A stretch of 64,000 nucleotides of DNA from an uncultured Candidatus Saccharibacteria bacterium (lineage in GTDB: Bacteria > Patescibacteriota > Minisyncoccia > Phycocordibacterales > JACNGX01), in assembly GCA_964621395.1 (NCBI GenBank), contig CAZULS010000002.1, positions 87,306 to 151,305 of the forward strand. The letters are read 5' to 3'. Of this stretch, positions 1 to 64,000 are shown piece after piece. The notes beneath the pieces were generated by a model, which had not been told where the DNA came from, did not search any database, and was given only the letters and a program-made list of their open reading frames with translations. A program made the translations under genes and the position numbers. Within the stretch, counting starts at the first letter, position 1, and each line of letters starts with the position of its first letter.

Positions 1-1362
1 CAGCGCGCTCTCGTGGAGAACGAATCGGCACGATCGTATCTGTATAAACGCGGCGTAAAGCCGGAGACACTGAAGGCATTTCGTATCGGCTTTGCTCCCG
101 ATTCGTGGGACGCTATTCTCACCCATCTTTCTTCTCTCGGATATACCGCCGAAGAGATTGAGGCAATTGGTCTTGTGAAGATATCCCAGAAGCCGGGGCA
201 TGCATCGCATTATGATCGTTTTCGGAGCAGAATTATGTTTCCGATTACCGATACGGCCGGCAGGGTGATTGGATTTTCCGGGCGTATCTTTGGTGAAGAT
301 AACGCTGAGGCGGCAAAGTATATCAATTCACCGGAAACCGATATCTACAAAAAGTCACACGTTCTTTTCGGATTCGATAAAGCACGCACCGCACTAAGAG
401 AGAAAAAGCGAATTGTCATAGTGGAAGGGCAGATGGATTTACTGTTGTGTCACCAGGCAGGATATGTCGAGACCGTTGCGCTTTCCGGGACGGCGCTCAC
501 TCCAGAGCAAGTGACAATGATGGAGCGACTCACGAAGGAGGTGATTTTTGCTTTTGATGGCGATAGTGCCGGTATTGCGGCAGCCGAGCGCTCCGCCCGC
601 ATCGGACTCTCCGCCGGGTTGGATGTGCGTATGGTGGAGCTTCCGGAAGGGAAAGATCCGGCTGATGTGATTGGGGAGAATGCCGAAGAATGGGAAAAGA
701 TTCTCTCGCAAGCACCGCATATTATCGACTTCTTCACCGCACGATGGAAAAAAGAGGGAAGTGATATGCGACAATCGGCGCTTTTGGTCTCCGAGCATGT
801 GGTACCGCTTATAGCGCTCATACCCAATGCCTTGGAGCAAGATCACTTTGTTCAATTGACTGCCGGGGCGCTTTCAACATCACCTGATGCGGTTCGTGCG
901 GAAGTAGAGAAACATGAGTCCACTCCCAGGAATCACGTGTCTACACAGCAAAAAGAGAAGGATGCGCGCGCCGGTGAGAGCAATGCAACAAAACGCGCGT
1001 TGCACGAAGAATATATGATTGGTATTCTCGAATGGCAAAAGAGCGCTGAAGAGCAAGGAATCGTGCCCGAAGAAGCGTTCACGCGCATGAATGAGATATT
1101 GGAAGGGGAGAGCGTGTCGTTTGATTCGTATGATGAGACCACGCGCACCCGGCTTGCCTTTGAAGCTGAAGAGCGCTGTGTGCAGGGAGACGTGTCACCG
1201 AAGGACGAATGGGAAGAGCAATTTATTCTCTGGAAGAGAGCGATTCTCTCCGAAAGAAAAGAGTCGGTGACCAAAGCGCTCGAAGAGGCACGCTTTAGCG
1301 GAGCCGACACTTCGGAGCTTATGAAAACATTTCAGGATATCATTCGCGCAGAGGAAACATAA
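1..1362 (+). CDS. dnaG: DNA primase DnaG, C-terminal portion (5' end lies upstream of window)
   Basis: Contains the TOPRIM motif IVIVEGQMDLL...FDGDSAGIAAAERS. The reading frame is open from nt 1 and stops at 1362. It sits directly upstream of rpoD, as in the canonical dnaG-rpoD pair. Confidence 0.85.
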   Translation, partial: QRALVENESARSYLYKRGVKPETLKAFRIGFAPDSWDAILTHLSSLGYTAEEIEAIGLVKISQKPGHASHYDRFRSRIMFPITDTAGRVIGFSGRIFGEDNAEAAKYINSPETDIYKKSHVLFGFDKARTALREKKRIVIVEGQMDLLLCHQAGYVETVALSGTALTPEQVTMMERLTKEVIFAFDGDSAGIAAAERSARIGLSAGLDVRMVELPEGKDPADVIGENAEEWEKILSQAPHIIDFFTARWKKEGSDMRQSALLVSEHVVPLIALIPNALEQDHFVQLTAGALSTSPDAVRAEVEKHESTPRNHVSTQQKEKDARAGESNATKRALHEEYMIGILEWQKSAEEQGIVPEEAFTRMNEILEGESVSFDSYDETTRTRLAFEAEERCVQGDVSPKDEWEEQFILWKRAILSERKESVTKALEEARFSGADTSELMKTFQDIIRAEET

Positions 1363-1363
1363 A

Positions 1364-1507
1364 TACGCGAATTACGAATATGATACGAATATACGAATTA
1401 CGAATACTCCGTCTGCTGTCATTCCGGACTTGATCCGGAATCTACAGGGTTATATAACCCACTCACTTCTGCCTGGATTCCTGGTCACCAGAGCCAGGAA
1501 TGACAAG
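1364..1507. repeat. Composite intergenic repeat: A-type TACGAA-rich arm followed by a B-type hairpin element (GTCATTCCGGACTTGATCCGGAATC ... CCAGGAATGACA)
   Basis: CGAATTACGAATATGATACGAATATACGAATTACGAATACT is followed by two perfect hairpins. The same families recur more than 15 times in the window. Confidence 0.6.
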
Positions 1508-1555
1508 ATATTTTTTAAGTTTATCGTTTATAGTTAATAGTTCATCGTTTCCCAT

Positions 1556-2974
1556 ATGTCCACATCCACATCAAAAAAGAAGACAGCGAAGAAACCCTCA
1601 GTGAAGAAGGCGGTAAAAAAGGCGCCGAAAAAAGCACCGGCAAAGCCTAAACAGAAGCAAGCTTCTGTCGGCCAGAGAAAAGCGACGAAAAAGACAACAA
1701 CAAAAAAGACGGCGAAAAAACCTACCGTAAAAAAGGTGGCGAAGCCTAAACGCCAGCAAGCTGGCGTCGGCCGCGGAAAAGCTCCTGCGAAAAAGGCGAC
1801 GGTCAAAAAAACTGCTTCAAAGAAGGTGACTAAGAAGCCGGTGAAAAAGACTGTAGCAAAAAAAGCACCGGCAAAGAAAGCAGCAAAAAAAGTGGTGCCG
1901 AAAAAGCTCACTCCCAAAGATAAAGCGATGTACGAACGTGCGGATGCTCTCCTTGCCAAAGGAAAAGAGCGCGGCTTTGTGACGTACAGCGAAATCCTCA
2001 AAGAGTATCCCGATATTGAGCGCAACATCATCTTTCTTGAGGAGCTGTATGATATGTTTGGAGAGGCGGGCGTGGATGTGCTTGAAGGAGGAAATCTTCT
2101 TGAAGATTTGGATGACTCGCTCGACGAGAAGAATATTCCGCACGATGCCTCATACGATTCCGTGCAGATGTATTTGCGCGAAATTGGTCAGTATCCGCTC
2201 ATCAATGCTGCCAAAGAGCGCGAATTGGCGCAGCGCATTGAGAAGGGCGATGAAGAAGCAAAAGGACTTCTTGTGCGTGCCAATCTCCGACTCGTGGTTT
2301 CCATTGCCAAAAAATATGTTGGCCGTAGTCCGGATTTGACACTCCTTGACCTCATTCAAGAGGGGAATATTGGTCTCTTCAAGGCGGTGGAAAAATTCGA
2401 TTGGTCCAAGGGTTTCAAATTTTCCACGTATGCGACCTGGTGGATTCGCCAGGCGGTGACTCGTGCGCTTGCGGATCAATCACGCACCATTCGTATTCCG
2501 GTGCACATGGTGGAGACGATTGCGAAGTATAAGCAGGTGGTGAAGCGCTTGACCCAGGACCTCGGACGTGAACCGATGCCGGAAGAGATTGCCACCGAGA
2601 TGAATATCGATGTGGAGAAGGTACATCAGATTCGCACCATCAATCAAGACACTGTCTCACTTGAAAAGCCGATTGGTGATGAAGAAGATTCGGTGCTTTC
2701 CGATTTTATCCCCGACGACAAAATGCTTTCCCCTGATGCCGAAACTGCACGCAATATTTTGCGCGAGCAGGTGATTGAAATTCTCAACGACCTCTCACCC
2801 AAAGAGCGCAAGATTTTGGAAATGCGCCACGGACTCTCCGATGGTGTCATGCATACGCTTGAAGAGGTGGGCCGTGAATTCGGCGTGACTCGTGAGCGTA
2901 TTCGCCAAATCGAAGCAAAAGCACATGAAAAGATTCGTCAGCATGAGAAGGCGGCGAAGTTGAAAAATTATTAA
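1556..2974 (+). CDS. rpoD: RNA polymerase sigma-70 factor RpoD with lysine/alanine-rich histone-H1-like N-terminal extension
   Basis: Region 2.x-4 motifs [40 protein letters not shown]. The N-terminal ~120 aa are AKKP/KKTAKK repeats. The ATG at 1556 is preceded by the GTTTATCGTTTATAGTTAATAGTTCATCGTTT motif. Confidence 0.9.
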
Positions 2975-3010
2975 GCGAACGATAAACTTTAAACGATAAA
3001 CGATAAAACA

Positions 3011-3069
3011 AAAAACACGAGTTTTTGCCCCGCGAAGCCTTGGCGGAGTGGGGTGAGCCCGTGTTTTTT
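3011..3069 (+). terminator. Intrinsic terminator downstream of rpoD (AAAACACG...CGTGTTTT stem enclosing a family-H hairpin)
   Basis: Inverted repeat AAAACACGAG ... CCCGTGTTTTTTGTG, with a T-run after the 3' arm. Confidence 0.5.
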
Positions 3070-3081
3070 GTGTATAGAAAT

Positions 3082-3120
3082 AAAAAGCGGCGAGATGTTT
3101 TTTAAGGACATCTCCCGCTT
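3082..3120 (-). terminator. Intrinsic terminator for minus-strand gene 3142..3549
   Basis: AAGCGGCGAGATG ... CATCTCCCGCTT hairpin. Read on the minus strand it is followed by a T-run, immediately 3' of the gene. Confidence 0.45.
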
Positions 3121-3141
3121 GAGAGGCTTGTGCCGAACTAA

Positions 3142-3549
3142 TTACCATGTGCAGACCGTAAGAATTTTATTGGGCCCGCATACGGCATTGTTTTGGACGA
3201 TAATTTTTTCTGCCGTAATTAGAACGAGGTCATCAGTCACAGGACTAAGACGGAGTCCTACCGTCTCTTCTTTACCGGAAAAGTAGATTTGCGTGTCAAG
3301 AGAGAAACGAGACTGCCATGTTTTTGTATATGTTATCCTGCAGATGTCTCCCGATTCTACAACTTCCCCGCGTAGCACATTTGCACCAGCTGAAGCTAGT
3401 ATGTTTCTAAGGAAGAAGGCGCTCATCGAGCCCCAGGTACGGTGCACCCTTATAGTAAGATGATTTTTGTCGTCCAGTGCGGCTTTCAATCTTGTGAGTA
3501 TGTCCGACGTGTTTAGATCCGTTACTTTTGTCCAAGTATTGTCTTCCAT
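3142..3549 (-). CDS. hypothetical protein (135 aa)
   Basis: Clean ORF with its own downstream terminator. I recognise no family. Confidence 0.45.
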   Translation of the reverse strand: MEDNTWTKVTDLNTSDILTRLKAALDDKNHLTIRVHRTWGSMSAFFLRNILASAGANVLRGEVVESGDICRITYTKTWQSRFSLDTQIYFSGKEETVGLRLSPVTDDLVLITAEKIIVQNNAVCGPNKILTVCTW

Positions 3550-3616
3550 TATTTTTTCTCCGGATGAGGTTCTTGTTGACCAAAATCAATATATATTATA
3601 GTATTGTCAATACCAT

Positions 3617-4924
3617 ATGCAGAAAGGCCTCACAAAACGTCTTGTGCGTGATATATCAAAGGGGAAAGGGGAGCCGGCGTGGATGCGGGAGTGCCGCTTC
3701 GCCGGTTTTTCCGCGTATCAGAAGATGGATATGCCGAAGTGGGGTCCGGATCTCTCAAAGCTCAATCTGAAAGACATTTCTTTCTATACGCCGGCGCCTG
3801 TTGGTGAAGCAGACACATGGGAGGGTGTGCCCGAGGATGTGCGTAAGCCGTTTGAGAAAGCGGGTGTGGCGAAAGAAAAAGACATGGGCGGAAGCGGTGC
3901 GCAATTTGATTCGGGTGTGGTGTATCATCACATTAAAGAAACGCTCACTCGCCAAGGGGTGATATTTATGAATATGGACAGTGCGCTTCGTGAGCATGAG
4001 ACACTGGTGCGGGAATATTTTGGCTCGGTGGTGCGTCCCGATGAGCATATCTTCACCGCCGCACACTATGCGGCAACGAGCGGCGGGACCTTTGTGTATG
4101 TGCCCAAGGGTGTGCGCGTGTCACTTCCTCTTCAGGCGTTTTTCTGGATGAATAGTGACGGGGGTGGACAATTTGAACACACGCTGATCGTTGCCGATGA
4201 GGGCTCGTCGGTCACCTATATCGAAGGATGCGGATCGCCGGCATATCGCAATGCCGCACTTCACGCAGGTGTGGTGGAAGTGATTGTGAAGAAGAATGCA
4301 TCGGTGGAATATATTAGCATTGAGAACTGGGCGAAAAATACCTACAATCTCAACACCAAACGTGCGCATGTGGAAGAAGGAGGATCGATAAAGTGGCTCG
4401 GAGGAAATATGGGCGCCGGTGTGACCATGCTGTATCCGACATCTGTTCTGAAAGGGAAAGGGGCACGGGCTCATCACGAGTCTGTGGCTGTGGCAGGGAG
4501 TGGCCAGGTGCAGGATACCGGTGGACGAGTGATTCATGCTGCGGCTGAGACATCCTCGACTTTGCATTCGCGAAGCGTGGTGCGCGAAGGGGGAGTATCG
4601 AATTTTCGCGGACATGTGGAAGTGAAAGAAGAGGCCTCAGGTGCACTTTCCTCTATGGTATGTGATTCGCTCATGCTCGATAATGATTCATCTTCGGCGT
4701 CGTATCCGGTCGTTGCTTCAAAGCGGAGTGATGTGGAGCTTTCGCATGAGGCACGGATTGGCTCGGTGGGGGAAGAAGAACTTTTCTACGCAGCAACGCG
4801 CGGTCTTTCAGAGAAGGAGGCCGTCCGGCTTATCGTGGGCGGATTTGTGCAGCCCGTCATCCGTGCCATTCCGATGGAATATGCACTTGAGTTTAATCGT
4901 CTGTTGGATGAGGAATTTAAGTGA
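3617..4924 (+). CDS. sufB: Fe-S cluster assembly protein SufB (SufB/SufD family)
   Basis: Motifs VTYIEGCGSPAY...NTKRAHVEEGGSIKWLGGNMG are typical of SufB/SufD beta-helix proteins. It is the first gene of a suf cluster. Confidence 0.8.
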   Translation: MQKGLTKRLVRDISKGKGEPAWMRECRFAGFSAYQKMDMPKWGPDLSKLNLKDISFYTPAPVGEADTWEGVPEDVRKPFEKAGVAKEKDMGGSGAQFDSGVVYHHIKETLTRQGVIFMNMDSALREHETLVREYFGSVVRPDEHIFTAAHYAATSGGTFVYVPKGVRVSLPLQAFFWMNSDGGGQFEHTLIVADEGSSVTYIEGCGSPAYRNAALHAGVVEVIVKKNASVEYISIENWAKNTYNLNTKRAHVEEGGSIKWLGGNMGAGVTMLYPTSVLKGKGARAHHESVAVAGSGQVQDTGGRVIHAAAETSSTLHSRSVVREGGVSNFRGHVEVKEEASGALSSMVCDSLMLDNDSSSASYPVVASKRSDVELSHEARIGSVGEEELFYAATRGLSEKEAVRLIVGGFVQPVIRAIPMEYALEFNRLLDEEFK

Positions 4925-4928
4925 CAAA

Positions 4929-5043
4929 TACTCTAGGTTAAACCTAGAAAACAAGTACCGATAGCAAAGAGAAAAACATTTTTCAACAGGACAATAGATT
5001 TTTGATATAAAATAACGATATTTTCTAGGTTTAACCTAGAGTA
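4929..5043. repeat. MITE-like element with perfect 23 bp terminal inverted repeats TACTCTAGGTTAAACCTAGAAAA / TTTTCTAGGTTTAACCTAGAGTA (family G)
   Basis: Perfect TIRs flank ~70 bp of AT-rich DNA between sufB and sufS. Confidence 0.6.
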
Positions 5044-5051
5044 AACACTGT

Positions 5052-6272
5052 ATGACACATATTGACACTAAAAAAATTAAATCCGATTTCCCTATCTTCG
5101 GAAACATGCCGGAAGGTTTTGCGTATCTCGACAATGCGGCAACAAGCCAAACCCCGCAGTGCGTGATTGATGCGCTTACGAAATACTACACTCATGAACG
5201 CGCCAATATTCATCGTGGCTCATACGCGCTTGCTGAAAAGGCGACGGCTCGATATGAAGAAGCACGTGAACGCATTGCTGATTTTATCGGTGCAGAGAAA
5301 GAGGAGATTGTGATAAGCGGCGGGGCAACACTTGCCTCTAATATGCTCATACTCATGCTTGAGGCCGCCCACACCTATCGCGCGGGAGAGGAGATTGTAA
5401 CGACTGTCTCCGAGCATCATTCATTGCTTGTGCCTCTCCAGGAGCTTGCTGAGCGCAAAGGCATGAACCTACGCTTCGCGCCTCTTTGTGAGGGTGGTAT
5501 GGTTGATGAAAAGGAAATGAAAAAGCTCATCACGCGGAAGACGCGCATCGTGGCTATGAGCATGGCAAGTAATGTGACAGGCGCGGTGATGCCATATGAG
5601 AGAGTGATGCATGCGGCAAAGGAGGCGGGTGCTATCGGTATCTTGGATGGCACGGCATATGTTGGTCATGCGCCGCTGTCTGTGGGTGAGATGTCGGCGG
5701 ATGCAATGTTTTTCTCAGGGCATAAGATGTGCGGGCCGATAGGTGTAGGGATTTTGTATATGAAAGATTCGCTGATGAGGAGATTGCGCCCGGTCTTTTT
5801 TGGCGGCGGTATCGTGGAAGAGGTTACAAAGAGTGGTGCACGATGCACTGATGCGCCGTATAAATTTGAAGCGGGAACTCAGCCGATTGCGGAAGTGATT
5901 GGATTGGGGGAAGCAGCTACGTATCTTTCCGGTATCGGGCTTGAATCTATTTCCGCGCATGTCCGTGAGCTTGTGGATTATGCACGTGCCGAGATTGGGA
6001 ATATTCAAGGCGTGAAGATCTACGCTGCACCGGCGGAAAAGAACATTGGTATTGTGTCGTTTACGGTTTCAAATATTCATCCGCATGACATTGCGCATAT
6101 TGCAGGAGAGGAGGGAGTGGCACTTCGTGCCGGGCATCACTGCGCGGAGCCATTGGTGCGAGAGCTTGGAGAGGTGGCGACTGCCCGCGCGAGTTTTTAT
6201 CTGTATAATACAAAGGAGGATGTCGATGCACTCGTGCGTGCAATTAAAAAAGCCCAGCACATATTCACATGA
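5052..6272 (+). CDS. sufS: cysteine desulfurase SufS (class V aminotransferase)
   Basis: PLP-lysine region SGHKMCGPIGVGILY and a C-terminal RAGHHCA motif. 406 aa. Confidence 0.85.
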   Translation: MTHIDTKKIKSDFPIFGNMPEGFAYLDNAATSQTPQCVIDALTKYYTHERANIHRGSYALAEKATARYEEARERIADFIGAEKEEIVISGGATLASNMLILMLEAAHTYRAGEEIVTTVSEHHSLLVPLQELAERKGMNLRFAPLCEGGMVDEKEMKKLITRKTRIVAMSMASNVTGAVMPYERVMHAAKEAGAIGILDGTAYVGHAPLSVGEMSADAMFFSGHKMCGPIGVGILYMKDSLMRRLRPVFFGGGIVEEVTKSGARCTDAPYKFEAGTQPIAEVIGLGEAATYLSGIGLESISAHVRELVDYARAEIGNIQGVKIYAAPAEKNIGIVSFTVSNIHPHDIAHIAGEEGVALRAGHHCAEPLVRELGEVATARASFYLYNTKEDVDALVRAIKKAQHIFT

Positions 6273-6274
6273 TT

Positions 6275-6362
6275 GGGTACGAAGTACGAATCAATACGAA
6301 CATACGAAGACAGGGCCTGGAAAAGTAATGTTCGTATGTTCGTACTCGTTCGTAGTTCGTAA
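6275..6362. repeat. A-family palindromic element GGGTACGAAGTACGAATCAATACGAACATACGAAG...TTCGTATGTTCGTACTCGTTCGTAGTTCGTAA
   Basis: Imperfect inverted repeat of TACGAA hexamer arrays. It starts 3 nt after the sufS stop and ends 5 nt before the sufU start. A near-identical copy lies at 6728..6816. Confidence 0.7.
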
Positions 6363-6366
6363 TCAT

Positions 6367-6726
6367 ATGTATAATTTATACCACGAAGAAATTATGGAAC
6401 ATGCGCGCAACCCTCTTCATAAAGGGGTGTGTGAGGACGCGACCCATACACATAAGGGTGTGAATGCAGGATGCGGTGACGAGATTTCTCTTTCTGTGAA
6501 AGTCTCTGACGGTATCATTGAAAGTATGTGCTTTGATGGAGAAGGATGTGCGCTTTCCGTGGCTGCGTGTGATATGCTTTCCGGTGTGGTGAAAGGCAAA
6601 AGGGTGGAGGATGTGCTTTGTATGTCGCCGAAGGACATCTATGATATGCTTGGTGTTTCGGTGACGCCATCGCGAACGAATTGCGCTCTCTTGGGTTTAA
6701 GAACACTGCATAAGATGCTAAGGTAG
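6367..6726 (+). CDS. sufU: Fe-S cluster scaffold SufU/IscU-like (NifU N-terminal domain)
   Basis: GCGDEISLSV...FDGEGCALSVAA cysteine motifs. The longer predicted ORF (6046..) merely translates the upstream A repeat. Confidence 0.8.
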   Translation: MYNLYHEEIMEHARNPLHKGVCEDATHTHKGVNAGCGDEISLSVKVSDGIIESMCFDGEGCALSVAACDMLSGVVKGKRVEDVLCMSPKDIYDMLGVSVTPSRTNCALLGLRTLHKMLR

Positions 6727-6727
6727 C

Positions 6728-6816
6728 GGGTACGAAGTACGAATCAATACGAACATACGAAGACAGGGTCTGGAAAAGTAATGTTCGTATGTTCGTACTC
6801 GTTCGTAGTTCGTAAC
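6728..6816. repeat. A-family palindromic element, second copy
   Basis: Differs from 6275..6362 by one substitution. It fills the sufU-sufC spacer. Confidence 0.7.
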
Positions 6817-6819
6817 TAT

Positions 6820-7563
6820 ATGATTTTTTCTACACACAATATTCATATCACGACAAAGGACGGTACTGAAGTGGTTTCGGGTGTGTCGCTTGAGCTTGAA
6901 AAAGGGAAGTGTGCGGTGCTCATGGGGAAAAACGGATCCGGTAAGAGCTCGTTTGTCCTTGGATGTATGGGTCATCCGCGATATGCCATTACGGAAGGGT
7001 CGGTGCAGGTGAGCGGTATGGAGATAACCACTCTCCCTACACACGAACGCGCACGAAACGGCATGTTTCTTTCTCCGCAAGCATCCCCGGCTATTTCGGG
7101 TGTTGCACTTGGGTCATTTATCCGGTCTGCCGATACCCATCTTCATCCGAAGCATGAGCATACACCACTTGCATTTCATACAGAGCTCACCAAGAAAGCG
7201 ACGGAGGCAGGTTTTGATGCCGAGCTCCTCTCTCGTGGTGTGAATACTGAGCTTTCAGGAGGACAGAAAAAACAAACCGAGATTATACAGCTTCTTGCAC
7301 TTGCACCGAAGGTTGCGCTTCTTGATGAGATTGATTCAGGTGTTGATATTGAAACACTCAATGCCGTATGCGAGAGTATTCGAAAGGCATGTGAAAAGGG
7401 CACGGCAGTTCTCGTGGTAACGCATAATCCGGAAGTGGTGAAGAAACTTTCTCCCAACCGTGTGTACGTTATGGATGGGGGGAGAATCGTTGCTTCAGGT
7501 GATGCTTCGCTTGCGGAGAAAGTGAAAGATGAAGGGTTTGGCGGAGTGGAGGGAGAGACATAA
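6820..7563 (+). CDS. sufC: Fe-S cluster assembly ATPase SufC
   Basis: Walker A GKNGSGKSS, ABC signature LSGGQKK and Walker B LLDEIDSG. The start is at the ATG that follows the repeat. Confidence 0.85.
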   Translation: MIFSTHNIHITTKDGTEVVSGVSLELEKGKCAVLMGKNGSGKSSFVLGCMGHPRYAITEGSVQVSGMEITTLPTHERARNGMFLSPQASPAISGVALGSFIRSADTHLHPKHEHTPLAFHTELTKKATEAGFDAELLSRGVNTELSGGQKKQTEIIQLLALAPKVALLDEIDSGVDIETLNAVCESIRKACEKGTAVLVVTHNPEVVKKLSPNRVYVMDGGRIVASGDASLAEKVKDEGFGGVEGET

Positions 7564-7570
7564 GGGTACG

Positions 7571-7729
7571 CCTAGCCCGTGCCGAGCCACGGTCGGCCTA
7601 GGGAACTACGAACGAGTACGAACATACGAAACGTACCTTTACTGTCATTCCTTGCTTGACCAGGAATCTACAGGGTTATATGACCCACTCACTTCTGCCT
7701 GGACGGGATGACAAAAGAGAGGGATGACA
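7571..7729. repeat. Composite repeat: family-I hairpin (GCCTAGCCCGTGCCGAGCCACGGTCGGCCTAGGG), A-left arm, B-type hairpins
   Basis: The family-I sequence recurs at 46259..46291. The B hairpins are GTCATTCCTTGCTTGACCAGGAATC and others. Confidence 0.6.
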
Positions 7730-7772
7730 ACACATAGTTTATCGTTAATCGTTTATAGTGTATCGTTTACAT

Positions 7773-8075
7773 ATGCCACACACAGAAGACATACGAGAAG
7801 CGCTTAAAGAGGTGAAAGATCCGGAGCTTGATATTGATATTGTCACGCTCGGGCTTATTCGTGAGATTGCCATCGATGAAGAAAAGGAAGGAGAGGTGCC
7901 GGGTGTGGAGATAACGATGACCCTTACCACACCGCTGTGTCCTTTTGCCGATTCACTCATTGAGGCAGTGGAAGACACGCTCACAAAGCTTGGATTTGAA
8001 AATACTCGAGTAGAGCTTTCTTTTGATCCTCCGTGGGAACCGCCGGCAGATATTCGCACTATGTTGGGGGTGTAG
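7773..8075 (+). CDS. sufT: Fe-S assembly SufT-like protein (DUF59/MIP18 family)
   Basis: LTTPLCPFADSL motif of DUF59. I chose the ATG at 7773, which follows the TATCGTTTAC motif. The ORF track starts at a GTG at 7758. Confidence 0.7.
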   Translation: MPHTEDIREALKEVKDPELDIDIVTLGLIREIAIDEEKEGEVPGVEITMTLTTPLCPFADSLIEAVEDTLTKLGFENTRVELSFDPPWEPPADIRTMLGV

Positions 8076-8178
8076 AAAAAAGTTTCGAGTTGCGAGTTAC
8101 AAGTTACGAGAAGGGTGCGCTTGCGCGCACCTGGCAAATCAACAAACGGGCGGCACCGAAGGTGCCGCCCGTTTGTTG

Positions 8179-9378
8179 TTATACCGTAAACTGTCCGTTT
8201 TGATAGATGATTTGTTTTATCCCATCTTTCAATGTGGCAGTGACAGTGCGGGGCGATGTGGCAATCAAGTCTACATGAATGGGGGAGTCGTTGAAGCCGA
8301 GAGCATCCCATTCTTCAGGGGTTTTGTCTTTGTCTCCGCTGTAACACATATGAAAGCTTTTTCCGATAGCAATATGAGTGTTTCCTTCTGGCCCACCAAC
8401 ATTTTCATCATATAATGTTTCTCCCATAAATGTTGTGATGTGTGAAAGACGACCGTCGGTCATGGAGAATTCTCCGACACGATTTCCTCCCTGCTGATCC
8501 AGAAGACTTTTCAGGAGCGCTTTACCTTCATCGGCATGATACTCAGTGACAATACCGTCCTCAAAAGTGAGTGATATTCCTTTCATGAGGTTTCCGTTAT
8601 GGTATATCGGCTCGGTAAACGTGATATGACCGTTTACCGTGCGGTAGTCAGGTGAAGTAAACACTTCAAAGCTTGGGATATTATGACCAGAGCCTCCTTT
8701 CCAGATACGCCCTTCGCCGAGTTCCATGGAAATATCCGTGCCAGGTGCCTCAATACGAATGGAGTGAATTGGAAGGCTATCCAGGACTTCTTTTACACGA
8801 CCTATTTCTCCATGTACTTCTTTCCATTTGGCAATCGGATCAGACTCATCAAGAAAACATGCTCGAATAATTTGCTCCCAATATTTTTCTTGTGAGAGTC
8901 CGACTTCACGCGCCATCGCTTCGGTACCATAGAGGGCGGCTGTCCATGTGTAGCCCCCTTGATCTTCCTTTTGTTTCTTCCAGTCAATGTATGGTTTCAT
9001 CGCTCTGCTCCTCCGCATGATTTTCTCCGGATCAGTACGCTCAAGCTCGTGTTTGTCGTCTGTAGAAATAATGCCGATTTGATGATCAAAAAGATTGGCT
9101 CGAGCACGATGATATTCTTCGGGGAAGAAATTAAGTTGCTCATCTGAAGTGTGTTCAAAGAAGCTCTTATCCAACCCTTCGGGAATATACTGCAAAACCA
9201 TGTGTCCGCCCGCTTTGAGAATCGCTTCCTGAATATGAACGAGAAGTGGCTTTGCTGATTCTTTTATAGCTACATTCACCACCTCTCCTTTCTGCACACC
9301 CTTACCATCATCCAGTGCGAAATTCACCAAGACATTGGCGTAGGCACGAAGGATATTGTCTGGAGGAGTATAGCTCAT
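8179..9378 (-). CDS. aminopeptidase, M29 (AmpS/PepS) family
   Basis: 399 aa with an N-terminal region typical of thermophilic-type M29 aminopeptidases. Confidence 0.75.
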   Translation of the reverse strand: MSYTPPDNILRAYANVLVNFALDDGKGVQKGEVVNVAIKESAKPLLVHIQEAILKAGGHMVLQYIPEGLDKSFFEHTSDEQLNFFPEEYHRARANLFDHQIGIISTDDKHELERTDPEKIMRRSRAMKPYIDWKKQKEDQGGYTWTAALYGTEAMAREVGLSQEKYWEQIIRACFLDESDPIAKWKEVHGEIGRVKEVLDSLPIHSIRIEAPGTDISMELGEGRIWKGGSGHNIPSFEVFTSPDYRTVNGHITFTEPIYHNGNLMKGISLTFEDGIVTEYHADEGKALLKSLLDQQGGNRVGEFSMTDGRLSHITTFMGETLYDENVGGPEGNTHIAIGKSFHMCYSGDKDKTPEEWDALGFNDSPIHVDLIATSPRTVTATLKDGIKQIIYQNGQFTV

Positions 9379-9397
9379 GGGAGTTGGGAGTTTTGGC

Positions 9398-10216
9398 TTA
9401 TTCTTCTTCGTTTACCTCTGCTTCGGGGAGATGTTCTATGAGGTACTCGTCGATGTATGCATTCACACTTTCATCGGTCGCGGTATTACTTGCGATGAGA
9501 TCGAGAAGTCCTTGGACGTCGTTTGCTGTTGCGCCACCCTTCACCGCTTCAACGGTGAGAGCAAGAAGGTCGGCCGGATACGCGCCCGGGACGGTGTAGT
9601 AAGTGTCGTCTTGGAGCAGGAATATACTGTATGGAGTACCGCTTATGCCAAAGGGTTCAGCGGTTGTCTCCTGTGTCTCTACCGCAGCGGCATGGCGACC
9701 ACTCTCAAGACATGTCGTGAATGCAACGCGATCTACGCCGAACCCTTCGGCAATACCGGGAAGTGAAGCAAGATCGGTATTGCTTGAATCGATGTCTCCA
9801 AAGAGCGTATCAATGAAGTTCCAGAAGGCAGTGTTTCCTGCGAGCTCAGCAACACACTCGGTGGCTTCGGCCTTTGCGCGCGCGTCTGGGTGGAGAGCAT
9901 CAAGAGGGAAATGACGGAAGACAAGCGCCACGTCTCCCTCATATGCTTCATAGAGCATGTGGGCGGTGGCGTGGAATCGCTTACAGAACGGACAGTCAAT
10001 GTCGGAGTACTCAATGATGGTAACAGTTGCCGTTTCCGGATCACCGAGCACATGATCGGTATCGGTGATTGAAACATCGTGATATTCAGGTGAAGGAAGA
10101 TTTGCCGTTTCGCCGCCGAGGAATAGTCCGCCGCCAATGAGAAGTCCGGCGATGACGATTGCTGCGGGGGTAATCCATGGATTGAGCTGCTTTTTTGTTT
10201 CTGGTGTATCAGACAT
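9398..10216 (-). CDS. DsbA-like thiol:disulfide oxidoreductase with N-terminal TM anchor
   Basis: CPFC active site in the motif YSDIDCPFCKRFH. Hydrophobic N-terminus. Confidence 0.75.
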   Translation of the reverse strand: MSDTPETKKQLNPWITPAAIVIAGLLIGGGLFLGGETANLPSPEYHDVSITDTDHVLGDPETATVTIIEYSDIDCPFCKRFHATAHMLYEAYEGDVALVFRHFPLDALHPDARAKAEATECVAELAGNTAFWNFIDTLFGDIDSSNTDLASLPGIAEGFGVDRVAFTTCLESGRHAAAVETQETTAEPFGISGTPYSIFLLQDDTYYTVPGAYPADLLALTVEAVKGGATANDVQGLLDLIASNTATDESVNAYIDEYLIEHLPEAEVNEEE

Positions 10217-10426
10217 GTGTGTGGGTGATTATGGATAAAACGAATTACAAATATAATACGAATATACGAATGGGTTTTATATTTGCTTCGGACTTACGAT
10301 TTTTGAGGTACCGTTATATTTTTTAGTGACATTTCTTAAAAGCGCATAACTTGAATACATGCATGTAATCAATAGAAGTACTATTGGGTATTCGTATATT
10401 CGCGTTATTCGCAATTCGTAATTACG

Positions 10427-11221
10427 TTACTTGATTTCGAAACGAATGGTCACATTGACATTTACTTCTTCAGAGCCGGGTTCAATTGTGGGAGCGCTTT
10501 TCCCGCCACCCATTCCAAAGCCAACAGCATCTTCTGCATAGGCATAATCAAAGCGCGGTTGGATACTGCTCTCATAGATGTCCAAAATGCGACCAACGGA
10601 GAAACCGCCCGCTTTTGCCACTGCTTCGGCCTTGGCACGCGCTTTGGCGATTGCCTCTGCTCGCGCTTCACTTTCCACCTCATCTGAATTATCGATTTCA
10701 AAAGAGAGTGATGAAACACTGTTGGCACCGGCGTCCACCACTCCTGAGAGGAGCGTGCCAATCACTTCAAAATCACGTGCCTTCACACTCACGCGTTGGT
10801 TGATGGTGTAGCCAACGATATCCGCCGGTGGGCACGGTTCAACAGACGACATACCATAATCGTATGAAGCACCGCAGTGGTAATATTGGTACCGTGGAGA
10901 AACAGTATACGAGGATGTGGTAATGTCTTCTTTTGCGACACCACCCTCTTTCAAGAATGCGATGATTGTATTCACCTTCCCGGTATTTTCTTCCTGGAGC
11001 GTGCCAAGATCGGTATCTCCCTCGGTCACAACGCCAACGGAAAATGTGGCGACATCCGGAATGCCATAGGAACTTCCTTCGCCACTGACACTAAAACTGC
11101 GATAGGAAGATGGTTCAATTGATTTGCCGTACGTTCCGGCAATCATGAGCCCGGCGATTGCAATGGCCACAAGAGCGATTGCGCCGGTTACGCCCAGGGT
11201 GTTTTTAATGGATGGATTCAT
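10427..11221 (-). CDS. SIMPL-domain (DUF541) secreted/periplasmic protein
   Basis: Signal/TM N-terminus and SIMPL-like core. The minus-strand start is preceded by the GTTTATCGTTAATAGTTAATCGTTTTT motif. Confidence 0.65.
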   Translation of the reverse strand: MNPSIKNTLGVTGAIALVAIAIAGLMIAGTYGKSIEPSSYRSFSVSGEGSSYGIPDVATFSVGVVTEGDTDLGTLQEENTGKVNTIIAFLKEGGVAKEDITTSSYTVSPRYQYYHCGASYDYGMSSVEPCPPADIVGYTINQRVSVKARDFEVIGTLLSGVVDAGANSVSSLSFEIDNSDEVESEARAEAIAKARAKAEAVAKAGGFSVGRILDIYESSIQPRFDYAYAEDAVGFGMGGGKSAPTIEPGSEEVNVNVTIRFEIK

Positions 11222-11450
11222 AATAAAAAACGATTAACTATTAACGATAAACGAGCCTAAACGAGCACCTTCTTTGGGCGAGCCCAAAGAAGGTGCTCGT
11301 CGGCCACGGTAAAAATGAAAATAAGGCAGTAAAAACCTTCACGCATTATACCGCGCTACGGACGTTGCGCAAAGTATTGCGAAATGGGGAGATATGTGGC
11401 AGTATTGTTTCAGTTTCGTTGGCTCCATTCACTCAAAATATATGGGTTAT

Positions 11451-11727
11451 GAATAAAAAAATTACACCAGCGACATTTTCTGTTGGCGCCCTTCTCTTTG
11501 CTGTTTGTGTTCCAGCAGGTGCGTTTTTGCTGAACGTACTGCTGGACTCCCAGGGAGTTCGAGTGCAAGTTGGTGAACCGTTTGATGTCCTTTTTGCGTA
11601 TTGCCTGGGCATATTTGCTCTTTTGATTTGGTACGTAAAAGTAGGGAGCACATCGCCAGGTATAGCTTTAACAATTTTCTTGTTATTTACAGTCACCGTG
11701 ATTATCGTGAGCATATTGCCTCTATAG
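11451..11727 (+). CDS. hypothetical small membrane protein
   Basis: Two predicted TM helices. The start is ambiguous. Confidence 0.3.
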
Positions 11728-11917
11728 CAGGATAGAGTATACACAGGAGCTAAACGCTCCTGTTTTTTTGTGCTTGTGCACGGTGCGGCGTTTTTCTTTA
11801 GAAAAACGCCGCACCATTATATTGCATATGCACAGAATATCCCTGTTCATTGTACGAAAATCGTTATATACTTATATACCAAGGACATCATCTTCGTTAA
11901 TCGTTTATCGTTTTTCC

Positions 11918-13474
11918 ATGAACATTCTCACATATATCAAATCTCATAAAGTGCTTGTCGGAATCATTCTCGTTGTCGTTATTGGCGCGGTATGGTTCTT
12001 CTTCGGCAGAGGAAGCAGTGCTATTGTGTATGAAACGGAAATTACCACGCTTCGTGATGTTATTGAAGAGGTGGATGTCACCGGTGTCATCACACCGGCG
12101 CATGATGTGTCGCTTGCATTTGAAACGGGCGGACGAGTCGCCGGCGCGAAAGTTGACGTGGGCGATACGGTATATACCGGACAAACGCTCGTGTATCTTT
12201 CCAATGCCGATTTGTATGCCGACCGAGCTGCGGCTATTGCGCGGCGTGATGCCTCAGCCGCCGACTTGGCAGAGCTTCTCTCCGGAACGCGCGAGGAGGA
12301 TTTGGCGGTATATGAAGCTAAGGTGGTCCAGGCAGAGCAGTCGCTTGAGGATGAAAAGACAGGTGTTGTCAATGCGATTCAAGACGCATTTACCCGCGCG
12401 GACAATGCGGTGCGCAACGACGTAGATCAATTATTCTCCAATCCCGACACGGTCAATCCGGCACTCAATATCCCTGTTGATTCTCCGACGCTTAAGGGGG
12501 ATGTTGAATGGCGGCGATTCCTGATCGGCGAAACGCTTGACACCTGGCAGTCTCTCCTTCTTGGAAACGAAGAGGCGATACTCGCTGCGCTTTCTGATGT
12601 GACGGATTATCTTGAAGACGTGCGCACATTCCTCCAAAAAGTGTCTCTCGCCGTGAACGAACTCCAAGCATCATCGTCCCTCACTCAGACAACCATCGAC
12701 GGATACAAGACCGACGTTGCCGCGGCGCGCACATCGGTAAACACCGCAATTGCGGGAGTGGCGAGTGCAAGAGAAGGGTATACAACAGCCGAGCAGACGC
12801 TTATTATCAGAGAGCGTGAGCGTGACGCGGCTCAAGCACCGGCAACGCCCGAGCAAATTGCAGCCGCACAGGCGGCACTCGCTGCTGCCGAAGCTGATGT
12901 GAACGGATACGATGCTCGTATCGGGAAAACGATTATTTCCGCTCCGGTATCCGGTACGGTGACGTTTCTGGAAGTAGACGCGGGCGAGATTGTCACAGCC
13001 GGCATGGAGGTTGTGCGTATTATTTCCACCGGATCCTATGAGATTGAGGCGTTTATCCCGGAAGCTGATATTACATCAGTGCGCACTGGCGATACAGCGC
13101 TCTTTACGCTTGATGCATACGACGATGATGTGGAGCTTGTTGCAACGGTTTCGATGATTGATCCAGCTGAGACGGTGATTGAAGGAGTCTCAACCTATAA
13201 GGTAATTATGCACTTTGATGACCCGGAAGATTTGGTGCGTTCGGGTATGACGGCGAATGTTACCATTTCAACAGACATGCGTGAGGGCGTGATTGCTGTC
13301 CCGAGTAGAGCTGTGGAAACGCGCGAAGGAGAAAGAACCATTCGTGTGCTCACGAGTGCCGAAGAGCCTGAAGTGCGCACGGTAACAACCGGTCTCCGCG
13401 GTTCCGACGGCTACATCGAAATCACAAGCGGTCTCTCAGAAGGCGAGGAAATTGTCGTCTTCGTACGAGAATAG
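11918..13474 (+). CDS. HlyD-family periplasmic adaptor (membrane fusion protein) of MacAB-like efflux system
   Basis: N-terminal TM helix, coiled-coil region and beta-barrel C-terminus. It lies immediately upstream of the ABC ATPase and FtsX permease genes. The ATG is preceded by TTAATCGTTTATCGTTTTTCC. Confidence 0.8.
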   Translation: MNILTYIKSHKVLVGIILVVVIGAVWFFFGRGSSAIVYETEITTLRDVIEEVDVTGVITPAHDVSLAFETGGRVAGAKVDVGDTVYTGQTLVYLSNADLYADRAAAIARRDASAADLAELLSGTREEDLAVYEAKVVQAEQSLEDEKTGVVNAIQDAFTRADNAVRNDVDQLFSNPDTVNPALNIPVDSPTLKGDVEWRRFLIGETLDTWQSLLLGNEEAILAALSDVTDYLEDVRTFLQKVSLAVNELQASSSLTQTTIDGYKTDVAAARTSVNTAIAGVASAREGYTTAEQTLIIRERERDAAQAPATPEQIAAAQAALAAAEADVNGYDARIGKTIISAPVSGTVTFLEVDAGEIVTAGMEVVRIISTGSYEIEAFIPEADITSVRTGDTALFTLDAYDDDVELVATVSMIDPAETVIEGVSTYKVIMHFDDPEDLVRSGMTANVTISTDMREGVIAVPSRAVETREGERTIRVLTSAEEPEVRTVTTGLRGSDGYIEITSGLSEGEEIVVFVRE

Positions 13475-13480
13475 TCCACA

Positions 13481-13720
13481 TTACGAATTGCGAATAACGC
13501 GAATATACGAATATTGCAGCTAGAAACTAAATATCTGTCATCCTGAACTTGATTCAGGATCCAGAAAAAGTGAAGATTCCGGATCAAGTCCGGAATGACA
13601 CTAAACAAGATTCTCATTTTATACGCTACGAAATATAATACGGTGTATAGAAATCGTAAGCCCGAAGCAGGCAGGTCACCCATTCGTATATTCGTATTAT
13701 AATTCGTAATTCGCATATTG
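13481..13720. repeat. Composite A/B element: A-type arms (ACGAATTGCGAATAACGCGAATATACGAAT ... ATTCGTATATTCGTATTATAATTCGTAATTCGC) enclosing B-type hairpins
   Basis: Inverted A-type arms flank GTCATCCTGAACTTGATTCAGGATC and GATTCCGGATCAAGTCCGGAATGACA. Confidence 0.6.
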
Positions 13721-13721
13721 T

Positions 13722-14426
13722 ATGTTATCTCTCCAAAACATCACAAAAACATATTATGGCGAAGGAGTGGAAACCCGTGTCTTGAAGGGTATTTCTTTCG
13801 ACGTGAAACGCGGCGAGTTTCTTTCCATTATGGGTCCTTCCGGATCGGGAAAATCAACATTGCTTCATACGTTGGGTTTTTTGGATCGGCCGACAAGCGG
13901 TACGTATATGTTTGACGGCAAAGAAATGGGGGAGTACACCGAAGAAGAATTGGCCCATGTGCGCAATAAGAAAATGGGATTTATTTTTCAGACATTCAAT
14001 CTTCTTCCGCGTACGTCCGTGCTCGATAATGTGAAGTTACCTCTTTTATATTCCGGCATGAAAGAATCGCTTTGGGAGGATATGGCGCGTGAGGCGGTGG
14101 ACGCCGTTGGTCTTTCGCACAGGGCGGAGTATGAACCGGCGCAACTCTCAGGAGGGGAAAGGCAGCGTGTGGCGATTGCGCGCGCTCTCGTGAACAAGCC
14201 CAATGTGATTTTCGCCGATGAGCCGACGGGAAACCTCGATTCAAAATCGGGTGGACAGGTGATGGAGCTTATCGATAAGCTACACAAGAATGGTCATACT
14301 GTGCTTCTCATTACCCACGAAACATACACTGCCGAATACGCACAGCGTATTATCCGACTCCGCGACGGCATGGTAGAAGACGATACGGCGGTAGGGAGCC
14401 GTCATAACGGATCATTTGTAAAATAG
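13722..14426 (+). CDS. ABC transporter ATP-binding protein (MacB/LolD type)
   Basis: Walker [18 protein letters not shown] signature, Walker [12 protein letters not shown]. Confidence 0.85.
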
Positions 14427-14427
14427 T

Positions 14428-15672
14428 ATGATTTTCTTCCGCACACTCAAAACTGCATGGGTCGCACTCTTCATCAATAAAGCGCGATCGCTTTTGACGA
14501 TTCTCGGCATTGTGATTGGTGTCATGGCGATTATTCTGATTGTCTCTATCGGAAAGGGCGCCGAAAATCTCATTTTGGGAGAAATTCAAGGTCTCGGTGC
14601 CGACATCATCAGCGTGAATCCCGGAAAAGAGCCGACGGGACCGTCGGATTCGATGAACGCTTACCTTTCCGATTCGCTCAAGGAGCGCGAGGTCAATGCC
14701 CTGCTCAAAGAGAGTAATGTGCCGGGTGTCGTTGAAATAGCACCCGCGGTCATGGTGTCGGAGTCCGTATCGTATCGCGGAGAAACGTATCGCCCGCAGA
14801 TTTGGGGATGGTCGGCGAAAATGATGGCGGAGATGTTTGATTTGCGTTTGGCATCCGGCATGCTCTTTGGCGAGAAAGAAAATCGGCAGAAAGAGAGTGT
14901 CGTTGTTATCGGACAGAAAGTCGCCGAAGAGCTTTTTGAGGGCGCCGATCCGATCGGCAAAGCGATACGCATTAAAAATCATAGTTTTCGGGTTATCGGT
15001 CTTTTTGAGAAGACCGGACAGGTGATGTTTACCAATGTCGATGAGGTGATACTCATGCCGCCAAATACGGCGCAGACGTACATTCTCGGCATCGACCATT
15101 ACCATGAACTCATGATTCGAATGGAGAACGCCGATATGGTGGATCAGGCGGTGCTTGATATTGAACGCACGCTCCGTGATTTGCACGACATTACAGACCC
15201 GGACAAAGACGATTTTTATGTGAATACGGCAAGTGAAATGATTAATATGGTGGGCACCATCCTCGGCGTGCTCACCGCCTTTCTTGCCTCCATGGTGGCG
15301 ATTTCACTTGTGGTGGGCGGTATCGGCGTGATGAATATCATGCTCGTGTCGGTTTCGGAGCGCACGAAAGAAATCGGTTTGCGCAAGGCGGTGGGTGCCA
15401 CCGAATCTGATATCCTGCGGCAATTTTTGGTGGAAGCCATTGTGCTCACCGGTGCCGGCGGTGTGATTGGTACAATCATTGGCTTTGCACTCTCGGCTAT
15501 TGCTGCTGTCATTCTTTCGCAGTCACTTGGTGTGGACTGGGAGATGACCTTCCCGATTTCAGCAGCCGCTCTCGGCATTGGTGTTTCGGCCGCCGTCGGT
15601 CTTATCTTCGGACTATACCCCGCGCGCAAAGGGGCAAAGAAGAGCCCGATTGAGGCACTAAGGTATGAATAG
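14428..15672 (+). CDS. ABC transporter permease, FtsX/MacB family
   Basis: N-terminal TM helix, large periplasmic domain and C-terminal 3-TM FtsX domain. The start is adjacent to the ATPase stop. Confidence 0.85.
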   Translation: MIFFRTLKTAWVALFINKARSLLTILGIVIGVMAIILIVSIGKGAENLILGEIQGLGADIISVNPGKEPTGPSDSMNAYLSDSLKEREVNALLKESNVPGVVEIAPAVMVSESVSYRGETYRPQIWGWSAKMMAEMFDLRLASGMLFGEKENRQKESVVVIGQKVAEELFEGADPIGKAIRIKNHSFRVIGLFEKTGQVMFTNVDEVILMPPNTAQTYILGIDHYHELMIRMENADMVDQAVLDIERTLRDLHDITDPDKDDFYVNTASEMINMVGTILGVLTAFLASMVAISLVVGGIGVMNIMLVSVSERTKEIGLRKAVGATESDILRQFLVEAIVLTGAGGVIGTIIGFALSAIAAVILSQSLGVDWEMTFPISAAALGIGVSAAVGLIFGLYPARKGAKKSPIEALRYE

Positions 15673-15723
15673 AAAACCGAGGTTAAACCTTGGTATACAT
15701 ACCAAGGTTTAACCTCGGTTTTC
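15672..15723. repeat. Perfect 25 bp inverted repeat GAAAACCGAGGTTAAACCTTGGTAT / ATACCAAGGTTTAACCTCGGTTTTC (family G-like)
   Basis: Directly after the permease stop. A related palindrome GCGCCAAGGTTAAGCTTTGGCA/TGCCAAAGCTTAACCTTGGCGC lies at 15814..15860. Confidence 0.6.
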
Positions 15724-15909
15724 TAAATCACAAATCCCAAGCATCAAATTCCAAATAATATCAAAATTCAAAATATGCAAACCCTACTACTTTCCACTGT
15801 CGAATGTCAAAAGCGCCAAGGTTAAGCTTTGGCAGAATTGCCAAAGCTTAACCTTGGCGCTTAGATTCCCGATCGAGTCGGGAATGACAAAATAGGATAC
15901 ACACAAAAA

Positions 15910-15946
15910 AACAGGCGCGGACATGAAATGTCCGCGCCTGTTTTTT
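15910..15946 (+). terminator. Intrinsic terminator (ACAGGCGCGGACAT-GAA-ATGTCCGCGCCTGT + T6)
   Basis: Perfect 14 bp stem followed by TTTTTT. Confidence 0.7.
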
Positions 15947-16024
15947 CCTCCTTGACATCATACTCAATATGTGTATTATGGAGGTAATCAAAGCAGTTCT
16001 TCCAATAATTTAGATTGAAGAAAA

Positions 16025-16558
16025 ATGACACAAAACTATGGTTTTCTTGGGTATAGGTATGTCCTTGGGCGTCTCGGACTCTTTGCTTGTTCGAGATTCA
16101 CTCTCTTCATGGTTTTGTTTACTTCCATTGGAGTGTTGGGTCTGGCGGCTGGTGGCTTGATCTGGATTATGTTTTTTCCGAAGGATGGATATTGGTATCT
16201 CGTAATGTTCCCTGTGGGTATAGTCCCCGCTAGTGTGTTTGGGATTATGTCAGTTATGGGAGCGAGGAAATATAGGAAATTGCTTCCAGAGTACTGGATA
16301 GACATGAGAAGAAAATATCTCAAAAAGTACCCAGAACTCGCTCAAATCCTTCATGACGGTGATTTGATTACCGATGCGGAGGTTGAGCGGCTGAAAAATC
16401 TCCGCGACAATTATATCCAGCTCAAATCACTTTTCGAGTGTAAGCTGGAAAAAGAAAAACAATTAGCGGAGCAAGCAAAAAAATTGAGGGAAGATATTGA
16501 GGAAACTAGCGCGAAACTTCGAAAGGAGGAAAAGGCGTTAAGGTTCCATAATGGGTAA
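16025..16558 (+). CDS. hypothetical membrane protein with C-terminal coiled coil
   Basis: 3 TM helices followed by a charged coiled-coil tail. Confidence 0.4.
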   Translation: MTQNYGFLGYRYVLGRLGLFACSRFTLFMVLFTSIGVLGLAAGGLIWIMFFPKDGYWYLVMFPVGIVPASVFGIMSVMGARKYRKLLPEYWIDMRRKYLKKYPELAQILHDGDLITDAEVERLKNLRDNYIQLKSLFECKLEKEKQLAEQAKKLREDIEETSAKLRKEEKALRFHNG

Positions 16559-16675
16559 AACCCGGACGGCACGTTGATTCGTGCCGTTTTTTTTGTGCAC
16601 AAAAGCGGGCGGCGACCGAAGGTCGCCGCCCGCTTCCCCCCTTTATCCAGTGACCAGCTACCAGACGACTAGCGA

Positions 16676-17203
16676 CTACCTCGGCATCACCCCAAGTGCA
16701 TCATTAAAGCGATTAATGTAATTGAAGAGTCCGATGGCGCCGGTAAGTTCCACAATCTGCGCATCGTCGTAGTGTTCTTTGAGTTCGGTATATACATCTT
16801 CCGACACGTTCACCGCGTCAAGCGTGACAGCTTCGGCATAGCGGACAGCTGCTTTTTCATCAGGCTTCATTTGCGAAATGTTGGTATCGACATACTGCAT
16901 GTCTTCTTCGGACACGCCGAGTTTTTGAAGCATGCTCTCGGATACGCCGACACAGTACTCGCATTTATTGAGTTTGGAGACCTTAAACGCAATTTTCCAT
17001 TTATTGTCTTGTTCCACGAGCCCTGGACCCATGGTCGTTTTGAAAAGCTCATAAAACGCCGCGAGCATTTCCGGACGATGCGCCATTACCTGCGCCCATT
17101 CCGGCACGCCTCCCTTGGTGTCGATAAACTCTTGAAACACCGGAGCGGCCGCTCCCTGCGCTTCATCTTCTGCCACGATGTGGACTTGTGTTGTTGTTGC
17201 CAT
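16676..17203 (-). CDS. carboxymuconolactone decarboxylase / AhpD-like family protein
   Basis: KCEYCVG motif of the AhpD-like fold. The start was chosen at MATTTQ, which follows the TTTATCGTTAATCGTTTATAGTTTAATCGTTT motif on the minus strand. Confidence 0.65.
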   Translation of the reverse strand: MATTTQVHIVAEDEAQGAAAPVFQEFIDTKGGVPEWAQVMAHRPEMLAAFYELFKTTMGPGLVEQDNKWKIAFKVSKLNKCEYCVGVSESMLQKLGVSEEDMQYVDTNISQMKPDEKAAVRYAEAVTLDAVNVSEDVYTELKEHYDDAQIVELTGAIGLFNYINRFNDALGVMPR

Positions 17204-17311
17204 ATTTGAAACGATTAAACTATAAACGATTAACGATAAACGGCCTGACGGCCTGAATAACCAAAATCCACTCCAGTATACCATAGGCATCTTATGGTCC
17301 ACACAAAGACA

Positions 17312-17380
17312 TGTCATCCCGCATCACCAAGCACCATTTTACTAAAGTAAAAAAGTGCTCGGCAAAGAGTGCGGGATGAC
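17312..17380. repeat. B-family hairpin element (GTCATCCCGCA...TGCGGGATGAC) with internal TTTTACTAAAGTAAAA palindrome
   Basis: A related inverted copy lies at 18200..18262. Confidence 0.6.
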
Positions 17381-17414
17381 GGTAAAGAGTGTATGCAGAA
17401 ACATTCACTCCGCT

Positions 17415-18101
17415 TTACTTTTTCACCTTTTGTTTTTTATCACTTTCTACCTTACCGTCGGAAAGAGTGATGATACGGTCGGCTTCGGGGACGAGATCGA
17501 GTTCATGGGTGACCATGAGAATGGTTTGTCCGGCATCGTGGAGTTCGCGAAATGCATCCATTACCGCAGCAGCTGTTTCGGAATCGAGATTGGCGGTGGG
17601 TTCATCGGCAAAAAGGATAGACGGATTATTGGAAATGGCACGGGCAATCGCCACACGCTGCTGCTGGCCTCCCGAAAGCTGAGAGGGAAGATTGTGTATT
17701 CTGTCGGAGAGATCCATGCGCTTGAGAGCTTTTTCGGCCACATTACGTGCATCAGAAAATGCGCGACCCTCCATAAGAAGTGGCACAATCACATTCTCAA
17801 GTGCGGTGAGCTCAGGGAGAAGTGCATAGCTTTGGAAGACATAGCCAAGGCGCGTAAGACGAAAGGCAGTGCGCTCTTTTTCACTCATGGCTTCGGTAGA
17901 AGTGCCGTCGATTTCTATTGAGCCAGATGTAGGTGTGTCGAGGAGTCCCATGTGATACAGAAGCGTGCTCTTTCCGGCGCCGGAACGACCGGTGATGATG
18001 GTGTATTCACCGCTTGCAATATCAAGGGAGACGTCGGCGAGTGCATGAACCGGCGTTGTGCCTGAGCTGAATGTCTTGCAAATATTTTTTACACTAATCA
18101 T
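17415..18101 (-). CDS. ABC transporter ATP-binding protein (LolD/FtsE-like)
   Basis: GRSGAGKST Walker A, LSGGQQQR signature, FADEPTANLD Walker B. Confidence 0.85.
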   Translation of the reverse strand: MISVKNICKTFSSGTTPVHALADVSLDIASGEYTIITGRSGAGKSTLLYHMGLLDTPTSGSIEIDGTSTEAMSEKERTAFRLTRLGYVFQSYALLPELTALENVIVPLLMEGRAFSDARNVAEKALKRMDLSDRIHNLPSQLSGGQQQRVAIARAISNNPSILFADEPTANLDSETAAAVMDAFRELHDAGQTILMVTHELDLVPEADRIITLSDGKVESDKKQKVKK

Positions 18102-18103
18102 AG

Positions 18104-18358
18104 GTTACGAATTACGAATAACATACAAATCTACGAATGGTACGAATACTACGAATATCTCTTTTGCTGCCGTGCCCGAGCGCGACTTGTCGCGCTTTGC
18201 TGTCATCCCGCACTCTTTGCCGAGCACTTTTTTACTTTAGTAAAATGGTGCTTGGTGATGCAGGATCTAAAGGGTTATTGTAATCTGCTTAATTGCTCTG
18301 GATTCCTGGTCAAGCCAGGAATGACAGCAGGGGAGAAACCAAAGTTAAACCTTGGTCT
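18104..18358. repeat. Composite A-left arm + B-family hairpins + CCAAAGTTAAACCTTGG palindrome
   Basis: GGTTACGAATTACGAATAACATACAAATCTACGAATGGTACGAATACTACGAAT followed by GTCATCCCGCAC...GCAGGATC and GGATTCCTGGTCAAGCCAGGAATGACA. Confidence 0.6.
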
Positions 18359-19626
18359 CATCGTCCTAGTATAGAATCCAGCACATTCTTCCCTACAATA
18401 ATTCGCGCGGGAATGTATCCGGCAATAATGGTCACCACAATGATGATGACAATGCGGATGAGCGTTACATCAATTGGCGCCACCAAGATGCCGTCGGAGA
18501 AAGGGAAGTCGATGGGGTTGGCGTCGATGTATGGTTTTAAGGATCCAAAGAGAATTGCCGAACCAATAACCGAGCCGGCAAAAGCATAAAAGAGCGATTG
18601 GAGGATGTAAGAAATGGTAATAGCCGACGGACACACGCCAATGCCTTGGAGAATGCCGATGTATTTGCGGCGGGTCACAGCGTTGATGAAGATGACGATG
18701 AAGACGGTAATGGATGCCACAGAGATACCAATTGCACCGATGACACTGCCGAGGATGTCAAACGTGGTGCCAATATCTTTGAAGAATTGTCCCTGGGATT
18801 CTTCCCATGTTTCAATCTTCGCGCATGAGCAGATATCGGTCTTTTCAAGCTCACTCTTTATGTACACCGCATCGGTACCGGGAGTGAGCACAGCGACGAT
18901 TTCATTGGCGTCTTTTCCGGGGCGGTTGAGGAGCTGGCGGAGGATGGTGTCGTTGATGTAGACGCGTTGAGAGACAGCGGCAACTTTACTCTTCAAGACA
19001 CCGCGAATGGTAAATTCTCGCAGTGTGCCGTTGACACGCAAACGGATGGTGTCGCCCACGTCTACAAGTGAGAGGGTGTCGGAGCCGGGGATATTGCGGA
19101 CATAATTTTCCAAGAGATTGGAGCCCACAATGATGCCGTTTGCATCACCCTTTTCAAGATATTCTCCGGCAATGATGAGATCTGCGAGGTGGGTGACAGA
19201 ATCTTCACTTGCCGGATCAATACCGGCAATACCGGCGCTGACGGATTCTGTCTTGTCGGACACATTGCTCTTGTTGCGATAATTCGCTTCCACACTGCCG
19301 CCGGCAAGCATGCGCGAGGTCACGGCCACAACCTCAGGAAACGACCTCAATGTTTTCTCAATATTTGCCGTGTCTTCGATGAAGTTTTTTGATTCAATAT
19401 TGGAGAGAATGATATCGCCGGAATATTGCGCGCGATAAGCGTTGGAAGAACCTTCCACCAAGCCGCTCAAAATGCCACTCACAAAGACGAGATTGAGAAA
19501 GGTGAGTGTCATGATGAAGACGATGAGAATTGTCGTCCAGATATTGGCGCGTTTGAGCGCGCGAAATGCGAGAAAATTTCCGACCCGAAAAGCATCAGGA
19601 CACCACGTGAAAGGGTTGAATGACAT
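18358..19626 (-). CDS. ABC transporter permease, FtsX/MacB/LolE family
   Basis: 4-TM FtsX architecture with a large extracytoplasmic loop. It lies upstream of the ATPase on the minus strand. Confidence 0.8.
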   Translation of the reverse strand: MSFNPFTWCPDAFRVGNFLAFRALKRANIWTTILIVFIMTLTFLNLVFVSGILSGLVEGSSNAYRAQYSGDIILSNIESKNFIEDTANIEKTLRSFPEVVAVTSRMLAGGSVEANYRNKSNVSDKTESVSAGIAGIDPASEDSVTHLADLIIAGEYLEKGDANGIIVGSNLLENYVRNIPGSDTLSLVDVGDTIRLRVNGTLREFTIRGVLKSKVAAVSQRVYINDTILRQLLNRPGKDANEIVAVLTPGTDAVYIKSELEKTDICSCAKIETWEESQGQFFKDIGTTFDILGSVIGAIGISVASITVFIVIFINAVTRRKYIGILQGIGVCPSAITISYILQSLFYAFAGSVIGSAILFGSLKPYIDANPIDFPFSDGILVAPIDVTLIRIVIIIVVTIIAGYIPARIIVGKNVLDSILGR

Positions 19627-19639
19627 AGGGGTATTGTAG

Positions 19640-19795
19640 CATACAATGAGAAGTTAGAAATTAGAAAATAGAAGTTAGAAAAGGTGCGCTACGCGCGCCT
19701 ACCTTGTCATTCCGCACTTGATGCGGAATCTTGCCGCGCGAAGCCTTGGCGGAGTGGGGACGCCGCGCCTACCTTGTCATTCCGGCCTCTTTATC
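19640..19795. repeat. Repeat cluster: TTAGAAGT/TTAGAAA array (family J), two B-type GTCATTCCGCACTTGATGCGGAATC copies, family-H motif GCGAAGCCTTGGCGGAGTGGGG
   Basis: Family H also occurs at 3035..3060 and, reverse-complemented, at 46524..46550. Confidence 0.55.
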
Positions 19796-19883
19796 CCGCT
19801 CAGTTTTCTTCTTTCTTGAAAACTGAGGCGTGGGCGAGCCGGAACCCAGCTTTTTTCTTTACAACAAAAAAAGACCTACTCAC

Positions 19884-21062
19884 TCAAAGAGCTTTCGGTC
19901 TGTAGGTGTATATAAGATATACACCAATAAAGAACACAATAATGCCCACACCGACAAAACAGGTCGTAAGTGAGAACGCGTCGATGGCGAATCCATACAC
20001 ACCGAGTGCAACCATTTGCATAAAGAATGCCACACTTGATTTCACCGAGTTGACAGTTGCCCTTGAGGAACTGTCAATTTCTCGGTTGAGTATTTCTCCC
20101 ATAAGAGGTGGTATAAACCCTCGCATGAGAGCAAAGCTGGCGATGAGGCCGACACTTCCCTGTGAAGGGAGGAGACCCATAAGTACAAATGGTACGGAGA
20201 GCATCATAACTGATACGACAACACTCACATACTCACGTGTACGGCCATGCACCACATGTGAAAAAGCGCTTCCGAGCCAGCTTATGATACCGGCACAGAA
20301 GAGGACAACACCGTAGAGCGAAAGATTAAGTCCAACTTCTTCAAAGTATGGATTATAAGAGAAAAACGATATTTTCCTAACGACAGCAGCAAGTCCGGAA
20401 AAGAAAATAATCCAGAGTACTTTCTTTTTCCGTAGTGCAATGCGCGCCCCCAGCGCAATACCTCTTAGCTCAGAGGTCACAGACGTTTTCTTCTGCATCG
20501 GCGGTTCAATGAATGCAAACGCTGCTCCAATAGAAACGAGCAGAAAGGGAAGCCCTGCAATCATAGGGAGCCGGAGCGAGATTGCCGCAAGAAAACCCGT
20601 GGCAAGCGCACCGAATGTCTCAAGTGCAATCATGCCTCCATTTCCTTGTCCGAGAATTTTATGAAATTCTCTTTCTCGTCCTTCATACGCAAGTGAATCT
20701 CGTAGGAGTGCAATGTCCGCTCCTGAAATACAGGTCATGCCAATCATGACGAAAATGTTTCCAGACCACATTGCCGTTACTCCTTCCCCGAATGCAAAGA
20801 TGCTCATACCAATCAAGTCAAGAAAGACACCAATAATAATCATTCGTTTTCTTCCGATCATATCAGCAATTGCCCCTGTGGGTATTTCGACCAAGAATGT
20901 GAGGACAAGCACTATTGCTTCCATGAAGTAAATGTCGGAAAGCGACATGTGTCCTATTTCTTGTATGTACAAGATAAGTATAGGTGCCCAAAAAGGAGCG
21001 GTGCCACATGTCTTGAATATACGAAACGCACGTATATTCCGCTGGATGTGAGAGTGTTTCAT
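19884..21062 (-). CDS. MFS transporter
   Basis: 12 predicted TM helices and the MFS motif GRKRMIIIG. The start is taken at MKHSHIQ. Confidence 0.75.
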   Translation of the reverse strand: MKHSHIQRNIRAFRIFKTCGTAPFWAPILILYIQEIGHMSLSDIYFMEAIVLVLTFLVEIPTGAIADMIGRKRMIIIGVFLDLIGMSIFAFGEGVTAMWSGNIFVMIGMTCISGADIALLRDSLAYEGREREFHKILGQGNGGMIALETFGALATGFLAAISLRLPMIAGLPFLLVSIGAAFAFIEPPMQKKTSVTSELRGIALGARIALRKKKVLWIIFFSGLAAVVRKISFFSYNPYFEEVGLNLSLYGVVLFCAGIISWLGSAFSHVVHGRTREYVSVVVSVMMLSVPFVLMGLLPSQGSVGLIASFALMRGFIPPLMGEILNREIDSSSRATVNSVKSSVAFFMQMVALGVYGFAIDAFSLTTCFVGVGIIVFFIGVYLIYTYRPKAL

Positions 21063-21397
21063 GAGAGGTGTATTTAATTGTGAAGGAGCGAAAAGAGTTA
21101 CAACCAAACAAAAACTTCGGCTTTTGTCCGGCCGAAGTCTTTCTAGGGGGTATACATAGGGAGAGTATTACCTACACAAATATCGGCTGAACAAAAGAGG
21201 GAAAGAGGTCATGCGAGAAAAAGGCACGACCTGAATTGCCTGCTTTGTGTTTGTATAAAGCCAATTGTGTATGTGATGTACCATATAGTTATGTATAGCA
21301 GAATGTGTCATCTTTGTCAACCCCTCCCGTAATTTCTTCCACACGAGTGATATGAAGAGAAAAAACAAATCCTGCGTAATGTGATACACTACAATAT

Positions 21398-21637
21398 ATG
21401 ACAGCACTTTCGCGAACAATTCTCCCCATGCCCAAAGATGTGAAAGATGCGCTTGTTGAGCGCGGTGTGTGGAGCGACTACATGGCACGGCCGGCGTATC
21501 AGCGCAACGATTACATTGGCTGGATTGACCGAGCCAAACGAATAGAGACACGGCAGAAGCGCATCGCCCAGATGACCGATGAACTCACAAAAGGAGGAGT
21601 GTATATGGGAATGGAGCACGCTCCGTCGAAAAAATAA
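21398..21637 (+). CDS. YdeI/OmpD-associated (OmdA-like) family small protein
   Basis: RPAYQRNDYIGWIDRAKRIETRQKRI resembles PF13376. 79 aa. Confidence 0.45.
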   Translation: MTALSRTILPMPKDVKDALVERGVWSDYMARPAYQRNDYIGWIDRAKRIETRQKRIAQMTDELTKGGVYMGMEHAPSKK

Positions 21638-21680
21638 AACCCGCCTTATCCGGCGGGTGGAGATGTTTCTCGTATCTGAG

Positions 21681-22343
21681 TCAGGGGAAAAAATGGAAAC
21701 GGACTTTATGCATCTTCTCCAATGCATCAGCAAGAATAAGACTTTCCTCGGCATTGATGAGAATTTTCTGAATGAACTCACCTTCTCCTAATCTCATTCT
21801 CATGTCGAGGTGAAAGTAGCTATCATCCTCGAGTGTAGCACTTAGACAAGAAAGATCTTTATCCCAAGCTGGAATACGTTTCGATCCTGAGTCTCCGTTG
21901 AAGAGATAGAATTTTATTTTGGTGTTAACTCGCCCCTCTTCTAGTTTTAAATATAACTCAAAACCGGTGATGTATACCTGCGAAGAGGGTGGTGTGAGTT
22001 TACCGTGTATCCTCAACTCTTTTCCTTCACGAATGAATTTTTTCCGATAGAGAACGACTGTCCGGTCTTCTTCGTCTCTGAGTATCTTGGATTGTTCGCT
22101 CTCCGGGAGAGCAAGGAACTTTTTTGCGTCTTCAATAACGGGTTTCTCCTCGAGCCCCTGATTTCTTCCTGGGAGGATATCCATAGGATTAGTTTTTGGC
22201 ATGACTTTTTTCTGTTTAAAGGGTTGGGATAAAGTGCAACTGCATGTAGGGTAATGCATATATGAGATAAGGTCAAGTTTGGCTATTGCCATTTTTTGCT
22301 CTTTTGGTATGATAATGAGCGCCCCTGACAGGACAAAGCACAA
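21681..22343 (-). CDS. hypothetical protein
   Basis: 220 aa ORF with no recognisable family. The true start may be the internal MPKTNP at 22253. Confidence 0.45.
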   Translation of the reverse strand: MCFVLSGALIIIPKEQKMAIAKLDLISYMHYPTCSCTLSQPFKQKKVMPKTNPMDILPGRNQGLEEKPVIEDAKKFLALPESEQSKILRDEEDRTVVLYRKKFIREGKELRIHGKLTPPSSQVYITGFELYLKLEEGRVNTKIKFYLFNGDSGSKRIPAWDKDLSCLSATLEDDSYFHLDMRMRLGEGEFIQKILINAEESLILADALEKMHKVRFHFFP

Positions 22344-22358
22344 AACGACAAAAGAATA

Positions 22359-22431
22359 TTCCGCGGTAGCTCAGTTGGTAGAGCGGTCGGCTGTTAACCG
22401 ATTGGTCGCAGGTTCGAGCCCTGCCCGCGGA
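22359..22431 (+). tRNA. tRNA-Asn (anticodon GTT)
   Basis: Cloverleaf: acceptor TCCGCGG/CCGCGGA, D-arm TAGCTCAGTTGGTAGAGC, anticodon loop CTGTTAA, T-arm GCAGGTTCGAGCCCTGC, discriminator G. CCA is not encoded. Confidence 0.85.
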
Positions 22432-22445
22432 GCATAATATAGTTT

Positions 22446-22475
22446 GACCCCGAGGCATGTCCTCGGGGTCTTACT
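22446..22475 (+). terminator. Hairpin GACCCCGAGG-CATGTC-CCTCGGGGTC after tRNA-Asn; it is also the centre of a ~95 nt palindrome
   Basis: Perfect 10 bp stem. The flanks TAATATAGT / ACTATATTA and the tRNA 3' end / inverted copy extend the palindrome. Confidence 0.55.
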
Positions 22476-22632
22476 ATATTACTCCGCGGCAGGGCTCGAA
22501 CGGCGGAGCAGCGGGTCCCCGCTTGCGGGGCTGCGAGCCGCGTCCAGGAGTACTTTGCGGATTGCGAATATCTGGAGCAATACGCTTAGTAACTCCGGGA
22601 CAGTCCTGCCCGCCCTTTGGGGCGTTTTTCAT
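22476..22632 (+). other. tRNA-associated conserved GC-rich element, copy 1
   Basis: Inverted copy of the tRNA-Asn T-loop-to-acceptor region (CTCCGCGGCAGGGCTCGAAC) fused to the core GGCGGAGCAGCGGGTCCCCGCTTGCGGGGCTGCGAGCCGCGTCCAGG. It ends at the terminator CGCCC-TTTG-GGGCG-TTTTT. About 60 nt are shared with 33040..33104 (minus strand). Confidence 0.4.
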
Positions 22633-22840
22633 ATGCTCCGCGGGAGCAAGCCAACTGCTTAGCTTGCGTCAGGGCTCGAAAGCCGCAGCCATGTTGGAGC
22701 GCTTGCGCGACGACGGCGAGGCCGGGTCGGAAGCACTTAGCAGAATACGAGCTTTAGCGAAGTGTTATGCTTAGTGACTTGTGACCGAGCACTTAGTATG
22801 GTCCCGGGTGAGGCATGTCCTCGGGGTTTTACAGATCGTA

Positions 22841-22869
22841 TTGACAAACAGCAAGCTGTCGATTAGAAT
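22841..22869 (+). promoter_or_regulatory. Candidate sigma-70 promoter TTGACA-N17-TAGAAT
   Basis: Consensus -35 and near-consensus -10. A ~170 nt transcript would end at the terminator CCGCC-TCAC-GGCGG-T7 near 23020..23048, and contains no ORF. Confidence 0.4.
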
Positions 22870-23104
22870 AGACACAGACATAAGGACCTTGTCTCATCAG
22901 CATCAAGTCCGAGCCTCTTGGCTCATTACCAAGCGGCTGAGAGGCCTAAAAAAATACGATGCCGTTGGCAGGGCCCTGCCGATGTTGATGGACTTGGTCC
23001 TTTTTTGTATAAAGCAAAACCGCCTCACGGCGGTCTTTTTTTGTGCCAGCCACTCACTTTTCACTGCTTAATACCTCAATAGGCTTATACAAAATGATAG
23101 GAAG

Positions 23105-23293
23105 TCAGATTAAGAAACTTGCCAGACCAATGGTGAAGAGGGAAGGAATAATGGGAAAAGGAAATATGTCTCCATAGAAACCAAACCACTCAAGCCAAAC
23201 CATAATAATAACCGACAGCGCACAAAGAAGCATGCACACGAAGAATGTTTTTAGAGAGGCATGTTCAATGGTGTGAATTGTTTGCTTGTTCAT
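23105..23293 (-). CDS. hypothetical small membrane protein (62 aa)
   Basis: Two hydrophobic helices. Weak call. Confidence 0.3.
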   Translation of the reverse strand: MNKQTIHTIEHASLKTFFVCMLLCALSVIIMVWLEWFGFYGDIFPFPIIPSLFTIGLASFLI

Positions 23294-23369
23294 GCGCGTA
23301 TAGTGTAGCGCAATCTACTTTTAAAGATTAATAACAGACAAGATAATTAAAATCAGGTATAGTTTCTGT

Positions 23370-23894
23370 ATGATGTTAGACGTCTCCAATCCATCTTTTG
23401 TAATCTCCCAAGCATCGATGTTCATTGCGACTGCTTTAGTATTTATATCGTATCAGTTTAGAGAAGGGAAAATATTTAGGTGGTTGTTTGTCGTTGCAGG
23501 AGCTCTTTCTGCTCTACATTTTATTTTGTTGGGGGCTATAACGGCGTCAATCATTGTTGCCATTAATAGTTTACGATGGTTAGTAAGTATTTTCTCCAAA
23601 GAACGAGCTTTTCTTTATTCTTTCGTGGTCTTAATGATTGGAATATTATTTTTTACATACGAAAACATTTTTTCATTTCTTCCAGCAATGGCGGGGGTCA
23701 TTGCAACATTTGCCATCTTTCATAAAGATGAATTGCAGACGAGAATAATACTTTTGATTGTAGGTTTAATGTGGCTGAGTTATAACTTCATTATTTTTAG
23801 TCCAGTGGGAATAATCTCAGAAATTTTATTTTTCTCATCGGGTATTATTGGTTATGTAAGATTAAGGGCATCACAGCGTGAAGAAACACGGTGA
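23370..23894 (+). CDS. hypothetical 5-TM membrane protein (YgjV-like?)
   Basis: 174 aa, multiple TM helices, ending 3 nt into the fba ORF. Confidence 0.45.
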
Positions 23895-23953
23895 AATACC
23901 CCCCCCAACTCATCCCTCCGTGGCATATCCCAGGGGTATGGTATACTTTCTTT

Positions 23954-24841
23954 ATGAACACAGAACAACTTTCAAGAATGAGACACGATAAGGGCTTTAT
24001 TGCGGCTCTTGATCAGAGCGGGGGATCGACTCCGCGGGCGCTTCTTTCATATGGCATCGGCGAGGATGCGTATGCCAATGAGGAAGAAATGTTTGCTCTT
24101 GTGCACGAGATGCGCACGCGCATTGCGACATCGCCTGCTTTTAGCGGAGAAAAAATACTCGGCGCAATTCTTTTTAAGCACACCATGGAGCATCAGATAG
24201 AGGGGAAAGATACGGCTGATTATCTTTGGGAAGAAAAAGGCATTGTTCCTTTTTTGAAGGTGGACAATGGTCTTCTAGAAGAGACAAACGGTGTGCAGCT
24301 AATGAAGCCGATGCCGGATCTCGATGAGCTTCTTCTCCGCGCGCGTGAAAAACACATATGGGGTACGAAAATGCGTTCGCTCATCAACGACTTACATGAG
24401 AAAGGGATACGGGAGGTTGTGGCACAGCAATTTGAAGTGGCGAAGCATATTATTGCACAAGGCTTTGTCCCTATTATCGAGCCGGAAGTGAGTATTGTTG
24501 CTCCGGAGAAGGCAGAGATTGAAGAGATGTTGGCGCAGGAAATACAATCACATCTCGACACGCTTTCAGACGATCAGCTTGTTATGCTTAAGCTCACACT
24601 TCCCGAAAAGAGCAATCTCTATGAAGCGTTTACAGAGCATCCGAATGTGGTGCGCGTTGTTGCACTTTCGGGCGGATACAGCAGGGAAGAGGCGAACAAT
24701 CGATTGAGCAAGAATTACAATGTCATCGCCAGTTTCTCCCGCGCACTCACGGAAGGGCTCTCTGTAGAGCAAAGTGATGAGGAGTTTAATACATCATTTG
24801 CTCAAGTCATTGAGAGTATTTATCAAGCGTCGATTACATAG
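23954..24841 (+). CDS. fba: fructose-bisphosphate aldolase class I
   Basis: [16 protein letters not shown] and active-site region resemble the bacterial class I FBA (Fda/FbaB type). The start is at MNTEQL. Confidence 0.8.
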
Positions 24842-24871
24842 AGTTTGTTATTCGTTTATTTTTTTCATATG

Positions 24872-25348
24872 AATACATCAATACAAGAACTCCCCGAGAT
24901 GCGCGTTGCTTTTATTCACAATGTAGGTCCGTATGCGGGAGACAAAGAGCTTTTTAGTCGATTGTTTACTCAGCTTGGTAACTGGATGGGGGAGCGAAAC
25001 GCTTTCACTCCCGAGACTGTCTTTCTCTCTGCGTATTATGATGATCCGTCTACCACGCCGCCGGAAGAGCATCGTCTTGATGTGTGTGCCATCGTGCCTG
25101 AGGGAATGGAAGGAAGCGGTGATGTGAAGATTCAAACACTTCCCGGAGGGAAATATATGGTGGGATCTTTCACCGCCAAAGGTCCGGAGGATTATCAAAA
25201 AGCATGGAATGATATTTGGGAAGAAGGGCTTCCGAAACATAATCAAACACCTGATTTCGAACGACCGTTTTACGAAATCTACCGCAGCGATCCAAAGAGC
25301 GACCCGGAAGGAAAACACGAAGTAGAAATATGTGTTGCGGTGAAGTAA
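24872..25348 (+). CDS. GyrI-like small-molecule-binding domain protein
   Basis: The length (158 aa) and ELPEMRVAFIHNVGPY...GGKYMVGSFTAKGPEDYQKAW fit the AraC effector-binding / GyrI-like fold. Confidence 0.65.
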   Translation, partial: NTSIQELPEMRVAFIHNVGPYAGDKELFSRLFTQLGNWMGERNAFTPETVFLSAYYDDPSTTPPEEHRLDVCAIVPEGMEGSGDVKIQTLPGGKYMVGSFTAKGPEDYQKAWNDIWEEGLPKHNQTPDFERPFYEIYRSDPKSDPEGKHEVEICVAVK

Positions 25349-25559
25349 GTACTTCTCTCGTTTGCTGTATGTAGGAGTATCTAATACCACTTACGTATGC
25401 AAATTAAAATGACCACCTGAAAGTATAGTGGTTATTTTAATTCTATATTTCGATATAGACTCAGTATATGTAAGCGGTGTTGGATGCTCTGTATCTTTAG
25501 GATATATCGGTATATAATATTCTTGTTTTATTATTTCATTTTTTAGTCTCTTCACATAT

Positions 25560-27008
25560 ATGCTGAAAAAGACACGTATTATTGGGACCATTGGTCCGGC
25601 TTCGGAATCTCCTGCTGTGCTTACCAAGCTTATGAAGGCGGGCATGAATGTTGCGCGGTTGAATTTCTCACATGGTGATCACTCGTGGCACAAAGCGACA
25701 TATACGACCATTCGGAAAACGGCGGAGAAGTGCGGATGCACTGTGGCGATTATGCAGGATCTCATGGGTCCGAAGATTCGCATCGGAGATTTTGCGACAG
25801 AGTTTGTAACACTCAAGAAGGGCATGACGTTTACTCTGCGCACGAAAAAAGGGAAGGGGGATGAAAGTGGCGCGTATATTACGTATGAGGATTTGTATAA
25901 GGATGTGGAGAAGGGCGACACAGTACTTCTTGATGATGGGAAGGTGGCACTCATAGTTAGTGCAATAAATGGAAGTGATGTGGTGTGTAAGGTGAAAATC
26001 GGCGGGCGTATTCGCGGACGACGCACGGTGAATGTGCCGGGGGCGTATCTTTCGCTCTCTTCACTTACAAAGAAAGATAAAGAGGACTTGGTCTTGGGCG
26101 TGAAGCTTGGCGTGGATGTGGTGGCGCTTTCTTTTGTGCGTACGGCGGACGATGTGCGTGAACTCAAAAAGCTTCTGAAAAAGCATGGTTCGCAAGCGAA
26201 GATTGTTGCGAAAATTGAAACACCTGAAGCAGTGGAACATATCGTCGATATCGCTCATGAAGCGGATGCGGTAATGGTGGCGCGAGGGGATTTGGCGGTG
26301 GAGGTGCCGCGCGAGGACGTGCCGCTCATTCAAAAAGACATTGTTCGAATTTGTAATGCTTTGGGAAAGCCGGTATTTGTGGCAACACAGATGCTTGAGA
26401 CGATGATTACGGAAGCGAATCCGACGCGTGCGGAAGTGAGCGACATTGCCCATGCGATTCTCGAAGGTGCTGATGGGGTAATGCTTTCGGCAGAGACATC
26501 TGTGGGTGCCTATCCGGTGGAGGCGGTAAACGTGATGAGCCGTGTGGCGCAAAAAGTGGAAGGAAGGAGTGAGAATCGTGATATTACCCGTATGCCGCAT
26601 GTATGCAACGGACGAGAAGGGTGTGATCGAACAATCGTGGATGCGGTGAGTGAAAGTGCTGTACGTATGGCACGCACAGTGAACGCAAAGGCGATTATTG
26701 CGCTGACGGATTCGGGATTTACCGCACGTATGATTGCACGCTTTCGTCCGTCGCAAGAGATTTTTGCCGCGACACCAAATGAAATGACACTGCGACAGAT
26801 GGAACTTTCCTTTGGGTGCCATGCGCGGCGCATCGGTTCGTTTACGTATGTGGGGCAAGTACGCTCGGCGATGGAGGATATTGTGGTGAAAGAAAAAATT
26901 GCCAAAAAGGGCGATACGATTATCATTGCCGCGGGTATTCCGTTTGGAAAGGTGGGCGGTACCAATATGGTACTTGTGCACGTGGTGGGAGATGGCGCGG
27001 GGGAGTAG
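25560..27008 (+). CDS. pyk: pyruvate kinase
   Basis: TKIIGTIGPAS...NFSHGD...MVARGDLAVE...ATQMLE motifs. 482 aa. Confidence 0.9.
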   Translation: MLKKTRIIGTIGPASESPAVLTKLMKAGMNVARLNFSHGDHSWHKATYTTIRKTAEKCGCTVAIMQDLMGPKIRIGDFATEFVTLKKGMTFTLRTKKGKGDESGAYITYEDLYKDVEKGDTVLLDDGKVALIVSAINGSDVVCKVKIGGRIRGRRTVNVPGAYLSLSSLTKKDKEDLVLGVKLGVDVVALSFVRTADDVRELKKLLKKHGSQAKIVAKIETPEAVEHIVDIAHEADAVMVARGDLAVEVPREDVPLIQKDIVRICNALGKPVFVATQMLETMITEANPTRAEVSDIAHAILEGADGVMLSAETSVGAYPVEAVNVMSRVAQKVEGRSENRDITRMPHVCNGREGCDRTIVDAVSESAVRMARTVNAKAIIALTDSGFTARMIARFRPSQEIFAATPNEMTLRQMELSFGCHARRIGSFTYVGQVRSAMEDIVVKEKIAKKGDTIIIAAGIPFGKVGGTNMVLVHVVGDGAGE

Positions 27009-27068
27009 ACGAACAGCCCTAAAGCACAACAAGTTGTGCTCGGGCACGTAAACGATGAACTGTAAAAT

Positions 27069-27106
27069 AAAAAATCGGCGCGAGCTGCGCTCGCGCCGAT
27101 TTTTTA
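27069..27106 (+). terminator. Intrinsic terminator after pyk
   Basis: AAAAATCGGCGCGAGC-TGC-GCTCGCGCCGATTTTTT. Confidence 0.7.
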
Positions 27107-27122
27107 CTCCCCATTCTCTTTA

Positions 27123-27304
27123 CTGTCATCCCGCACTTGATGCGGGATCCAAGCAGACATAATTATGTAGGTAAAACTCTGGATTCCAGGGTCTTGTCAG
27201 GAATGACACATCCTAGGGTTATTCGAAAACCAAGATTGAGTTTTGGTATGAATACCAAAGCTCAACCTTGGTTTTAAGATCCCGCATCAAGTGCGGGATG
27301 ACAG
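27123..27304. repeat. Large B-family element with terminal inverted repeats CTGTCATCCCGCACTTGATGCGGGATC ... GATCCCGCATCAAGTGCGGGATGACAG and internal AAAACCAAG...CCTTGGTTTT palindrome
   Basis: 27 bp TIRs flank ~130 bp. A MITE-like organisation. Confidence 0.65.
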
Positions 27305-27435
27305 GTAATGTTGATAGTGACAAGAAAAAGCACGGCGACCGAAGAACGCTGTGCTTTTTAAATGACGCTTGCAAATAGTTAATAGATGATATAGAGTGTA
27401 TTTCTTAAAGTACTTTCAATCTAAACAAAAACGTT

Positions 27436-27636
27436 ATGCAAACAACAAAGCATGTTGGATGTATTAGTTCTGACGAAGATAAGAAAAAGAAAACAGGTAA
27501 ACTGATACCGGTTCCTTGCACCATTTGTGGGGAGGTTGTCCTGAAAGACGAAGGAGAATACGAGGCAAATAAGCAAAAAGGGATTAATCCTCTCTGTAAA
27601 GAATGTGGGCTGGATCTCTTCTTTGGAGGTAAGTAA
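27436..27636 (+). CDS. hypothetical small zinc-ribbon protein
   Basis: CTIC...CKEC cysteine pairs. 66 aa, with its own bidirectional terminator downstream. Confidence 0.4.
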   Translation: MQTTKHVGCISSDEDKKKKTGKLIPVPCTICGEVVLKDEGEYEANKQKGINPLCKECGLDLFFGGK

Positions 27637-27673
27637 GGAAAAGCGCTCTGTGAATGAGCGCTTTTTAGATTGA

Positions 27674-27706
27674 AAAAAGACCGCGAGCGTGAGCTCGCGG
27701 TCTTTA
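27674..27706. terminator. Bidirectional intrinsic terminator (AAAAAAGACCGCGAGC-GTG-AGCTCGCGGTCTTT)
   Basis: A-run before and T-run after a perfect 13 bp stem. It lies between the convergent zinc-ribbon ORF and hisS. Confidence 0.65.
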
Positions 27707-27740
27707 TCGTTTAGCGTTTATAGTTCATCGTTCACTCACG

Positions 27741-29054
27741 TTACTTCATCCCTTTCAAATATTTCGGAAGGTTTTCGAGGGAAACTGTCTCTTGCGAGCG
27801 ATTGTCCATATTGCGGACGATAACGGTGCCGTCCATGGCTTCCTTTTGTCCGAAGATAATCGCATAGGGAGCTCCAAGCCGCTCGGCGGTGCCGAGCTGT
27901 GCACCGAGTGAGTCTTTGGAAAGTGACTGCATGATAGGGATGTTTGCCTTGCGGAGCATCTTAATGACCGACAAGCTCTTGAGCTTTGCTTCAAAGCCAA
28001 GCTGAATGAAATACACTTTCGGTTTTTTCATGATACGCGGCTTGGGAGTTTTAACGCCTTCGGTATTTAAAATGCGGTCGATACCGATTGCCGCGCCAAC
28101 GGATGGAACCGGTTTTTTGGAGCCGAGAATTTTTGCGAGTCCGTCGTAGCGTCCGCCACCGGCAACTGCTTGTGGCGCGGGCGCGCTCTCGTCTTCTTCA
28201 TCACTCGGCGGGGTTGCCTTAATCTCAAAGACGGTGTGCGAATAGTAGTCCAGGCCGCGCACCAATGTATGGTCGATACGATACACGATATCGGCAGAAT
28301 CAAGATATTCCAGTACTTCCTTGAAATGTTTTTTGGCTGCTGCGGAGAGGTGATTGAGTGATTCAGGCGCAGCTGCTTTAATCGGCTGGCACCGTTCGTC
28401 TTTACAATCGAGCACACGGAGCGGATTTGTCTTCAGACGTTGCTTGCATGTCGGGCAAATAGTGTCGGCATGTTTCTTATAGTAATTTGTGAGTGCGCGA
28501 AGATACGCCGCGCGAGACTCAGGATCACCGATGCTGTTGATCTCAACACACACATCGGAGAGCCCGATTTCTTCGAGTGCATCGACAATGGTGCGGATGA
28601 CGATTACGTCAGCGATACTTTTGGGCGTGCCGATAATTTCAAAACCGAATTGACGGAATTCACGCAGGCGCCCTTTCTGCGGATTTTCATGACGGAAGAA
28701 TGCACCGTAATTATAGAGCATGACGGGCTGGGGGAGTGATTGCATGCCGTGTTCAATGTAGGCGCGCATGATAGCGGCAGTTGCTTCAGGACGCATGACA
28801 AGGCGATCACCGCCTTTGGTCTTGAGATTGTACATCTCTTTTTCGGCGATGTCGGTATGCTCACCCACACCACGCAAAAAGACATCTTCAGATTCGAGGA
28901 TGGGTGTTTGAATCGGTTGGAAGCCGTAGTAGACGGCGACTTCTTGAATCTTTTCAAAGAGTCCTTGGTATGCGTAAAAATCCTCACCAATAATATCGCG
29001 AGTACCTTTCGGCGACTGGAGATTTTTTGAAGATTTTTTTTGTGAAGGGGACAT
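27741..29054 (-). CDS. hisS: histidyl-tRNA synthetase
   Basis: Class II aaRS motifs and the HisRS-specific N-terminal region GTRDIIGEDF. 437 aa. Confidence 0.9.
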   Translation of the reverse strand: MSPSQKKSSKNLQSPKGTRDIIGEDFYAYQGLFEKIQEVAVYYGFQPIQTPILESEDVFLRGVGEHTDIAEKEMYNLKTKGGDRLVMRPEATAAIMRAYIEHGMQSLPQPVMLYNYGAFFRHENPQKGRLREFRQFGFEIIGTPKSIADVIVIRTIVDALEEIGLSDVCVEINSIGDPESRAAYLRALTNYYKKHADTICPTCKQRLKTNPLRVLDCKDERCQPIKAAAPESLNHLSAAAKKHFKEVLEYLDSADIVYRIDHTLVRGLDYYSHTVFEIKATPPSDEEDESAPAPQAVAGGGRYDGLAKILGSKKPVPSVGAAIGIDRILNTEGVKTPKPRIMKKPKVYFIQLGFEAKLKSLSVIKMLRKANIPIMQSLSKDSLGAQLGTAERLGAPYAIIFGQKEAMDGTVIVRNMDNRSQETVSLENLPKYLKGMK

Positions 29055-29070
29055 GAAGAGAAAATTAATT

Positions 29071-29257
29071 AGAGCCTGTTCGTAATCTCATGTCGTGCGT
29101 AATGCATCATATACCGAGCGAAAATCGTGAAAAGTGTTGATGGAGTACTGTCGTACTTCGAGACACTTTAAGCGATTTACAGCCGGTATATGGCGCATTA
29201 AGCCGACAAGGACATGTTCTTCTTCGTTCAATTCCGTTGAGATTATGAACAGGCTCT
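29071..29257. mobile_element. MITE family D copy 1 (~187 bp, 20 bp perfect TIRs AGAGCCTGTTCGTAATCTCA / TGAGATTATGAACAGGCTCT)
   Basis: The internal sequence carries a second inverted repeat TATACCGAGCGAAAATCG / CGATTTACAGCCGGTATA. Tandem copy at 29325..29512, third copy at 58698..58884, degenerate inverted copy at ~49497..49725. Confidence 0.7.
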
Positions 29258-29324
29258 TAGATGACACACTCAGTATATATGAGAATACCGATTGACTGAA
29301 AGTTTTTTTTGTTCTCTGACTTTA

Positions 29325-29512
29325 AGAGCCTGTTCACAATCTCATGTCGTGCGTGACACACTCATATACCGAGCGAAAATCGTGAAAAGTGTCGAAGGAG
29401 TACTGTCGTACTTCGAGACGCTTTGAGCGATTTGCAGCCGGTATATGAGTGTGTCAGCCGGCAAGGATATATCTTTCTTTCTCCTATTCCGTTGAGATTG
29501 TGAACAGGCTCT
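29325..29512. mobile_element. MITE family D copy 2
   Basis: ~85-90% identical to copy 1, with the same TIRs AGAGCCTGTTCACAATCTCA / TGAGATTGTGAACAGGCTCT. Confidence 0.7.
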
Positions 29513-29570
29513 AAGAGGAGAAAAAAGTGAGCGCGGCGGGGCAAAGCCCCGCCGCGCTAAGTGGTAAAAT

Positions 29571-30233
29571 TTATTTTTCAGCTCCATAGTGATACTCACC
29601 CGGCAGTATTTCAAATGTATCGAGAGGAAGGAGACGAGCGAATGCTTTTCCGGAAATAAAACTTTTTGGTAGCGGTCCCCATATCCGCGAGTCGGAACTT
29701 GAATACCGATTGTCACCCATGACAAAGTATTCATCCACACCAAGTGTGGCAGACATGTTTTCATATTTCGGATAGATAATGTAGGTTTCGGTAAGCTTAA
29801 ACGATTCAGTACTCTGTTTGGGTGTGATTGATACAGAGCCCGCGGAGATGGTGACTGTTTCTCCAGGGAGCCCGATGATACGCTTGATGAAGAAAAAGTG
29901 CGGGTCATTGGGAAAACGGAAAATAACCACATCGCCGCGCTTTGGGTCGCCTAGGTGATAGGAGAGCCTGTCGACAATGAGGTAATCGTTGGTGGCAAAT
30001 GTCGGGTCCATAGATGCACCGGAGACGATAAACGGACTCACAATAAACATGCGCACCGGTACGACAATAGCCACGATAATAATGAGTGACGTGAAAAATT
30101 CGCGCATACCTCTCTTCTTGGTTTGTGTTTTACTCTCTTGTGATGAGTTTTCGGTGTATTTGGTAACGGATTCCTGCGTATCAGGCTCGAGAGACGGAGG
30201 TGTTGATTGGCTTTTATGGGGGGGAGTATTCAT
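29571..30233 (-). CDS. lepB: signal peptidase I
   Basis: SGASMDPT catalytic Ser box, GDNR...SDSR box and an N-terminal TM anchor. Confidence 0.85.
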   Translation of the reverse strand: MNTPPHKSQSTPPSLEPDTQESVTKYTENSSQESKTQTKKRGMREFFTSLIIIVAIVVPVRMFIVSPFIVSGASMDPTFATNDYLIVDRLSYHLGDPKRGDVVIFRFPNDPHFFFIKRIIGLPGETVTISAGSVSITPKQSTESFKLTETYIIYPKYENMSATLGVDEYFVMGDNRYSSSDSRIWGPLPKSFISGKAFARLLPLDTFEILPGEYHYGAEK

Positions 30234-30381
30234 GAGAAACCAAATGAAAAATAAAAAGAAATATGATGTGTGGTTATGATAGCATAGAAAACTATAAACG
30301 ATAAACGATAAAAAATAAAAGCAAAAAGAAAAGTCGCCGTATTATTCGGCGGGTTTGTTTTTGTCTGGTATACTTGTATGT

Positions 30382-30993
30382 ATGAAAAACACTGATGTTG
30401 TCATTGTGGGTCTCGGGAACCCGGGAAAACAATATGAAAAGACGCCGCACAATGCCGGCTTTTTGGTACTTGATGCATTGCTTGGTAAGAAGGGAGAGGG
30501 TGGGTGGAAGAAAGAAAAAATGTGTGAAGGACTCATTGCGAATGTGAGTTTGAATTGTGGTGCTACCGCTTTGCTTCTGAAGCCGGAGACATTCATGAAT
30601 GAATCGGGGAGAAGCGCGAAGAAAGTTGTTGAGAATGTAGCTGACGCAGAAAACTCTCTCATCGTGGTGTATGATGACATCGATATGCCGATTGGTTCGG
30701 TGAAGATTGTGTTTGACCGCGGGAGCGGTGGACATAAAGGGGTACAGTCGATTATCGACACACTCGGCACAACACGCTTTGTTCGCGTGCGCGTGGGTGT
30801 TGCCCCCGTGGGGCTCTTTGGTGACATGAAGAAGCCAAAAGGGAGAGAGGCGGTGTCGCGCTATGTGCTTTCGCCGCTCTCGCGCCGCCGCACTCACCTC
30901 CTTGAGGCAGCGACAGACGTCGCCATTTCGGCTATTGAGAAAATTGTCTGTGAGGGGAGAGAGGCGGCGATGAATGAGGTGAACAAACGCTAA
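30382..30993 (+). CDS. pth: peptidyl-tRNA hydrolase
   Basis: VIVGLGNPGKQYEKTPHNAGF N-terminal motif. The start is at MKNTDVV. Confidence 0.85.
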   Translation: MKNTDVVIVGLGNPGKQYEKTPHNAGFLVLDALLGKKGEGGWKKEKMCEGLIANVSLNCGATALLLKPETFMNESGRSAKKVVENVADAENSLIVVYDDIDMPIGSVKIVFDRGSGGHKGVQSIIDTLGTTRFVRVRVGVAPVGLFGDMKKPKGREAVSRYVLSPLSRRRTHLLEAATDVAISAIEKIVCEGREAAMNEVNKR

Positions 30994-31057
30994 ACGATGA
31001 ACGATAAACTATAAACGCCGCGCGAGCCTTTGGCTCACGCGGAACCCAAAGCAAAAT

Positions 31058-31163
31058 TGTCATCCCGCACTTGATCCTACATTGCAAGCAATCGGATACA
31101 ATGCGGGATCTCGAGAGAGTTGTTTCATAACGTTTAGATCCCGCATCAAGTGCGGGATGACAG
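31058..31163. repeat. B-family MITE-like element (TIRs TTGTCATCCCGCACTTGAT ... GATCCCGCATCAAGTGCGGGATGACAG)
   Basis: Immediately upstream of the PBP2 start. The GTG that begins the predicted ORF at 31150 lies inside the right TIR. Confidence 0.65.
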
Positions 31164-31173
31164 AAAACACACC

Positions 31174-32895
31174 ATGACCGACATATCCACATCACGTATT
31201 CAGCTCATATTTATTCTTTTCTGCGCATTGGCGCTTGTTTTTGTTGCGCGGCTTTTTCATGTGCAGATTATTCACGGTGCTGATTTCAGAAAAGAAGGAG
31301 AGGGGCAATATGTGCAAACGGTGTCAGATCGTTTCGACAGAGGAACAATTTATTTCACCCCAAAGGATGAGGACGAACCACCTTTCCCCGCCGCGACACT
31401 CAACTATGGCTATCGCGTGATTATGGATCCTTCGAAGGTGGAGTATCCGGGAGAATCATGTGAAGCACTCGAGAATATTATCCTCGAGCTTTCCTATGAA
31501 ACATGTGTCGCACACACACAAAAACACAACGATCAATATGAGCTCTTGGCAGAGGGATTGAATCAGAGGGATGCTGATTTGATTCATGATATAGACGATA
31601 AAGGTATCGGTGCATATCGGTATAGTTGGCGTTTTTATCCGGGCGGATCGTTGGCGTCGCATGTACTTGGTTTTGTTGGCTACAGTGGTGACACTCTTGG
31701 TGGTCGCTATGGTCTCGAGCGGCAGTATGATGCGGCTCTCAGGCGAACGAGCGAGAGCGTGCAGGTGAATTTCTTTGCCGAACTGTTTTCAAATATCGCC
31801 GACAGTATTCTGTATGCCGACAAGGAACGCGAAGGAGATATTGTCACATTCATAGAACCAACGGTGCAGGGGTTTGTTGAAGATGTTTTGGACGATGTGG
31901 GTGATGCTTGGAAATCCGAAAGCGGCGGTGCTATTGTTGTTGATCCCAATACCGGAAGTATCCATGCTATGGCGGCATTTCCTACGTTTGATCCCAATGC
32001 CTATGGAGAAGAGGATACGGTGTCGGTGTTTGCGAACCCTCTTGTAGAACGTGTGTATGAAATGGGCTCTATTGTGAAGCCGCTCACGGTGGCGGCAGGA
32101 CTCGATGCGGAAGCAATAACCGCAGAGAGCACGTATGATGACACGGGGAGTATCACACTCGACGGCTATACCATCGGCAATTACGACGGCAAAGCGCGCG
32201 GAGTGGTGGATATGCAAGAGGTGTTGAGTCGTTCGCTCAATCTCGGTGTTGCACATATTGTGAGTGAAATGGGGAATGATGTCTTTGCCGAGTATATGCG
32301 TGCATTCGGTATCGACGAAGAAACCGGTATCGATTTGCCCGGAGAAGTACATGGCTTGGCGGATAATCTCGATAGCAGTCGTGATATTGAATTTGCCACT
32401 GCTTCTTTCGGGCAGGGGATTGCCATGACGCCAATTGAAGCAACAATGGCACTCTCAGCTCTCGCAAACGGTGGCGTGCTTCACGCTCCGCTTGTTGTCG
32501 ATAGGATTATGTATCCTGGCCGTCCGGATAAACATATGTATCCTGATGATGGGCGGCAGGTGATCTCGGAAGCAGCTTCGGAAGAGATTACGCGAATGTT
32601 GGTGCGTGTTGTCGATGAAGCGCTTGCCGACGGTACGGTTGCATTACCGCATCACTCAATTGCCGCTAAAACCGGTACAGCACAGATTCCTGATCCGGAG
32701 AATGGCGGGTATTATGAGGACAGGTATCTCCACTCCTTTTTCGGATACTTCCCGGCATATGACCCGCAATTTTTGGTCTTCCTCTATCATGTGTATCCCA
32801 AAGATGTGGATTATGCATCACAAACACTCACGGATCCATTCATGGACATCGTGAAGTTCCTGATTACGTATTACGATATCGCACCGGATCGGTAA
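31174..32895 (+). CDS. penicillin-binding protein 2 / FtsI-type peptidoglycan D,D-transpeptidase
   Basis: N-terminal TM helix, dimerisation domain and transpeptidase motifs (SIVKP region, SxN, KTG in KTGTAQ). Confidence 0.85.
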   Translation: MTDISTSRIQLIFILFCALALVFVARLFHVQIIHGADFRKEGEGQYVQTVSDRFDRGTIYFTPKDEDEPPFPAATLNYGYRVIMDPSKVEYPGESCEALENIILELSYETCVAHTQKHNDQYELLAEGLNQRDADLIHDIDDKGIGAYRYSWRFYPGGSLASHVLGFVGYSGDTLGGRYGLERQYDAALRRTSESVQVNFFAELFSNIADSILYADKEREGDIVTFIEPTVQGFVEDVLDDVGDAWKSESGGAIVVDPNTGSIHAMAAFPTFDPNAYGEEDTVSVFANPLVERVYEMGSIVKPLTVAAGLDAEAITAESTYDDTGSITLDGYTIGNYDGKARGVVDMQEVLSRSLNLGVAHIVSEMGNDVFAEYMRAFGIDEETGIDLPGEVHGLADNLDSSRDIEFATASFGQGIAMTPIEATMALSALANGGVLHAPLVVDRIMYPGRPDKHMYPDDGRQVISEAASEEITRMLVRVVDEALADGTVALPHHSIAAKTGTAQIPDPENGGYYEDRYLHSFFGYFPAYDPQFLVFLYHVYPKDVDYASQTLTDPFMDIVKFLITYYDIAPDR

Positions 32896-32923
32896 GTTAG
32901 AAGTTAGAGACTAGAAGTTAGAA

Positions 32924-32976
32924 AAAAGGAAACAACAAGCGGCGCTCCTTTCAGGAGCGCCGCTTGTTGTTTTGTG
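32924..32976. terminator. Bidirectional intrinsic terminator (18 bp perfect stem AACAACAAGCGGCGCTCC-TTTC-GGAGCGCCGCTTGTTGTT)
   Basis: A-run upstream and T-run downstream. Shared by PBP2 (+) and the minus-strand tRNA-Glu-associated element. Confidence 0.7.
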
Positions 32977-32991
32977 ACGGGAATCGTCCCG

Positions 32992-33110
32992 CAGTCACTA
33001 AGTAAAATGCTCCGGGCACTCGCATTTTACAAAGTGCTGCTGGACGCGGCTCGCAGCCCCGCAAGAGCGGGGACCCGCTGCTCCGCCGTTCGACTCCCCG
33101 TAGGGCCTAC
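32992..33110 (-). other. tRNA-associated conserved GC-rich element, copy 2 (minus strand, downstream of tRNA-Glu)
   Basis: The minus strand reads GTAGGCCCTACGGGGAGTCGAACGGCGGAGCAGCGGGTCCCCGCTCTTGCGGGGCTGCGAGCCGCGTCCAG. This is an inverted copy of the tRNA-Glu 3' end plus the same core as 22501..22550. Confidence 0.4.
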
Positions 33111-33155
33111 AAAACGCAACGACACCGAAGGCATGCTTCGGTGTCGGCGTTATTG

Positions 33156-33227
33156 TGACCCTACGGGGAATCGAACCCCGGTTTTATCCGTGAGAGGGAT
33201 ACGTCCTAGCCGCTAGACGATAGGGCC
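33156..33227 (-). tRNA. tRNA-Glu (anticodon CTC)
   Basis: Minus strand GGCCCTATCGTCTAGCGGCTAGGACGTATCCCTCTCACGGATAAAACCGGGGTTCGATTCCCCGTAGGGTCA. 3-bp D stem typical of tRNA-Glu, anticodon loop CTCTCAC, T-loop TTCGATT. Confidence 0.8.
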
Positions 33228-33407
33228 ATATTACATTGTTGTTACAGAGCCGCTAGCCCCGATATTGCCCAAATCTTTGATTTGGCTGCAATATCGTGGG
33301 TCCTCGGTGGTGCGACCAAGCTATGCTTGGGCACCACCGGGAACGATAGGGACATATTGCAACGTGTGGATTATTGTAATACAAAAAAAGAAAAAGGGCA
33401 ATAGAAG

Positions 33408-33440
33408 AAGCCCCGACAAGTCGGGGCTTCAACTTTTTTT
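33408..33440. terminator. Hairpin GAAGCCCCGAC-AAG-TCGGGGCTTC with flanking T/A runs (bidirectional)
   Basis: Downstream of the minus-strand exonuclease gene. Confidence 0.55.
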
Positions 33441-33557
33441 GATGTACATACACATAGTTTTTTGTGAGAAAATTAATTAATTTTTATGAGAGAGCAAAAA
33501 TACCGCGTGAGCGGCACTTTTTAATCTCCTAACATTTAACCTCCTGATTTCCTAATA

Positions 33558-34142
33558 TCAAAACGGCAACGTGTAATTCATCGCATTGCGCTCGTTTTCT
33601 CCGCGGCTCTCCCAATCGGATGTGTCGAGAGGGAATTCCTTTGTGGTGCCGAGCTCGGTGTATTTGAGTGATTTGTTCTCAAGTGCGTATTCATACACCT
33701 CTTTGGTGATACGTACATCTTCTTCGCAGTACTGCCTGATTTTTTCAATTTCACCGTCTTTCCACCACTGAATCGCTTCAAGGCCATGACCGATTTTGTT
33801 TTTTCCGAGTGTGCCTTCGGCAATAGCATCAAGACGAATGCGTTTACCAAGCGATTCTTTTATCTCCACAAGAAGATCAAGTGACGGGATAGCCGTAAGA
33901 TCACCCGGATAATATTTATTGAGAAGGGGAATATCGAAGTGGTCGGAGTTGTATCCAATAAGAAGTGATGTCTCTTCAAGTGTTTTCCAGAGCTTAGGGA
34001 GTTCGTCTTCAGTGTAGCTCGTGTATGCATCGGTGTCGTAATCGTAGATGACGAGGAGAGAGATGGAGAGTGCCGCCGGGTCATTTGAGCCAACGCTTTG
34101 AAACGTGTTTTGTGTCTCAATGTCGAAAACAATTTTTTTCAT
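33558..34142 (-). CDS. RNase H-like 3'-5' exonuclease (PolB-exonuclease-like DEDD family)
   Basis: MKKIVFDIETQN Exo I motif, then YNSDHFDIPLL and the YCEEDVRIT Exo III-like motif. The longer ORF N-terminus only translates the A repeat. Confidence 0.6.
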   Translation of the reverse strand: MKKIVFDIETQNTFQSVGSNDPAALSISLLVIYDYDTDAYTSYTEDELPKLWKTLEETSLLIGYNSDHFDIPLLNKYYPGDLTAIPSLDLLVEIKESLGKRIRLDAIAEGTLGKNKIGHGLEAIQWWKDGEIEKIRQYCEEDVRITKEVYEYALENKSLKYTELGTTKEFPLDTSDWESRGENERNAMNYTLPF

Positions 34143-34161
34143 TGCATTATGATACCATATC

Positions 34162-34272
34162 GGGTACAAAGTACGAATATATACGAACATACGAAGATAG
34201 GGTTGTTTCGGAAAATGAATTGCAGGGTATACATTGTGTTCGTATGTTCGTACTCGTTCGTAGTTCGTAACC
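34162..34272. repeat. A-family element (GGGTACAAAGTACGAATATATACGAACATACGAAG ... TTCGTATGTTCGTACTCGTTCGTAGTTCGTAACC)
   Basis: Same architecture as 6275..6362, with a longer central spacer. Nearly identical to 36041..36152. Confidence 0.65.
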
Positions 34273-34291
34273 TGTGATATACTAATACCTA

Positions 34292-35287
34292 ATGACACTA
34301 CTCATCGCTGCAATCATTTTTATTGTCTCGCTCGCCGTTTTGGTCAAAGGGTCCGACTGGCTTCTTTCCGGCGCCGAAAAGGTCGGCCTCTCGCTCGGCC
34401 TCTCGCCATTTGTTATCGGTGTGATTTTGGTTGGCGTGGGTACTTCTTTTCCTGAACTTATGTCGGGCTTGGCGGGTGTGTTCTCGGGTATTCCGGAAAT
34501 CGTGGTGGCAAATGCCACAGGGTCAAATATTGCCAATATTCTTCTCGTTGTGGGAACGATTACGGTTATTGCACGGCACATTGAAATCGTTCGCGATCTC
34601 ATAGCTCTCGAATTGCCGCTCCTTGCTCTCTCCACGTTTCTCTTTCTCGGTAGTGTGTACGACGGAGAAATAACACTCGTTGAAGCTATTATCCTGTGTG
34701 TAGCATATGGCGTGTATATGGTGTACTCGCTTTCTTCCGGAGAAGCCGGGGCGAGTATTGCGGCTGTGGAGAAGACAGCCGAGCTCAAAGAGAAAGTGGA
34801 AGAGAAGGAAACCGGATTTTCACAGTTTATGAACGGTCTCTATTCACTGAAGGACTACGGTCTGTTGCTTCTTGGTGCAGTTGCTGTGTATTTCGGCGCA
34901 TCGTATTTAGTTGATTCTGTTATTGCGCTTTCTGCCATACTCAATATCGCGCCGGGTATTATTTCCATGTCGGCGATTGCACTCGGCACATCACTTCCGG
35001 AACTCATTGTCTCAGCACGTGCGATTACCCTCGGAAAGACAGAAGTTGCAATCGGCGGTATTCTCGGTTCCAATGCATTCAACGCGCTTATGGTGGTGGG
35101 TATCCCGGGACTTTTTACAGCACTTCCCGTGGGTGAACAAACGCTCATTGTCGGTGTCCCTGCTATGGCATTAGTAACGCTCATCTTTATTATCTCCACA
35201 GTCTCAAGGAGACTCTATCACTGGGAAGGTATGATGTTTCTTCTTGCGTATGTCTTTTTCGTACTGAAACTTTTTGCAGTGATTTAA
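34292..35287 (+). CDS. Ca2+/Na+ antiporter, CaCA family (YrbG-like)
   Basis: Two alpha-repeats GTSFPELMSG and GTSLPELIVS. About 10 TM helices. Confidence 0.8.
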   Translation: MTLLIAAIIFIVSLAVLVKGSDWLLSGAEKVGLSLGLSPFVIGVILVGVGTSFPELMSGLAGVFSGIPEIVVANATGSNIANILLVVGTITVIARHIEIVRDLIALELPLLALSTFLFLGSVYDGEITLVEAIILCVAYGVYMVYSLSSGEAGASIAAVEKTAELKEKVEEKETGFSQFMNGLYSLKDYGLLLLGAVAVYFGASYLVDSVIALSAILNIAPGIISMSAIALGTSLPELIVSARAITLGKTEVAIGGILGSNAFNALMVVGIPGLFTALPVGEQTLIVGVPAMALVTLIFIISTVSRRLYHWEGMMFLLAYVFFVLKLFAVI

Positions 35288-35352
35288 AATTTTCGCTAGG
35301 ACGGACCTGGCTACTTAAGCTCTGGTCCGTCCTAGCGAAATGAAACGTGTAT

Positions 35353-36033
35353 ATGTCGATAGTGCTGATTGATAAACCGGAAGGCATCTCTTCTTTTGAT
35401 TGTATTCGGATACTGCAACGCCGAATAAAAGAAGAAGGAAAGGGAAAAGTAAAAATAGGACATGCAGGCACATTGGATCCAGCGGCGAGTGGCTTGCTTA
35501 TCATTGCCACGGGAAGCGACACAAAAAAGCTTACCGACTTTTTGAAATTGCCAAAAGAGTATGTTGCCGATGTACTCCTTGGTGTTGCGACGGATTCCGG
35601 CGATTCTGAAGGAAAGGAGATTGCACGTGTGGCACCGGAAGAATGCGGCGTGTCGGAAGAAGAGGCGAAAGAGGCTCTCCTAGGAATGGTGGGCACATTG
35701 ACGCTTCCGGTGTCGAAATATTCGGCGATAAAACAGGGCGGGGAAGCGCTGTATAAAAAGGCGCGTCGTGGTGAGGAGGTGGAGGCACCATTGCGGGAGA
35801 TGGTCGTGCATGAAACGGAACTCCTCGGTCTTTCAGAGCGAGAAGATGGATATAAAGTGGCACGTGCGCATTTCGATGTGGAAAGCGGCGTATATATTCG
35901 CTCGCTTGGTGAAGAATTGGGAAAGTGTTTGGGGTGCCCCGCGTCGCTTGTGTCACTCAGACGAACACGAATTGGTGATATGAGCGTGGAGGATGCGGAA
36001 GGCCCGGATGAAATTGATATCTCGGATATATGA
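35353..36033 (+). CDS. truB: tRNA pseudouridine(55) synthase TruB
   Basis: LIDKPEGISSFD...GHAGTLDPAASGLL catalytic Asp motif. The ORF track starts two codons earlier at a GTG. Confidence 0.85.
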   Translation: MSIVLIDKPEGISSFDCIRILQRRIKEEGKGKVKIGHAGTLDPAASGLLIIATGSDTKKLTDFLKLPKEYVADVLLGVATDSGDSEGKEIARVAPEECGVSEEEAKEALLGMVGTLTLPVSKYSAIKQGGEALYKKARRGEEVEAPLREMVVHETELLGLSEREDGYKVARAHFDVESGVYIRSLGEELGKCLGCPASLVSLRRTRIGDMSVEDAEGPDEIDISDI

Positions 36034-36040
36034 TATACTG

Positions 36041-36152
36041 GGGGTACGAAGTACGAACGTGTACGAACATACGAAGATTGAGTTGTTTCGGAAAATGAAT
36101 TGCAGGGTATACATTGTGTTCGTATGTTCGTATTTATTCGTAGTTCGTAATA
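36041..36152. repeat. A-family element, near-duplicate of 34162..34272
   Basis: GGGGGTACGAAGTACGAACGTGTACGAACATACGAAG...TTCGTATGTTCGTATTTATTCGTAGTTCGTAATAACC. Confidence 0.65.
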
Positions 36153-36155
36153 ACC

Positions 36156-36431
36156 ATGGACTCTATTGAACAACAACTTGAGACATTGCGTCAAGAGATA
36201 CGAAAAGGATTTTCAGGTATTGATCGCCGACTTTCGGCACTTGAAAAGGAAGAAGAGAATGATGTTATGAATATGACGGAAAAATTTCGTCGTGAGCTCT
36301 ACACATTCACCCAGGAGCTGAAACAACATTTTGAATATTTCTATGATCGGCTCGAAGACAGGGTGGAGGAAGTAAATCGCGACACCGACCGCATCGAACG
36401 TGCGGTGGATCGGATTGAGGATAAGCAATAA
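36156..36431 (+). CDS. hypothetical coiled-coil protein (91 aa)
   Basis: Highly charged heptad-like sequence with no recognisable family. Confidence 0.4.
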   Translation: MDSIEQQLETLRQEIRKGFSGIDRRLSALEKEEENDVMNMTEKFRRELYTFTQELKQHFEYFYDRLEDRVEEVNRDTDRIERAVDRIEDKQ

Positions 36432-36440
36432 GTACAAAGT

Positions 36441-37520
36441 ATGATGAAGCTTTCATATACAACATGTAGTGAAGATAAGACAATTCCTATTTATTCTGGA
36501 ACTAACGTATTAGGAAATCTAAAAAATCACCTTTCCAACACCGATTTCGATAAACTGGTTATTATCACAGATTCTAATGTTAATGATTTATGGGGAGAAG
36601 CACTGCTTGATGAGTTAGGAGGAATCGAAAAGGAAATGTTTGTTATCCAACCAGGGGAGCTGGCAAAAAGCCTCAATCAATATCAAAGTCTTTGTAATGA
36701 AATACTAAATAAAGAGATTACGAAAAAGACAGTCATTATTGCTTTTGGAGGTGGTGTTGTAGGAAATATCGCTGGTTTTGTTGCGGGAACGTTATTTCGA
36801 GGGATTAAATTTGTCCACATCCCCACGACTATCATGGCTCAGGCTGATAGTACTACTGGCGGTAAGCAGGCAATTAATACGGCTCATGGTAAAAACACTA
36901 TCGGCATGTTTTATGAGCCCGAGTTTATATTGATTGACTTTAATTTTTTAAAAACATTACCAGAGAGAGAAGTGAGAAGTGGTATTGCAGAATGTATTAA
37001 ACATGCGTTATGCCAAGATAAGAGATTATTGGATGAGCTCGAAAAAGGGATGGAGGGAATTTCTTTTCAGGACACAATTCAAAAGACGATATATTTGAAA
37101 TTGAAGACAATCAAAAAAGATCGGAAAGAAATAAATGAAGGCAAGATTCTCGTCTACGGACATACTATCGGACATGCAATCGAAATACTTTCTCACGGTA
37201 CGTTAAATCATGGTGAGGCTGTAAGTATCGGGATGTGTTGCGCCGCAACATTATCTAACGGGCTGGGGATACTCTCTTCTGAGAATAAGGAAAAACATTA
37301 TCGTGTTCTCAGAAAATGGAATTTGCCAACCAAAATTCCGCAGAATATAAAAGTAGAAGAAATCATCGATCGACTTCACTATGATAAGAAAATCAAAGAT
37401 AGTGATATTGAAATGATAGTATTGCGAGATATTGAAAAAGTATATAAAGTACGTGGAAGAGTGGGCTTGTCTATTGATGAAGAAACTCTCAAAAAATCAC
37501 TGGAACTTTGTTATAAATAA
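36441..37520 (+). CDS. 3-dehydroquinate synthase family protein (sugar phosphate cyclase superfamily)
   Basis: GGGVVGNIAGFVA NAD-binding motif and metal-binding His region HTIGHAIE. The gene is distinctly AT-rich (~35% GC) compared with its neighbours. Confidence 0.7.
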   Translation: MMKLSYTTCSEDKTIPIYSGTNVLGNLKNHLSNTDFDKLVIITDSNVNDLWGEALLDELGGIEKEMFVIQPGELAKSLNQYQSLCNEILNKEITKKTVIIAFGGGVVGNIAGFVAGTLFRGIKFVHIPTTIMAQADSTTGGKQAINTAHGKNTIGMFYEPEFILIDFNFLKTLPEREVRSGIAECIKHALCQDKRLLDELEKGMEGISFQDTIQKTIYLKLKTIKKDRKEINEGKILVYGHTIGHAIEILSHGTLNHGEAVSIGMCCAATLSNGLGILSSENKEKHYRVLRKWNLPTKIPQNIKVEEIIDRLHYDKKIKDSDIEMIVLRDIEKVYKVRGRVGLSIDEETLKKSLELCYK

Positions 37521-37562
37521 CATAAACATAGAAAAGCGCGGTGCCAAAGGCACCGCGCTTTT

Positions 37563-38180
37563 TTACTCCACAAAGGGGACAAACATGTATCCGGGATGTT
37601 CGTGCCGTTCTACTTCGCCGTTCTCATGCTTTATGAGAAGGACGATTGTGTCTTTCACAGGCGCGACGATATGTCCGCCCGGAGCGAGCTGCTCTATCCA
37701 GAAAGCAGGGATGTCTTCCGGGAGTTCAGCCGCGCAGATAATCCTCTGAAATGGTGCCTCCTCAGGTAAACCTTCTTGAGCGCTTTTTTCATGAATAGTC
37801 ACTCTTCCGTCGCTTAAAAAACCGTAGGATTCAATCGCTTTCTTTGACATGTTCGCAAGCTCGGAAACGATTTCCATACCGTGCACATGTCCCTTTTCAC
37901 CGACGATATGTCCGAGGAGTGCACTTTGCCATCCCGATCCAGAGCCGACATCAAGAACAGTGTCGCCCAGCTGCGCCTTGAGAAGCTCAAGCATAAAGAC
38001 GACGGTTTCCGGCTGGGAAATGGTTTGTCCGTAGCCGATTGAAAGAGGGTAGTTTTGGTATGCTTCAAGGCGTTTTTCTTTCGGTACGAATCGTGCACGG
38101 TCAATTGCACGTAAAGCACCCTCAATACGCGGATCGGTGAGAATATTTCGTTCTTTGAGTTGGAGAAGGAGGTGTTCCAT
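37563..38180 (-). CDS. pcm: protein-L-isoaspartate O-methyltransferase
   Basis: GYGQTISQP and VLDVGSGSGWQSALL SAM-binding motifs. Confidence 0.85.
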   Translation of the reverse strand: MEHLLLQLKERNILTDPRIEGALRAIDRARFVPKEKRLEAYQNYPLSIGYGQTISQPETVVFMLELLKAQLGDTVLDVGSGSGWQSALLGHIVGEKGHVHGMEIVSELANMSKKAIESYGFLSDGRVTIHEKSAQEGLPEEAPFQRIICAAELPEDIPAFWIEQLAPGGHIVAPVKDTIVLLIKHENGEVERHEHPGYMFVPFVE

Positions 38181-38184
38181 ATAA

Positions 38185-38300
38185 GCGAATTACGAATCTG
38201 TACGAATATACGAATTACGAATACTTCATTTGTTGTCATTCCGGCCTCTGAGCCGGAATCCAGAGAGTTGTTTCATTACTCACTTCTGCCTGGACCGAGC
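38185..38300. repeat. A-left arm + B-family hairpins
   Basis: GCGAATTACGAATCTGTACGAATATACGAATTACGAATACT followed by GTCATTCCGGCCTCTGAGCCGGAATC. Confidence 0.55.
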
Positions 38301-38433
38301 ACCACACTTTTGACTTCGTAAAGGACATATTTCTCCCAGTGAAATATCTTACTGACAAGGATATTCATTCTCAGACACATATGTGTGGTGCTCGGTGACG
38401 TGGAAATTTTGGTACTAAGTATTATTTGAGATT

Positions 38434-38715
38434 TTACTTCTCTTCCTCATCCTTTCCCCAGCGCCAGCGTGGAGGTTCGCCCTTCCACCAGGTAATTGAG
38501 ATAAGGAGTATGGCGAGTCCGATGGCAGTGCGTACATATGCCATAACATCTTCTTCAGTGTCGAAAGAAAAGAGAAATGAAGCACCGATGAGACATGTGA
38601 TAAATACTCCATAGACAACCCATCCTTGCCAGGTAAGTGGCAAGTCCCAACCCAATCCGTATCGTTTTGCACGGAACCAGTATACAGGTTCTTTTGAAGA
38701 TTTTTGGATATCCAT
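38434..38715 (-). CDS. hypothetical small membrane protein
   Basis: Two TM helices. The start is taken at MDIQKS. Confidence 0.4.
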   Translation of the reverse strand: MDIQKSSKEPVYWFRAKRYGLGWDLPLTWQGWVVYGVFITCLIGASFLFSFDTEEDVMAYVRTAIGLAILLISITWWKGEPPRWRWGKDEEEK

Positions 38716-38797
38716 AGGAGTGATGAAATAACAAATCACAAAAAACAAATCTCAAATAATACTCAATATCAAAATTCAACACTCAAACCCTTCTTAC

Positions 38798-38926
38798 TGT
38801 CATCCCCCACTCCGTGCCGAGCACTTTTTTCGCTTTGGCGAAAATGGTGCTTGGTGATGCGGGATCTAAGTAGAAGTAAGTGGTTGTTTTGATTTTTAGA
38901 TTCCCGTTCAAGCCGGGAATGACAGC
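38798..38926. repeat. B-family element (GTCATCCCCCACTCCGTGCCGAGCAC...GGTGCTTGGTGATGCGGGATC and GATTCCCGTTCAAGCCGGGAATGACAG)
   Basis: Shares its internal sequence with the 17312 and 18200 copies. Confidence 0.55.
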
Positions 38927-38988
38927 TGATGGATTGATTATTGGGTCATTGGATTTTATTTGTGATTTGGTGCTTGCGATTTGGGATT

Positions 38989-39441
38989 TTAACTGAAGGA
39001 TTCCTCAACCGCCTTTTTCACATCGTTACCGTCCGCGCGGCCCTTGAGATCTTTCATCATCATACCCATCAGCTTGTTGGCCTCGGAGCTGTCGGAAATG
39101 CCAAGCTCTGCTTTTTTCGCTTTCACTGCCGCCACAATCTCTTCCATACTCAATTGCTCGGGGAGATACTCTTGCAAAATCGCCAATTCGCGCTCTTCGC
39201 TTTCGGCAAGCTCCGGGCGACCGCCGTTTCGGAATTGTTCGGCTGCATCTTTGCGTTGCTTTGCCAGGCGGGTCACAACCGCGAGCGCCATTTCGTCGTC
39301 TACTGTGTCGGAAGGCTTTTTCTTCCGGGCAACAAGCTCATTGGTAAACGCTGATGTAATAGAGCGAAGCGTTGTGAGCCGTTCGCTGTCCTTAGCGCGC
39401 ATGGCCGTTTTGATGTCTTCTTTGATGGTGTCGTATAGCAT
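38989..39441 (-). CDS. GatB/YqeY domain protein
   Basis: 150 aa with the YqeY-like helical sequence (LVARKKKPSDTVDDEMALAVVTRLAKQRKDAAEQF). Confidence 0.7.
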   Translation of the reverse strand: MLYDTIKEDIKTAMRAKDSERLTTLRSITSAFTNELVARKKKPSDTVDDEMALAVVTRLAKQRKDAAEQFRNGGRPELAESEERELAILQEYLPEQLSMEEIVAAVKAKKAELGISDSSEANKLMGMMMKDLKGRADGNDVKKAVEESFS

Positions 39442-39576
39442 AGGATAGGAGGGCCTAAATCATCGCAAGCGACGATCGACCACGTTAGGAGATTAAATAT
39501 TAAACATTAAGAATTATGAATTCAGTATAGCAGGGTTTGGGGGAAATAACATGTCTTTAGGGGTCTGGGGAAGGGC

Positions 39577-39604
39577 TTGACAAAATATTTCATATGTGTA
39601 TAAT
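39577..39604 (+). promoter_or_regulatory. Consensus sigma-70 promoter TTGACA-N16-TATAAT
   Basis: Both hexamers match the consensus exactly. It is separated from the next CDS (40028) by ~420 nt that contain an intrinsic terminator. Confidence 0.6.
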
Positions 39605-39610
39605 AGACCA

Positions 39611-39972
39611 CAGAAATGAAATTCGTGAGTAAAAGGATATGTGCGGGTGTTATGATTACTTGCTGATATTACGATTTGATATTGCAGTAGTACGATTATC
39701 CGTTGCGTGCCAGGACCGGCAGTCTTCCGGACTTTTCCTCCTCGTACACGGGAAAGACATGTTCTTTTACTCACCCAGTTTTTGTTGTAGTACCTTTTAC
39801 TCTCACCAATGACGCCAACGGTCAGGTGATACAGAGAACAGTTGGGCTCATGCGCTGTACGTTTCGCGGTACGCATGAGTATAACAGCGATAGGCTGTGC
39901 TTGGATAAGCGACCCCTAAGCACAAGCCGAAAAGAGCGGTCGCCCCCGGGTTTTCCACCCGGGGTTCTTTTT
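39611..39972 (+). ncRNA. Candidate ~360 nt non-coding RNA (unknown class) bounded by a consensus promoter and an intrinsic terminator
   Basis: No credible ORF: the longest ATG-initiated ORF is 16 codons, and the 110/120 aa ORFs in the track run through the terminator or lie antisense. It ends at CCCCGGGT-TTTCC-ACCCGGGG-TTCTTTTTT. It contains long internal hairpins, e.g. CTCATGCGCTGTACG...CGGTACGCATGAG. Confidence 0.4.
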
Positions 39973-40027
39973 TATTGGTGTGTAAATACTTGCCCAAGTA
40001 TCGTATATTGCATATACTGCATAGCGT

Positions 40028-40564
40028 ATGGCTGATGAATTGATTGATATATACGACGAGCACAATGAGCCGACAGGGGTGCAAGAGATGAAAAGCGTCG
40101 CGCACCGTGATGGTTTGTGGCATCGAGCGGCTCATGTGTGGATGTACACTAAGAAAGGAGAAATACTCCTTCAGTTGCGTTCCATGGATAAAGAACTGCA
40201 CCCTGGGAAGTGGGATATTTCTGTGGGGGGGCATATCGGTGCTGGAGAAGATGTTGACAAGGCGGCACTGCGAGAAATAAAAGAAGAGATTGGCATGGAG
40301 GTAAGCATGGAGCAGCTTTCCTACTGGAAGACAGTGAAGAAATCTTCGAAACATACGTATCACAATAATGAATTTGATTACGTCTATTTTTTTCTCTTAA
40401 GAGAAGATCAGGAGTTTAATTTCAATGATGGAGAAGTAACCGATGTACGGTTAATACACGTTGACAAACTGGAAGAAGAAATAAAAAGCGACAATGAAGA
40501 CTATGTTCCTCATGGACAATACTGGTTTGACGTCATTGAAGAAGTACGAAAAAGAATTTCTTAA
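40028..40564 (+). CDS. NUDIX hydrolase
   Basis: Nudix box GGHIGAGEDVDKAALREIKEEIG. Confidence 0.8.
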   Translation: MADELIDIYDEHNEPTGVQEMKSVAHRDGLWHRAAHVWMYTKKGEILLQLRSMDKELHPGKWDISVGGHIGAGEDVDKAALREIKEEIGMEVSMEQLSYWKTVKKSSKHTYHNNEFDYVYFFLLREDQEFNFNDGEVTDVRLIHVDKLEEEIKSDNEDYVPHGQYWFDVIEEVRKRIS

Positions 40565-40598
40565 TTTCCTAATTTTTAATCTCCTATTCTCCTAATGT

Positions 40599-42425
40599 AT
40601 GTTATCCAACGACATTCGCACAACATTCCTCAATTTTTTTGAAAAGCGCGGGCACGCTATTGTGCCTTCGGCATCTGTCGTACCGGAGAATGACCCGTCG
40701 GTGCTTTTTACCACTGCCGGCATGCAGCCCTTAGTGCCGTATCTTCTCGGGGAGAGGCATCCGAGCGGTACGCGCATTGCCAATGTGCAGAAGTGTGTCC
40801 GCACGGGGGATATTGAAGAGGTGGGAGATAAAACACACGATACCTTCTTTGAGATGCTGGGGAATTGGTCGCTTGGCGATTATTTTAAGGATGATGCGAT
40901 TACCTGGAGCTACGAACTCCTCACGAGCACGGAGGAAGGGTTTGGTTTGGATCCGGAGCGTTTGTATATTACCGTCTTTGCGGGGAACTCTGACGCGCCA
41001 CGTGATGAGGAGGCGGCAGCGGTGTGGAAAAAGCTCGGTGTGCCCGAACACCGCATCTATTATTTGGAAGACAATTGGTGGAGCCCGGGAGAGAGCGGTC
41101 CGTGTGGTCCGGATTCGGAAATGTTTTATGATATTACCCCCGAAGGATTGGGTGATTTGAGCCACGAAGAATTCTTGGCGGCTGATGATGCACAGAAGGT
41201 GGTGGAGATTTGGAATGACGTCTTCATGGAATATGAGAAGAAAGACGAGAAGGTGATTGGGAAACTCTCGCAGAACAATGTCGATACCGGTGCCGGTCTT
41301 GAACGCTTGGCAATGGTACTGCAGGGGACAGACAATATCTTTGATACGGATCTTTTTGCGCCGATTGCCGCATCGATCCGTGAGAAAGCGGAGAAAGAGG
41401 ATGAGCGCGCGATGCGTATTGTGGCCGATCATATCCGCACGGCTGTCTTTTTGATTGAAGCGGGGGTGCGCCCGGGCAATACCGATCAGGGATATATTTT
41501 GCGCCGATTGCTTCGCAGGGCAGTGCGCTATGGAGATGTACTTGGTTTGGAACACGGCGCGCTTGTTGATATTGCCGGCGCTGCTCTCGGCTTGTATATG
41601 GATGTGTATCCGGAGCTTGCCAAGGCACGTGAGGTGATTGCAGAAGAGATAGGAAAGGAGGAGGAGAAGTTTAGAGCAACGCTCGCGCAGGGAATGAAAG
41701 AGTTTGAGAAACGATCAGTGAATGTTATTGTCGGAACACTTGCATTGGATAATGAGGAAAACAAAAAAAATAAGACTGAAAGTGTAAACTATCTCGCAGG
41801 GAAACAAGTGTTTGATTTGTATCAAACATACGGCTTCCCCATTGAACTTACACGAGAAATTGCCCATGAAAGAGGTTTGGAGATTGATGAGGATGGGTTT
41901 CGTGCAGAAATGAAAAAACATCAAGAAAAATCACGCACCGCGGCGGAAGGGAAGTTTAAGGGTGGATTGGGGGGCGACAACGAAAAGACGCGCGCGCTTC
42001 ACACGGCGACACACCTTCTTTTGGCCGCTCTGCGCAAAGAACTCGGCGAAGACGTGCATCAAGCTGGCTCCAATATCACCGAGGAGCGGCTGCGCTTTGA
42101 TTTTACCTATCCGGAAAAGGTGGAACGCGATGTGCTTGATCGTGTTGAGGCTTTTGTGAATGATGTGATTTCGCGGGATGTGGAAGTGTGCGTGGAAGAA
42201 ATGCCAAAAGAGGAAGCGAAAAAAGGCGGTGTGGAGGGAAGTTTCTGGGAGAAATATCCCGACACGGTGAAGGTCTATAGCATTGCACAGGATGGTGCTG
42301 TGTATTCTCGCGAATTGTGTGGCGGTCCGCATGTGGAGCGCACGGGTGGCATGGGCACATTCAGAATCAAAAAAGAAGAATCCTCATCTGCCGGTGTGCG
42401 CCGTATTAAGGCGGAGCTTGAATAG
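40599..42425 (+). CDS. alaS: alanyl-tRNA synthetase, truncated form lacking C-terminal C-Ala domain
   Basis: Catalytic core FTTAGMQP...GNWSLGDYFK and editing-domain HxxxH / CGGPHV motifs. Only 608 aa. Confidence 0.85.
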   Translation: MLSNDIRTTFLNFFEKRGHAIVPSASVVPENDPSVLFTTAGMQPLVPYLLGERHPSGTRIANVQKCVRTGDIEEVGDKTHDTFFEMLGNWSLGDYFKDDAITWSYELLTSTEEGFGLDPERLYITVFAGNSDAPRDEEAAAVWKKLGVPEHRIYYLEDNWWSPGESGPCGPDSEMFYDITPEGLGDLSHEEFLAADDAQKVVEIWNDVFMEYEKKDEKVIGKLSQNNVDTGAGLERLAMVLQGTDNIFDTDLFAPIAASIREKAEKEDERAMRIVADHIRTAVFLIEAGVRPGNTDQGYILRRLLRRAVRYGDVLGLEHGALVDIAGAALGLYMDVYPELAKAREVIAEEIGKEEEKFRATLAQGMKEFEKRSVNVIVGTLALDNEENKKNKTESVNYLAGKQVFDLYQTYGFPIELTREIAHERGLEIDEDGFRAEMKKHQEKSRTAAEGKFKGGLGGDNEKTRALHTATHLLLAALRKELGEDVHQAGSNITEERLRFDFTYPEKVERDVLDRVEAFVNDVISRDVEVCVEEMPKEEAKKGGVEGSFWEKYPDTVKVYSIAQDGAVYSRELCGGPHVERTGGMGTFRIKKEESSSAGVRRIKAELE

Positions 42426-42426
42426 T

Positions 42427-42696
42427 ATGATGACAACAAAGGAAAAAATTATAGAGGCGATAGGGTATCTCGCCGCAATACTGGGTACATTTTTAATGCT
42501 TCCTCAGGTAATTAAGTCTGTACAGACAGAAAGTGTTGGAGATGTATCGTTTGTCATGTTGTGGGTGTATGCCATCCAGTGTCTTCTCTGGCTTGTGTAC
42601 GGTATTGGCATAAAGAAAGTGCCTCTTGTGTTGTGTAATGGCATTGCCCTTATCATTGGTATTGTGCAACTCTACCTTAAATTTACGTTTGGGTAG
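42427..42696 (+). CDS. SemiSWEET / PQ-loop sugar transporter (3-TM)
   Basis: 89 aa with 3 TM helices and the PQ motif in FLMLPQVIKS. The ATG lies 1 nt after the alaS stop. Confidence 0.6.
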   Translation: MMTTKEKIIEAIGYLAAILGTFLMLPQVIKSVQTESVGDVSFVMLWVYAIQCLLWLVYGIGIKKVPLVLCNGIALIIGIVQLYLKFTFG

Positions 42697-42700
42697 GATT

Positions 42701-43348
42701 ATGCAAGCAATTATTTTTGACATGGACGGGCTGATGTTTGACACGGAGACCATGTACTCACGCGTCTTTGAAGAAATAGCCCGAGAGAAGGGGAAACAAT
42801 TAACATTGGATTTGAAAACGAAGTGCATGGGGAAGCGTGCCCTTGAGGGGGCAAAAATAATTAGTGAAGAATGGGAGGGTTGTATAACACCTGAGGAGTT
42901 ACTTGCTCAGCAAGATGCATTGCTTGTGTATCTCTATGAAACTGAGGCGGAAAAACTTCCCGGTCTTGATGAACTTCTTTCATTCCTCAAGGATAACAAT
43001 ATTCGAATGTGTATCGGTACATCATCGCGCATGTTTCTCGTCGATATTCTTCTCGATCGATTCAATCTTCGCGATAGTTTCGAGTTTGTTGTGTCGGGGG
43101 ATATGGTGGAGAAAGGGAAGCCAGCGCCGGATATTTATACACTATGTCTTGAAAAACTCAGTCTTTCGGGAGAAGAATGTCTGGTCTTGGAAGATTCACA
43201 CAACGGTATGGTGGCAGGGAAAGCCGCCGGATGCATGGTATGTGCGGTCCCTTCGGAGTACACAAAGCACCAGGATTTTTCAGGAGCTGACTTAATTGTG
43301 GATTCGCTGGGTGACATACGATTACAGAACTTTATTTTGGGACGATAA
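42701..43348 (+). CDS. HAD-superfamily hydrolase (beta-phosphoglucomutase-like)
   Basis: DMDGLMFDTE motif I, the motif GKPAPD and motif III in LVLEDSHNG. Confidence 0.8.
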   Translation: MQAIIFDMDGLMFDTETMYSRVFEEIAREKGKQLTLDLKTKCMGKRALEGAKIISEEWEGCITPEELLAQQDALLVYLYETEAEKLPGLDELLSFLKDNNIRMCIGTSSRMFLVDILLDRFNLRDSFEFVVSGDMVEKGKPAPDIYTLCLEKLSLSGEECLVLEDSHNGMVAGKAAGCMVCAVPSEYTKHQDFSGADLIVDSLGDIRLQNFILGR

Positions 43349-43510
43349 AGAAAGTTGAGCCGCGCGCCTGAAGAGCGCGCGGCTTTGTGTTTCTTGTTTG
43401 ACCTTTGTTATTTTTGTACATATTTCGTTTTCCATATTCCATCTATATACGGTATACTAATAACATCCTAGCTTAATTCGGTGATTCGTAATTCTTAATT
43501 CTCTTACATC

Positions 43511-44725
43511 ATGCCGCTTTTCTCTCGTCACTCACAAAAGGATGTTGAACTTGTGCTTGTATATGATATCGGCAGTGCTTCGGTGGGCGGTGCGCTTGTT
43601 CTTTTTGCTCCCGAAAAAAAGCCGAAGATTGTGTACAGCGTGAGACATGATATGGTATTTCAAAAAAATCTCAACGCGGCACGCATGGAGCAATCGATGT
43701 ATAAAGCCGTTGTATCTGTTTCAGAAGATTTGGTAGTGAGCGGCATTCCACATTTGCGTTTTACCACATTCGGTGCATTACGTCCGAAGAAAGCTTTCTG
43801 CTCTCTTGCGTCTCCGTGGATTGCGTCGCAGACCAGGAGTATTCACGTGGCATTTGATCGACCGCGGAAAATTCGTCAAGGAGACATTGTGAATCGTGTT
43901 GTACAAGAACGAAAGGCCTTTCTTGAAAGTGAGGATGTGAAAGAGCTTATCGGAAAAGACGAGCACATGATTATTGAGGAGAAGGTTATGCGAGTGCTTT
44001 TAAACGGATATGAAACCTCCCGACTTGAGAGCACTGATATTCGTACCATGGATATAAGTGCGGTGTTCTCCGTGGCGCCTCTTGGAGTTGTGCAGAATAT
44101 TTCCGATGACATACAAAAATCATTTGCTTCCTGTGAGGTATCGTTCCATTCGTTTTCCACTGTCCTTTTCAATGCCTTGCGCGACGTGACCGAAGAGAAA
44201 GAACGCGACTTTATCATGATTGATATTTCGGGCGAGGTCAGCGATGTCTCAGTGGTCAATGACATGAATCTTGTTGAGACGGTAACATTCCCCGTGGGAA
44301 AAAAGACGATTATTCGCCACATTGCTGAATCGGCGGGTATTGGCACGGAAGAGGCGTTGTCGTACATGCATCTTTCCCGTGAAGGGGAGATGACCGGCCA
44401 TACAAAAGAGAAGATAACAAAGGCGATTCAGAGTGCTCGTGATATGTGGTATCGCTCGTATGAACACGCTCTCACCGACCTTGCTGACACACACATGCTT
44501 TCTCATACGATGTACTTCACGTGTGATTCCGACGTAAAAGCATGGTTCCATGATGTGATTGATGATGCGGAAATGATTCGCTTTGGTGCTGAGCGCGATG
44601 AGAGTATCGTGCACGGTGTTGACCCGCTGTATTTGAGGGGGCGATGTGATATGGGGAGAGACATTGAGCCGGACGTGTTTCTTATGACCGGTGCGATTTG
44701 TGCACAGAAGGTTCTCATGCCGTAA
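43511..44725 (+). CDS. actin-like ATPase fold protein (FtsA/PilM-like), hypothetical
   Basis: Phosphate-1-like LVYDIGSASVGG and phosphate-2-like IMIDISGEVSDVSVV motifs of the ASKHA superfamily. Confidence 0.5.
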   Translation: MPLFSRHSQKDVELVLVYDIGSASVGGALVLFAPEKKPKIVYSVRHDMVFQKNLNAARMEQSMYKAVVSVSEDLVVSGIPHLRFTTFGALRPKKAFCSLASPWIASQTRSIHVAFDRPRKIRQGDIVNRVVQERKAFLESEDVKELIGKDEHMIIEEKVMRVLLNGYETSRLESTDIRTMDISAVFSVAPLGVVQNISDDIQKSFASCEVSFHSFSTVLFNALRDVTEEKERDFIMIDISGEVSDVSVVNDMNLVETVTFPVGKKTIIRHIAESAGIGTEEALSYMHLSREGEMTGHTKEKITKAIQSARDMWYRSYEHALTDLADTHMLSHTMYFTCDSDVKAWFHDVIDDAEMIRFGAERDESIVHGVDPLYLRGRCDMGRDIEPDVFLMTGAICAQKVLMP

Positions 44726-44777
44726 GTACCGACGTGATATACTAAAAGAGAACCTTTCTCATATCCCATACATACAT

Positions 44778-46238
44778 ATGCAGCGACACACATTCCATGA
44801 TATTCGTCCGAGGAGAGGGCAGACACAAAAGCCCAAGACCAAGGCGCCGATACAAAAAAGAAGGAGTGCGCCCCTCTCTCGTGCAAAAAAAGAAACTCCC
44901 ACAGCCCCCGTGCCTGCCGAGAGCGATTTCTTTTCATATGTAAAAGGTGAGAGAAAAAAATCTGAGACGAAGAAAAAAACACCACCCCTTGCACCGGTGC
45001 CCCCGCGCAAGCCCCTTTTTGATTCCAAGGAATTTACTCCTGTCGGTGCCGGGGGGCGCAAGGGGGGAGGTGCTCTTTGGTGGATAGGGACCGGTGTTGT
45101 CGTTGTTGTGGCGATTGTGCTTCTGGACATGTTTGCCGGTGCGACGGTGACCATCACTCCGCGACAAGAAACCGTATTCATTGACAACACATTTGCCGCT
45201 GCCGAGAAAATTGAGGAGGGAAGCGCGCAGCCGATTATTCCGTACCAAACGGCTGTGCTTTCAGTGGAAAAAGAACAGAACGTGCCTGCGGCGGGGGAAG
45301 AAGAAGTGGCGTATCGAGCAAGCGGACGCATCGTTGTGTACAATGCATATTCAGGAGCCGACCAAAGACTTGTGAAGCGCACGCGATTTGAAGACGGTGA
45401 GGGACGTATATATCGTATTGATGAATCAATTGTGGTGCCGGGGATGACAGAAATCGACGGAGAAGAGATTCCGGGATCAATCGAAGTGACGGTCTATGCC
45501 GACGAGCCGGGAGAAGAATACAATATCGGACTGTCTGATTTTACCGTTCCGGGTTTTAAAGATTCAGGATTGACAGAGCAGTATGAGAGTTTTTACGGAC
45601 GAAGTAAAACTCCCATGGAGGGAGGTTTTATCGGGACAATTAAAGTGCCGGAAGAAAAGGATCTTGCCTCGGCTCGGGCTGTGCTCGAATCAGATATTAC
45701 CCAAGCGCTTCAAGAGCAGCTTGAAACAGATGTGCCGGAAGGCTACGGAATTGTAGAGGGGAGTGAGCATATTCGTTTTGAGCATAGTGATCCGGTAGAG
45801 GTGAACGACAAAGAGGTTCGCCTTACGAGCAAGGGCTTTTTGCAAGTTGCCATTGTTGATGAGCGTGCACTCGCACAATTTATTGCACAGCAAAATGTGC
45901 TTGAATACACGGGGGAGGATGTCTTTCTCTTGAATGGCGAGGATGTATCGGTATCGAGTGAGCGCAGTGTGGTCTCTTTGGCGGAGAGTGAAGAAGAGCA
46001 ATTTACCATCACCCTTTCGGGATCGGCGCATGTGGTGTGGGATATTGATGCCTATGCCGTTCGCAACGACCTTCTCGGGCTTGAGCGAAGTATGTTTGAT
46101 ACGGAAATGACTGCGTATCTCGATATTACCGATGCGACGGCATCAATCCGCCCATTTTGGAAGAGCGCTTTCCCTGAAGAGCCGGAAGATATTCGCATTG
46201 TGCAGATGATCGGCGGGGAGAAGGTGGAAGATGAGTGA
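44778..46238 (+). CDS. hypothetical single-pass membrane protein with Pro/Lys-rich cytoplasmic N-terminus and large extracytoplasmic domain
   Basis: K/R/P-rich N-terminal 100 aa, one TM helix (WWIGTGVVVVVAIVLL) and ~380 aa of acidic extracytoplasmic sequence. Its 5' end overlaps the upstream actin-like gene, so the two are probably co-transcribed. Confidence 0.5.
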   Translation: MQRHTFHDIRPRRGQTQKPKTKAPIQKRRSAPLSRAKKETPTAPVPAESDFFSYVKGERKKSETKKKTPPLAPVPPRKPLFDSKEFTPVGAGGRKGGGALWWIGTGVVVVVAIVLLDMFAGATVTITPRQETVFIDNTFAAAEKIEEGSAQPIIPYQTAVLSVEKEQNVPAAGEEEVAYRASGRIVVYNAYSGADQRLVKRTRFEDGEGRIYRIDESIVVPGMTEIDGEEIPGSIEVTVYADEPGEEYNIGLSDFTVPGFKDSGLTEQYESFYGRSKTPMEGGFIGTIKVPEEKDLASARAVLESDITQALQEQLETDVPEGYGIVEGSEHIRFEHSDPVEVNDKEVRLTSKGFLQVAIVDERALAQFIAQQNVLEYTGEDVFLLNGEDVSVSSERSVVSLAESEEEQFTITLSGSAHVVWDIDAYAVRNDLLGLERSMFDTEMTAYLDITDATASIRPFWKSAFPEEPEDIRIVQMIGGEKVEDE

Positions 46239-46302
46239 ATTAAGAATTACGAATTATGCCTAGCCTGTGCCGAGCCACGGTCGGCCTAGGGAATAAAGAA
46301 TG

Positions 46303-46331
46303 AAAAGAGGCGCTCGCGCGCCTCTTTTTTT
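46303..46331 (+). terminator. Intrinsic terminator AAAGAGGCGCTCGCGCGCCTCTTTTTTT
   Basis: GC-rich perfect stem followed by T7. Confidence 0.7.
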
Positions 46332-46635
46332 GCAAAAACAAACAGCACGAAATGTGCTGGGAAAAATAACGTGTGAGACTGTTCAAGTAACAGGTAAGCA
46401 GGATGGCCCCTATTCCATCTCGCATGTCTTGCGGGCGCAAGACATCCTGTAATCCTGTAACAGCCTCACACAGAAAGAACTATCTCCGTCTACCTACTGC
46501 GAGTCTACACCAGGTTAATATTTTGTCAACCCCACTTCGCCAAGGCTTCGCGGGGTAAAAAAGGAGGGTAGTGAAAAAGAAAAAACGCATGTCCGTTGGG
46601 GTGGTTGGATCATGCGTTTTGCGTTTTTAGGAGGT

Positions 46636-47112
46636 TTAAGACCTCACGTGATATTTTTTGTTCAGGAACTCAAAGATGTCACCCTCTTTTTCTTCAAGCG
46701 TGCTTGGGTAGATCTCTGTGTTGTCAGGAGGATCAAGCCCCGGAGAGCGCTTTTTTCCTTTCATGCCGAAGATAGTAATTGTGTCTGAAATGTACATGTC
46801 GAGAGATTTGCGCCCTTTCTTTTCTCCGATAGAAACAAGGATTAAGTTAGAGGACCCCGGTCCGCTAGCCTCAAAGGAGAATGCAATGGGGATGTTATTG
46901 GTATCTGCCCATGATTGGAGATTACCAATAAACTTTCCGAAATAACGAAATGCATCGACGCATTTTTCGAGGTCTTCGGCGAGTTCTTCAAATGCATCTT
47001 CCAGAATTTCCCTCTCTGCCTTTTTATATTTTTCATATTCTTCTTTTAGCGCATCTTGCGCAGTGGAGAGGATAAAACCATCAACCTCTTTCAATGTTTT
47101 TTCTGTACCCAT
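46636..47112 (-). CDS. hypothetical protein (158 aa)
   Basis: Acidic helical N-terminal half with no recognisable family. A bidirectional terminator lies at ~46578..46625. Confidence 0.45.
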   Translation of the reverse strand: MGTEKTLKEVDGFILSTAQDALKEEYEKYKKAEREILEDAFEELAEDLEKCVDAFRYFGKFIGNLQSWADTNNIPIAFSFEASGPGSSNLILVSIGEKKGRKSLDMYISDTITIFGMKGKKRSPGLDPPDNTEIYPSTLEEKEGDIFEFLNKKYHVRS

Positions 47113-47278
47113 GGTATCATCTTTATTTTTGTTTAACCCAAAACACTATGTTTCGAGCAAAATACTGCTGATTACATATTATGGAATATATTGTTTTTGT
47201 CAAGCCCGCTTCGCTAAAGCTCTGCAGGGAGGGATGCGGACTATGATTCTTGTTTCGTAATTCTTCATTCTTGATTCT

Positions 47279-47354
47279 GAAAGAAATAATGCAAGCGCAG
47301 ATGTGATTTTTGCAATGTTGCAAAAATCACATCTGCGCTTGCATTATTTCTTTC
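47279..47354. promoter_or_regulatory. Perfect 37 bp inverted repeat (76 bp palindrome) GAAAGAAATAATGCAAGCGCAGATGTGATTTTTGCAA / TTGCAAAAATCACATCTGCGCTTGCATTATTTCTTTC, overlapping the infA promoter
   Basis: The right arm contains the -35 TTGCAT (47339..47344), followed by N16 and TATGAT (47361..47366), with the infA ATG at 47381. It lies in the divergent region between the 47112 and 47381 gene starts. Confidence 0.55.
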
Positions 47355-47380
47355 ATGTGCTATGATATGCGCCAATCGTA

Positions 47381-47599
47381 ATGGCACACGACGTTTCAGA
47401 ACAGAATACCGTGCAGGGCACCGTTTTGGAGTCGCTTCCGAATACGGAGTTTCGCGTCACGCTTGATTCGGGCGAGGAGACAATCGCCTTTTTGTCAGGA
47501 AAGATGCGGCTTCACCGTATCAAGGTGCTTGTGGGGGATCGAGTTGCTATGGTGGTTGATCCCTACGGTGGTAAAGCGCGTATCATGCGCCGTCTCTAA
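47381..47599 (+). CDS. infA: translation initiation factor IF-1
   Basis: S1-like OB fold, sequence [14 protein letters not shown]...GKMR...[10 protein letters not shown]. Confidence 0.9.
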
Positions 47600-47600
47600 T

Positions 47601-47714
47601 ATGAAAGTTAAAGCATCAGTCAAAAAAATCTGTTCGAAGTGTAAGACCGTCCGAAGAAAGGGACGTGTGTGGGTGGTGTGTGAAAATACTCGCCACAAAC
47701 AGCGCCAAGGCTAA
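47601..47714 (+). CDS. rpmJ: 50S ribosomal protein L36
   Basis: [37 protein letters not shown]. Zinc-ribbon CxxC...CxxxxH. Confidence 0.85.
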
Positions 47715-47785
47715 ATATTTTTTTAATTTCCTCATTCTTAATCTCCCATTCTATTTTCTAACTCCTAATTTCTAACTTCTAAACT

Positions 47786-48163
47786 ATGCGAATCGCAGGT
47801 ATTACCATTCCAGAAGACAAGCGTATCGAAATCGGACTCACCGCTGTATATGGTGTCGGTCGTTCTCTTGCGCACGATATTCTCGACGAAGCAAAAGTTG
47901 AGTATGGTGCAAAGCCGAAAGATCTTTCCGAAGCACAGCAGTCAGCTATTCGCGATATTGTGACGGCACTAACCATCGAAGGTGATCTCAAGCGGGAAAC
48001 GGCGTCGAATGTAAAGCGCTTGAAGGATATCCAGTGTTATCGCGGTTCACGCCACGGACAGGGTTTACCGACTCGCGGTCAGCGCACAAAGACGAATGCC
48101 CGCACACGTAAAGGTCCGCGCAAGACGATGGGTTCCGGTAAGAAAAAGGTTGAGAAGAAGTAA
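47786..48163 (+). CDS. rpsM: 30S ribosomal protein S13
   Basis: MRIAGITIPEDKRIEIGLTAVYGVGR. Preceded by the TTCTAACTCCTAATTTCTAACTTCTAAACT (family J) array. Confidence 0.9.
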   Translation: MRIAGITIPEDKRIEIGLTAVYGVGRSLAHDILDEAKVEYGAKPKDLSEAQQSAIRDIVTALTIEGDLKRETASNVKRLKDIQCYRGSRHGQGLPTRGQRTKTNARTRKGPRKTMGSGKKKVEKK

Positions 48164-48190
48164 TATTCATGCTAGCATATTGGCTTGTAT

Positions 48191-48392
48191 AGTAAGAATC
48201 TTTCTTAGTAAAAATGGCTTGTTATCGCGCCCGACATGTGAGCGAGACGACGATGCGGAGTGTAAGGTATATAGACATATGACGCACGCGAGCATCAAGT
48301 CGCAGCCACATGTCGGGCGCGAGAACTGCCAAGCAACAGCTTTTGCGTTTATTATTTTTTATTTTGCGGTTTTTACTAAGATAGATTCTTGA
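48191..48392. repeat. Family E ~200 nt long-hairpin element, copy 1 (outer arms AGTAAGAATCTTTCTTAGTAAAA / TTTTACTAAGATAGATTCTTGA; inner perfect stem GCGCCCGACATGTG / CACATGTCGGGCGC)
   Basis: It occupies almost the whole rpsM-rpsK spacer. The core AATGGCTTGTTNTCGCGCCC is shared with copy 2. Confidence 0.6.
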
Positions 48393-48396
48393 TCCT

Positions 48397-48831
48397 ATGG
48401 GAAAAAAACGTGTCGCACAAAAGAAGGGAGGTACTGTTGACGCTGGGCTCCGCGCCCGCGCTCTTTCACGTGCGCCAAAGAAAAAGGTTGCCTCCGGTAT
48501 TCTCTGTGTGGAAGCAACATACAACAACACTCGCTTGACCCTCACTGATAAGGCGGGAAAAGTCTTGGCATGGAGCTCTTCCGGTGCCCTTGGATTCAAT
48601 GGTGCCAAAAAGGGAACACCGTTTGCCGCGGCAAAGATTGGTGAAGTGATCGCCGAGAAAGCGCTTATGATGGGTATGAAGGATGTATCGGTTGTGGTGA
48701 AAGGTGTTGGCATGGGACGTGAATCAGGCATTCGAGCATTTGCCGGAAAAGGTATCGACATCACAGCAATTTCCGATCGCACACCGGTACCGCATAATGG
48801 CCCGACACCGCGTAAGCCTCGTCGTGTATAA
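48397..48831 (+). CDS. rpsK: 30S ribosomal protein S11
   Basis: GILCVEATYNNTRLTLTD...GFNGAKKGTPFAA. Confidence 0.9.
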   Translation: MGKKRVAQKKGGTVDAGLRARALSRAPKKKVASGILCVEATYNNTRLTLTDKAGKVLAWSSSGALGFNGAKKGTPFAAAKIGEVIAEKALMMGMKDVSVVVKGVGMGRESGIRAFAGKGIDITAISDRTPVPHNGPTPRKPRRV

Positions 48832-48854
48832 TCCAGTATTTCAATTTCAGTATT

Positions 48855-49487
48855 ATGATGACCAATAGCAAATGTAAAATCTGTCGCCGTGCCGGTGAGA
48901 AGCTCTTCCTGAAAGGGGAGAAGTGTTTGACTGCAAAATGTACGCTTGTGAAAAAGCCGTATACTCCCGGACTGGCACAATCACAGCGTAAGCACCGCTC
49001 GATGGTGACTGAATTCGGTCGCCAGCTTAAAGATAAGCAGAAGGTGCGCAATATGTATGGCATGCGCGAGCGTCAGTTTGTGAATTATGTGCGCGAAGCA
49101 ATGAAGAAAGCGGGTAGTCCTGCAGAGAATCTTTTCGTGCTCCTTGAATCACGCGTGGACAATGTGGTCTTCCGCAGTGGCTTTGCCAATTCACGCTCAC
49201 TTGCTCGTCAGATGGTATCGCACGGACACATTACCGTAAATGGTCGCAAGATTGATATTCCATCATACACAATGAAGAAAGGGGATGTTATCGGTGTGCG
49301 CGAAGGAAGTATGAAGAGCCCGCTCTTTACCGATCTCGGGAAGAAGCTTGAGAAGCATTCTGCGCCGGTATGGGTGAAGCTTGACCCGAAGAAGGTACAC
49401 GCTGAGGTGATTGGCGCTCCGAAACTTGAAGAAGCGACGGATGCGGGTATTGATTTGCCGACAGTGATCGGGTTCTACAGTCGATAA
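48855..49487 (+). CDS. rpsD: 30S ribosomal protein S4
   Basis: N-terminal zinc-finger-like region CKICRRAGEKLFLKGEKC and an S4 domain. Confidence 0.9.
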   Translation: MMTNSKCKICRRAGEKLFLKGEKCLTAKCTLVKKPYTPGLAQSQRKHRSMVTEFGRQLKDKQKVRNMYGMRERQFVNYVREAMKKAGSPAENLFVLLESRVDNVVFRSGFANSRSLARQMVSHGHITVNGRKIDIPSYTMKKGDVIGVREGSMKSPLFTDLGKKLEKHSAPVWVKLDPKKVHAEVIGAPKLEEATDAGIDLPTVIGFYSR

Positions 49488-49496
49488 GCTATCCAC

Positions 49497-49725
49497 AGAG
49501 CCTGAAAAAGTGTTGCCTTTTCGAGAGTTTTGTGTTACACTTAGAATCTAATCAAGATTTCAACGCAAGAGGATAAAAATCCATGTTGCTTGCCGGCTGA
49601 AATGCCCATATCCCGGCTGCAAATCGTTCAAAGCGTCTCGAAGTACGACAGTACTCCTTCAACACTTTTCACGATTTTCGCTCGAGATATGAGCATTTCA
49701 CGCTCGACATGAAATCTTGCTCAGA
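49497..49725. mobile_element. Degenerate, inverted copy of MITE family D
   Basis: CCGGCTGCAAATCGTTCAAAGCGTCTCGAAGTACGACAGTACTCCTTCAACACTTTTCACGATTTTCGCTCG is the reverse complement of the family-D core. The termini are eroded. Confidence 0.5.
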
Positions 49726-49771
49726 TCCTTGTGTACGCGAAACGTAATCGCTGTTTTTCGTTTTATTCAAA

Positions 49772-49964
49772 GAACCGGTCTCACTGAAAATGGCTTGTTC
49801 TCGCGCCCACACTGCGAGCGAACCGACGTCGCGGAGACCATAACGTACTGTTTGTACGTTATGGTTGAGCGACAAGGTGCAGCCGCAGTGTGGGCGCGAG
49901 AACGGCGCATGCGCAGCTCCGGAATAAAATCTTCTTGTTTGAAGGTTTTCAGTGAGATTGGTTC
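49772..49964. repeat. Family E long-hairpin element, copy 2 (outer arms GAACCGGTCTCACTGAAAA / TTTTCAGTGAGATTGGTTC; inner stem CTCGCGCCCACACTGCG / CGCAGTGTGGGCGCGAG)
   Basis: The arms differ from copy 1 but remain perfectly self-complementary, i.e. compensatory change. It lies in the rpsD-rpoA spacer. Confidence 0.6.
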
Positions 49965-50044
49965 TATAAGTCGTTCAACCGACCGACACACATTTCTGTG
50001 TCGGTCGCGGTGGCGTATTTTATTATATTTTAAGCCCCATTTTT

Positions 50045-51013
50045 ATGCTAGATCACAGCGTCGTCCTCCCTTCCTCCCCACGTGTCGTATCCGAAGATGC
50101 GACAAAAGGCATCTATGAGATTGATGGTCTCTACACCGGATACGGACACACTCTCGGAAATTCGCTTCGTCGAATTATTCTTTCTTCGCTTCCCGGTTTT
50201 GCTATTACGTCGGTGAAAATCGCCGGTGTTCCGCATGAATTTTCCACCATTGATGGCGTCAAAGAAGACGTGATTGCATTGTTGCTCAATCTCAAAAAAG
50301 TACGATTGGCATTTGATGGAAGTGAATCACAGACATTTACCTGCACCCTGAAGGGTCCGAAGCCGGTAACAGCCGGCGATTTGAGCGTGCCGTCTCAGGT
50401 GCGTGTACTCAATCCCGAGCAGCACATTGCCGAGCTGACCGCTAAGGGTTCGTCTCTTGAAATTGAAATCACCGTGGAGAAAGGGCTCGGCTATGTTGCC
50501 AAAGAAGTGCATGCCGGCGGGAAGAACGATGTGGGTGTGATTGCGCTTGATGCAACGTTCACTCCGATTCGCCGTGCCAACTACGAAGTGGAAAACATGC
50601 GTGTTGGTGATCGTACCGATTACAATCGTTTGCGCATGGTGATTGAAACAGACGGCACACTCACACCGCGCGAAGCACTCGAGCGTTCCATTGTGGTGAT
50701 GATTGAGCAATTGAAAGCGATTGTTGGCTTCCAGGAAGAGGAACCGGAGGAAGAAGTTGCTGATGCACCGGAAGAGGGAGCTGAGGAAGAAAAAGGCGAG
50801 ACCGATGCAGATGCTTTGAAAACGCGCATCGAGTCTCTCGAAGAGCTTTCCAGCCGTACATCCAATGCGCTGCTGGAGGCAAGTATTCGCACCGTGGGCG
50901 GACTTGTGCGCAAGAGTGAAGAAGACCTTCTTGCTCTTGAGGGCGTGGGAGATAAGAGTGTGCAGGAAATTCGTCGCGCACTCGCAAACTTCGGCTTGAC
51001 TCTGAAGCAATAA
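50045..51013 (+). CDS. rpoA: DNA-directed RNA polymerase subunit alpha
   Basis: N-terminal dimerisation domain, acidic linker and C-terminal helix-hairpin-helix (LEELSSRTSNALLEASIRTVGGL). Confidence 0.9.
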   Translation: MLDHSVVLPSSPRVVSEDATKGIYEIDGLYTGYGHTLGNSLRRIILSSLPGFAITSVKIAGVPHEFSTIDGVKEDVIALLLNLKKVRLAFDGSESQTFTCTLKGPKPVTAGDLSVPSQVRVLNPEQHIAELTAKGSSLEIEITVEKGLGYVAKEVHAGGKNDVGVIALDATFTPIRRANYEVENMRVGDRTDYNRLRMVIETDGTLTPREALERSIVVMIEQLKAIVGFQEEEPEEEVADAPEEGAEEEKGETDADALKTRIESLEELSSRTSNALLEASIRTVGGLVRKSEEDLLALEGVGDKSVQEIRRALANFGLTLKQ

Positions 51014-51023
51014 TCCGTATACT

Positions 51024-51218
51024 GGAACCCACCTCATATTAAAACGCCAGAGAAAGGACTCACGCACTTCGTGCAACGGCTTGACAGTTCTCGCACCACA
51101 TATTCGGCTGCACCTTGTCTCTCAACCGCACCGCACGAGTAGTGCGGCACGGTCTCCGAGACATCTACGCTGCGAATATGTGACACGAGAACAAGTCATT
51201 TAATATGAGGCGGGTTCC
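51024..51218. repeat. Family F ~195 nt long-hairpin element, copy 1 (outer arms GGAACCCACCTCATATTAAA / TTTAATATGAGGCGGGTTCC)
   Basis: It fills the rpoA-rplQ spacer. Internal CACATATTCGGCTGCA...CCGCACGAGTAGTGCGG...GAATATGTG. The homolog is at 57418..57600. Confidence 0.6.
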
Positions 51219-51236
51219 GGAGCCTATTCCTAATGT

Positions 51237-51587
51237 ATGAAACATCACAGCAAACATCGAACACTTGGACGCGATAATGATCAGCGTAAAGCACTTTTGA
51301 AAGGCTTGGCTGTGTCTCTTGTGCGTGATGAAAAGATTATGACTACGGAAGCAAAGGCAAAGGAGCTCCGTCCGTTTATCGAAAAGCTCATTACACGTGC
51401 ATCAAAGGGAGATGTGGCTGCACGTCGTTTGCTCGTGTCACGCGTTGGCTCTGAGATTACTGCAGAGAAGCTCATGAAGGAGATTGCTCCGCGCTACGAA
51501 AACCGCGCCGGTGGATACACCCGTATTACCAAGATTGCTCCACGCAGCGGTGACGCAAGTCCGATGGCTGTTATTGAATTTGTATAA
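51237..51587 (+). CDS. rplQ: 50S ribosomal protein L17
   Basis: [24 protein letters not shown]. Confidence 0.9.
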
Positions 51588-51589
51588 TT

Positions 51590-51934
51590 ATGGAATACAC
51601 ACTTGATGCACAAGAAAAGAGCGTAGGACGTGTTGCAACCGAAGCGGCTATGGCGCTTATGGGAAAGAACACGTCGAGTTATAAGCCGAATGTTGCTCCG
51701 GATGTATCTGTGCGTATCGTGAATGCCTCAAAGGCGAATATCTCCGAGAAGAAGAAGGGAGAGAAGACATACGAGCGCTATTCCGGATATCCGGGAGGTC
51801 TCAAGTCTGCCACAATGGGAGAGGTGATTGAGAAGAAAGGATACGGAGAAATCTTCCGCATGGCGGTAAAAGGCATGCTTCCGAAGAATAAGCTCCAGGC
51901 GGTGATGATGAAGAATCTCACGGTTGAAGAGTAG
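51590..51934 (+). CDS. rplM: 50S ribosomal protein L13
   Basis: GRVATEAAMALMGK...YERYSGYPGGLK...AVKGMLPKN. Confidence 0.85.
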   Translation: MEYTLDAQEKSVGRVATEAAMALMGKNTSSYKPNVAPDVSVRIVNASKANISEKKKGEKTYERYSGYPGGLKSATMGEVIEKKGYGEIFRMAVKGMLPKNKLQAVMMKNLTVEE

Positions 51935-51939
51935 TCAAC

Positions 51940-51975
51940 GGGTACGAAGTACGAACCAATACGAACATACGAATA
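51940..51975. repeat. A-family left half-element GGGTACGAAGTACGAACCAATACGAACATACGAATAC (solo)
   Basis: Immediately after the rplM stop. There is no matching right arm. Confidence 0.55.
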
Positions 51976-52074
51976 CAGTGTTTAAGAAGTATTCACGTGT
52001 ATCGTTTTTCATACCACAGACGACAGCAATAGTTTCAGTTTAACGTCTATAGTTTATCGTTTTTATTTACTTTC

Positions 52075-52485
52075 ATGTCAGCAACTACAAGCAAAAATAC
52101 CTATATCGAAGCAGTGGGACGTCGAAAAACGGCAGTGGCACGCGTGCGTATCACTGAAAGTGCAAAGCCGTCGTTTACGGTCAACGGTCGTGAGCTCGCT
52201 GAATATTTCCCAACAGACGCTTTGAAGAAGATTGCTCAAGAGGCGATTGCAACATCCGGTCTTGCAACCAAGTTTGCCGTATCGGCGAAGGTGGTGGGAA
52301 GCGGCATTCACGCCCAGGCTGAGGCGGTGCGCCATGGACTCTCTCGTGCGCTTGTGAAGGTGGATGCTGAAACTCGTAAAGAGCTCAAACCGGCAGGATT
52401 TCTCAAGCGTGACCCGCGAAGTGTGGAACGAAAGAAATTCGGTCTCAAGAAAGCCCGCCGCGCATCACAGTGGTCTAAACGCTAA
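52075..52485 (+). CDS. rpsI: 30S ribosomal protein S9
   Basis: C-terminal GLKKARRASQWSKR. Preceded by the AGTTTATCGTTTTTATTTACTTTC motif. Confidence 0.9.
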   Translation: MSATTSKNTYIEAVGRRKTAVARVRITESAKPSFTVNGRELAEYFPTDALKKIAQEAIATSGLATKFAVSAKVVGSGIHAQAEAVRHGLSRALVKVDAETRKELKPAGFLKRDPRSVERKKFGLKKARRASQWSKR

Positions 52486-52592
52486 GCAAAGCTTAGCGTC
52501 GACCGAACATCCGGAGGATGTTTTAGGTCTAAACGCTAATATACATACTCAAACCAAAACCGCTCGCAGGGGCGGTTTTGCTGTATACAAAA

Positions 52593-52630
52593 ACGGGCGA
52601 AACAGCAGAGCTGTTTCGCCCGTTTTGGCA
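52593..52630 (+). terminator. Intrinsic terminator AACGGGCGAAACAGC-AGA-GCTGTTTCGCCCGTTTTGG
   Basis: 15 bp perfect stem followed by a T-run. It closes the r-protein operon. Confidence 0.7.
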
Positions 52631-52734
52631 CACACCCAGCTCCCCAAAAGCACCAACGTTGGGACAACGTTGTCCCAACGTTACCTATTTCTGATGAGGT
52701 TTTTGATGGGCAGGATGTGATATACTTTCAGTAT

Positions 52735-52893
52735 ATGAAACATGTGCGAAAAATTATAAAGAATGGGGCCGGCTCATACTATGTAAATGTGCCCAAGAAA
52801 GTGGTGAAGGAGCTTCGCTTGAAGGAGCGACAAAAGGTGACGGTGCGCGCTTCCGGCGCAAAAATTGTAATTGAGGACTGGAAAGAGAAGTAA
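52735..52893 (+). CDS. AbrB/MazE/SpoVT-family small DNA-binding protein (52 aa; below the ORF-track length cutoff)
   Basis: MKHVRKIIKNGAGSYYVNVPKKVVKELRLKERQKVTVRASGAKIVIEDWKEK is a swapped-hairpin AbrB-like motif. It has its own upstream TATACT box and downstream terminator. Confidence 0.55.
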   Translation: MKHVRKIIKNGAGSYYVNVPKKVVKELRLKERQKVTVRASGAKIVIEDWKEK

Positions 52894-52895
52894 AG

Positions 52896-52935
52896 AAAGC
52901 AGTGCGGGCATTTCATGCCCGCACTGCTTTTGTGT
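52896..52935 (+). terminator. Intrinsic terminator AGCAGTGCGGGCAT-TTC-ATGCCCGCACTGCTTTTGTG
   Basis: 14 bp perfect stem followed by a T-run. Confidence 0.7.
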
Positions 52936-53141
52936 GATAAAATATAGTCGATGGATATTGAGGATTTCAATACTTGCACCAATATATAATTTTAGATATA
53001 GTAATAATACCATCCACAACCAACCTTACCAAATGCATAAAATATATCCTGCCATTCAATATAACAAAAGCACCAATTATTCTATATGAGCAGTTTAAAA
53101 GACAGTTTAGTGAGGTTAGTTAGGATTGGTATAATATGGTT

Positions 53142-53327
53142 ATGAAGAACACACGCACCAAAACTAATTCAGGTCAATTCACCGCTAAGCGCTTTGACAC
53201 AAAGATGTCGACTATCGAAAAGACGTATAATGTTGATCTCGGCGTTCGTGGTGATATGAAGTTAGGGAATTATCTTAAGGAAAAAGGATATCCCTCCCTT
53301 TCAAAGATGTTAAAAGATGCATCGTGA
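53142..53327 (+). CDS. hypothetical small protein (61-63 aa), first gene of an AT-rich two-gene module
   Basis: TATAAT at 53130..53135 puts the transcription start at or next to the ATG, i.e. a leaderless mRNA. Basic, and the C-terminus may be helix-turn-helix-like. Its last 11 nt overlap the start of the next gene. Confidence 0.4.
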   Translation: MKNTRTKTNSGQFTAKRFDTKMSTIEKTYNVDLGVRGDMKLGNYLKEKGYPSLSKMLKDAS

Positions 53328-53886
53328 TTTGAATATGGCTGGATCAAATTTTCCTTTTATTCCAAAGAGTGTCTTACGGAAGAATCTCGATGAATCGTTT
53401 GAACATATACTGACACTACTCCCGTTTACCGAGTCAAAGAGCTATAATGAGGCTGCAAAGAGCGCTTTTCGTAAGACGATTATTATTTACACCGCATCGA
53501 TTGTCGAAGCGCTTGTTTTTTATGTGATTGATACAGAATTCTCTGACGATGACGTTAGAGAGTATTACAGTACATGGGAGTTAAAAGATAAGAAGATGCT
53601 CCATGTTCTCGACAGTGAACGTAAGATTGTTGCTGGAACATACTGTAGAGTTTTGGCAAAGTCCGGGAAAGGTAAGATGAATCTTGGACAGATTATTCGA
53701 TTTTTGAAGGACAAGGAAATTCTCGACGAGGATTTATATAAGAAAGTCGATCAGATTCGTGTTTTCCGTAATGAACAGCATATTGGAACACACAGCAATG
53801 TTCCGATATATGGAAAGAAAAAGTTAGAAAAAGCTTTCTCAATTGCAAAAGATGTGAAAGAGTTCGTGAGAGAAAGATATGAGTAA
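53317..53886 (+). CDS. hypothetical all-alpha protein, possibly HEPN-like (Rx6H motif RVFRNEQH)
   Basis: 189 aa, AT-rich, translationally coupled to the upstream small ORF (ATGCATCGTGA overlap). I recognise no family. The HEPN assignment is speculative. Confidence 0.4.
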   Translation: MHRDLNMAGSNFPFIPKSVLRKNLDESFEHILTLLPFTESKSYNEAAKSAFRKTIIIYTASIVEALVFYVIDTEFSDDDVREYYSTWELKDKKMLHVLDSERKIVAGTYCRVLAKSGKGKMNLGQIIRFLKDKEILDEDLYKKVDQIRVFRNEQHIGTHSNVPIYGKKKLEKAFSIAKDVKEFVRERYE

Positions 53887-53965
53887 CATATTTTTGTCTC
53901 CCCGGAAAATAACATTCCAGATCAAAAATTGACAAAGAAGATTTTTGGGTTACAATGGTTTCGCT

Positions 53966-54586
53966 ATGGATACTCATGATAACATCAACGACGATATGAA
54001 TGACGAGGTGGACGTTTCTTCTGTACCTGAAGAGAGTGCGGATGACGTTGTGTTTGAGGAAGAGGGCCTAAACGCCGACGAGTCGGCATCGGCCGAGCTT
54101 CGCAATGACCCCGCGGCGATGAAGCGTTTGCGTGAGAAGCTGAAGGTGGCGGTGAAGGAGAAGCAGGAATATCTCGATGGCTGGCAACGCGCGAAGGCTG
54201 ATTTGGTGAATGTGAAACGTGAACATGAGGATACTCGTGTGCGCATGATGCATATGGGAAAGAGCGCGATGATTGAGGATCTTCTCTCTGTGGCAGACAG
54301 CTTTGATATGGCATTTGGGAATGAGGAAGCTTGGGAGAAGGTGGACAGAGGGTGGCGTACCGGTGTGGAATATATTTACGCGCAGTTTAAGCGCGTGCTC
54401 GATGACCACGGTATTGAAATCATTGATCCAGAGGGTGAGGATTTCGATCCGGAAAAGCATGAAGCGGTGGAGATGGTATCGGTTGAAGAAGAGAGCGAAA
54501 AAGGAAAAGTCCAAAACGTGCTTTCTAAGGGATATTTCTTTGATGGTAAAGTCCTTCGCGCTGCGCGCGTGAAGGTGGGGGAGTGA
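53966..54586 (+). CDS. grpE: nucleotide exchange factor GrpE
   Basis: Acidic N-terminus, coiled coil and C-terminal beta domain (FDPEKHEAVEMV...GKVLRAARVKV). The ORF track begins 7 codons earlier at a TTG. Confidence 0.85.
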   Translation: MDTHDNINDDMNDEVDVSSVPEESADDVVFEEEGLNADESASAELRNDPAAMKRLREKLKVAVKEKQEYLDGWQRAKADLVNVKREHEDTRVRMMHMGKSAMIEDLLSVADSFDMAFGNEEAWEKVDRGWRTGVEYIYAQFKRVLDDHGIEIIDPEGEDFDPEKHEAVEMVSVEEESEKGKVQNVLSKGYFFDGKVLRAARVKVGE

Positions 54587-54827
54587 TGAGGGGTCGTCTG
54601 CCCGCGCGTGCACTGCGTATTCCATGCGCAGTGCACGCGCGGGCAAGTGATTGGATTTGAAACGAGACTTGCCAAGACCCAGCCCCACACCAATGATTTT
54701 GAGAGCTTATATTCTTGCCAGTACCGTTATGTTGCTGAGGAGAATGTTCTCTTTATGAAATCAAAAGTGTGGGGCTGGGTGACAACTTCTTTTTATCGTT
54801 AACAGTTAATCGTTTATTGTTACACTT

Positions 54828-56756
54828 ATGTCTAAAATTCTAGGAATCGATTTAGGAACAACAAACTCTGCCATGGCTATCGTGGAGGGTGGTGAGCCGC
54901 GCATTATTGAAAATGCCGAAGGTGCACGCACGACACCGTCTATTATCGCAAAAGCGAAAAACAACGAACGCACAGCGGGTATGGCGGCAAAGCGTCAGGC
55001 GGTAACCAATCCGGAAAATACTCTCTTTGGTATCAAGCGTTTGATTGGACACCGCTATGATGATGCGGCCGTGCAGAAAGATAAAGAGATTGTTCCATTT
55101 GCTATCGAAAAATCAGATGGCGAAGGTGTGCAGGTAAAAATGGGTGAGGACACGTATCGTCCGGAAGAAATTTCGGCTATGGTTCTCGGTAAGCTAAAGA
55201 GCGATGCCGAAGCAAAGCTCGGTGAGACGATTACTGAGGCGGTGATTACCGTGCCGGCATACTTCAACGATGCGCAGCGTAAGGCTACCAAAGACGCCGG
55301 AGCGATTGCCGGTTTCGATGTAAAGCGCATCATCAATGAACCGACAGCGGCAGCGCTTGCGTATGGTTTCAATAAGAAGAAAGACGAGCAGATTGCCGTA
55401 TACGACTTTGGTGGCGGTACATTCGACATCTCCATTCTTGAGGTTGGCGATGATGTGATTGAAGTAAAATCAACAGACGGCGACGCGCACATGGGCGGTG
55501 AGGATATCGATCAGAAAATCGTGAATTGGCTCGGTGAAGAGTTTAAAAAAGATCAGGGAGTGGATATTCTCAAAGACGTGCTTGCTTTGCAGCGTTTGAA
55601 AGAGGCGGCGGAGAAAGCAAAGCACGAACTCTCCACCACAATGGAAACAGAAGTGAATATTCCGTTTATTACCTCTGATGCATCGGGGCCGAAGCATTTG
55701 CTTCTCAAAATGAGTCGCGCGAAGCTCGAAGAGCTCGCTGCAGAATATATTGATCGCTCGATTGAGATTACGAAGCGTGCTGTGGAAGCATCCGGCTTTT
55801 CCGTGAGCGATATCGATGAAGTGATCTTGGTGGGTGGACAAACACGCATGCCGGCAATCACGAATGCCGTGAAAGAGCTTTTCGGTAAGGAGCCGAATAA
55901 ATCAATCAATCCGGATGAAGTGGTGGCGCTTGGTGCCGCTATTCAGGCGGGGATCTTGCAGGGTGATGTGAAGGATGTGCTTCTTCTTGATGTGACGCCG
56001 CTTTCCTTTGGTATTGAAACCATGGGAGGAATTGCGACAAAGCTTATTGAGAAGAACACCACCATTCCGGCGAATAAGTCGCAGGTCTTTTCGACGGCTG
56101 CTGACAATCAGCCGTCGGTTGAGATTCATGTGGTGCAAGGGGAGCGTCCGATGTCTGCTGACAACCGTTCACTTGGCCGCTTTGTGCTCGACGGTATTCC
56201 GCCGGCGCCGAGAGGTGTGCCGCAGATTGAGGTGTCGTTTGATATCGATGCCAATGGAATTTTGAATGTGAAGGCGGTGGATAAGGCAACGAACAAAGAG
56301 CAGTCGATTCACATTGAGGCGACATCAGGCATCTCTGATGAGGATATTGAAAAGATGAAGGCTGATGCTGAGAAACACGCCGATGAAGACAAGAAGCGCA
56401 GAGAAGCGGTGGAGACGAAGAACACCGCCGAGCAACTTGCCTACGGTGCCGAGAAGGCGCTCAAGGACAATGCTGATAAGATTACGGATGAGATTAAAAC
56501 AAATGTGGAAGAGAAGGTAAAAGCACTTCGCGAAAAGCTCGCGGGGGACGACACGGAGGCAATCACGAAAGCATCCGAAGAACTCTCAACGGCAATGCAA
56601 ACGATTGGCGAGCATATCGCCAAAGAGGGGCAGAATGCGCAAGCTGAAGGGACTCCCGGTGCGGAAGGAGCGAACGAGACTCCCAATGAGGATGATGTCC
56701 GCGATGCGGAATTTGAGGAGAAGAAAGAAGAAGGAGAAGAAGGAAAAGACAAATAA
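54828..56756 (+). CDS. dnaK: molecular chaperone DnaK (Hsp70)
   Basis: [16 protein letters not shown] and [11 protein letters not shown] motifs. 642 aa. Preceded by the TTTATCGTTAACAGTTAATCGTTTATTGTTACACTT motif. Confidence 0.95.
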
Positions 56757-56813
56757 CAAATTCCAAATCACACATAATATCAAAATTTCAAAAATAAAAT
56801 AAAAAAGAAAAAA

Positions 56814-56851
56814 CAAAAAAGCGCGCGACCCTTCGGGTCGCGCGCTTTTTT
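56814..56851 (+). terminator. Intrinsic terminator AAAAAAGCGCGCGACCC-TTC-GGGTCGCGCGCTTTTTT
   Basis: Perfect GC-rich stem followed by T6. Confidence 0.75.
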
Positions 56852-56868
56852 ACATATTCATCTCAAGG

Positions 56869-57093
56869 TGTCATCCCGCACTTGATGCGGGATCTCGAGA
56901 GAGTTGTTTCTTGACGTTTAGATCCAGCCCCACTTTCACTGATTAGTTTATATGGCTATTTTAAGATAGACGAAGTTTCTAACTTGCTTTAAAGAATAAT
57001 TTAATCAGTGAAAGTGGGGCTGGATGACAGCAAAAGAGAATAGCGAAGCAAAAGTCCTATTCGTATGTCCGTACATCTTCGTACTTCGTACCC
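56869..57093. repeat. B-family element (GTGTCATCCCGCACTTGATGCGGGATC ... CAGTGAAAGTGGGGCTGGATGACAGC) followed by A-family right half TTCGTATGTCCGTACATCTTCGTACTTCGTACCC
   Basis: The same B + A-right arrangement precedes trpS (62141..62277) and aspS (63488..63602). Confidence 0.6.
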
Positions 57094-57155
57094 CTTTTTG
57101 TATTTCAGGAAAAATATGATATGCTCATGCCAGAATTTTTTGTAACTTTAGCTTT

Positions 57156-57578
57156 GTGTCCATGCATATTGATTATGTTACGGTGCTGTTCTATTGCTTC
57201 CTCTGGCCCCTCCTCATCGGAGAGCTTTTTCTTTTTACCAGAAAAGATGAGGCTGTGATATGGCGACTTCGTATCGCTCTCGCAATTGTACTCCTCGTAG
57301 GAGTAGTCATGTATTCCTATTTCATGACGCCACCGGATGAGCTGCCGGCTCGTTTTCTTGTATCGCTCTTGGTCTTCACTAAGGGCGTTTTTTTGTGTAT
57401 ACTATGTAGAGCCTCTTTCATATTAAACCGCCAAAATGGTATTTTCACACTTTCGTATGAATGCTTGGCAATTCTCGCACACCATATTCGGCTGCATCTT
57501 GTTGCTCAACAGCACCGCACGAAAGTGCGGCGCAGTCTCCGCAACATCGGTTCGCACGAATATGCTGCACGAGCATAA
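57156..57578 (+). CDS. hypothetical membrane protein (questionable; C-terminal third is translated through family-F repeat)
   Basis: The N-terminal 100 aa are hydrophobic. The last ~50 codons coincide with repeat F copy 2. Confidence 0.3.
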
Positions 57579-57600
57579 GCCATTTAATCTGAAAGAGACT
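57418..57600. repeat. Family F long-hairpin element, copy 2
   Basis: TCATATTAAACCGCC...TTCTCGCACACCATATTCGGCTGCATC...CACCGCACGAAAGTGCGGCG...CGAATATGCTGCACGAGCATAAGCCATTTAATCTG is homologous to 51024..51218. The inner hairpin loop is GAAA here versus GAGTA there. Confidence 0.6.
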
Positions 57601-57606
57601 CTATCT

Positions 57607-58677
57607 ATGAGCAAAGACTATTACGGTATTTTGGGTGTCGAAAAGAATGCATCCAAAGACGATATCAAGAAGGCGTTTCGCAAGCTCGCGCATAAATATC
57701 ATCCCGATAAGAAGGAAGGGGATGAGTCGAAATTCAAAGAAGTGAATGAGGCCTATCAAATTCTCTCCGACGAAAAGAAGCGCGCGGAGTATGATACCTA
57801 TGGGCAAACATTCGGTGGTGCCGGCGGTGGATACGGTGATTTCGGCGGCTTTGGTGGATTTGGCGGTGCACAAGGTGCCGGCGTGGAGTTTGATGTCGGC
57901 GATATCTTCAATCAATTTTTTGGCGGTCAGGGTGGCGGCATGGGACGTGAGCGTCGAGGTCGCGACATGTCGATTGATATTGAGGTGTCGTTTAAAGATG
58001 CTGTCTTTGGAACAAAACGCTCAATCCTTCTCACCAAGATGGGCGTGTGTGATGATTGCGGGGGCACGGGTGCTAAGAAAGGTTCGGGAATGAAAACATG
58101 TGAAGCATGTAATGGCCAAGGGAAAGTGCATGAGGCACGGAAGTCTCCCTTTGGAACATTTTCGGTGACACGTGTGTGTGAGGCATGCGGCGGTACGGGA
58201 GAAGTGCCCAAGGAGGTGTGTGCGACATGTAAAGGGCAAGGCGTACTCCATAAGCGTGAAGAGGTGAACATTCGTATTCCGGCAGGAATCGGAAGCGGTG
58301 AAATGATTCGCATCACCGGTGGCGGCGAGGCGATTCCAAAAGGCACGGCAGGTGATTTGTATATCAAGGTGCATGTGACACCTGATGAGCAATTTTCACG
58401 CGAGGGCAATAACATCATCATGAAGCTGCCGATTAAGCTCTCCGAAGCGCTCTTGGGAGCAACGCGCGGTATTGATACACTCGACGGCTCGATCGATCTT
58501 TCGATTCCTCCGGGAGCGCATCACGGTGAGAAATTGCGTGTGCGTGGCAAAGGTGTGCCGACGGGCGACGGAGAGCGGAGGGGTGATTTGCTCGTTCTTC
58601 TTTCCATTGAAATGCCGAAGAAATTATCACGCACGGCAAAAAAGCTTGTTGAAGAATTGCAGCAAGAAGGTATTTAA
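57607..58677 (+). CDS. dnaJ: molecular chaperone DnaJ
   Basis: J domain with HPD (YHPDKK), G/F-rich linker, and four CxxCxGxG zinc-finger repeats. Confidence 0.9.
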
Positions 58678-58697
58678 TCGATCAATTTTTCTTTCTT

Positions 58698-58884
58698 AGA
58701 GTCTGTTCACAATCTCATGTCGTGCGTGATATGCCCATATGCCGAGCGAAAATCGTGAAAAACGGTGATGGAGTACTCTCGTACTTTGAGACGTTTTGAG
58801 CGATTTGCAGCCGGTATATGGGCATATCAGCCGACAAGGACAATTTTTATTCATTCAATTCCGTTGAGATTATGAACAGGCTCT
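58698..58884. mobile_element. MITE family D copy 3 (TIRs AGAGTCTGTTCACAATCTCA / TGAGATTATGAACAGGCTCT)
   Basis: ~85% identical to 29071..29257. Its right TIR supplies the in-frame ATG at 58872 upstream of the acyltransferase gene. Confidence 0.7.
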
Positions 58885-58889
58885 TACAT

Positions 58890-60488
58890 ATGAAACAGCG
58901 TCTCAAAGACGTGTGGTGGACCGTTATTCCATGGATACTCCAAACAATCGTGTGGATTCCCGCGCAGATTATTCTGCACTTCTTCCTTCGCCTTCGTGTA
59001 GAAGGATATAAACGGATCAAGCACATTCGCGGACCGGTTATTTTCGTATCCAATCATACAAGCTACTGGGATCCGATTATGATTCCGGCGGCGTTGCCAC
59101 TCTTTTCTCGATTTTTCCCAATGATGTATGTGGCACGTGAGCGCAATTATTACAGACGTGCCAAACACTTTATCGGTGCGACATCGTTTAAGGTATGGGG
59201 GGCGCATCCGGCACACGGCGGACTGTGTGATTATGCTCGCTCACTCGATGACCATGAACGGTTTCTAAACCAAGGAAGAAGTGTGTGCATGTTTCCTGAA
59301 GGGACGCTACCGGAAGAGGAAGACAGCATCCAACCTTTCAAAGGAGGCATTGGCTATTTGGTATGTCATACAAAAGCAACGATTATTCCTGTCTCCATTA
59401 CAGGGATGTTTTCTGTAACAGCAAAAGATTTCTTCAGCAGGAAACGTCGTGCCACACTCACATTCGGCGAGCCGCTTACCAACAACCCGCTCTGCGTCGT
59501 TGCCAAGGGGGAAACACCCGATGTGGAGTGTTACAAAAAAACCGCCGAAAAGATTAGAGAAGAATTAAGCGTTCTTTTTTCAATTGGTTACAATACGATG
59601 CACGATTATCTTCCCGAACAAGAATATCATCATGCTTTCGCTAGACCATTTCGCGCTATTGGTCGTTTTATACTCAATCATTTACATCTTGTTCCGGGTA
59701 TGAATAATATAGCGCGAAAGACAAACAGAGGCGCGCGAGAAGTACTGGAGAACAAAACAACGCACCAGGCCCTGGAAGTGCTGTATCGGAAAGGGGACAC
59801 AGGGAAAAAAGAAACATTTCTGGGAAACATATTTCGTTCACTATGGTTTTTTACCGACAATGCGAAAGGAGTCAGAAACCGTCTTAGAATTGTAAAAAAT
59901 GGAATTGTGAGAGAGCTCGTAAACATTCATAGCGATGAATGTCACAATAATACTGTGCACATGCTCAGTATTGCGTCTGGATCGGCGCGCGCGGTGCTGG
60001 AAGCGATACAGCGAGCAAGAGAAATGAATGTCGAAAAGGACATTCATGTAACCTTTTTAGATAAAAGTCCTCAGGCAATTTCATACAGTCGCACATTGGC
60101 ACAATCGGTATGTGATGAAGATGTTCTCAAAAAAACACACATGCAATGGGTGACTGACACTGCAAGCAATTTTACAAAGTACGCAGATGAGGGGTCTTTA
60201 GATATTATTGAAATGGTCGGCCTGCTTGACTACTTCGATGACGAAAAAGCGCAACGTCTTTTTGAAAAAGCGTACCGCTACTTACGTTCAGGAGGCGTGT
60301 TCATTACTGCCAATATTGACTATAATAAAGAGTATGCATTCGTGAACAACTTTGTCGATTGGCGTATGATATATCGTTCATCGCACGAGTTAGCAGCGTT
60401 AGCGCGTCGTGCTGGCTTTAATGCACAGTACATGCGCGTATATACAGAACCTCTCGGAGTTCACAATGTGCTCATCGTGAGGAAATAA
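58890..60488 (+). CDS. fusion protein: N-terminal 1-acyl-sn-glycerol-3-phosphate acyltransferase-like (PlsC/LPLAT) domain + C-terminal class I SAM-dependent methyltransferase-like domain
   Basis: HxxxxD box NHTSYWD and the FPEGT box in the first ~200 aa. The C-terminal ~200 aa have Rossmann-like methyltransferase motifs (SIASGSARAVLE, FLDKSPQAI, DIIEMVGLLDY, LRSGGVFITAN). Confidence 0.55.
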   Translation: MKQRLKDVWWTVIPWILQTIVWIPAQIILHFFLRLRVEGYKRIKHIRGPVIFVSNHTSYWDPIMIPAALPLFSRFFPMMYVARERNYYRRAKHFIGATSFKVWGAHPAHGGLCDYARSLDDHERFLNQGRSVCMFPEGTLPEEEDSIQPFKGGIGYLVCHTKATIIPVSITGMFSVTAKDFFSRKRRATLTFGEPLTNNPLCVVAKGETPDVECYKKTAEKIREELSVLFSIGYNTMHDYLPEQEYHHAFARPFRAIGRFILNHLHLVPGMNNIARKTNRGAREVLENKTTHQALEVLYRKGDTGKKETFLGNIFRSLWFFTDNAKGVRNRLRIVKNGIVRELVNIHSDECHNNTVHMLSIASGSARAVLEAIQRAREMNVEKDIHVTFLDKSPQAISYSRTLAQSVCDEDVLKKTHMQWVTDTASNFTKYADEGSLDIIEMVGLLDYFDDEKAQRLFEKAYRYLRSGGVFITANIDYNKEYAFVNNFVDWRMIYRSSHELAALARRAGFNAQYMRVYTEPLGVHNVLIVRK

Positions 60489-60503
60489 GCCGAAAGTTTT
60501 AAT

Positions 60504-62129
60504 ATGTTAGACTATCAAGTTATTTCATTATTTGCTGTAGCGATTATCAGCGCCTTGTTTAGTTATGTCATTTCAGGGAAAAGAGGAGAAAAAAGTAAAC
60601 GAACGGAGACCACTCTTTTCTCGCTCATAGCTATTTTCATCGGTCTGTGGGCACTCAATATATCGTTCTTTATACAGCAACAATATGGTGACTTTACGTT
60701 TCTCTTTGTGAACGCATATTATGTGTCAGCGGCGTTTATTCCTCTCCTCTTTTTCTATTTTGCCGTTTCATATGTCAACGATAAACATATAAAGCTCGTC
60801 CATAATGTTATTTGCGCCCTCCCACTCCTTTTTCTTATTGGTGCATTGTTGGTTGATCCCTATTTCCTTATTACGTCGATTACTCCTCAAAACAGTGGTG
60901 TCACATTTAATATTCCCGTATACATTGCATATTCGGCTTATTTTTTTGTTTTTATTGTTTGGACATACAGTTTACTTGTCTACGCATTTGTAAAGGAGAA
61001 AAATACCATACAGCGCGTACAATTGAAACTGATTATCATAGGAACCCTTGTTTCGTTTTTATTGGGGCTATTTTTTAATCTCATTCTTCCGTGGTTTAAC
61101 ATTTATGAACACATATGGCTTGGACCAGTCTTTTCTTTAATCTTCGTGTTTTCAATGGGGTATGCAATTATCCGTCACAACCTTTTCAACATAAAAGTCG
61201 TCACGACAAAAATATTGGTATTCGGCCTACTTTTTTTCATTTTTGTTCGATTTCTCATTGCGGAAAATCTTGAGAATAAAATAACAGAAAGTGTACTCTT
61301 TCTTGTCACAACAATTGCCGGATTGTTTATTATACGAAATGTGATGCAGGAAATTCAGGTGCGTGAAGAGGCAGAGAAACTTGCTGAGCAGCTTCGAAAG
61401 GCGAACGCGCGGTTACGAGAGCTAGATCGGCAAAAGTCGGAGTTTGTTTCTATTGCTTCGCATCAATTGCGGACACCGCTCACTGCCATTAAAGGTTATT
61501 CATCCATGCTTTTGGATGGTTCGTTTGGAAAAATGTGTAAGGGAAGTGTCGAGCCGGTGGAGAAAATTTATCGTTCGTCGCAGCGGCTTGTGGGTGTCGT
61601 GGAAGATTTTCTCAATGTGACTCGCATTGAGCAAGGGAGGATGAGTTATGATTTCCGACCGGTCGATATGCACCATATCTGTGAGAATGTTGTGGAAGAA
61701 CTTTCGTTTGGGGCAAAAGACAAAGGATTGGATTTGATATTCAAATGCGGAAAGCCCGGGGCAATCGTGTCGGCTGACCAAGGGAAAATTCGTCAGGTTG
61801 CGCTCAATCTCGTGGACAATGCGGTGAAATACACCGAGAAAGGGGAGGTAGAGGTGTGTTTGAGAGATGACGATCCGAAACACGTTGTCTTTGAAGTGGT
61901 TGACACCGGTATCGGTATCCCCGAAGAATTTAAAAAGCGCATGTTTGAAAAATTTAGTCGTGCCGATAATAGCGGTGCGTATCACGCCAACGGCTCCGGT
62001 ATCGGTTTGTATATTGTAAAAGAAATTGTTGAAGCACATAAAGGGACAGTCAGCGTTGATTCAAAAGAAGGGAAGGGTGCGACATTTACCGTCACATTGC
62101 CGCGTGTGAAGGAGGAGACGAAAGGGTAA
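60504..62129 (+). CDS. sensor histidine kinase with multi-TM N-terminal sensor domain
   Basis: ~7 TM helices, coiled-coil linker, HisKA H-box SIASHQLRTPL and HATPase_c N/G1/G2 boxes (DNAVKYT, DTGIGI, GSGIGL). No response regulator is adjacent. Confidence 0.8.
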   Translation: MLDYQVISLFAVAIISALFSYVISGKRGEKSKRTETTLFSLIAIFIGLWALNISFFIQQQYGDFTFLFVNAYYVSAAFIPLLFFYFAVSYVNDKHIKLVHNVICALPLLFLIGALLVDPYFLITSITPQNSGVTFNIPVYIAYSAYFFVFIVWTYSLLVYAFVKEKNTIQRVQLKLIIIGTLVSFLLGLFFNLILPWFNIYEHIWLGPVFSLIFVFSMGYAIIRHNLFNIKVVTTKILVFGLLFFIFVRFLIAENLENKITESVLFLVTTIAGLFIIRNVMQEIQVREEAEKLAEQLRKANARLRELDRQKSEFVSIASHQLRTPLTAIKGYSSMLLDGSFGKMCKGSVEPVEKIYRSSQRLVGVVEDFLNVTRIEQGRMSYDFRPVDMHHICENVVEELSFGAKDKGLDLIFKCGKPGAIVSADQGKIRQVALNLVDNAVKYTEKGEVEVCLRDDDPKHVVFEVVDTGIGIPEEFKKRMFEKFSRADNSGAYHANGSGIGLYIVKEIVEAHKGTVSVDSKEGKGATFTVTLPRVKEETKG

Positions 62130-62140
62130 ACAGAGCTCTT

Positions 62141-62277
62141 TTGTCATCCCGCACTTGATGCGGGGTCTAAGCGTTACGAAACAACTCTTTCGAGATCCCG
62201 CATCAAGTGCGGGATGACAGGAAAAGAGAGTATTAAGAGCCTGTTCGTATGTTCGTACTGTTTTGTACTTCGTACCC
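62141..62277. repeat. B-family MITE-like element (75 bp, TIRs TGTCATCCCGCACTTGATGCGGGGTCT / AGATCCCGCATCAAGTGCGGGATGACA) + AGAGCCTGTTCG + A-family right half
   Basis: The TTG that starts the predicted trpS ORF lies inside the A repeat. The real start is 62314. Confidence 0.65.
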
Positions 62278-62313
62278 CTCCCGAAAATTGTGTTTTGTGA
62301 TATAGTGGTGTCT

Positions 62314-63306
62314 ATGCATACTCAAAAAGAACAACCTATCGCATTGACTGGTGTGAAGCCAACCGGTCAACATCATGTGGGGAATTATTTTGGTGCCATG
62401 AAGCCGTTTGTTGATTTCCAGCTCAAAGGGGAGTATCAGACCTTTGTCTTTGTGGCGGATCTTCACGCACTTAATCTCATTACCGACGCGAAGCAAATGA
62501 GCGAGTATGCTCTCGGTATCGCCATGGATTATCTGGCTATCGGAGTGGACCCGAAAAAGACGGTGATGTACCGGCAATCGGATATTCCGGAAATTACCGA
62601 GCTCTCGTGGATTTTTAATACACTGACCTCAATGCCGTATCTCATGCGCGCGCATGCCTTTAAAGATGCCGAGGCGAAGAAAAGTGAGGTGAGTGCGGGG
62701 ACGTTTTGTTATCCTGTCTTAATGGCGGCTGATATTTTAATTCAGGATGCGAGTGTGGTGCCGGTGGGCAAAGATCAGAATCAGCACTTGGAAATTGCTC
62801 GCGATGTGGCGGCGAAATTTAATCACACGTATGGTGTTGAGATGTTTAAAGCACCTAAGACGGTGACGATTGAATCAGTGGCAACGGTGCCGGGTGTTGA
62901 TGGCCGGAAGATGAGCAAGAGCTACAACAACACCATTCCGCTCTTTGCAGACGATGAAACTTTGCGTAAGGCGGTTATGAGTATCGTGACAGATTCCAAA
63001 TCTCCCGAGGAGCCGAAGGATCCTGGGGAAGATAATATCTTCGCACTTCACAAACTCTTTAGCGCAAATGATATTGAAGAGATTGCACGACGATATCGTG
63101 AAGGGGAGATAGGGTATAAAGAATCCAAAGACATGCTCTATGAAAACATTCGTGCATTCATTACGCCGTTGCGAGAGAAGCGCGAGGCAATCGCTGCTGA
63201 TCCCGCTGCGGTAAAGAGAATACTCGATGAGGGCGGGGAAGTGGCGCGAGCTCGTGCGGCACGAAAGCTTGAAGAAGTGCGTGCGGCTGTTGGGCTCGAC
63301 TACTGA
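62314..63306 (+). CDS. trpS: tryptophanyl-tRNA synthetase
   Basis: Class I HIGH-like motif in TGQHHVGNYFGA and KMSKS in GRKMSKSYNN. 330 aa. Confidence 0.9.
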   Translation: MHTQKEQPIALTGVKPTGQHHVGNYFGAMKPFVDFQLKGEYQTFVFVADLHALNLITDAKQMSEYALGIAMDYLAIGVDPKKTVMYRQSDIPEITELSWIFNTLTSMPYLMRAHAFKDAEAKKSEVSAGTFCYPVLMAADILIQDASVVPVGKDQNQHLEIARDVAAKFNHTYGVEMFKAPKTVTIESVATVPGVDGRKMSKSYNNTIPLFADDETLRKAVMSIVTDSKSPEEPKDPGEDNIFALHKLFSANDIEEIARRYREGEIGYKESKDMLYENIRAFITPLREKREAIAADPAAVKRILDEGGEVARARAARKLEEVRAAVGLDY

Positions 63307-63309
63307 AAA

Positions 63310-63602
63310 GTTACGAACTACGAATAATGCGAATATACGAATATAGTTTATATCAAGCAATACACGTGTTATCCTGGACTCTTGCCGAGCTCGACTTTCA
63401 CTGAATAAGCAAAAATATCAAAAACGATAGAAGAAAGAATAAAAAGTGTGTCACCAGAAATGCTTGTTGGTGAAAGTGAGGCTCTGGTGATTCAGGATCT
63501 CAAAAAGTGAAGATTCCGCATCAAGTGCGGAATGACAGTAAAGGTGGGTAATGGTATAGAAGATGTCTTCGTATGTTCGTATAACTTCGTACTTCGTACC
63601 CG
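63310..63602. repeat. Composite A-left arm (GTTACGAACTACGAATAATGCGAATATACGAATATAG), truncated B hairpins, A-right arm (TTCGTATGTTCGTATAACTTCGTACTTCGTACCC)
   Basis: It fills the trpS-aspS spacer. Confidence 0.6.
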
Positions 63603-63662
63603 AAGAGAGTTATTGAGCTGCATACATAGTAATATTATTGTTTCGACATCATTTAATTTCCT

Positions 63663-64000
63663 ATGCGTACTCTAATTAAAGACCTTCATAATCATATTGG
63701 CGAAGAAGTATCCATTTCCGGATGGGTGCATGTGCGTCGCGATCACGGCAAGCTGATTTTTATCGATCTTCGTGATGCAAGCGGTATTGTGCAAATGGTG
63801 GCACTTCCCAATCATGAAGAAGCGCAGAAAGAAGCGAGCGCTGTTCGTTCCGAATGGGTTGTGGAAGTGAAGGGAATCGTGAACGCTCGCCCTGAGAAAA
63901 TGGTAAATACAGACGAGTCTAATGGCGATATTGAAATTGAAATAACAGCGCTCAGCGTGCTTAATGAATCGGAAACACCGCCCTTTGAAGTAACAGAAGA
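63663..64000 (+). CDS. aspS: aspartyl-tRNA synthetase (Asp/Asn-tRNA synthetase family), N-terminal part; continues beyond window
   Basis: N-terminal OB-fold anticodon-binding domain VSISGWVHVRRDHGKLIFIDLRDASGIVQMV. The reading frame is open to the end of the window. Confidence 0.8.
   Translation, partial: MRTLIKDLHNHIGEEVSISGWVHVRRDHGKLIFIDLRDASGIVQMVALPNHEEAQKEASAVRSEWVVEVKGIVNARPEKMVNTDESNGDIEIEITALSVLNESETPPFEVTE

What the first reader, a model, noticed from the sequence alone, without database searches (positions are those of the whole stretch)
48191..49964. Family E: ~200 nt long-hairpin elements in r-protein operon spacers that differ in arm sequence between copies yet each remain perfectly self-complementary
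Two elements (48191..48392 between rpsM and rpsK; 49772..49964 between rpsD and rpoA) share a core (AAATGGCTTGTTNTCGCGCCC ... GGGCGCGAGAAC). Each forms a nested hairpin. The paired arms differ between copies (GACATGTG/CACATGTC versus CACACTGCG/CGCAGTGTG; outer arms TCTTAGTAAAA/TTTTACTAAGA versus CTCACTGAAAA/TTTTCAGTGAG), but within each copy the two arms remain perfectly self-complementary (compensatory change). That pattern is what one expects of a selected RNA structure (e.g. RNase III processing sites, attenuators or r-protein autoregulatory leaders inside a polycistronic operon), or of palindromes kept palindromic by intrastrand gene conversion. It is not what identical-copy MITE TIRs look like.
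Basis: seen in the sequence. Interest (0 to 1): 0.62.

Follow-up and report, generated by a model that had tools for sequence, protein, structure and literature searches.

The report
Mobile hairpin repeats in ribosomal operon
The two long hairpins are real, but they are copies of a roughly 195-base mobile repeat that recently inserted into this candidate-phyla bacterium's ribosomal-protein operon and elsewhere, not conserved regulatory leaders of that operon.

Summary
Both elements exist at the stated coordinates, fold far better than shuffles (z -8.5 and -11.2), and differ in arm sequence while staying paired. The window has four family-E copies (two on the minus strand) and four copies of a sister family X, which shares the architecture and a 68-69 nt core.

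Seven related lineages (88-97% RpoA or 95% DnaJ identity) have short, empty spacers where E1, E2, E3, E4, X2 and X3 sit. The insertions show no target-site duplication. Copies lie in both orientations relative to host genes, and further copies occur at unrelated loci in two other genomes. The elements are therefore lineage-specific insertions, not conserved operon leaders.

The fold is nevertheless under selection. 35 of 69 pairs covary, length is constant (187-204 nt), purine-rich internal loops are conserved, and G.U pairs strongly outnumber A.C on one element strand whatever the host orientation.

Best reading: a new non-autonomous hairpin element, similar in kind to REPINs or MITEs, that acts as a folded single strand. 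The mobilising enzyme is unknown. It meets the defining features of no named family.

The parts
48194..48390 (+). E1, family-E hairpin element (197 nt) between rpsM (47786-48163) and rpsK (48397-48831). P1 arms 48194-48215 / 48369-48390; P2 arms 48216-48240 / 48307-48330; core 48241-48306; unpaired 3' linker 48331-48368.
   Evidence: Absent from the orthologous spacer (76-88 nt) in L153, L155, L151, L161 and L162.
49771..49965 (+). E2, family-E element (195 nt) in the rpsD-rpoA spacer. P1 arms 49771-49791 / 49945-49965; P2 arms 49792-49816 / 49884-49907; core 49817-49883; 3' linker 49908-49944.
   Evidence: It is a clean insertion relative to L153, where the empty site reads ...CGTATTATT|ATAGTCGTTC....
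51024..51218 (-). E3, family-E element (195 nt) between rpoA (50045-51013) and rplQ (51237-51587), antisense to the operon. Core 51107-51172.
   Evidence: CM R1 gives 32.8 bits, E 1e-5. Fold, alignment. Absent in L153, L155, L161 and L162. L151 carries only a 42-nt hairpin equal to E3's outer stem at this site.
57407..57603 (-). E4, family-E element (197 nt) ending 3 nt upstream of the dnaJ start codon (ATG at 57607), antisense to dnaJ. Core 57491-57556.
   Evidence: CM R1 gives 44.8 bits.. The empty site in L165 (DnaJ 95% identical) reads GTGTACACTATTCTTATGAGC.
49543..49729 (-). X3, sister-family element (187 nt) in the same rpsD-rpoA spacer, antisense to the operon. It is inserted in the loop of a small pre-existing hairpin (GTGTTACAC-TC-GTGTAACAC in L153).
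   Evidence: (128.6 bits).
29069..29259 (+). X4, sister-family element, in tandem with X1 between hisS (27741-29054, -) and the signal peptidase gene (29571-30233, -).
   Evidence: (110.8 bits).
29323..29514 (+). X1, sister-family element.
   Evidence: (132.8 bits).
58696..58886 (+). X2, sister-family element between dnaJ (ends 58677) and the acyltransferase gene. Relatives have a spacer of 12-34 nt here.
   Evidence: (125.8 bits).

Best explanation
Family E and its sister family X form a non-autonomous, dispersed mobile element of about 195 nt.

**Architecture.** Each copy folds into a Y-shaped long hairpin with these parts:
- An outer stem P1 of about 21 bp, formed by the two termini, which begin (T)AGARYC.
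- A second stem P2, whose inner 8-10 bp vary freely but compensate.
- A 66-69 nt core with three purine-rich internal loops. The first is invariant: G-C, bulged A, GC/GC, then GA opposite GCA.
- An unpaired 3' linker of about 38 nt that carries a small hairpin.

**Shown**
- The copies are recent, lineage-specific insertions into intergenic spacers, without target-site duplication.
- They lie in either orientation.
- Family-E insertions tend to sit at or just after TATA(C/G)T hexamers that look like -10 promoter boxes.
- The fold is conserved by compensatory change and by a strand-specific excess of G.U (G.T) pairs.

**Inferred**
- The element is recognised and moved as a folded single strand, most likely ssDNA.
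- The enzyme acts in trans, is encoded outside this window, and is not a DDE transposase.
- An HUH/Y1-type enzyme, as for REPIN-RAYT and IS200/IS605, is the best guess.
- Once inserted in an operon, the element is co-transcribed as a long RNA hairpin. It could incidentally serve as an RNase III or mRNA-stability site, but that is a by-product, not its reason for being there.
For: **Multiple dispersed copies**
- The window holds 4 E and 4 X copies.
- E5 lies in an unrelated metagenome contig next to an L25 gene.
- E6 and X5 lie in a relative's scaffold at loci that are not orthologous to the window copies.

**Empty sites in close relatives**
- E1, E2, X3 and E3.
- E4 and X2.

**No target-site duplication**
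- Removing the hairpin restores the empty-site length to within +1, +1, -1 and 0 nt for E2, X3, E3 and E4.

**No conservation elsewhere**
- CM R1 finds nothing in 80 GTDB-species loci, where spacers are short.

**Structure under selection**
- 35 of 69 pairs have double changes. 91.4% of cells are paired against 76.8% in shuffles and 30-47% in slid controls.
- Length stays at 187-204 nt despite 62-78% identity among E copies.

**Single-strand polarity**
- G.U versus A.C is 33:16 in E (p = 0.02) and 32:2 in X (p = 7e-8).
- The sense strand is more stable than the antisense strand in 10 of 11 copies, with both RNA and DNA parameters.
- This holds although 5 of 8 window copies are antisense to the neighbouring genes and GC skew does not switch across the window.

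**Common origin of E and X**
- They share the blocks GAGCGAA, GTACTGT..GTAC, TTGAGCGA and GCAGCC at the same spacing.

**Target preference**
- A TAnnnT hexamer lies within 0-3 nt of an end in 5 of 11 copies, against 9.4% at random positions. In 4 of 6 E copies the hexamer is TATA[CG]T.

**Assembly behaviour**
- Independent short-read contigs are identical to the window and break inside these repeats.
Against: - No transposase, reverse transcriptase or other mobilising gene was found in the 64-kb window or next to E5. The rest of the genome could not be read.
- Copies within the window are 22-38% diverged from one another, so no recent burst from a single master is visible.
- E1 is not a clean insertion. 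About 41 nt of the ancestral spacer are missing.
- The orientation split on one replichore (5:3) does not fit the strict lagging-strand bias known for IS608-type ssDNA transposition.
- The TATAST adjacency lies on either side of the element, was noticed post hoc, and could reflect which positions are tolerated in very short spacers.
- ssDNA cannot be told apart from RNA with these data.
Confidence: 0.6

Rival explanations
1. A structured RNA that spreads or acts as RNA. The sense transcript is the functional unit, for example a protein-binding small RNA with G.A-rich loops, or a SINE-like retro-mobile RNA copied back into DNA by a reverse transcriptase. The strand-specific G.U pairs would then reflect RNA folding.
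For: - G.U pairs are conserved at the same columns in several diverged copies, for example columns 37-127 and 68-98.
- Tandem G.A-type internal loops and constant length are typical of protein-binding RNAs.
- There is no orientation bias and no target-site duplication.
- The RNA energy gap between sense and antisense is 8-32 kcal/mol.
Against: - There is no promoter signal above chance and no convincing terminator.
- P1 pairs the extreme termini, so a self-promoted transcript would lack part of it.
- Five of eight copies are antisense to surrounding transcription.
- No Rfam family matches, even at E up to 10.
- No reverse transcriptase gene was seen.
- G.T pairs are also tolerated in ssDNA, and DNA parameters give the same polarity.
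Confidence: 0.2
2. One reading: cis-acting RNA structures selected for the alpha operon, such as RNase III processing sites, attenuators or autoregulatory r-protein leaders.
For: - E1 and E2 are sense-oriented inside a polycistronic operon and fold very stably.
- Four of the eight E/X copies cluster in about 3 kb of this operon.
Against: - The elements are absent from the same spacers in six relatives at 88-97% RpoA identity and in 80 other species.
- E3 and X3 are antisense in the same operon.
- The same family sits next to hisS, dnaJ, dnaK and an L25 gene.
- The Rfam alpha-operon leader model gives only 17.8 bits, at 47780-47815 and not at the elements.
Confidence: 0.05
3. Inert DNA palindromes kept palindromic by intrastrand (cruciform-templated) gene conversion or repair, with no selected fold.
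For: Arms that differ between copies are exactly complementary within copies. The genome carries many other palindromic repeat families.
Against: - Conversion would erase, not preserve, the invariant asymmetric loops, the bulged A and the one-sided 38-nt linker.
- It would give Watson-Crick arms with no strand polarity, yet G.U exceeds A.C by 65 to 18.
- It does not explain dispersal to new loci or the empty sites.
Confidence: 0.08
4. A classical DDE-transposase MITE (IS630/Tc1-like or similar) recognised as double-stranded terminal inverted repeats.
For: - Terminal inverted repeats share the consensus (T)AGARYC.
- The elements are about 195 nt with no ORF and lie in intergenic DNA.
- TA dinucleotides flank about half of the ends.
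Against: - The four filled-versus-empty comparisons show no duplication.
- E3 has no flanking TA.
- Strand-specific G.U bias and conserved internal loops are not expected for a dsDNA-recognised element.
Confidence: 0.07

Closest known systems
REPINs (REP doublets forming hairpins) mobilised by RAYT/TnpA-REP Y1 transposases (Bertels & Rainey 2011, PMC3116915)
   Same: - Non-autonomous and intergenic.
- Long hairpin predicted in ssDNA or mRNA.
- Compensatory changes across the hairpin are common (PMC3116915, read).
- Copies persist as diverged populations rather than as identical bursts.
- No classical target duplication.
   Different: - No REP units: the arms are not themselves short imperfect palindromes carrying a conserved tetranucleotide.
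- The size is about 195 nt, against roughly 70-110 nt.
- There is a three-way junction with a conserved core.
- No RAYT gene was seen.
- The host is a Patescibacteria (Paceibacteria) genome, whereas REPINs are described mainly in Proteobacteria (the taxon range rests on my own knowledge).
IS200/IS605-derived palindrome-associated elements (PATEs) and IS608-type single-strand 'peel and paste' transposition (own knowledge)
   Same: - Insertion without target-site duplication.
- Strand-specific hairpins with tolerated G.T pairs.
- Insertion adjacent to a short AT-rich motif.
   Different: - Those elements have separate left-end and right-end subterminal hairpins and no terminal inverted repeats. 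Here the two termini pair with each other around a single central core.
- The orientation of the flanking motif is not fixed.
- There is no lagging-strand orientation bias (5:3).
Classical bacterial MITEs that fold as RNA hairpins: Correia/NEMIS, ERIC/IRU, RUP and BOX (review: Delihas 2008, PMC2229807; details from own knowledge)
   Same: - 100-200 nt with terminal inverted repeats.
- Located in intergenic and intra-operon positions.
- Co-transcribed into long hairpins that can be RNase III substrates.
- Found in either orientation.
   Different: - Those with known mechanisms duplicate a target (TA for Correia). No duplication is seen here.
- There is no sequence similarity.
- Here the core has invariant purine-rich loops and a strong one-strand G.U bias.
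Alpha-operon S4 autoregulatory leader (Rfam RF00140)
   Same: It lies in the same operon and is an RNA structure.
   Different: - That leader sits upstream of rpsM, is a pseudoknot, and is conserved at one position.
- The elements here are in other spacers, are absent in relatives, and do not match the model.

Membership tests
REPIN / RAYT system | Two inverted REP units, each a short imperfect palindrome with a conserved 5' tetranucleotide, separated by a spacer | tested here: not met
   The arms of E and X are not themselves REP-like palindromes. The conserved parts are the termini, the P2 base and a single central core.
REPIN / RAYT system | Long hairpin kept by compensatory changes | tested here: met
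   35 of 69 pairs have double changes; 0 of 500 shuffles reach the observed values.
REPIN / RAYT system | A cognate single-copy Y1 (RAYT) gene flanked by the repeats | not testable with these tools
   None among the ORFs scanned in the 64-kb window. The other 230 kb of the source contig could not be fetched.
IS200/IS605-derived PATE | Insertion without target-site duplication | tested here: met
   Filled minus empty length beyond the hairpin is +1, +1, -1 and 0 nt for E2, X3, E3 and E4.
IS200/IS605-derived PATE | Distinct subterminal left-end and right-end hairpins, and no terminal inverted repeats | tested here: not met
   The termini pair with each other over about 21 bp (P1), and there is a single central core.
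IS200/IS605-derived PATE | Insertion 3' of a fixed tetra- or pentanucleotide in a fixed orientation, with lagging-strand orientation bias | tested here: inconclusive
   TATA[CG]T lies within 0-3 nt of an end in 4 of 6 E copies, but on either side. Orientation is 5:3 on one replichore.
DDE-type MITE (Correia, ERIC or IS630-like) | Terminal inverted repeats, small size, no ORF | tested here: met
   Termini (T)AGARYC...GRYTCT(A); 187-204 nt.
DDE-type MITE (Correia, ERIC or IS630-like) | Target-site duplication (TA or 2-9 bp) flanking each copy | tested here: not met
   No duplication in the four filled-versus-empty comparisons. TA flanks only about half of the ends.
DDE-type MITE (Correia, ERIC or IS630-like) | A parent IS with the same termini | not testable with these tools
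   None in the window.
r-protein operon autoregulatory leader or conserved processing site | Conserved at the orthologous position in related genomes, and in sense orientation | tested here: not met
   Absent in relatives at 88-97% RpoA identity and in 80 other species. E3 and X3 are antisense.
Any Rfam 15 family, including self-cleaving ribozymes, 6S and SRP RNA | Match to the covariance model | tested here: not met
   No hit on the elements at the gathering threshold, nor at E up to 10 over 47000-51300.

The most novel reading that the evidence does not exclude
E and X would represent an undescribed class of mobile element in Patescibacteria. It would be a Y-shaped single-stranded element of about 195 nt whose invariant G.A-rich loops are the recognition site for an unknown non-DDE enzyme. 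It would insert without duplication into DNA melted at promoter -10 boxes (TATAST). Alternatively, it would be a SINE-like structured RNA that is retro-copied, which would be a bacterial first. In either case the freely covarying P2b stem next to the invariant loop could be a specificity or identity determinant.
Probability: 0.2. Interest if true: 0.75.

Novelty: new variant of a known kind. Interest (0 to 1): 0.45.

Why it matters
- Candidate-phyla (Patescibacteria) genomes are small and are generally regarded as poor in mobile DNA (own knowledge). This one carries at least eight copies of a structured hairpin element in 64 kb, four of them inside the essential alpha (rpsM-rplQ) operon, in addition to several other repeat families. 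Close relatives have none at the same sites.
- The combination of insertion without duplication, an invariant asymmetric loop, constant length and a one-strand G.U bias gives a concrete handle for finding the enzyme that moves such elements.
- It also lets one ask whether promoter open complexes are the target.
- On the practical side, these repeats break short-read assemblies of such genomes. They also create spurious ORF calls: the 413-aa 'DnaJ' ORF, and the 83-aa gene called over E6.

Tried and rejected
1. **Rfam.** The scans at the gathering threshold and at E up to 10 gave nothing on the elements. Only microRNA-like hits appeared, on an unrelated perfect palindrome at 47278-47355.
2. **Pattern scans of collections.**
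   - The metagenome scan gave 70 hits, of which only L101 is a true copy.
   - The viral scans gave two hits to the E pattern (not examined further) and none to the X pattern.
3. **Look-ups intended to extend the source contig.**
   - The exact RpsD look-up found nothing on record.
   - Look-ups with window-edge proteins and with P0001 returned only short Logan contigs that end in repeats.
   - As a result, the genome could not be searched for a transposase.
4. **Pfam scan of window ORFs.** The roughly 40 ORFs scanned in the window, and the ORFs around E5, showed only housekeeping genes or no family match.
5. **Promoter and terminator scan.** It gave no excess of promoters (5 found, 5.1 expected) and no terminator at the elements.
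6. **Mini-ORF.** A conserved ATG at the P1/P2 junction opens 13-25 codon ORFs in E1-E5 and in X1. I rejected this as coding for three reasons:
   - There is no Shine-Dalgarno sequence.
   - Substitutions preserve pairing rather than codons.
   - The peptides are dissimilar.
7. **Named RNA and DNA motifs, compared by eye.** None fits:
   - K-turn or box C/D: the loops are 2x2, 2x3 and 3x3, not a 3-nt bulge followed by G.A pairs.
   - SRP domain IV: it shares the string GCAGCC, but in a different context.
   - Hammerhead, twister, hairpin and pistol ribozyme cores.
   - attC sites: the GTT and AAC boxes are in the wrong order.
   - TIGR arrays, which came up in a literature search: those are tandem units of another size.
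8. **Nested-insertion idea.** I considered that the outer stem is a pre-existing host hairpin into which the core inserted. I rejected this because E5, at an unrelated locus, carries nearly the same outer stem as E3.
9. **IS630-type TA duplication.** It does not reproduce the observed junctions of E3 or E4.
10. **Literature searches.** Searches for repeat or MITE descriptions in Patescibacteria or Parcubacteria found none.
Full report
**Observation**

The window region carries infA, rpmJ, rpsM (47786-48163), rpsK (48397-48831), rpsD (48855-49487), rpoA (50045-51013) and rplQ (51237-51587) on the + strand. The spacers are 233 nt (rpsM-rpsK), 557 nt (rpsD-rpoA) and 223 nt (rpoA-rplQ).

The two reported elements are present. 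They share the quoted core strings, which occur nowhere else in the window. Over about 250 columns including flanks they align at 77% mean column identity; the elements themselves are 71% identical. They fold at -95 and -128 kcal/mol, with z-scores of -8.5 and -11.2 against dinucleotide shuffles.

**The family is larger than reported**

The inner 68-69 nt, GAGCGA...GCAGCC, recurs at the same spacing in a second hairpin family, which I call X. A covariance model of stem P2 plus the core (R1) was run over the whole window with filters off. It recovered the following.

| Copy | Coordinates | Score (bits) |
|---|---|---|
| E1 | 48215-48332 (+) | 85.4 |
| E2 | 49791-49909 (+) | 85.2 |
| X1-X4 | four copies | 111-133 |
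| E3 | rpoA-rplQ spacer (-) | 32.8 |
| E4 | directly upstream of dnaJ (-) | 44.8 |

The exact hairpin limits are listed in the parts section.

E and X share several sequence blocks: GAGCGAA, an apical GTACTGT..GTAC (in E2 and in X), TTGAGCGA and GCAGCC. They also share the same overall architecture, so they have a common origin.

**Anatomy**

- P1 is about 21 bp and is formed by the two termini, which begin (T)AGARYC.
- P2 is about 24 bp. Its outer part is conserved (GGCTTRTTCTCGYG / GYGCGAGAAYTGCC). Its inner 8-10 bp are free to vary.
- An invariant junction follows: G-C, a bulged A, GC/GC, then GA opposite GCA.
- Two further helices are separated by purine-rich loops. In X these are tandem G.A loops.
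- There is an apical hairpin.
- On the 3' side only, a linker of about 38 nt is unpaired. In E3-E6 it carries a small CAC-GAA-GTG hairpin.
- Lengths are 187-204 nt, although E copies are only 62-78% identical to one another and X copies 78-91%.

**Is the fold selected?**

On six E copies (alignment A7), RNAalifold predicts 69 pairs, and 35 of them carry double compensatory changes.

| Measure | Observed | Shuffled | Slid partners |
|---|---|---|---|
| Cells paired | 91.4% | 76.8% (0 of 500 shuffles reach the observed value) | 30-47% |
| Covariation score | 0.50 | 0.21 | 0.06-0.16 |

Any DNA palindrome would show compensation of this kind. The more telling result is polarity. On the strand where GAGCGA precedes GCAGCC, non-Watson-Crick positions are overwhelmingly G.U (G.T) rather than A.C. 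The counts are 33:16 in E (p = 0.02; 26:8 without the decayed copy E6) and 32:2 in X (p = 7e-8). That strand is more stable than its complement in 10 of 11 copies, by 8-32 kcal/mol with RNA parameters and by 3.5-16 kcal/mol with DNA parameters.

This polarity follows the element, not the host. E1, E2 and X2 are sense to the flanking genes, while E3, E4, X3, X1 and X4 are antisense. GC skew is positive across the whole window, so there is no replichore switch. Selection therefore acts on one single strand of the element.

**Is it a conserved operon feature? No.**

The organism is a Paceibacteria (Patescibacteria) bacterium. The nearest named hit is Candidatus Yonathbacteria, at 71% S4 identity.

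In 80 species-level loci around rpsD, the model finds no copy. By eye from the per-locus table, the spacers there are mostly about 30 nt (rpsM-rpsK), 65 nt (rpsD-rpoA) and 30 nt (rpoA-rplQ).

Much closer relatives were found through RpoA, and their contigs were fetched.

| Locus | RpoA identity | rpsM-rpsK (nt) | rpsD-rpoA (nt) | rpoA-rplQ (nt) |
|---|---|---|---|---|
| L153, L154 | 97% | 76 | 167 | 46 |
| L155, L156 | 96% | 80 | 170 | 47 |
| L151, L152 | 92% | 76 | 181 | 70 |
| L162 | 91% | 88 | 179 | 46 |
| L161 | 88% | 68 | 228 | 58 |
| window | - | 233 | 557 | 223 |

Alignments show that E2 and X3 are clean insertions relative to L153, with well-conserved flanks. E3 is an insertion between ...CCGTATACT and GGAG.... 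E1 is an insertion accompanied by the loss of about 41 nt of ancestral spacer.

A DnaJ search gave L165, at 95% identity. It has the empty E4 site: GTGTACACTATTCTTATGAGC, against GTGTATACTATG[E4]TCTATGAGC in the window. L164-L167 have 12-34 nt where X2 sits.

Conversely, copies exist at other loci in other genomes. E5 lies beside an L25 gene in a metagenome contig. E6 lies directly after the dnaK stop codon in L151, and X5 lies elsewhere in L151.

**Insertion chemistry**

Removing just the hairpin restores the empty-site length to within +1 (E2), +1 (X3), -1 (E3) and 0 (E4) nt. There is therefore no target-site duplication, which argues against a DDE transposase.

Several insertion points abut -10-like hexamers:

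- E1: TATAGT| (0 nt).
- E3: TATACT| (0 nt).
- E4: TATACTATG| (3 nt).
- X3: TACACTT| (1 nt).
- E5: TATAGTTT| on the other strand (2 nt).
- E2: inside what reads TATTATAGT in the empty site.

A TAnnnT hexamer within 0-3 nt of an end occurs in 5 of 11 copies, against 9.4% at random window positions. I noticed this pattern post hoc. It may reflect either a preference for melted or AT-rich promoter DNA, or simply which positions are tolerated in very short spacers. For dnaJ, the empty site looks like a promoter for a leaderless mRNA.

**Mechanism**

Three facts fit an element that is handled as a folded single strand by a non-DDE enzyme supplied in trans:

- insertion without a target-site duplication;
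- strand-specific folding that is independent of host transcription;
- an invariant asymmetric loop.

REPIN-RAYT and IS200/IS605 are the known precedents. For REPINs, hairpins 'in ssDNA or mRNA' with common compensatory changes are documented (PMC3116915).

The enzyme was not found. The ORFs scanned in the window and around E5 are housekeeping genes or have no family match, and the rest of the genome was out of reach.

An RNA-level reading remains possible. In that reading the element is either a self-standing structured RNA or a retro-copied RNA. It is disfavoured for three reasons:

- there are no promoter or terminator signals;
- P1 pairs the extreme termini, so a self-promoted transcript would lack part of it;
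- most copies are antisense to the surrounding transcription.

Pure gene conversion does not explain the polarity or the conserved loops. Once inserted in the operon, the hairpins will be transcribed and may well be cut by RNase III, but that cannot be their reason for existing.

**Comparison and novelty**

The elements behave like REPINs, PATEs and MITEs, but they fail defining features of each. They have no REP doublet. They lack the separate left-end and right-end hairpins of PATEs. They have no target duplication. They match no Rfam family. Literature searches found no description of such repeats in Patescibacteria. I class them as a new variant of a known kind, namely small non-autonomous hairpin repeats.

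**Context**

This genome is unusually rich in short palindromic repeat families. Related Paceibacteria loci show 0-2 long inverted repeats per 7 kb.

Independent short-read contigs from run SRR8146440 are identical to the window and end inside these repeats. For example, L168 spans 49884-51108, from the E2 core/P2 junction to the E3 core/P2 junction. This rules out an assembly artefact in the window sequence and is consistent with multi-copy sequence.

Noticed in passing
window 29069-29259, 29323-29514, 58696-58886 (+), 49543-49729 (-); L151:111-303: Sister family X has the same architecture and the same GAGCGA...GCAGCC core spacing as family E. Copies are 78-91% identical to one another. G.U versus A.C is 32:2. 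X4 and X1 lie in tandem between hisS and the signal peptidase gene.
   Followed up: yes
L151:10970-11015 (rpoA-rplQ spacer of a 92% relative): Exactly where E3 sits in the window, this relative has only a 42-nt hairpin (GGAACCCACCTC...GAGGTGGGTTCC). It equals E3's outer stem without the inner 150 nt. It is either an internally deleted relic or a mini variant. Relatives at 96-97% identity lack even this, which is at odds with the RpoA-based relatedness.
   Followed up: partly
window 48331-48368 versus L153:847-922: E1 is not a simple insertion, because about 41 nt of the ancestral rpsM-rpsK spacer are missing. E1's 3' linker contains ATTTTTTATTTT, a 12-mer found only twice in the window and also present in the ancestral spacer of L153. 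This is either chance in T-rich DNA or a sign that part of the linker is captured host sequence.
   Followed up: partly
window 47786-51587: Four of the eight E/X copies lie within about 3 kb of the alpha operon, in three consecutive spacers. This could reflect local hopping, a preference for promoters of highly expressed genes, or tolerance of insertions there.
   Followed up: no
window 47278-47355: A perfect 38-bp palindrome with a 2-nt loop lies just upstream of infA. It draws spurious microRNA-precursor Rfam hits (up to 62.6 bits, below gathering) and is scored as a bidirectional terminator-like site.
   Followed up: no
window 1417-1447, 13536-13605, 15854-15894, 18291-18331, 19705-19735, 27124-27154, 27268-27308, 31058-31167, 38889-38929, 56869-56899, 62142-62224, 63502-63542: A REP-like 26-nt hairpin unit, TGTCATYCCGSACTTGATSCGGRATGACA, occurs about 15 times in both orientations, often as inverted doublets (for example 27123-27304 and 62142-62219).
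   Followed up: no
window 6275-6369, 6728-6822, 7603-7630, 34162-34272, 36042-36150, 38180-38222, 51939-51981, 57056-57095, 62240-62279, 63564-63603: Another dispersed family is built on TACGAAGTACGAA...TTCGTATGTTCGTA inverted units. One copy sits between rplM and rpsI. At 62236 it abuts a solitary X-type terminus, AGAGCCTGTTC.
   Followed up: no
window 22403-22508 (next to tRNA-Asn 22360-22433) and 33082-33185 (next to tRNA-Glu 33155-33227): Long hairpins of about 100 nt have one arm that is the 3' part of a tRNA gene (T-arm and acceptor) and another arm that is an inverted copy of it. The two loci share similar inner stem-loops.
   Followed up: no
window 1518-1550, 2977-3026, 7736-7768, 11222-11266, 17217-17242, 27049-27085, 27701-27733, 30289-30334, 30979-31027, 52036-52069, 54790-54822: A periodic AAACGATAAACG / CGTTTATCGTTT motif recurs in many intergenic regions in both orientations. 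It may be an operator- or promoter-associated repeat.
   Followed up: no
window 57436-58677; 58818-60488; L151:15598-15849: The repeats create misleading ORFs. The 413-aa 'DnaJ' ORF starts inside E4, whereas the true start is the ATG at 57607 ([11 protein letters not shown]). The 556-aa ORF starts inside X2. An 83-aa gene is called over E6 in L151.
   Followed up: partly
L168 = window 49884-51108; L159 = 1414-6304; L160 = 58858-62219: Short-read (Logan) contigs of run SRR8146440 are identical to the window and end inside repeat elements. L168 ends at the same structural position, the core/P2 junction, in both E2 and E3.
   Followed up: partly

Follow-up and report, generated by a model that had tools for sequence, protein, structure and literature searches.

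Probable MITE-like palindromic repeats in the housekeeping-operon spacers of a Paceibacteria (CPR) bacterium

Two similar sequences of nearly 200 nt are found in a 64-kb stretch of DNA (the window, which is the whole sequence analysed here) from a Paceibacteria (CPR) bacterium, one between rpoA and rplQ and the other immediately upstream of dnaJ. A preliminary description offered two explanations for them, either a dedicated regulatory or processing structure or a repeat insertion, and the question is which of these applies. The two copies, F1 and F2, probably belong to one lineage-restricted superfamily of non-autonomous, palindromic, MITE-like mobile elements of about 185-200 bp, with a fold apparently selected on one strand and with effects on host transcripts that would be by-products.

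The homology proposed between the two stretches was confirmed, with a mean column identity of 79% in the MAFFT alignment of F1 (51024-51218) and F2 (57408-57602). The window contains exactly two instances each of the conserved blocks CATATTCGGCTGCAYCTTGT and GCACCGCACGA..GTGCGGC, whereas 100 shuffles contain none. The second copy had been placed at 57418-57600, which is the right location but too short an extent, as its paired ends reach 57408 and 57602. The suggested covariance modelling was also productive. A model (R1) built from F1, F2 and two F-related copies, G1 and G2, at 49771-49965 and 48194-48390, recovered full-length all four members (E1-E4) of a supposedly separate family E that had been left out of its construction, with 67-83 bits and E-values of 1e-19 to 1e-24. 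Recovery was strand-specific, the reverse strands of the E copies scoring 25 bits or less. Since R1 finds all four E copies, the idea of F as a second, distinct family has to be given up; E and F are a single superfamily that had been read in opposite orientations.

At least eight copies are therefore present in the 64 kb, on both strands, three of them sense and five antisense to the adjoining host genes. F1 (minus strand, 192.8 bits) lies between the rpoA stop (51013) and the rplQ ATG (51237) and is antisense to both, and F2 (minus strand, 208 bits) is antisense to dnaJ. G1 (plus strand, 213 bits) is located in the rpsD-rpoA spacer and G2 (plus strand, 209 bits) between the rpsM stop (48163) and the rpsK ATG (48397), both in the sense orientation. 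The rpsD-rpoA spacer also holds E4 (49543-49729, minus strand, antisense, 67.5 bits), so that four copies fall within 3 kb of the rpsM-rpsK-rpsD-rpoA-rplQ operon, a few nucleotides from start codons. E1 (58698-58884, plus strand, 73.7 bits) separates dnaJ (stop 58677) from an acyltransferase gene with a probable ATG at 58890. E2 (29071-29257, plus strand, 67.8 bits) is antisense between hisS and lepB, both on the minus strand, and E3 (29325-29512, plus strand, 83 bits) follows 67 nt downstream. All copies are 185-200 bp long and non-coding: in E2 a shared AUG is followed by a 1-nt indel, the copies of one relative (L089) have ACG or CUG at that position, and substitutions track pairing, not codons. 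Divergence of 10-40% amongst copies, with dense compensation, is unlike a recent burst.

Comparison with related genomes showed that the copies have been inserted into housekeeping-operon spacers that are usually very short, that they are polymorphic among close relatives and that they occur in both orientations. Median spacers in about 79 relatives are 10 nt for rpoA-rplQ, 31.5 nt for rpsM-rpsK and 48 nt for rpsD-rpoA, compared with 223, 233 and 557 nt here, and spacers of the window that lack the element measure 23 and 2 nt. In relatives with RpoA proteins 97, 96, 92 and 88% identical the same spacers span 46-70, 68-80 and 167-228 nt, and alignments to them show clean gaps across the elements; F1, G2, E4, G1 and E1 are all missing from orthologous spacers in this group. 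The F1 site is empty in the 96-97% relatives, and the 92% relative, L089, retains the outer arms only. G1 is missing in L091, L093, L089 and L095, G2 in four close relatives, and E1 in L089, which has a 23-nt spacer at this site. The empty E4 site in L091 reads CAC-TCG-TGTA and forms the centre of a native palindrome, and the E4 flanks match it in length. These same spacers hold unrelated palindromic inserts in a few relatives. In L089 the element is found elsewhere, at L089:15581-15794 and L089:105-307, and an unrelated contig from a metagenome, L085, carries a copy between rplY and an ORF without a Pfam match (L085:1025-1234, 172 bits), its alignment with the window being confined to the element. 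No copies were found in relatives of 78 and 75% identity, nor in 918 kb covering 80 orthologous loci of more distant genomes. Insertion between these essential genes is recent.

The preliminary description correctly noted that F2 overlaps the 3' part of a predicted ORF at 57156-57578 (plus strand), the last 57 or so codons of which run through the element, and that it adjoins the 5' end of dnaJ, the true start of which is the ATG at 57607. This ORF has no Pfam match and no tblastn homologue in the 80 related loci. In 50 of these loci dnaK adjoins dnaJ, with a median spacer of about 50 nt against 850 nt here. Together with the empty orthologous spacers, these observations uphold the suggestion of a repeat insertion with a spurious ORF extension, and the ORF is probably spurious, or at least spuriously extended by F2.

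All 11 copies available terminate in GARYC...GRYTC, the outer stem of about 20 bp serving as terminal inverted repeats (TIRs). Exact 3-bp flanking repeats border four of the five E-type copies (chance p about 5e-7), as TTA/TTA around E1, E2 and L089E and TAA/TAA around E3, and the flanks of E4 (TTA...TTG on the plus strand) agree at two of three positions. Amongst F/G-type copies, three of six (F2, L085F and L089F) have TA/TA flanks, with p about 2e-6 in a test chosen post hoc; the flanks of F1, G1 and G2 show no recognisable target duplication. In classical MITEs the TIRs are the most conserved part. Here the outer stem is the most variable part, which weighs against a classical MITE. No transposase, integrase, reverse transcriptase or HUH enzyme was found in any ORF of the window or L085, and no longer element bounded by an E-type terminus in 100 loci. 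Mobilisation would take place in trans, with a DDE-type transposase duplicating a TA/TWA target; an IS5- or IS630-like enzyme is a candidate.

The long imperfect hairpin described for both copies was confirmed, the plus strands folding at -92 kcal/mol for F1 (z = -8.6 against shuffles) and -68.8 kcal/mol for F2 (z = -6.5). It is no simple hairpin, however, as the fold has a three-way junction and carries a side branch on a single side. The minus strand is the more stable in both (-108 and -93.8 kcal/mol). The apical stem CCGCAC/GTGCGG is indeed kept on the plus strand, with loops of GAGTA in F1 and GAAA in F2. The GNRA tetraloop that had been pointed out is therefore present in F2, although it carries little weight, being on the less stable strand. 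GNRA apical loops occur on that complementary, less well-folding strand in six of nine copies, and the strand may thus matter too. The predicted single-strand fold of the whole element consists of an outer stem of about 20 bp, a second stem of about 25 bp, an asymmetric internal loop, a variable apical hairpin and the one-sided branch. The internal loop (5' CG-A-GC-GA / 3' GCA-GCCG) is nearly invariant, as are the unpaired nucleotides AGCGA / GCAGCC and a CAAG at the junction; every subfamily keeps the bulged A, a 2x3 internal loop and the branch of 35-45 nt.

In the nine-copy alignment 95% of cells in paired positions are paired, against 33-41% in slid controls, and the same figure of 95% holds for the outer stem (P1). 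Both sides have changed in 56 of 70 pairs, the observed values were reached by none of 500 shuffles, and compensatory changes are dense even between copies that are 85-90% identical. On the element strand G·U exceeds A·C by 63 to 18 cells or 31 to 16 columns (19:3 in P1), counts in which cells are not independent and the alignments were fitted to the model; private G·U and A·C changes are nearly balanced (10 versus 7 columns). The excess is independent of host-gene orientation and strongest in the outer stem. Under RNA parameters the model strand is also the more stable one in 10 of 11 copies, and under DNA parameters in all 11. The compensation, the one-strand G·U excess and the near-invariant asymmetric loop together imply selection on a single-stranded form. 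The fold would be preserved by selection on one specific strand, RNA being the simplest case. A cut-and-paste DNA mechanism alone does not account for the strand-specific excess. Rfam 15 covariance models recognised only two tRNAs at gathering scores in the window, and nothing at E<=10 in 48100-51300, where four copies lie.

F1 and F2 end 17 and 4 nt upstream of the rplQ and dnaJ start codons, just past TATACT -10-like boxes, and their mRNA-sense strands also fold stably, with the GNRA loop of F2 on that strand. A locus-specific cis-acting RNA for the regulation or processing of the rpoA-rplQ and dnaK-dnaJ transcripts is nevertheless highly improbable and has been largely refuted: neither the relatives whose RpoA is 96-97% identical nor 80 other genomes have the element at these sites, it occurs at unrelated loci in both orientations, and F1 and F2 fold less stably on the mRNA-sense strand than on the other. 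Absence from the orthologous sites of close relatives had been named in the preliminary description as grounds for refutation. The promoter-like site directly before F1, TTGACT-16-TATACT at the end of rpoA (50996-51023, plus strand, 10/12 consensus match), is native: five genomes, whether they have the element or not, show no variation in the sequence as far as GTATACT. The GTATAC found upstream of both copies is not part of the repeat, being native at the F1 site and conserved there in element-free relatives. An operon-specific leader RNA was rejected on the same empty F1 site, the zero count in 80 loci and the short dnaK-dnaJ spacers (median about 50 nt) of 50 relatives, and a retron msr-msd because the window has no reverse transcriptase, the eight copies are dispersed and the branch order on the favoured strand is the reverse of that in retrons. 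Each copy might instead be a small RNA gene, independently transcribed into an element-strand RNA of about 190 nt with a function in trans; the invariant internal loop could make it a protein-binding scaffold or a decoy, for example, and mobility would be secondary. The G·U excess regardless of host-gene orientation, the dense compensation and the near-invariant unpaired nucleotides would all suit such genes, which would be new given the lack of an Rfam match. However, the 5' flanks have no promoter in common, and those of F1 and F2 consist of rplQ and dnaJ coding sequence in antisense; the G·U bias peaks in the outer stem, so that the transcript start would lie outside the element, sites are empty in 97% relatives and apparent target duplications flank many copies. 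We regard this explanation as unlikely. Also improbable is a mobile carrier of functional RNA, in which, by analogy with ωRNAs and bridge RNAs, the three-way junction and the bulged-A/GA loop would bind a protein, perhaps the element's own mobilising enzyme; participation of the RNA, or of a single-stranded copy, in propagation would then explain selection for the strand-specific fold.

The favoured strand might also be needed as DNA. An element moved as single-stranded DNA (REPIN/RAYT, an IS200/IS605 derivative or an attC-like site) would require its fold on one strand during transposition, in keeping with the asymmetry seen with DNA parameters in 11/11 copies and following the element's own frame and not the host's. 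Transposition of the Y1/HUH (IS200/IS605) type is not expected to duplicate its target, but apparent TTA/TAA and TA duplications flank many of these copies. In REPINs a hairpin forms in ssDNA or mRNA, and compensatory changes are seen across it (PMC3116915). Against this, no RAYT or TnpA was found in the window, and the element is five to ten times the length of a REP and pairs end to end without separate end hairpins. Movement as ssDNA is accordingly quite improbable, and REPIN or REP-RAYT identity was rejected on the end-to-end pairing over about 195 bp, the apparent duplications and the lack of any Y1/HUH protein seen. Long palindromes can be homogenised by template switching or hairpin-directed repair, which would mimic compensatory changes. 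Functionless palindromes with arms kept complementary by such quasipalindrome correction would agree with the unrelated palindromic inserts at the same spacers in a few relatives. Correction should, however, remove asymmetries, yet the bulged A, the 2x3 loop and the branch persist, and it predicts equal G·T and A·C where 63:18 was observed; this explanation is very unlikely.

The preferred reading, a MITE-like mobile element, has several counterparts. Within the IS5 family, the IS427 and IS1031 groups have GAG-type termini and TNA/TWA targets. The short putative target duplications here are like those of these groups or of Tourist/PIF-like MITEs, target duplications of IS5-family groups being 2-4 bp (PMC3281130, Table 2), but no transposase or matching full-length IS was found. 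Correia elements of Neisseria (CREE/NEMIS) form a long hairpin with paired TIRs that is cut by RNase III (PMC10969869, PMC2649163), and their MITE hallmarks and cleavage at the TIRs are documented (PMC10969869). The present elements are similarly non-coding, 100-200 bp long, multi-copy, TIR-bearing and probably co-transcribed, and occupy TA-containing intergenic sites often just upstream of genes; they differ in their CPR host, most variable terminal stem, three-way junction with an invariant asymmetric loop and strand-specific G·U excess. ERIC (IRU) sequences of enterobacteria and Yersinia are likewise intergenic, imperfect palindromes, of about 127 bp, and are transcribed, as the present elements probably are, with an effect on mRNA decay that depends on insertion context (PMC10969869). 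They differ in length and architecture, and ERIC copies are frequently conserved across species; the present ones are polymorphic at 92-97% RpoA identity. With REPINs the elements share a whole-element hairpin in ssDNA or mRNA, common two-sided compensatory changes, non-autonomy and persistence in a lineage (PMC3116915). REPINs, in contrast, are shorter elements assembled from two conserved REP 16-mers and located close to a RAYT gene, and they presumably move without duplicating the target; the element here has TTA/TAA/TA flanking repeats and no RAYT was seen.

If co-transcribed with rpoA-rplQ or dnaJ, on either strand, such an element would form a duplex of more than 40 bp, which by analogy with Correia or ERIC would serve as an RNase III-type processing site or as a stabilising or occluding hairpin beside a start codon. 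Any such effect on the transcript would be a by-product of insertion and not the work of a dedicated regulator.

CPR/Patescibacteria genomes are regarded as small and streamlined, and full-text literature searches turned up no account of MITEs or structured repeats there. The element is a new repeat in a CPR bacterium, of the known MITE-like kind without a gene of its own. Intergenic DNA accounts for about 20% of this window and is crowded with several repeat families. Such elements have practical consequences: they break short-read assemblies, and Logan contigs end at them; they also yield spurious ORFs (probably 57156-57578) and wrong start codons (58818 versus 58890). Should the mobile RNA-carrier reading be true, CPR bacteria would have non-autonomous elements of a new, RNA-assisted kind. 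With its insertion polymorphism, dense compensation and strand-specific G·U excess, the family described here provides a good test case for RNA-level selection on mobile hairpin repeats, a question that ERIC and REPIN-type elements also pose.

The two hairpin copies reported between rpoA and rplQ (F1) and upstream of dnaJ (F2) are real and homologous, with 79% identity, and each of their two conserved blocks is present at exactly two places in the window and in no shuffle. With limits taken from the paired ends, F1 spans 51024-51218 and F2 57408-57602; their plus strands fold with -92 kcal/mol (z -8.6) and -68.8 kcal/mol (z -6.5) respectively, and the apical stem and the GAGTA and GAAA loops on that strand match the preliminary description. 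F2 does overlap ORF 57156-57578, as had been noted, being the source of its final ~57 codons, and ends 4 nt ahead of the true dnaJ start (57607). The ORF is probably an annotation artefact of the element, and no homolog of it is encoded in related loci. A TATACT (57398-57403) lies 4 nt before F2. The GTATAC found 5' of both copies was considered as part of the repeat and ruled out at F1, where it is native and kept in element-free relatives. A small peptide from a shared AUG was also rejected, given a frameshifting indel in E2 and ACG or CUG at that position in the copies of L089, a relative with 92% identical RpoA.

The separate status proposed for "family F" was not borne out. Repeat finding revealed more relatives, in inverted orientation, within the same ribosomal-protein operon. 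Oriented alike, F1, F2 and two further F-related copies, G1 (49771-49965) and G2 (48194-48390), yielded a consensus fold of 70 pairs, 37 of them kept via two-sided changes. The covariance model built from these four recovered all four copies of the previously described "family E" (match limits 58690-58891 for E1, 29063-29264 for E2, 29317-29519 for E3 and 49536-49737 for E4) at full length, on one strand only, with 67-83 bits, compared with no more than 33 bits for E reverse strands and generic hairpins. F and E are therefore one superfamily, described from opposite strands, with at least eight copies in the window. A known RNA family was excluded by an Rfam search, which gave no match at gathering scores or at E<=10; the element family matches no curated RNA. 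By Pfam annotation, the neighbourhoods are rpsM-[G2]-rpsK-rpsD-[E4][G1]-rpoA-[F1]-rplQ-rplM-rpsI, grpE-dnaK-...-[F2]-dnaJ-[E1]-acyltransferase/methyltransferase and, on the minus strand, hisS-[E2][E3]-lepB. Relative to the host genes, three copies lie in sense and five in antisense orientation.

The window RpoA falls within Patescibacteria/Paceibacteria (Kaiserbacteria-like) and is 66-67% identical to that of the best species representative. No element copies were found in 80 orthologous loci (918 kb), where median spacers are 10 nt for rpoA-rplQ, 31.5 nt for rpsM-rpsK and 48 nt for rpsD-rpoA, compared with 223, 233 and 557 nt in the window. Between dnaK and dnaJ the window has 850 nt, against a median of ~50 nt for 50 relatives. 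Element-free spacers in the window are ordinary (23 and 2 nt). Closer relatives were picked from a large protein collection by RpoA identity (97, 96, 92, 88, 78 and 75%). The corresponding spacers in the four at 88-97% measure 46-70, 68-80 and 167-228 nt, L089 has only 23 nt from dnaJ to the next gene, and in alignments with close relatives F1, G2, E4, G1 and E1 appear as clean gaps between conserved flanks. An AT-rich side branch of G2 resembling the relatives' native spacer was taken as a low-complexity coincidence. The absence of copies at orthologous positions in close relatives, named in the preliminary description as a refuting observation, speaks against a locus-specific function.

The family is nevertheless carried elsewhere by L089, with an E-type copy at L089:105-307 and an F-type copy at 15581-15794, directly 3' of the dnaK stop. 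The latter is unlikely to be the ortholog of F2, as it follows dnaK upstream of a terminator, whereas F2 abuts dnaJ, and the two are only 72% identical. A further F-type copy (172 bits) was found at L085:1025-1234 in an unrelated metagenome contig, between rplY and an ORF without a Pfam match, where alignment with the window is confined to the element. No copies were present in 32 kb from the 78% and 75% relatives, and scans of viral collections for phage carriage gave no match. This distribution shows that the family is mobile on the timescale of species divergence.

At the F1 site of L089 (L089:10972-11029), the element is represented by its outer P1 arms alone, GGAACCCACCTC and GAGGTGGGTTCC, which enclose an unrelated loop of 18 nt, and the right flank, CCTATTCCTAATG, is that of the window; the 96-97% relatives have a wholly different spacer. 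The L089 arrangement may be a shortened copy left by deletion or a small sister element. Among the distant relatives, the few whose ribosomal-operon spacers are long also have palindromic inserts, which fold strongly (z -3 to -7) and are unrelated in sequence to the element (L036:4662-4858, L072:3657-3796, L061:4733-4905, L015:4616-4755 and L081:5118-5306), those of L015, L036 and L081 sharing a 3' motif GGGTGTAAG...CTAAC.

With termini set at GARYC...GRYTC, the flanks of the E-type copies read TTA/TTA (E1, E2 and the L089 copy), TAA/TAA (E3) and CAA/TAA (E4), with p about 5e-7 against intergenic 3-mer frequencies. TA occurs at both ends of F2 and of the F-type copies in L085 and L089 (p about 2e-6 against intergenic dinucleotide frequencies, in a test chosen post hoc); no flanking duplication was seen at F1, G1 or G2. 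In L091, the 97% relative, the E4 site reads CAC-TCG-TGTA at the centre of a native palindrome with 13-bp arms, and the window differs from this empty site by the element and 3 additional nt. The target palindrome, TTTCGTGTTACAC-TC-GTGTAACACGAAA, is intact in L091 (~2035-2065), with E4 at its exact centre, and aligns to window 49525-49545 and 49728-49750, where the right arm has since decayed. The GAG termini and TWA targets may also match those of IS1031/IS427 or Tourist-like elements. Because of the flanking duplications, a DDE transposase acting in trans would be expected to move the element; the likeness to the IS5 family found in the published description is the short duplication length, 2-4 bp in documented groups (PMC3281130). 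No ORF in the window or in L085 matched a transposase, integrase, reverse transcriptase or HUH nuclease. ORF 33558-34298 (minus strand), with RNase_H_2/PolB-exonuclease-like domains, is the window's only nuclease-like protein of unclear role.

The fold comprises P1 (~20 bp), a junction with near-constant A-U-G and CAAG, P2-P3 (~25 bp), a nearly invariant bulged-A helix with a 2x3 internal loop (5' CG-A-GC-GA, 3' GCA-GCCG), variable P4-P5 and a one-sided, variable side branch. The internal loop was ruled out as a K-turn by inspection, since the G·A positions are not preceded by a 3-nt bulge. In a nine-copy alignment, standard pairs fill 95% of pair cells compared with 33-41% when partners are slid, and 56 of 70 pairs changed on both sides; no shuffle equals these values, and the effect is much larger than the bias from fitting the alignment to the model. 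Summed over 11 copies, there are 63 G·U cells and 18 A·C cells (31 versus 16 columns; 19 to 3 in P1 alone), A·C states being mostly private to single copies and G·U states common to several; these cells are phylogenetically dependent and the private changes nearly balanced. When energies are computed independently of the model, the same strand is the more stable one in 10 of 11 copies, by 8-33 kcal/mol, with RNA parameters and in all 11 with DNA parameters. GNRA apical loops are, however, present on the complementary strand in six of nine copies.

Palindrome correction by template switching could also produce such pairing, but that process would remove the asymmetries that are conserved here and should lead to G·T and A·C in equal numbers. 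A mutation bias tied to replication or transcription cannot account for the strand asymmetry, since copies occur in both orientations, and a tie to orientation relative to host genes was not significant (p=0.11). Maintenance of the fold on one strand as RNA is the simplest reading, the main alternative being a single-stranded DNA intermediate that maintains it.

No common promoter was seen in the 5' flanks of the copies, and promoter-like and terminator-like matches in the region are no more frequent than in shuffles. A promoter-like TTGACT-16-TATACT (50996-51023) across the last rpoA codons is invariant in five genomes and may be an internal rplQ promoter; F1 landed immediately past its -10 box. 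Annotation around the copies is affected in several places. A mechanical ORF list gives ATG 57436 for dnaJ rather than 57607; for the acyltransferase gene it gives ATG 58818, which lies within E1, the probable start being 58890. Gene callers predicted small minus-strand ORFs over the L089 element (L089:15598-15849) and an L091 spacer (L091:2009-2170). Logan SRR8146440 contigs L001, L096, L097 and L098 are 100% identical to the window and of the same strain; L001 begins inside F1, and L096 runs from near the E1 end into a TGTCAT element, where it stops. As these short-read contigs end at or inside repeat elements, the repeats fragment assemblies.

Other repeats were also observed. The chosen ORFs leave ~20.6% of the window uncovered, apparently a large share for a genome of the candidate phyla radiation (CPR). 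A second MITE-like family (27124-27304, 56869-57029 and 62142-62219) has inverted termini TGTCATCCCGCACTTGATGCGGGATC ... GATCCCGCATCAAGTGCGGGATGACA, each a hairpin, bounding 80-190 nt of variable sequence; its solo hairpins (near 1417, 13536, 13565, 15854, 18291, 19705, 31058, 31127, 38889 and 63502) have covarying stems (CCGGA/TCCGG, CCCGC/GCGGG, CCTGG/CCAGG). 'TACGAA' repeats, GGGTACGAAGTACGAA..ATACGAACATACGAAGA and the inverse, often form inverted pairs ~50 nt apart (6274-6369, 6727-6822, 34161-34274, 36041-36154, 51939-51981, 57056-57095, 62240-62279 and 63564-63603). The nuclease-like ORF sits amid such repeats. The copy at 62236 starts with the 11-mer AGAGCCTGTTCGTA, which also forms the E-type terminus. 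Many intergenic regions contain short AT-rich repeats of the AACGATAAACGAT type, often just 5' of genes (1518, 2978, 7736, 27049, 27701, 30290, 30979, 52037 and 54790), and a perfect palindrome with 38-bp arms and a 2-nt spacer (47278-47355) lies just 5' of infA (47381).

The best-supported interpretation is a MITE-like non-autonomous mobile element family, with F as one subfamily, that recently colonised short spacers of housekeeping operons in the host lineage; its occurrence beside dnaJ and rplQ reflects chance insertion. Hairpin-forming MITEs and REPINs are well known. Compensatory changes have already been noted in REPINs (PMC3116915), and for CPR bacteria the literature search returned no description of elements of this kind. 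By analogy with Correia and ERIC elements, which serve as models for the putative effect on transcripts, the long duplex near start codons is likely to act in host transcripts as an RNase III target or stabiliser (PMC10969869, PMC2649163). The combination of strong strand-specific structural conservation and an invariant asymmetric loop with clear mobility makes this family worth following up.

Follow-up and report, generated by a model that had tools for sequence, protein, structure and literature searches.

What occupies the AT-rich interval between rpsI and grpE in this Paceibacterota (Patescibacteria) genome, and is it, as an earlier note made from the letters of the DNA proposed, a candidate toxin-antitoxin or defence cassette? 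We analysed the interval in the context of the window, by which we mean the whole 64,000-nt stretch of DNA. The three open reading frames that had been described are found at 52735-52893 (52 aa), 53136-53327 (63 aa) and 53317-53886 (189 aa), and the features in and around them are collected in Table 1. We think it rather probable that a mobile two-gene conflict module of the toxin-antitoxin/abortive-infection type forms the core of the interval and was inserted downstream of the rpsI terminators and upstream of the grpE promoter.

Table 1. Features of the rpsI-grpE interval, in window coordinates
Feature	Coordinates	Strand	Remarks
Exact 14-nt direct repeat GGTCTAAACGCTAA	52472..52539	+	2 exact copies
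rpsI-abrB spacer, six near-perfect stem-loops	52480..52740	+	MFE -114 kcal/mol, z = -10.4 vs 200 shuffles
Extended -10-like box TGaTATACT	52718..52726	+	8 nt before the AbrB-like ATG; layout as in the small gene's promoter
52-aa AbrB/MazE/SpoVT-like protein (probable)	52735..52893	+	Sub-threshold Pfam MazE_antitoxin match
Perfect hairpin, 16-bp stem, 3-nt loop	52896..52930	.	100% complementary; terminator of the AbrB-like gene
Extended -10 promoter TGgTATAAT	53127..53135	+	Ends 6 nt before ATG 53142; predicts a leaderless mRNA
Small basic partner, 61 aa (probable start)	53142..53327	+	Longest ORF, from 53136, is 63 aa
HEPN-domain protein, DUF4145-like, 183 aa (likely start)	53335..53886	+	Longest ORF, from 53317, is 189 aa
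Predicted catalytic motif RVFRNEQH, R148-x2-R151-N152-x2-H155	53758..53781	+	aa 148-155; family motif [RK]xxRNxxH
grpE sigma-70-type promoter, TTGACA-16-TACAAT	53929..53956	+	11/12 matches; directly right of the insertion

The span 52735-53886 has a GC content of 37.9%, and its AT-rich core (52894-53944) one of 36.4%, compared with 46.9% over the window as a whole and 50-53% in rpsI, grpE and dnaK; no other 1-kb stretch of the 64 kb has a GC content as low as that of the core, which lies ~3.4 SD under the mean. An earlier estimate of ~32% against flanks of ~50% was right about the AT-richness, but that figure fits only the 242-nt spacer before the small gene (33.1% GC). Because three further stretches of the window with less than 40% GC carry ordinary genes, composition alone is weak evidence of horizontal transfer, and we dropped it as proof and relied instead on synteny. 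Among 59 related genomes that have both rpsI and dnaK and keep the order rpoA-rplQ-rplM-rpsI-(grpE)-dnaK, 26 have grpE alone between rpsI and dnaK and none has the cassette, which identifies it as an insertion beside a conserved operon junction, as had been suspected. Relatives carry other insertions, and the five inserted ORFs that were scanned are accessory genes with no relation to the cassette (GSDH, DUF5671, a D-Ala-D-Ala carboxypeptidase, a dehydrogenase-phosphatase fusion and one unassigned product). The related idea that the cassette has taken the place of hrcA, as the usual occupant of the site, was not supported by the comparison: rpsI is followed directly by grpE in relatives, the scanned ORFs are of other kinds, and a search upstream of grpE revealed no CIRCE/HrcA operator.

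At the left side of the insertion, the 3' terminus of rpsI with its stop codon occurs a second time 54 nt downstream (copies of the 14-nt repeat at 52472/52526). Only 0.02 matches were expected in a search that allowed one mismatch, and none of 100 shuffles gave two; the repeat is possibly a scar that marks the left border of the variable region. The stem-loops of the spacer that leads to the AbrB-like gene include a terminator-like hairpin (52582-52634) and a palindrome (52655-52682). At the right side, grpE, called as 206 aa, starts with the ATG at 53966. The best att-like direct repeat flanking the island was a 17-nt, 82% repeat (52851/53915), which we judged to be due to chance.

AF2 predicts (pLDDT 92.6, pTM 0.84) that the product of the 189-aa ORF folds as the up-down bundle of alpha-helices seen in the HEPN superfamily (Pfam clan CL0291), into which a beta-hairpin is inserted at residues 86-112, and Foldseek matched this structure to HEPN folds in the PDB with probabilities of up to 0.97. 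The R-x6-H motif to which the earlier note had drawn attention, RVFRNEQH, is indeed present; its first arginine (R148), however, varies between R and K across the family (5 of 39 relatives have K), and it is R151, N152 and H155 that are invariant in 39 sequences, with RxxRNxxH retained by distant relatives of 208-216 aa. The canonical Rx4-6H pattern is provided in the window protein by R148-x6-H155, with a polar residue after R, whereas the spacing of the invariant R151 and H155 is Rx3H, outside the canonical range, and counts against the conflict-module reading. The only Pfam family matched is DUF4145 (PF13643), for which the window protein reaches 17.7 bits (E = 0.0038) against a cut-off of 23.1; 9 of 39 relatives match it at E ≤ 0.01 (best 1.1e-5), and two relatives have precomputed PF13643 assignments. 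A sequence-profile search of the PDB with the HEPN family gave no match. When all three proteins of the interval were scanned, no family in PADLOC-DB v2.0 was matched at E ≤ 1, and NCBIfam and PHROGs yielded either nothing or matches at chance level or to families of unknown function. Since HEPN RNases are common as toxins in toxin-antitoxin, abortive-infection and CRISPR-associated systems, the effector would be of a known kind, and we predict that the protein is an RNase effector or toxin.

The small protein is strongly basic and cysteine-free; its N-terminus is disordered and rich in K and R, and it contains three short helices. Pfam and fold searches matched it to no known family or fold, and a sequence-profile search of the PDB returned chance matches only. 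The earlier likening of it to small DNA-binding proteins found no backing, as neither a DNA-binding nor any other known fold was detected, including the folds recognised in antitoxins (RHH, HTH, AbrB and Phd/YefM), and it appears to belong to a new, undescribed family. A likeness of its C-terminal half to a SAP/HeH-like helix-loop-helix was considered, but no analysis supported it and it was dropped. The small protein is more conserved than its HEPN partner in 34 of 34 pairs, with a mean identity to the window proteins of 70% vs 43%, which is unusual for a simple labile antitoxin and counts against a toxin-antitoxin reading.

Comparison across the family puts the start of the small gene probably at ATG 53142 and that of the HEPN gene likely at ATG 53335, so that the two would be separated by a gap of 7 nt; the 11-nt overlap (ATGCATCGTGA) from which translational coupling had been argued is present between the longest ORFs, but probably does not reflect the real start. 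The TATAAT hexamer at 53130-53135 directly abuts ATG 53136, and it was this arrangement that had first suggested a leaderless transcript. A TGnTAnnnT or TAnnnT box ending 5-9 nt before the ATG of the small gene recurs in 29 of the 33 unique homologous loci, most often at 6 nt, compared with 6.3 ± 2.2 in shuffled sequences, 4 of 33 in shifted registers and 27% for other long ORFs, and an SD-like motif is seen in only two of the 33 loci. On this comparative sequence evidence, the data support a leaderless transcript for the small gene, and the TGnTAnnnT-N6-ATG layout would serve as a clear illustration, drawn from comparison, of a leaderless operon in Patescibacteria.

The two genes are conserved as a pair. 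The small gene lies directly upstream of the HEPN homologue in all nine loci found via the HEPN gene, the HEPN gene lies directly downstream in those close small-protein loci that have room for one, and 46 rows of our locus table were scored as full pairs. The gap between them ranges from about -4 to +13 nt in relatives, and the arrangement of two small co-directional genes, closely spaced, kept together and with the partner upstream, is that of type II toxin-antitoxin systems. The divergences of the two proteins are correlated (r = 0.75), and one natural fusion of small protein and HEPN was found (P0203, 252 aa), both of them indirect hints that the partner may neutralise by direct binding. 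At four loci (L095, L100, L104 and L106) a frameshift or truncation has disrupted the HEPN gene while the small gene next to it is intact, a toxin-like pattern of decay. The flanking genes differ at every pair locus examined, and the distribution is patchy, as for type II systems, with varied contexts, no occurrence at the junction in the 59 relatives and low GC; that the module is mobile we infer from its patchy contexts alone. No HEPN relative was found in IMG/VR, no small-protein match among GenBank phages and no HEPN match among PLSDB plasmids.

With a HEPN fold predicted, the pair conserved and the insertion apparent from synteny, the proposal of a toxin-antitoxin or defence cassette is supported, and none of the outcomes that the earlier note named as refuting it was seen. 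Points that weigh against the module are the sub-threshold DUF4145 score, the lack of PADLOC matches, the purely housekeeping setting of some copies, and the failure to find copies in phage and viral collections or, for HEPN, on plasmids. Its putative mode of action can be sketched. The operon would be transcribed as a leaderless bicistronic mRNA from which the small basic protein is translated first. HEPN dimers would form a composite RNase site able to cleave cellular or phage RNA, and the small protein would bind HEPN and either hold it inactive or gate it. Phage infection, disappearance of the partner or another such trigger would then free HEPN, leading to growth arrest. The RNase activity, the toxicity and the neutralisation by the partner are all things that we infer.

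To place the module among known systems, we compared it with characterised HEPN pairs and fusions. In HepT-MntA (e.g., Shewanella SO_3166/SO_3165 and Aphanizomenon HEPN/MNT) the HEPN protein is an RNase toxin that acts via an R...H motif (PMC3710099). The window module resembles it as a two-gene dyad with the partner gene upstream, but the HepT partner is a nucleotidyltransferase, a domain that is lacking in the 61-aa protein, and neutralisation by AMPylation is thereby excluded; the similarity of HepT to the window family is negligible (2 of 39 relatives, E = 0.006), and the window HEPN is longer, has the inserted beta-hairpin and carries an RNxxH motif. RnlA-RnlB and LsoA-LsoB also combine HEPN RNase toxins with small antitoxins, but those toxins are large and multi-domain and their partners have no sequence similarity to the window partner; in rnlAB, the antitoxin gene is located downstream.

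DUF4145 proteins are a HEPN family linked to restriction systems, whose members are fused to or adjoin restriction enzymes (PMC3710099). The module shares this feature in that it has restriction-associated neighbourhoods at four loci (L006, L010, L011 and L013), but compared with DUF4145 the window family stands as a separate group, made up of stand-alone proteins of ~175-215 aa, always accompanied by the small partner in the loci examined. More generally, the module's neighbours elsewhere are often defence genes, which agrees with its reading as a defence cassette; they include an EcoRI methylase with GmrSD/HNH, HsdR, Shedu SduA_C and a type III restriction-modification system with DUF4391/SNF2.

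The small protein has a wider range of associations. Its distant relatives, which occur in other phyla, adjoin or are fused to DUF4145, HEPN_LA2681, SIR2_2+STALD, HNH, BrxL with a cyclase, Type ISP and, on the Bradyrhizobium plasmid pBBta01, TIR. Distant members lie directly upstream of other HEPN families, TIR and SIR2, and beside cyclase, HNH and restriction genes, so the small family behaves like a promiscuous partner of toxic effectors. In Patescibacteria it is locked to one HEPN family, and in other bacteria it occurs with at least two further ones (DUF4145 proper and LA2681). Panacea (PanA, DUF4065), reportedly a hyperpromiscuous antitoxin domain, may be a behavioural analogue, given that one small family is seen beside three HEPN families, TIR, SIR2, HNH, a cyclase and restriction enzymes; it has no homology to the small protein, in which the Pfam scan gave no DUF4065 match. 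We put forward, as a tentative proposal only, that the 61-aa protein is the founder of a widespread family of promiscuous antitoxins or gatekeepers for toxic defence effectors. If so, the pair would represent a new class of two-gene abortive-infection systems and one of the few defence modules characteristic of ultra-small CPR bacteria, and if the small protein does neutralise or gate diverse effectors, the known repertoire of bacterial immune systems would gain a new component and there would be a handle on defence in Patescibacteria, where it is little characterised.

These associations also bear on a second explanation, in which the pair is a split defence system of a RAZR-like or Abi-NTD-like kind and the small protein is a sensor, adaptor or nucleic-acid-binding subunit that would recognise a component of the phage or a target on RNA or DNA and then activate or target HEPN and, elsewhere, TIR, SIR2 or HNH. 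RAZR, a DUF4145 RNase in which a small N-terminal domain is joined to the HEPN, is switched on by phage proteins, and its R146 and H154, equivalent to the R and H of the window family, are essential for defence (PMC13017515). RAZR/PD-T7-4, an anti-phage RNase of the abortive-infection type, resembles the module in that a small module is combined with a divergent HEPN of the DUF4145 type with conserved R and H. RAZR, however, unites both parts in one polypeptide and has a Cys4 zinc ribbon at its N-terminus, whereas the window has a separate, cysteine-free small protein of unrelated sequence that is fused to HEPN only in P0203, and the 183/189-aa HEPN itself has no N-terminal cysteine cluster. 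The fusions of the small domain, N-terminally to HNH in L139 and to HEPN in P0203, are as compatible with a sensor or targeting domain as with an antitoxin, and its position upstream of many unrelated effector types, its strongly basic character with a disordered K/R-rich tail, and its higher conservation in every pair, expected if it binds something invariant, all lend this explanation some weight; a 2013 survey of HEPN proteins proposed just such a dual role for Abi N-terminal domains (PMC3710099). We nevertheless regard it as unlikely. The tight coupling with the small gene first is the classical antitoxin-toxin order (PMC3710099), and intact small genes beside decayed HEPN genes fit protection better than activation. 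Phage-protein sensors usually evolve fast, but the small protein is very conserved, and no nucleic-acid-binding fold was detected in it.

The toxin-antitoxin/abortive-infection reading confines the core to two genes, and the position of the AbrB-like gene must also be considered. As the earlier note had it, this is an ORF with its own promoter-like box and a perfect terminator; the assignment to AbrB/MazE, in contrast, falls below threshold, since the 52-aa protein matches MazE_antitoxin (PF04014) with 18.3 bits (E = 0.0023) against a cut-off of 24.7. Four of its six relatives match PF04014 (best E = 4.9e-5), and its best PDB profile match is the 56-aa C56 (7xi6, E = 0.029); judged from these profiles, the protein is probably AbrB/MazE/SpoVT-like. 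The hairpin that follows the gene is palindromic and could act in both directions. It is conceivable that the island comprises three genes that all move together, with the AbrB/MazE-like protein as the true DNA-binding regulator or antitoxin and the small protein as an accessory. The weak MazE_antitoxin match would fit, as would the recurrence of the order AbrB-like gene, spacer, small gene, HEPN gene in the unrelated context of L106, where a homologue with 47% identity precedes another small/HEPN pair by 145 nt; the AbrB-like family is also tiny (only 6 clusters in 5.8 billion proteins), and its other homologues adjoin GmrSD/HNH and Fic genes. Such an arrangement is nonetheless quite improbable, as the AbrB-like gene is absent from the other ~42 pair loci, also when searched for with a profile, and its promoter-like box, terminator and 242-nt spacer set it apart from the pair, where a MazE-type antitoxin would have its cognate toxin gene immediately downstream in the operon. 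With 45% GC it is not AT-rich, and together with its GC3 of 57% this resembles the host and not the island. The AbrB-like gene is an occasional companion and not part of the core, and is possibly a regulator.

That the pair is instead a non-toxic housekeeping or regulatory one, for example in RNA processing or ligand binding, tied to its translation and chaperone neighbours, is very improbable indeed: several copies do lie amid housekeeping genes (in the window, in L011, and in L179 between frr and an M50 peptidase) and read-through into grpE-dnaK is possible since a search of the stretch from the HEPN gene to grpE gave no terminator-like site. The catalytic motif, however, keeps its R, N and H without exception, each lineage has the pair in another context and the junction in 59 relatives lacks it, defence genes are frequent neighbours, and decayed copies and a total of only 483 clusters among 1.84 billion representatives are unlike a core gene.

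For the conflict module that we favour, there is also a point of annotation. The small partner is about 59 aa long, very conserved, unannotated and without detectable fold relatives; its gene is often missed (it is uncalled in L003) and deserves a family model.

Three co-directional ORFs lie between rpsI (52075-52485) and grpE (206 aa, ATG at 53966), and the last two of them, a gene for a small basic protein followed by one for a HEPN-domain protein, form a real and conserved cassette. Each of nine HEPN proteins (37-100% identity) used as a starting point led to a locus with the small gene directly upstream, and starting from the small protein at two further loci, L010 and L011, a 185-aa gene lies 5-6 nt downstream. 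A metagenome scan for the small protein yielded 80 loci, and a HEPN-family gene was present in all those in which small-protein identity was at least about 53% and there was room downstream. In most of them the HEPN match starts somewhere from a few nt upstream to 13 nt downstream of the stop of the small gene, with the remainder within ~45 nt. With 46 rows of the locus table scored as full pairs, the suggestion in the earlier note that the two ORFs belong together holds well beyond this genome. The window features and the loci discussed here are collected in the table.

Features of the rpsI-grpE island and loci carrying the pair or its relatives elsewhere
Feature	Locus	Coordinates	Strand	Remarks
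AbrB-like gene -10 box	window	52718-52737	+	TGaTATACT-N8-ATG; layout similar to small gene
52-aa ORF (AbrB-like)	window	52735-52893	+	ORF call
Extended -10 box	window	53127-53135	+	TGgTATAAT; ends 6 nt before second ATG 53142 (61-aa product)
63-aa ORF (small protein, longest form)	window	53136-53327	+	ORF call
189-aa ORF (HEPN, longest form)	window	53317-53886	+	ORF call
grpE promoter	window	53929-53968	+	TTGACA-16-TACAAT, then ATG 9 nt on; layout similar to small gene
AbrB-like gene with pair	L106	3672-4727		AbrB-like (47% identity), 145-nt spacer, small gene, HEPN broken into three frames; order as in window
Pair	L004			near EcoRI-type methylase with GmrSD/HNH
Pair	L006			near HsdR
Pair	L008			near Shedu SduA_C
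Pair	L010			near type III restriction-modification with DUF4391/SNF2
Pair	L011			near RadC, HsdM, NYN
Pair	L003, L179			between plain housekeeping genes
Small gene without HEPN	L013	3947-6980		type I restriction operon: NYN, HsdS, AAA_15/21 ATPase, small gene, HsdR
Closer-group small gene	L112			after Type ISP restriction enzyme; contig ends before downstream partner position
Distant small protein	L156, L167			beside DUF4145 proper
Distant small protein	L140			beside HEPN_LA2681
Distant small protein	L154			beside SIR2_2+STALD
Distant small protein	L152			beside NucS/DUF5655 nuclease
Distant small protein	L157			beside HNH_5
Distant small protein	L166			beside cyclase, next to BrxL
Distant small protein	L130; L141	1092-1382; 413-700		DUF3892 immediately upstream; contigs unrelated
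Distant small protein	L164			beside YfbU
Small domain fusion	L139	130-627		N-terminal to HNH endonuclease (165 aa)
69-aa small homologue	L182	NC_009475.1 15197-15406		Bradyrhizobium sp. BTAi1 plasmid pBBta01; TIR gene 12 nt downstream

The larger product is a divergent member of the known HEPN superfamily, as the earlier note had suspected. An AlphaFold2 model built on a 39-sequence alignment (31-89% identity; pLDDT 92.6, pTM 0.84) is a helical bundle with a β-hairpin inserted at residues 86-112. Its structure matches include, further down, the HEPN domains of Roquin and sacsin, Csm6 and AbiA, and Foldseek recovered the same proteins with weak E-values and probabilities up to 0.97. The sole Pfam link is to DUF4145, matched by the window protein below the cut-off (E = 0.0038; 17.7 bits against 23.1) and by 9 of the 39 relatives (best E 1.1e-5). 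DUF4145 is a HEPN family fused with or adjoining restriction enzymes (PMC3710099); it also supplies RAZR/PD-T7-4, an abortive-infection protein, with its RNase domain, where R146 and H154 are essential (PMC13017515). In light of this link, the RVFRNEQH motif singled out earlier is genuine and carries meaning. Across the family it reads [RK]xxRNxxH, in which R148 is R or K and R151, N152 and H155 never vary; L34, F51, T54, I57, T59, E64 and A65 are also invariant in the alignment, and RxxRNxxH is kept in distant relatives of 208-216 aa.

A word-indexed search with the 189-aa protein found 84 clusters, and all those bearing a source name are from Patescibacteria lineages. When 1.84 billion representatives were searched exhaustively with a profile, 483 clusters reached E <= 1e-3, and 251 of them E <= 1e-10. 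The best 150 clusters are stand-alone proteins, mostly of 175-215 aa, together with some shorter fragments and a single fusion of 252 aa. Because the homologues start at the position of M7 and alignment with the family profile sets in 8 nt past the small gene's stop, translation likely starts at ATG 53335 (183 aa). Thus, the 11-nt overlap described previously exists between the longest ORFs, but the likely real start would leave a 7-nt gap.

The small protein represents a new, highly conserved family: a search recovered 103 clusters of ~59 aa (45-98% identity in a 39-sequence alignment), the named ones belonging to Kaiserbacteria and other Patescibacteria, and there was no credible match in Pfam, NCBIfam, PADLOC, PHROGs or, by sequence, the PDB. 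Neither the family nor its wide link to unrelated effectors is in any library searched. Its genes are probably under-annotated; in one NCBI MAG, an intact copy (L003, 4815-4994) went uncalled in the source annotation.

The closest homologue, P0085, corresponds to the 61-aa product from the second ATG. In 29 of 33 unique homologous loci, a TAnnnT hexamer (4 or more of 6 positions matching) ends 5-9 nt upstream of the small-gene ATG; the mode is 6 nt, and TGn precedes most of the hexamers displayed. The control figures are 6.3 ± 2.2 in shuffled sequences (maximum 15 in 1000), 4/33 when the register is shifted and 27% among other long ORFs on the same contigs. Since this box is conserved relative to the controls and SD-like motifs precede the small gene at only 2 of the 33 loci, the leaderless transcript proposed earlier is well supported by comparison across loci. 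The AbrB-like gene and grpE have a comparable layout, so leaderless starts seem to be common in this organism rather than peculiar to the cassette, and mRNAs with little or no leader may be widespread in its lineage. The interval from the HEPN gene to grpE showed no terminator-like site.

The contexts of the pair are defence-rich. A distant small-protein subfamily (44-49% identity), found partly on non-CPR, high-GC contigs, occurs without the HEPN family of the window; in the type I restriction operon of L013, the small gene stops 2 nt before hsdR, and the cluster around the homologue on the conjugative plasmid pBBta01 holds caspase-family, TIR, Fic and ImmA/IrrE+HTH genes. Given these varied neighbours and fusions, the superfamily behaves as a promiscuous partner to a range of toxic effector domains.

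The arrangement of the two genes follows the classical form, and we consider it probable that the small protein restrains or gates a HEPN RNase. The pair would be transcribed as a leaderless bicistronic mRNA, the HEPN protein would dimerise and cleave RNA, and it would be freed when a phage infects or the partner is lost, leading to growth arrest. In 34 non-redundant pairs, the divergences of the two proteins correlate (r = 0.75), and the small protein is the more conserved in 34/34 (mean identity to the window proteins 70%, against 43% for HEPN); P0203 (252 aa) joins the two by read-through, with the small domain N-terminal to HEPN. At four loci (L095, L100, L104 and L106) a truncated or frameshifted HEPN gene lies beside an intact small gene, a pattern expected of a toxin that may alternatively reflect metagenome assembly errors. 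The high conservation of the small protein, its basic tail and the fusions of its domain to nucleases would also fit a sensor or targeting subunit, making the system a split counterpart of RAZR or the Abi N-terminal domains; we regard this as the less likely role, and a 2013 HEPN survey explicitly left room for such domains to inhibit as well as sense (PMC3710099). For specialists, there would be no conceptual surprise in a gated HEPN RNase unless the promiscuity of its small partner turns out to be functional.

The AbrB-like gene has, as previously described, a promoter-like box of its own and ends in a perfect terminator, with a stem of 16 bp. Its assignment to AbrB/MazE is probable: 4 of 6 relatives match Pfam MazE_antitoxin (best E 4.9e-5), but the 52-aa protein itself scores under the cut-off (18.3 against 24.7 bits); the best PDB match of the profile is the 56-aa protein C56 (E = 0.029). 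The family comprises 6 clusters; elsewhere its members are flanked by GmrSD/HNH and Fic genes or adjoin a YgjP-like gene, and a profile search of all loci placed it upstream of the pair at one other place only, L106. It is an occasional companion of the pair and possibly a regulator; a three-gene island under AbrB control ranks below both the gating and sensor readings and seems improbable. Lower still, a non-toxic housekeeping role for the pair is very improbable.

The cassette is a lineage-specific insertion at a variable spot. The closest S9 proteins in GTDB representatives (<= 69% identity) are from Paceibacterota MAGs, and the rpoA-rplQ-rplM-rpsI...dnaK order is kept in the 59 Paceibacterota loci (among L014-L093) that hold both S9 and DnaK. 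Their rpsI-dnaK gaps, of 641 to 5001 nt, contain grpE alone in 26 and unrelated variable accessory genes in 33, and searches with all three island proteins placed none at this junction (0/59), in agreement with the insertion originally proposed. Five inserted ORFs scanned in relatives encode GSDH, a D-Ala-D-Ala carboxypeptidase, a dehydrogenase-phosphatase fusion, DUF5671 and a product without assignment; further ones include glycine-rich proteins. The idea that the cassette takes the usual place of hrcA did not survive, as hrcA is not the normal occupant of the junction in relatives; no CIRCE operator was found at the site.

Composition is a weaker guide to transfer. The flagged island has 37.9% GC, compared with 46.9% for the whole window and 50-53% for rpsI, grpE and dnaK, and no other kilobase of the 64 kb is as poor in GC as its core (52894-53944; 36.4%), which lies ~3.4 SD under the mean of 1-kb windows; the island is thus AT-rich as claimed, but the ~32% given for it fits only the 242-nt spacer (33.1%). 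The AbrB-like gene, with 45% GC and 57% GC3, resembles the host. Because three more stretches under 40% GC (~22750-24300, ~35950-37750 and ~60000-61750) encode ordinary genes (a YgjV-like membrane protein and class-I aldolase; dehydroquinate synthase; a 7TM histidine kinase), low GC does not single out foreign DNA in this genome, and composition alone is weak evidence of horizontal acquisition.

The rpsI-abrB spacer (52480-52740; 250 nt) contains six near-perfect stem-loops in series (MFE -114 kcal/mol, z = -10.4), which far exceed the need of one terminator and may be stacked terminators from successive insertions or an intergenic repeat element. An exact 14-nt repeat, GGTCTAAACGCTAA, comprising the rpsI 3' end and stop codon (52472-52485), is copied 54 nt away at 52526-52539 (~0.02 matches expected in a search allowing 1 mismatch), a duplication that may be a target-site or integration scar.
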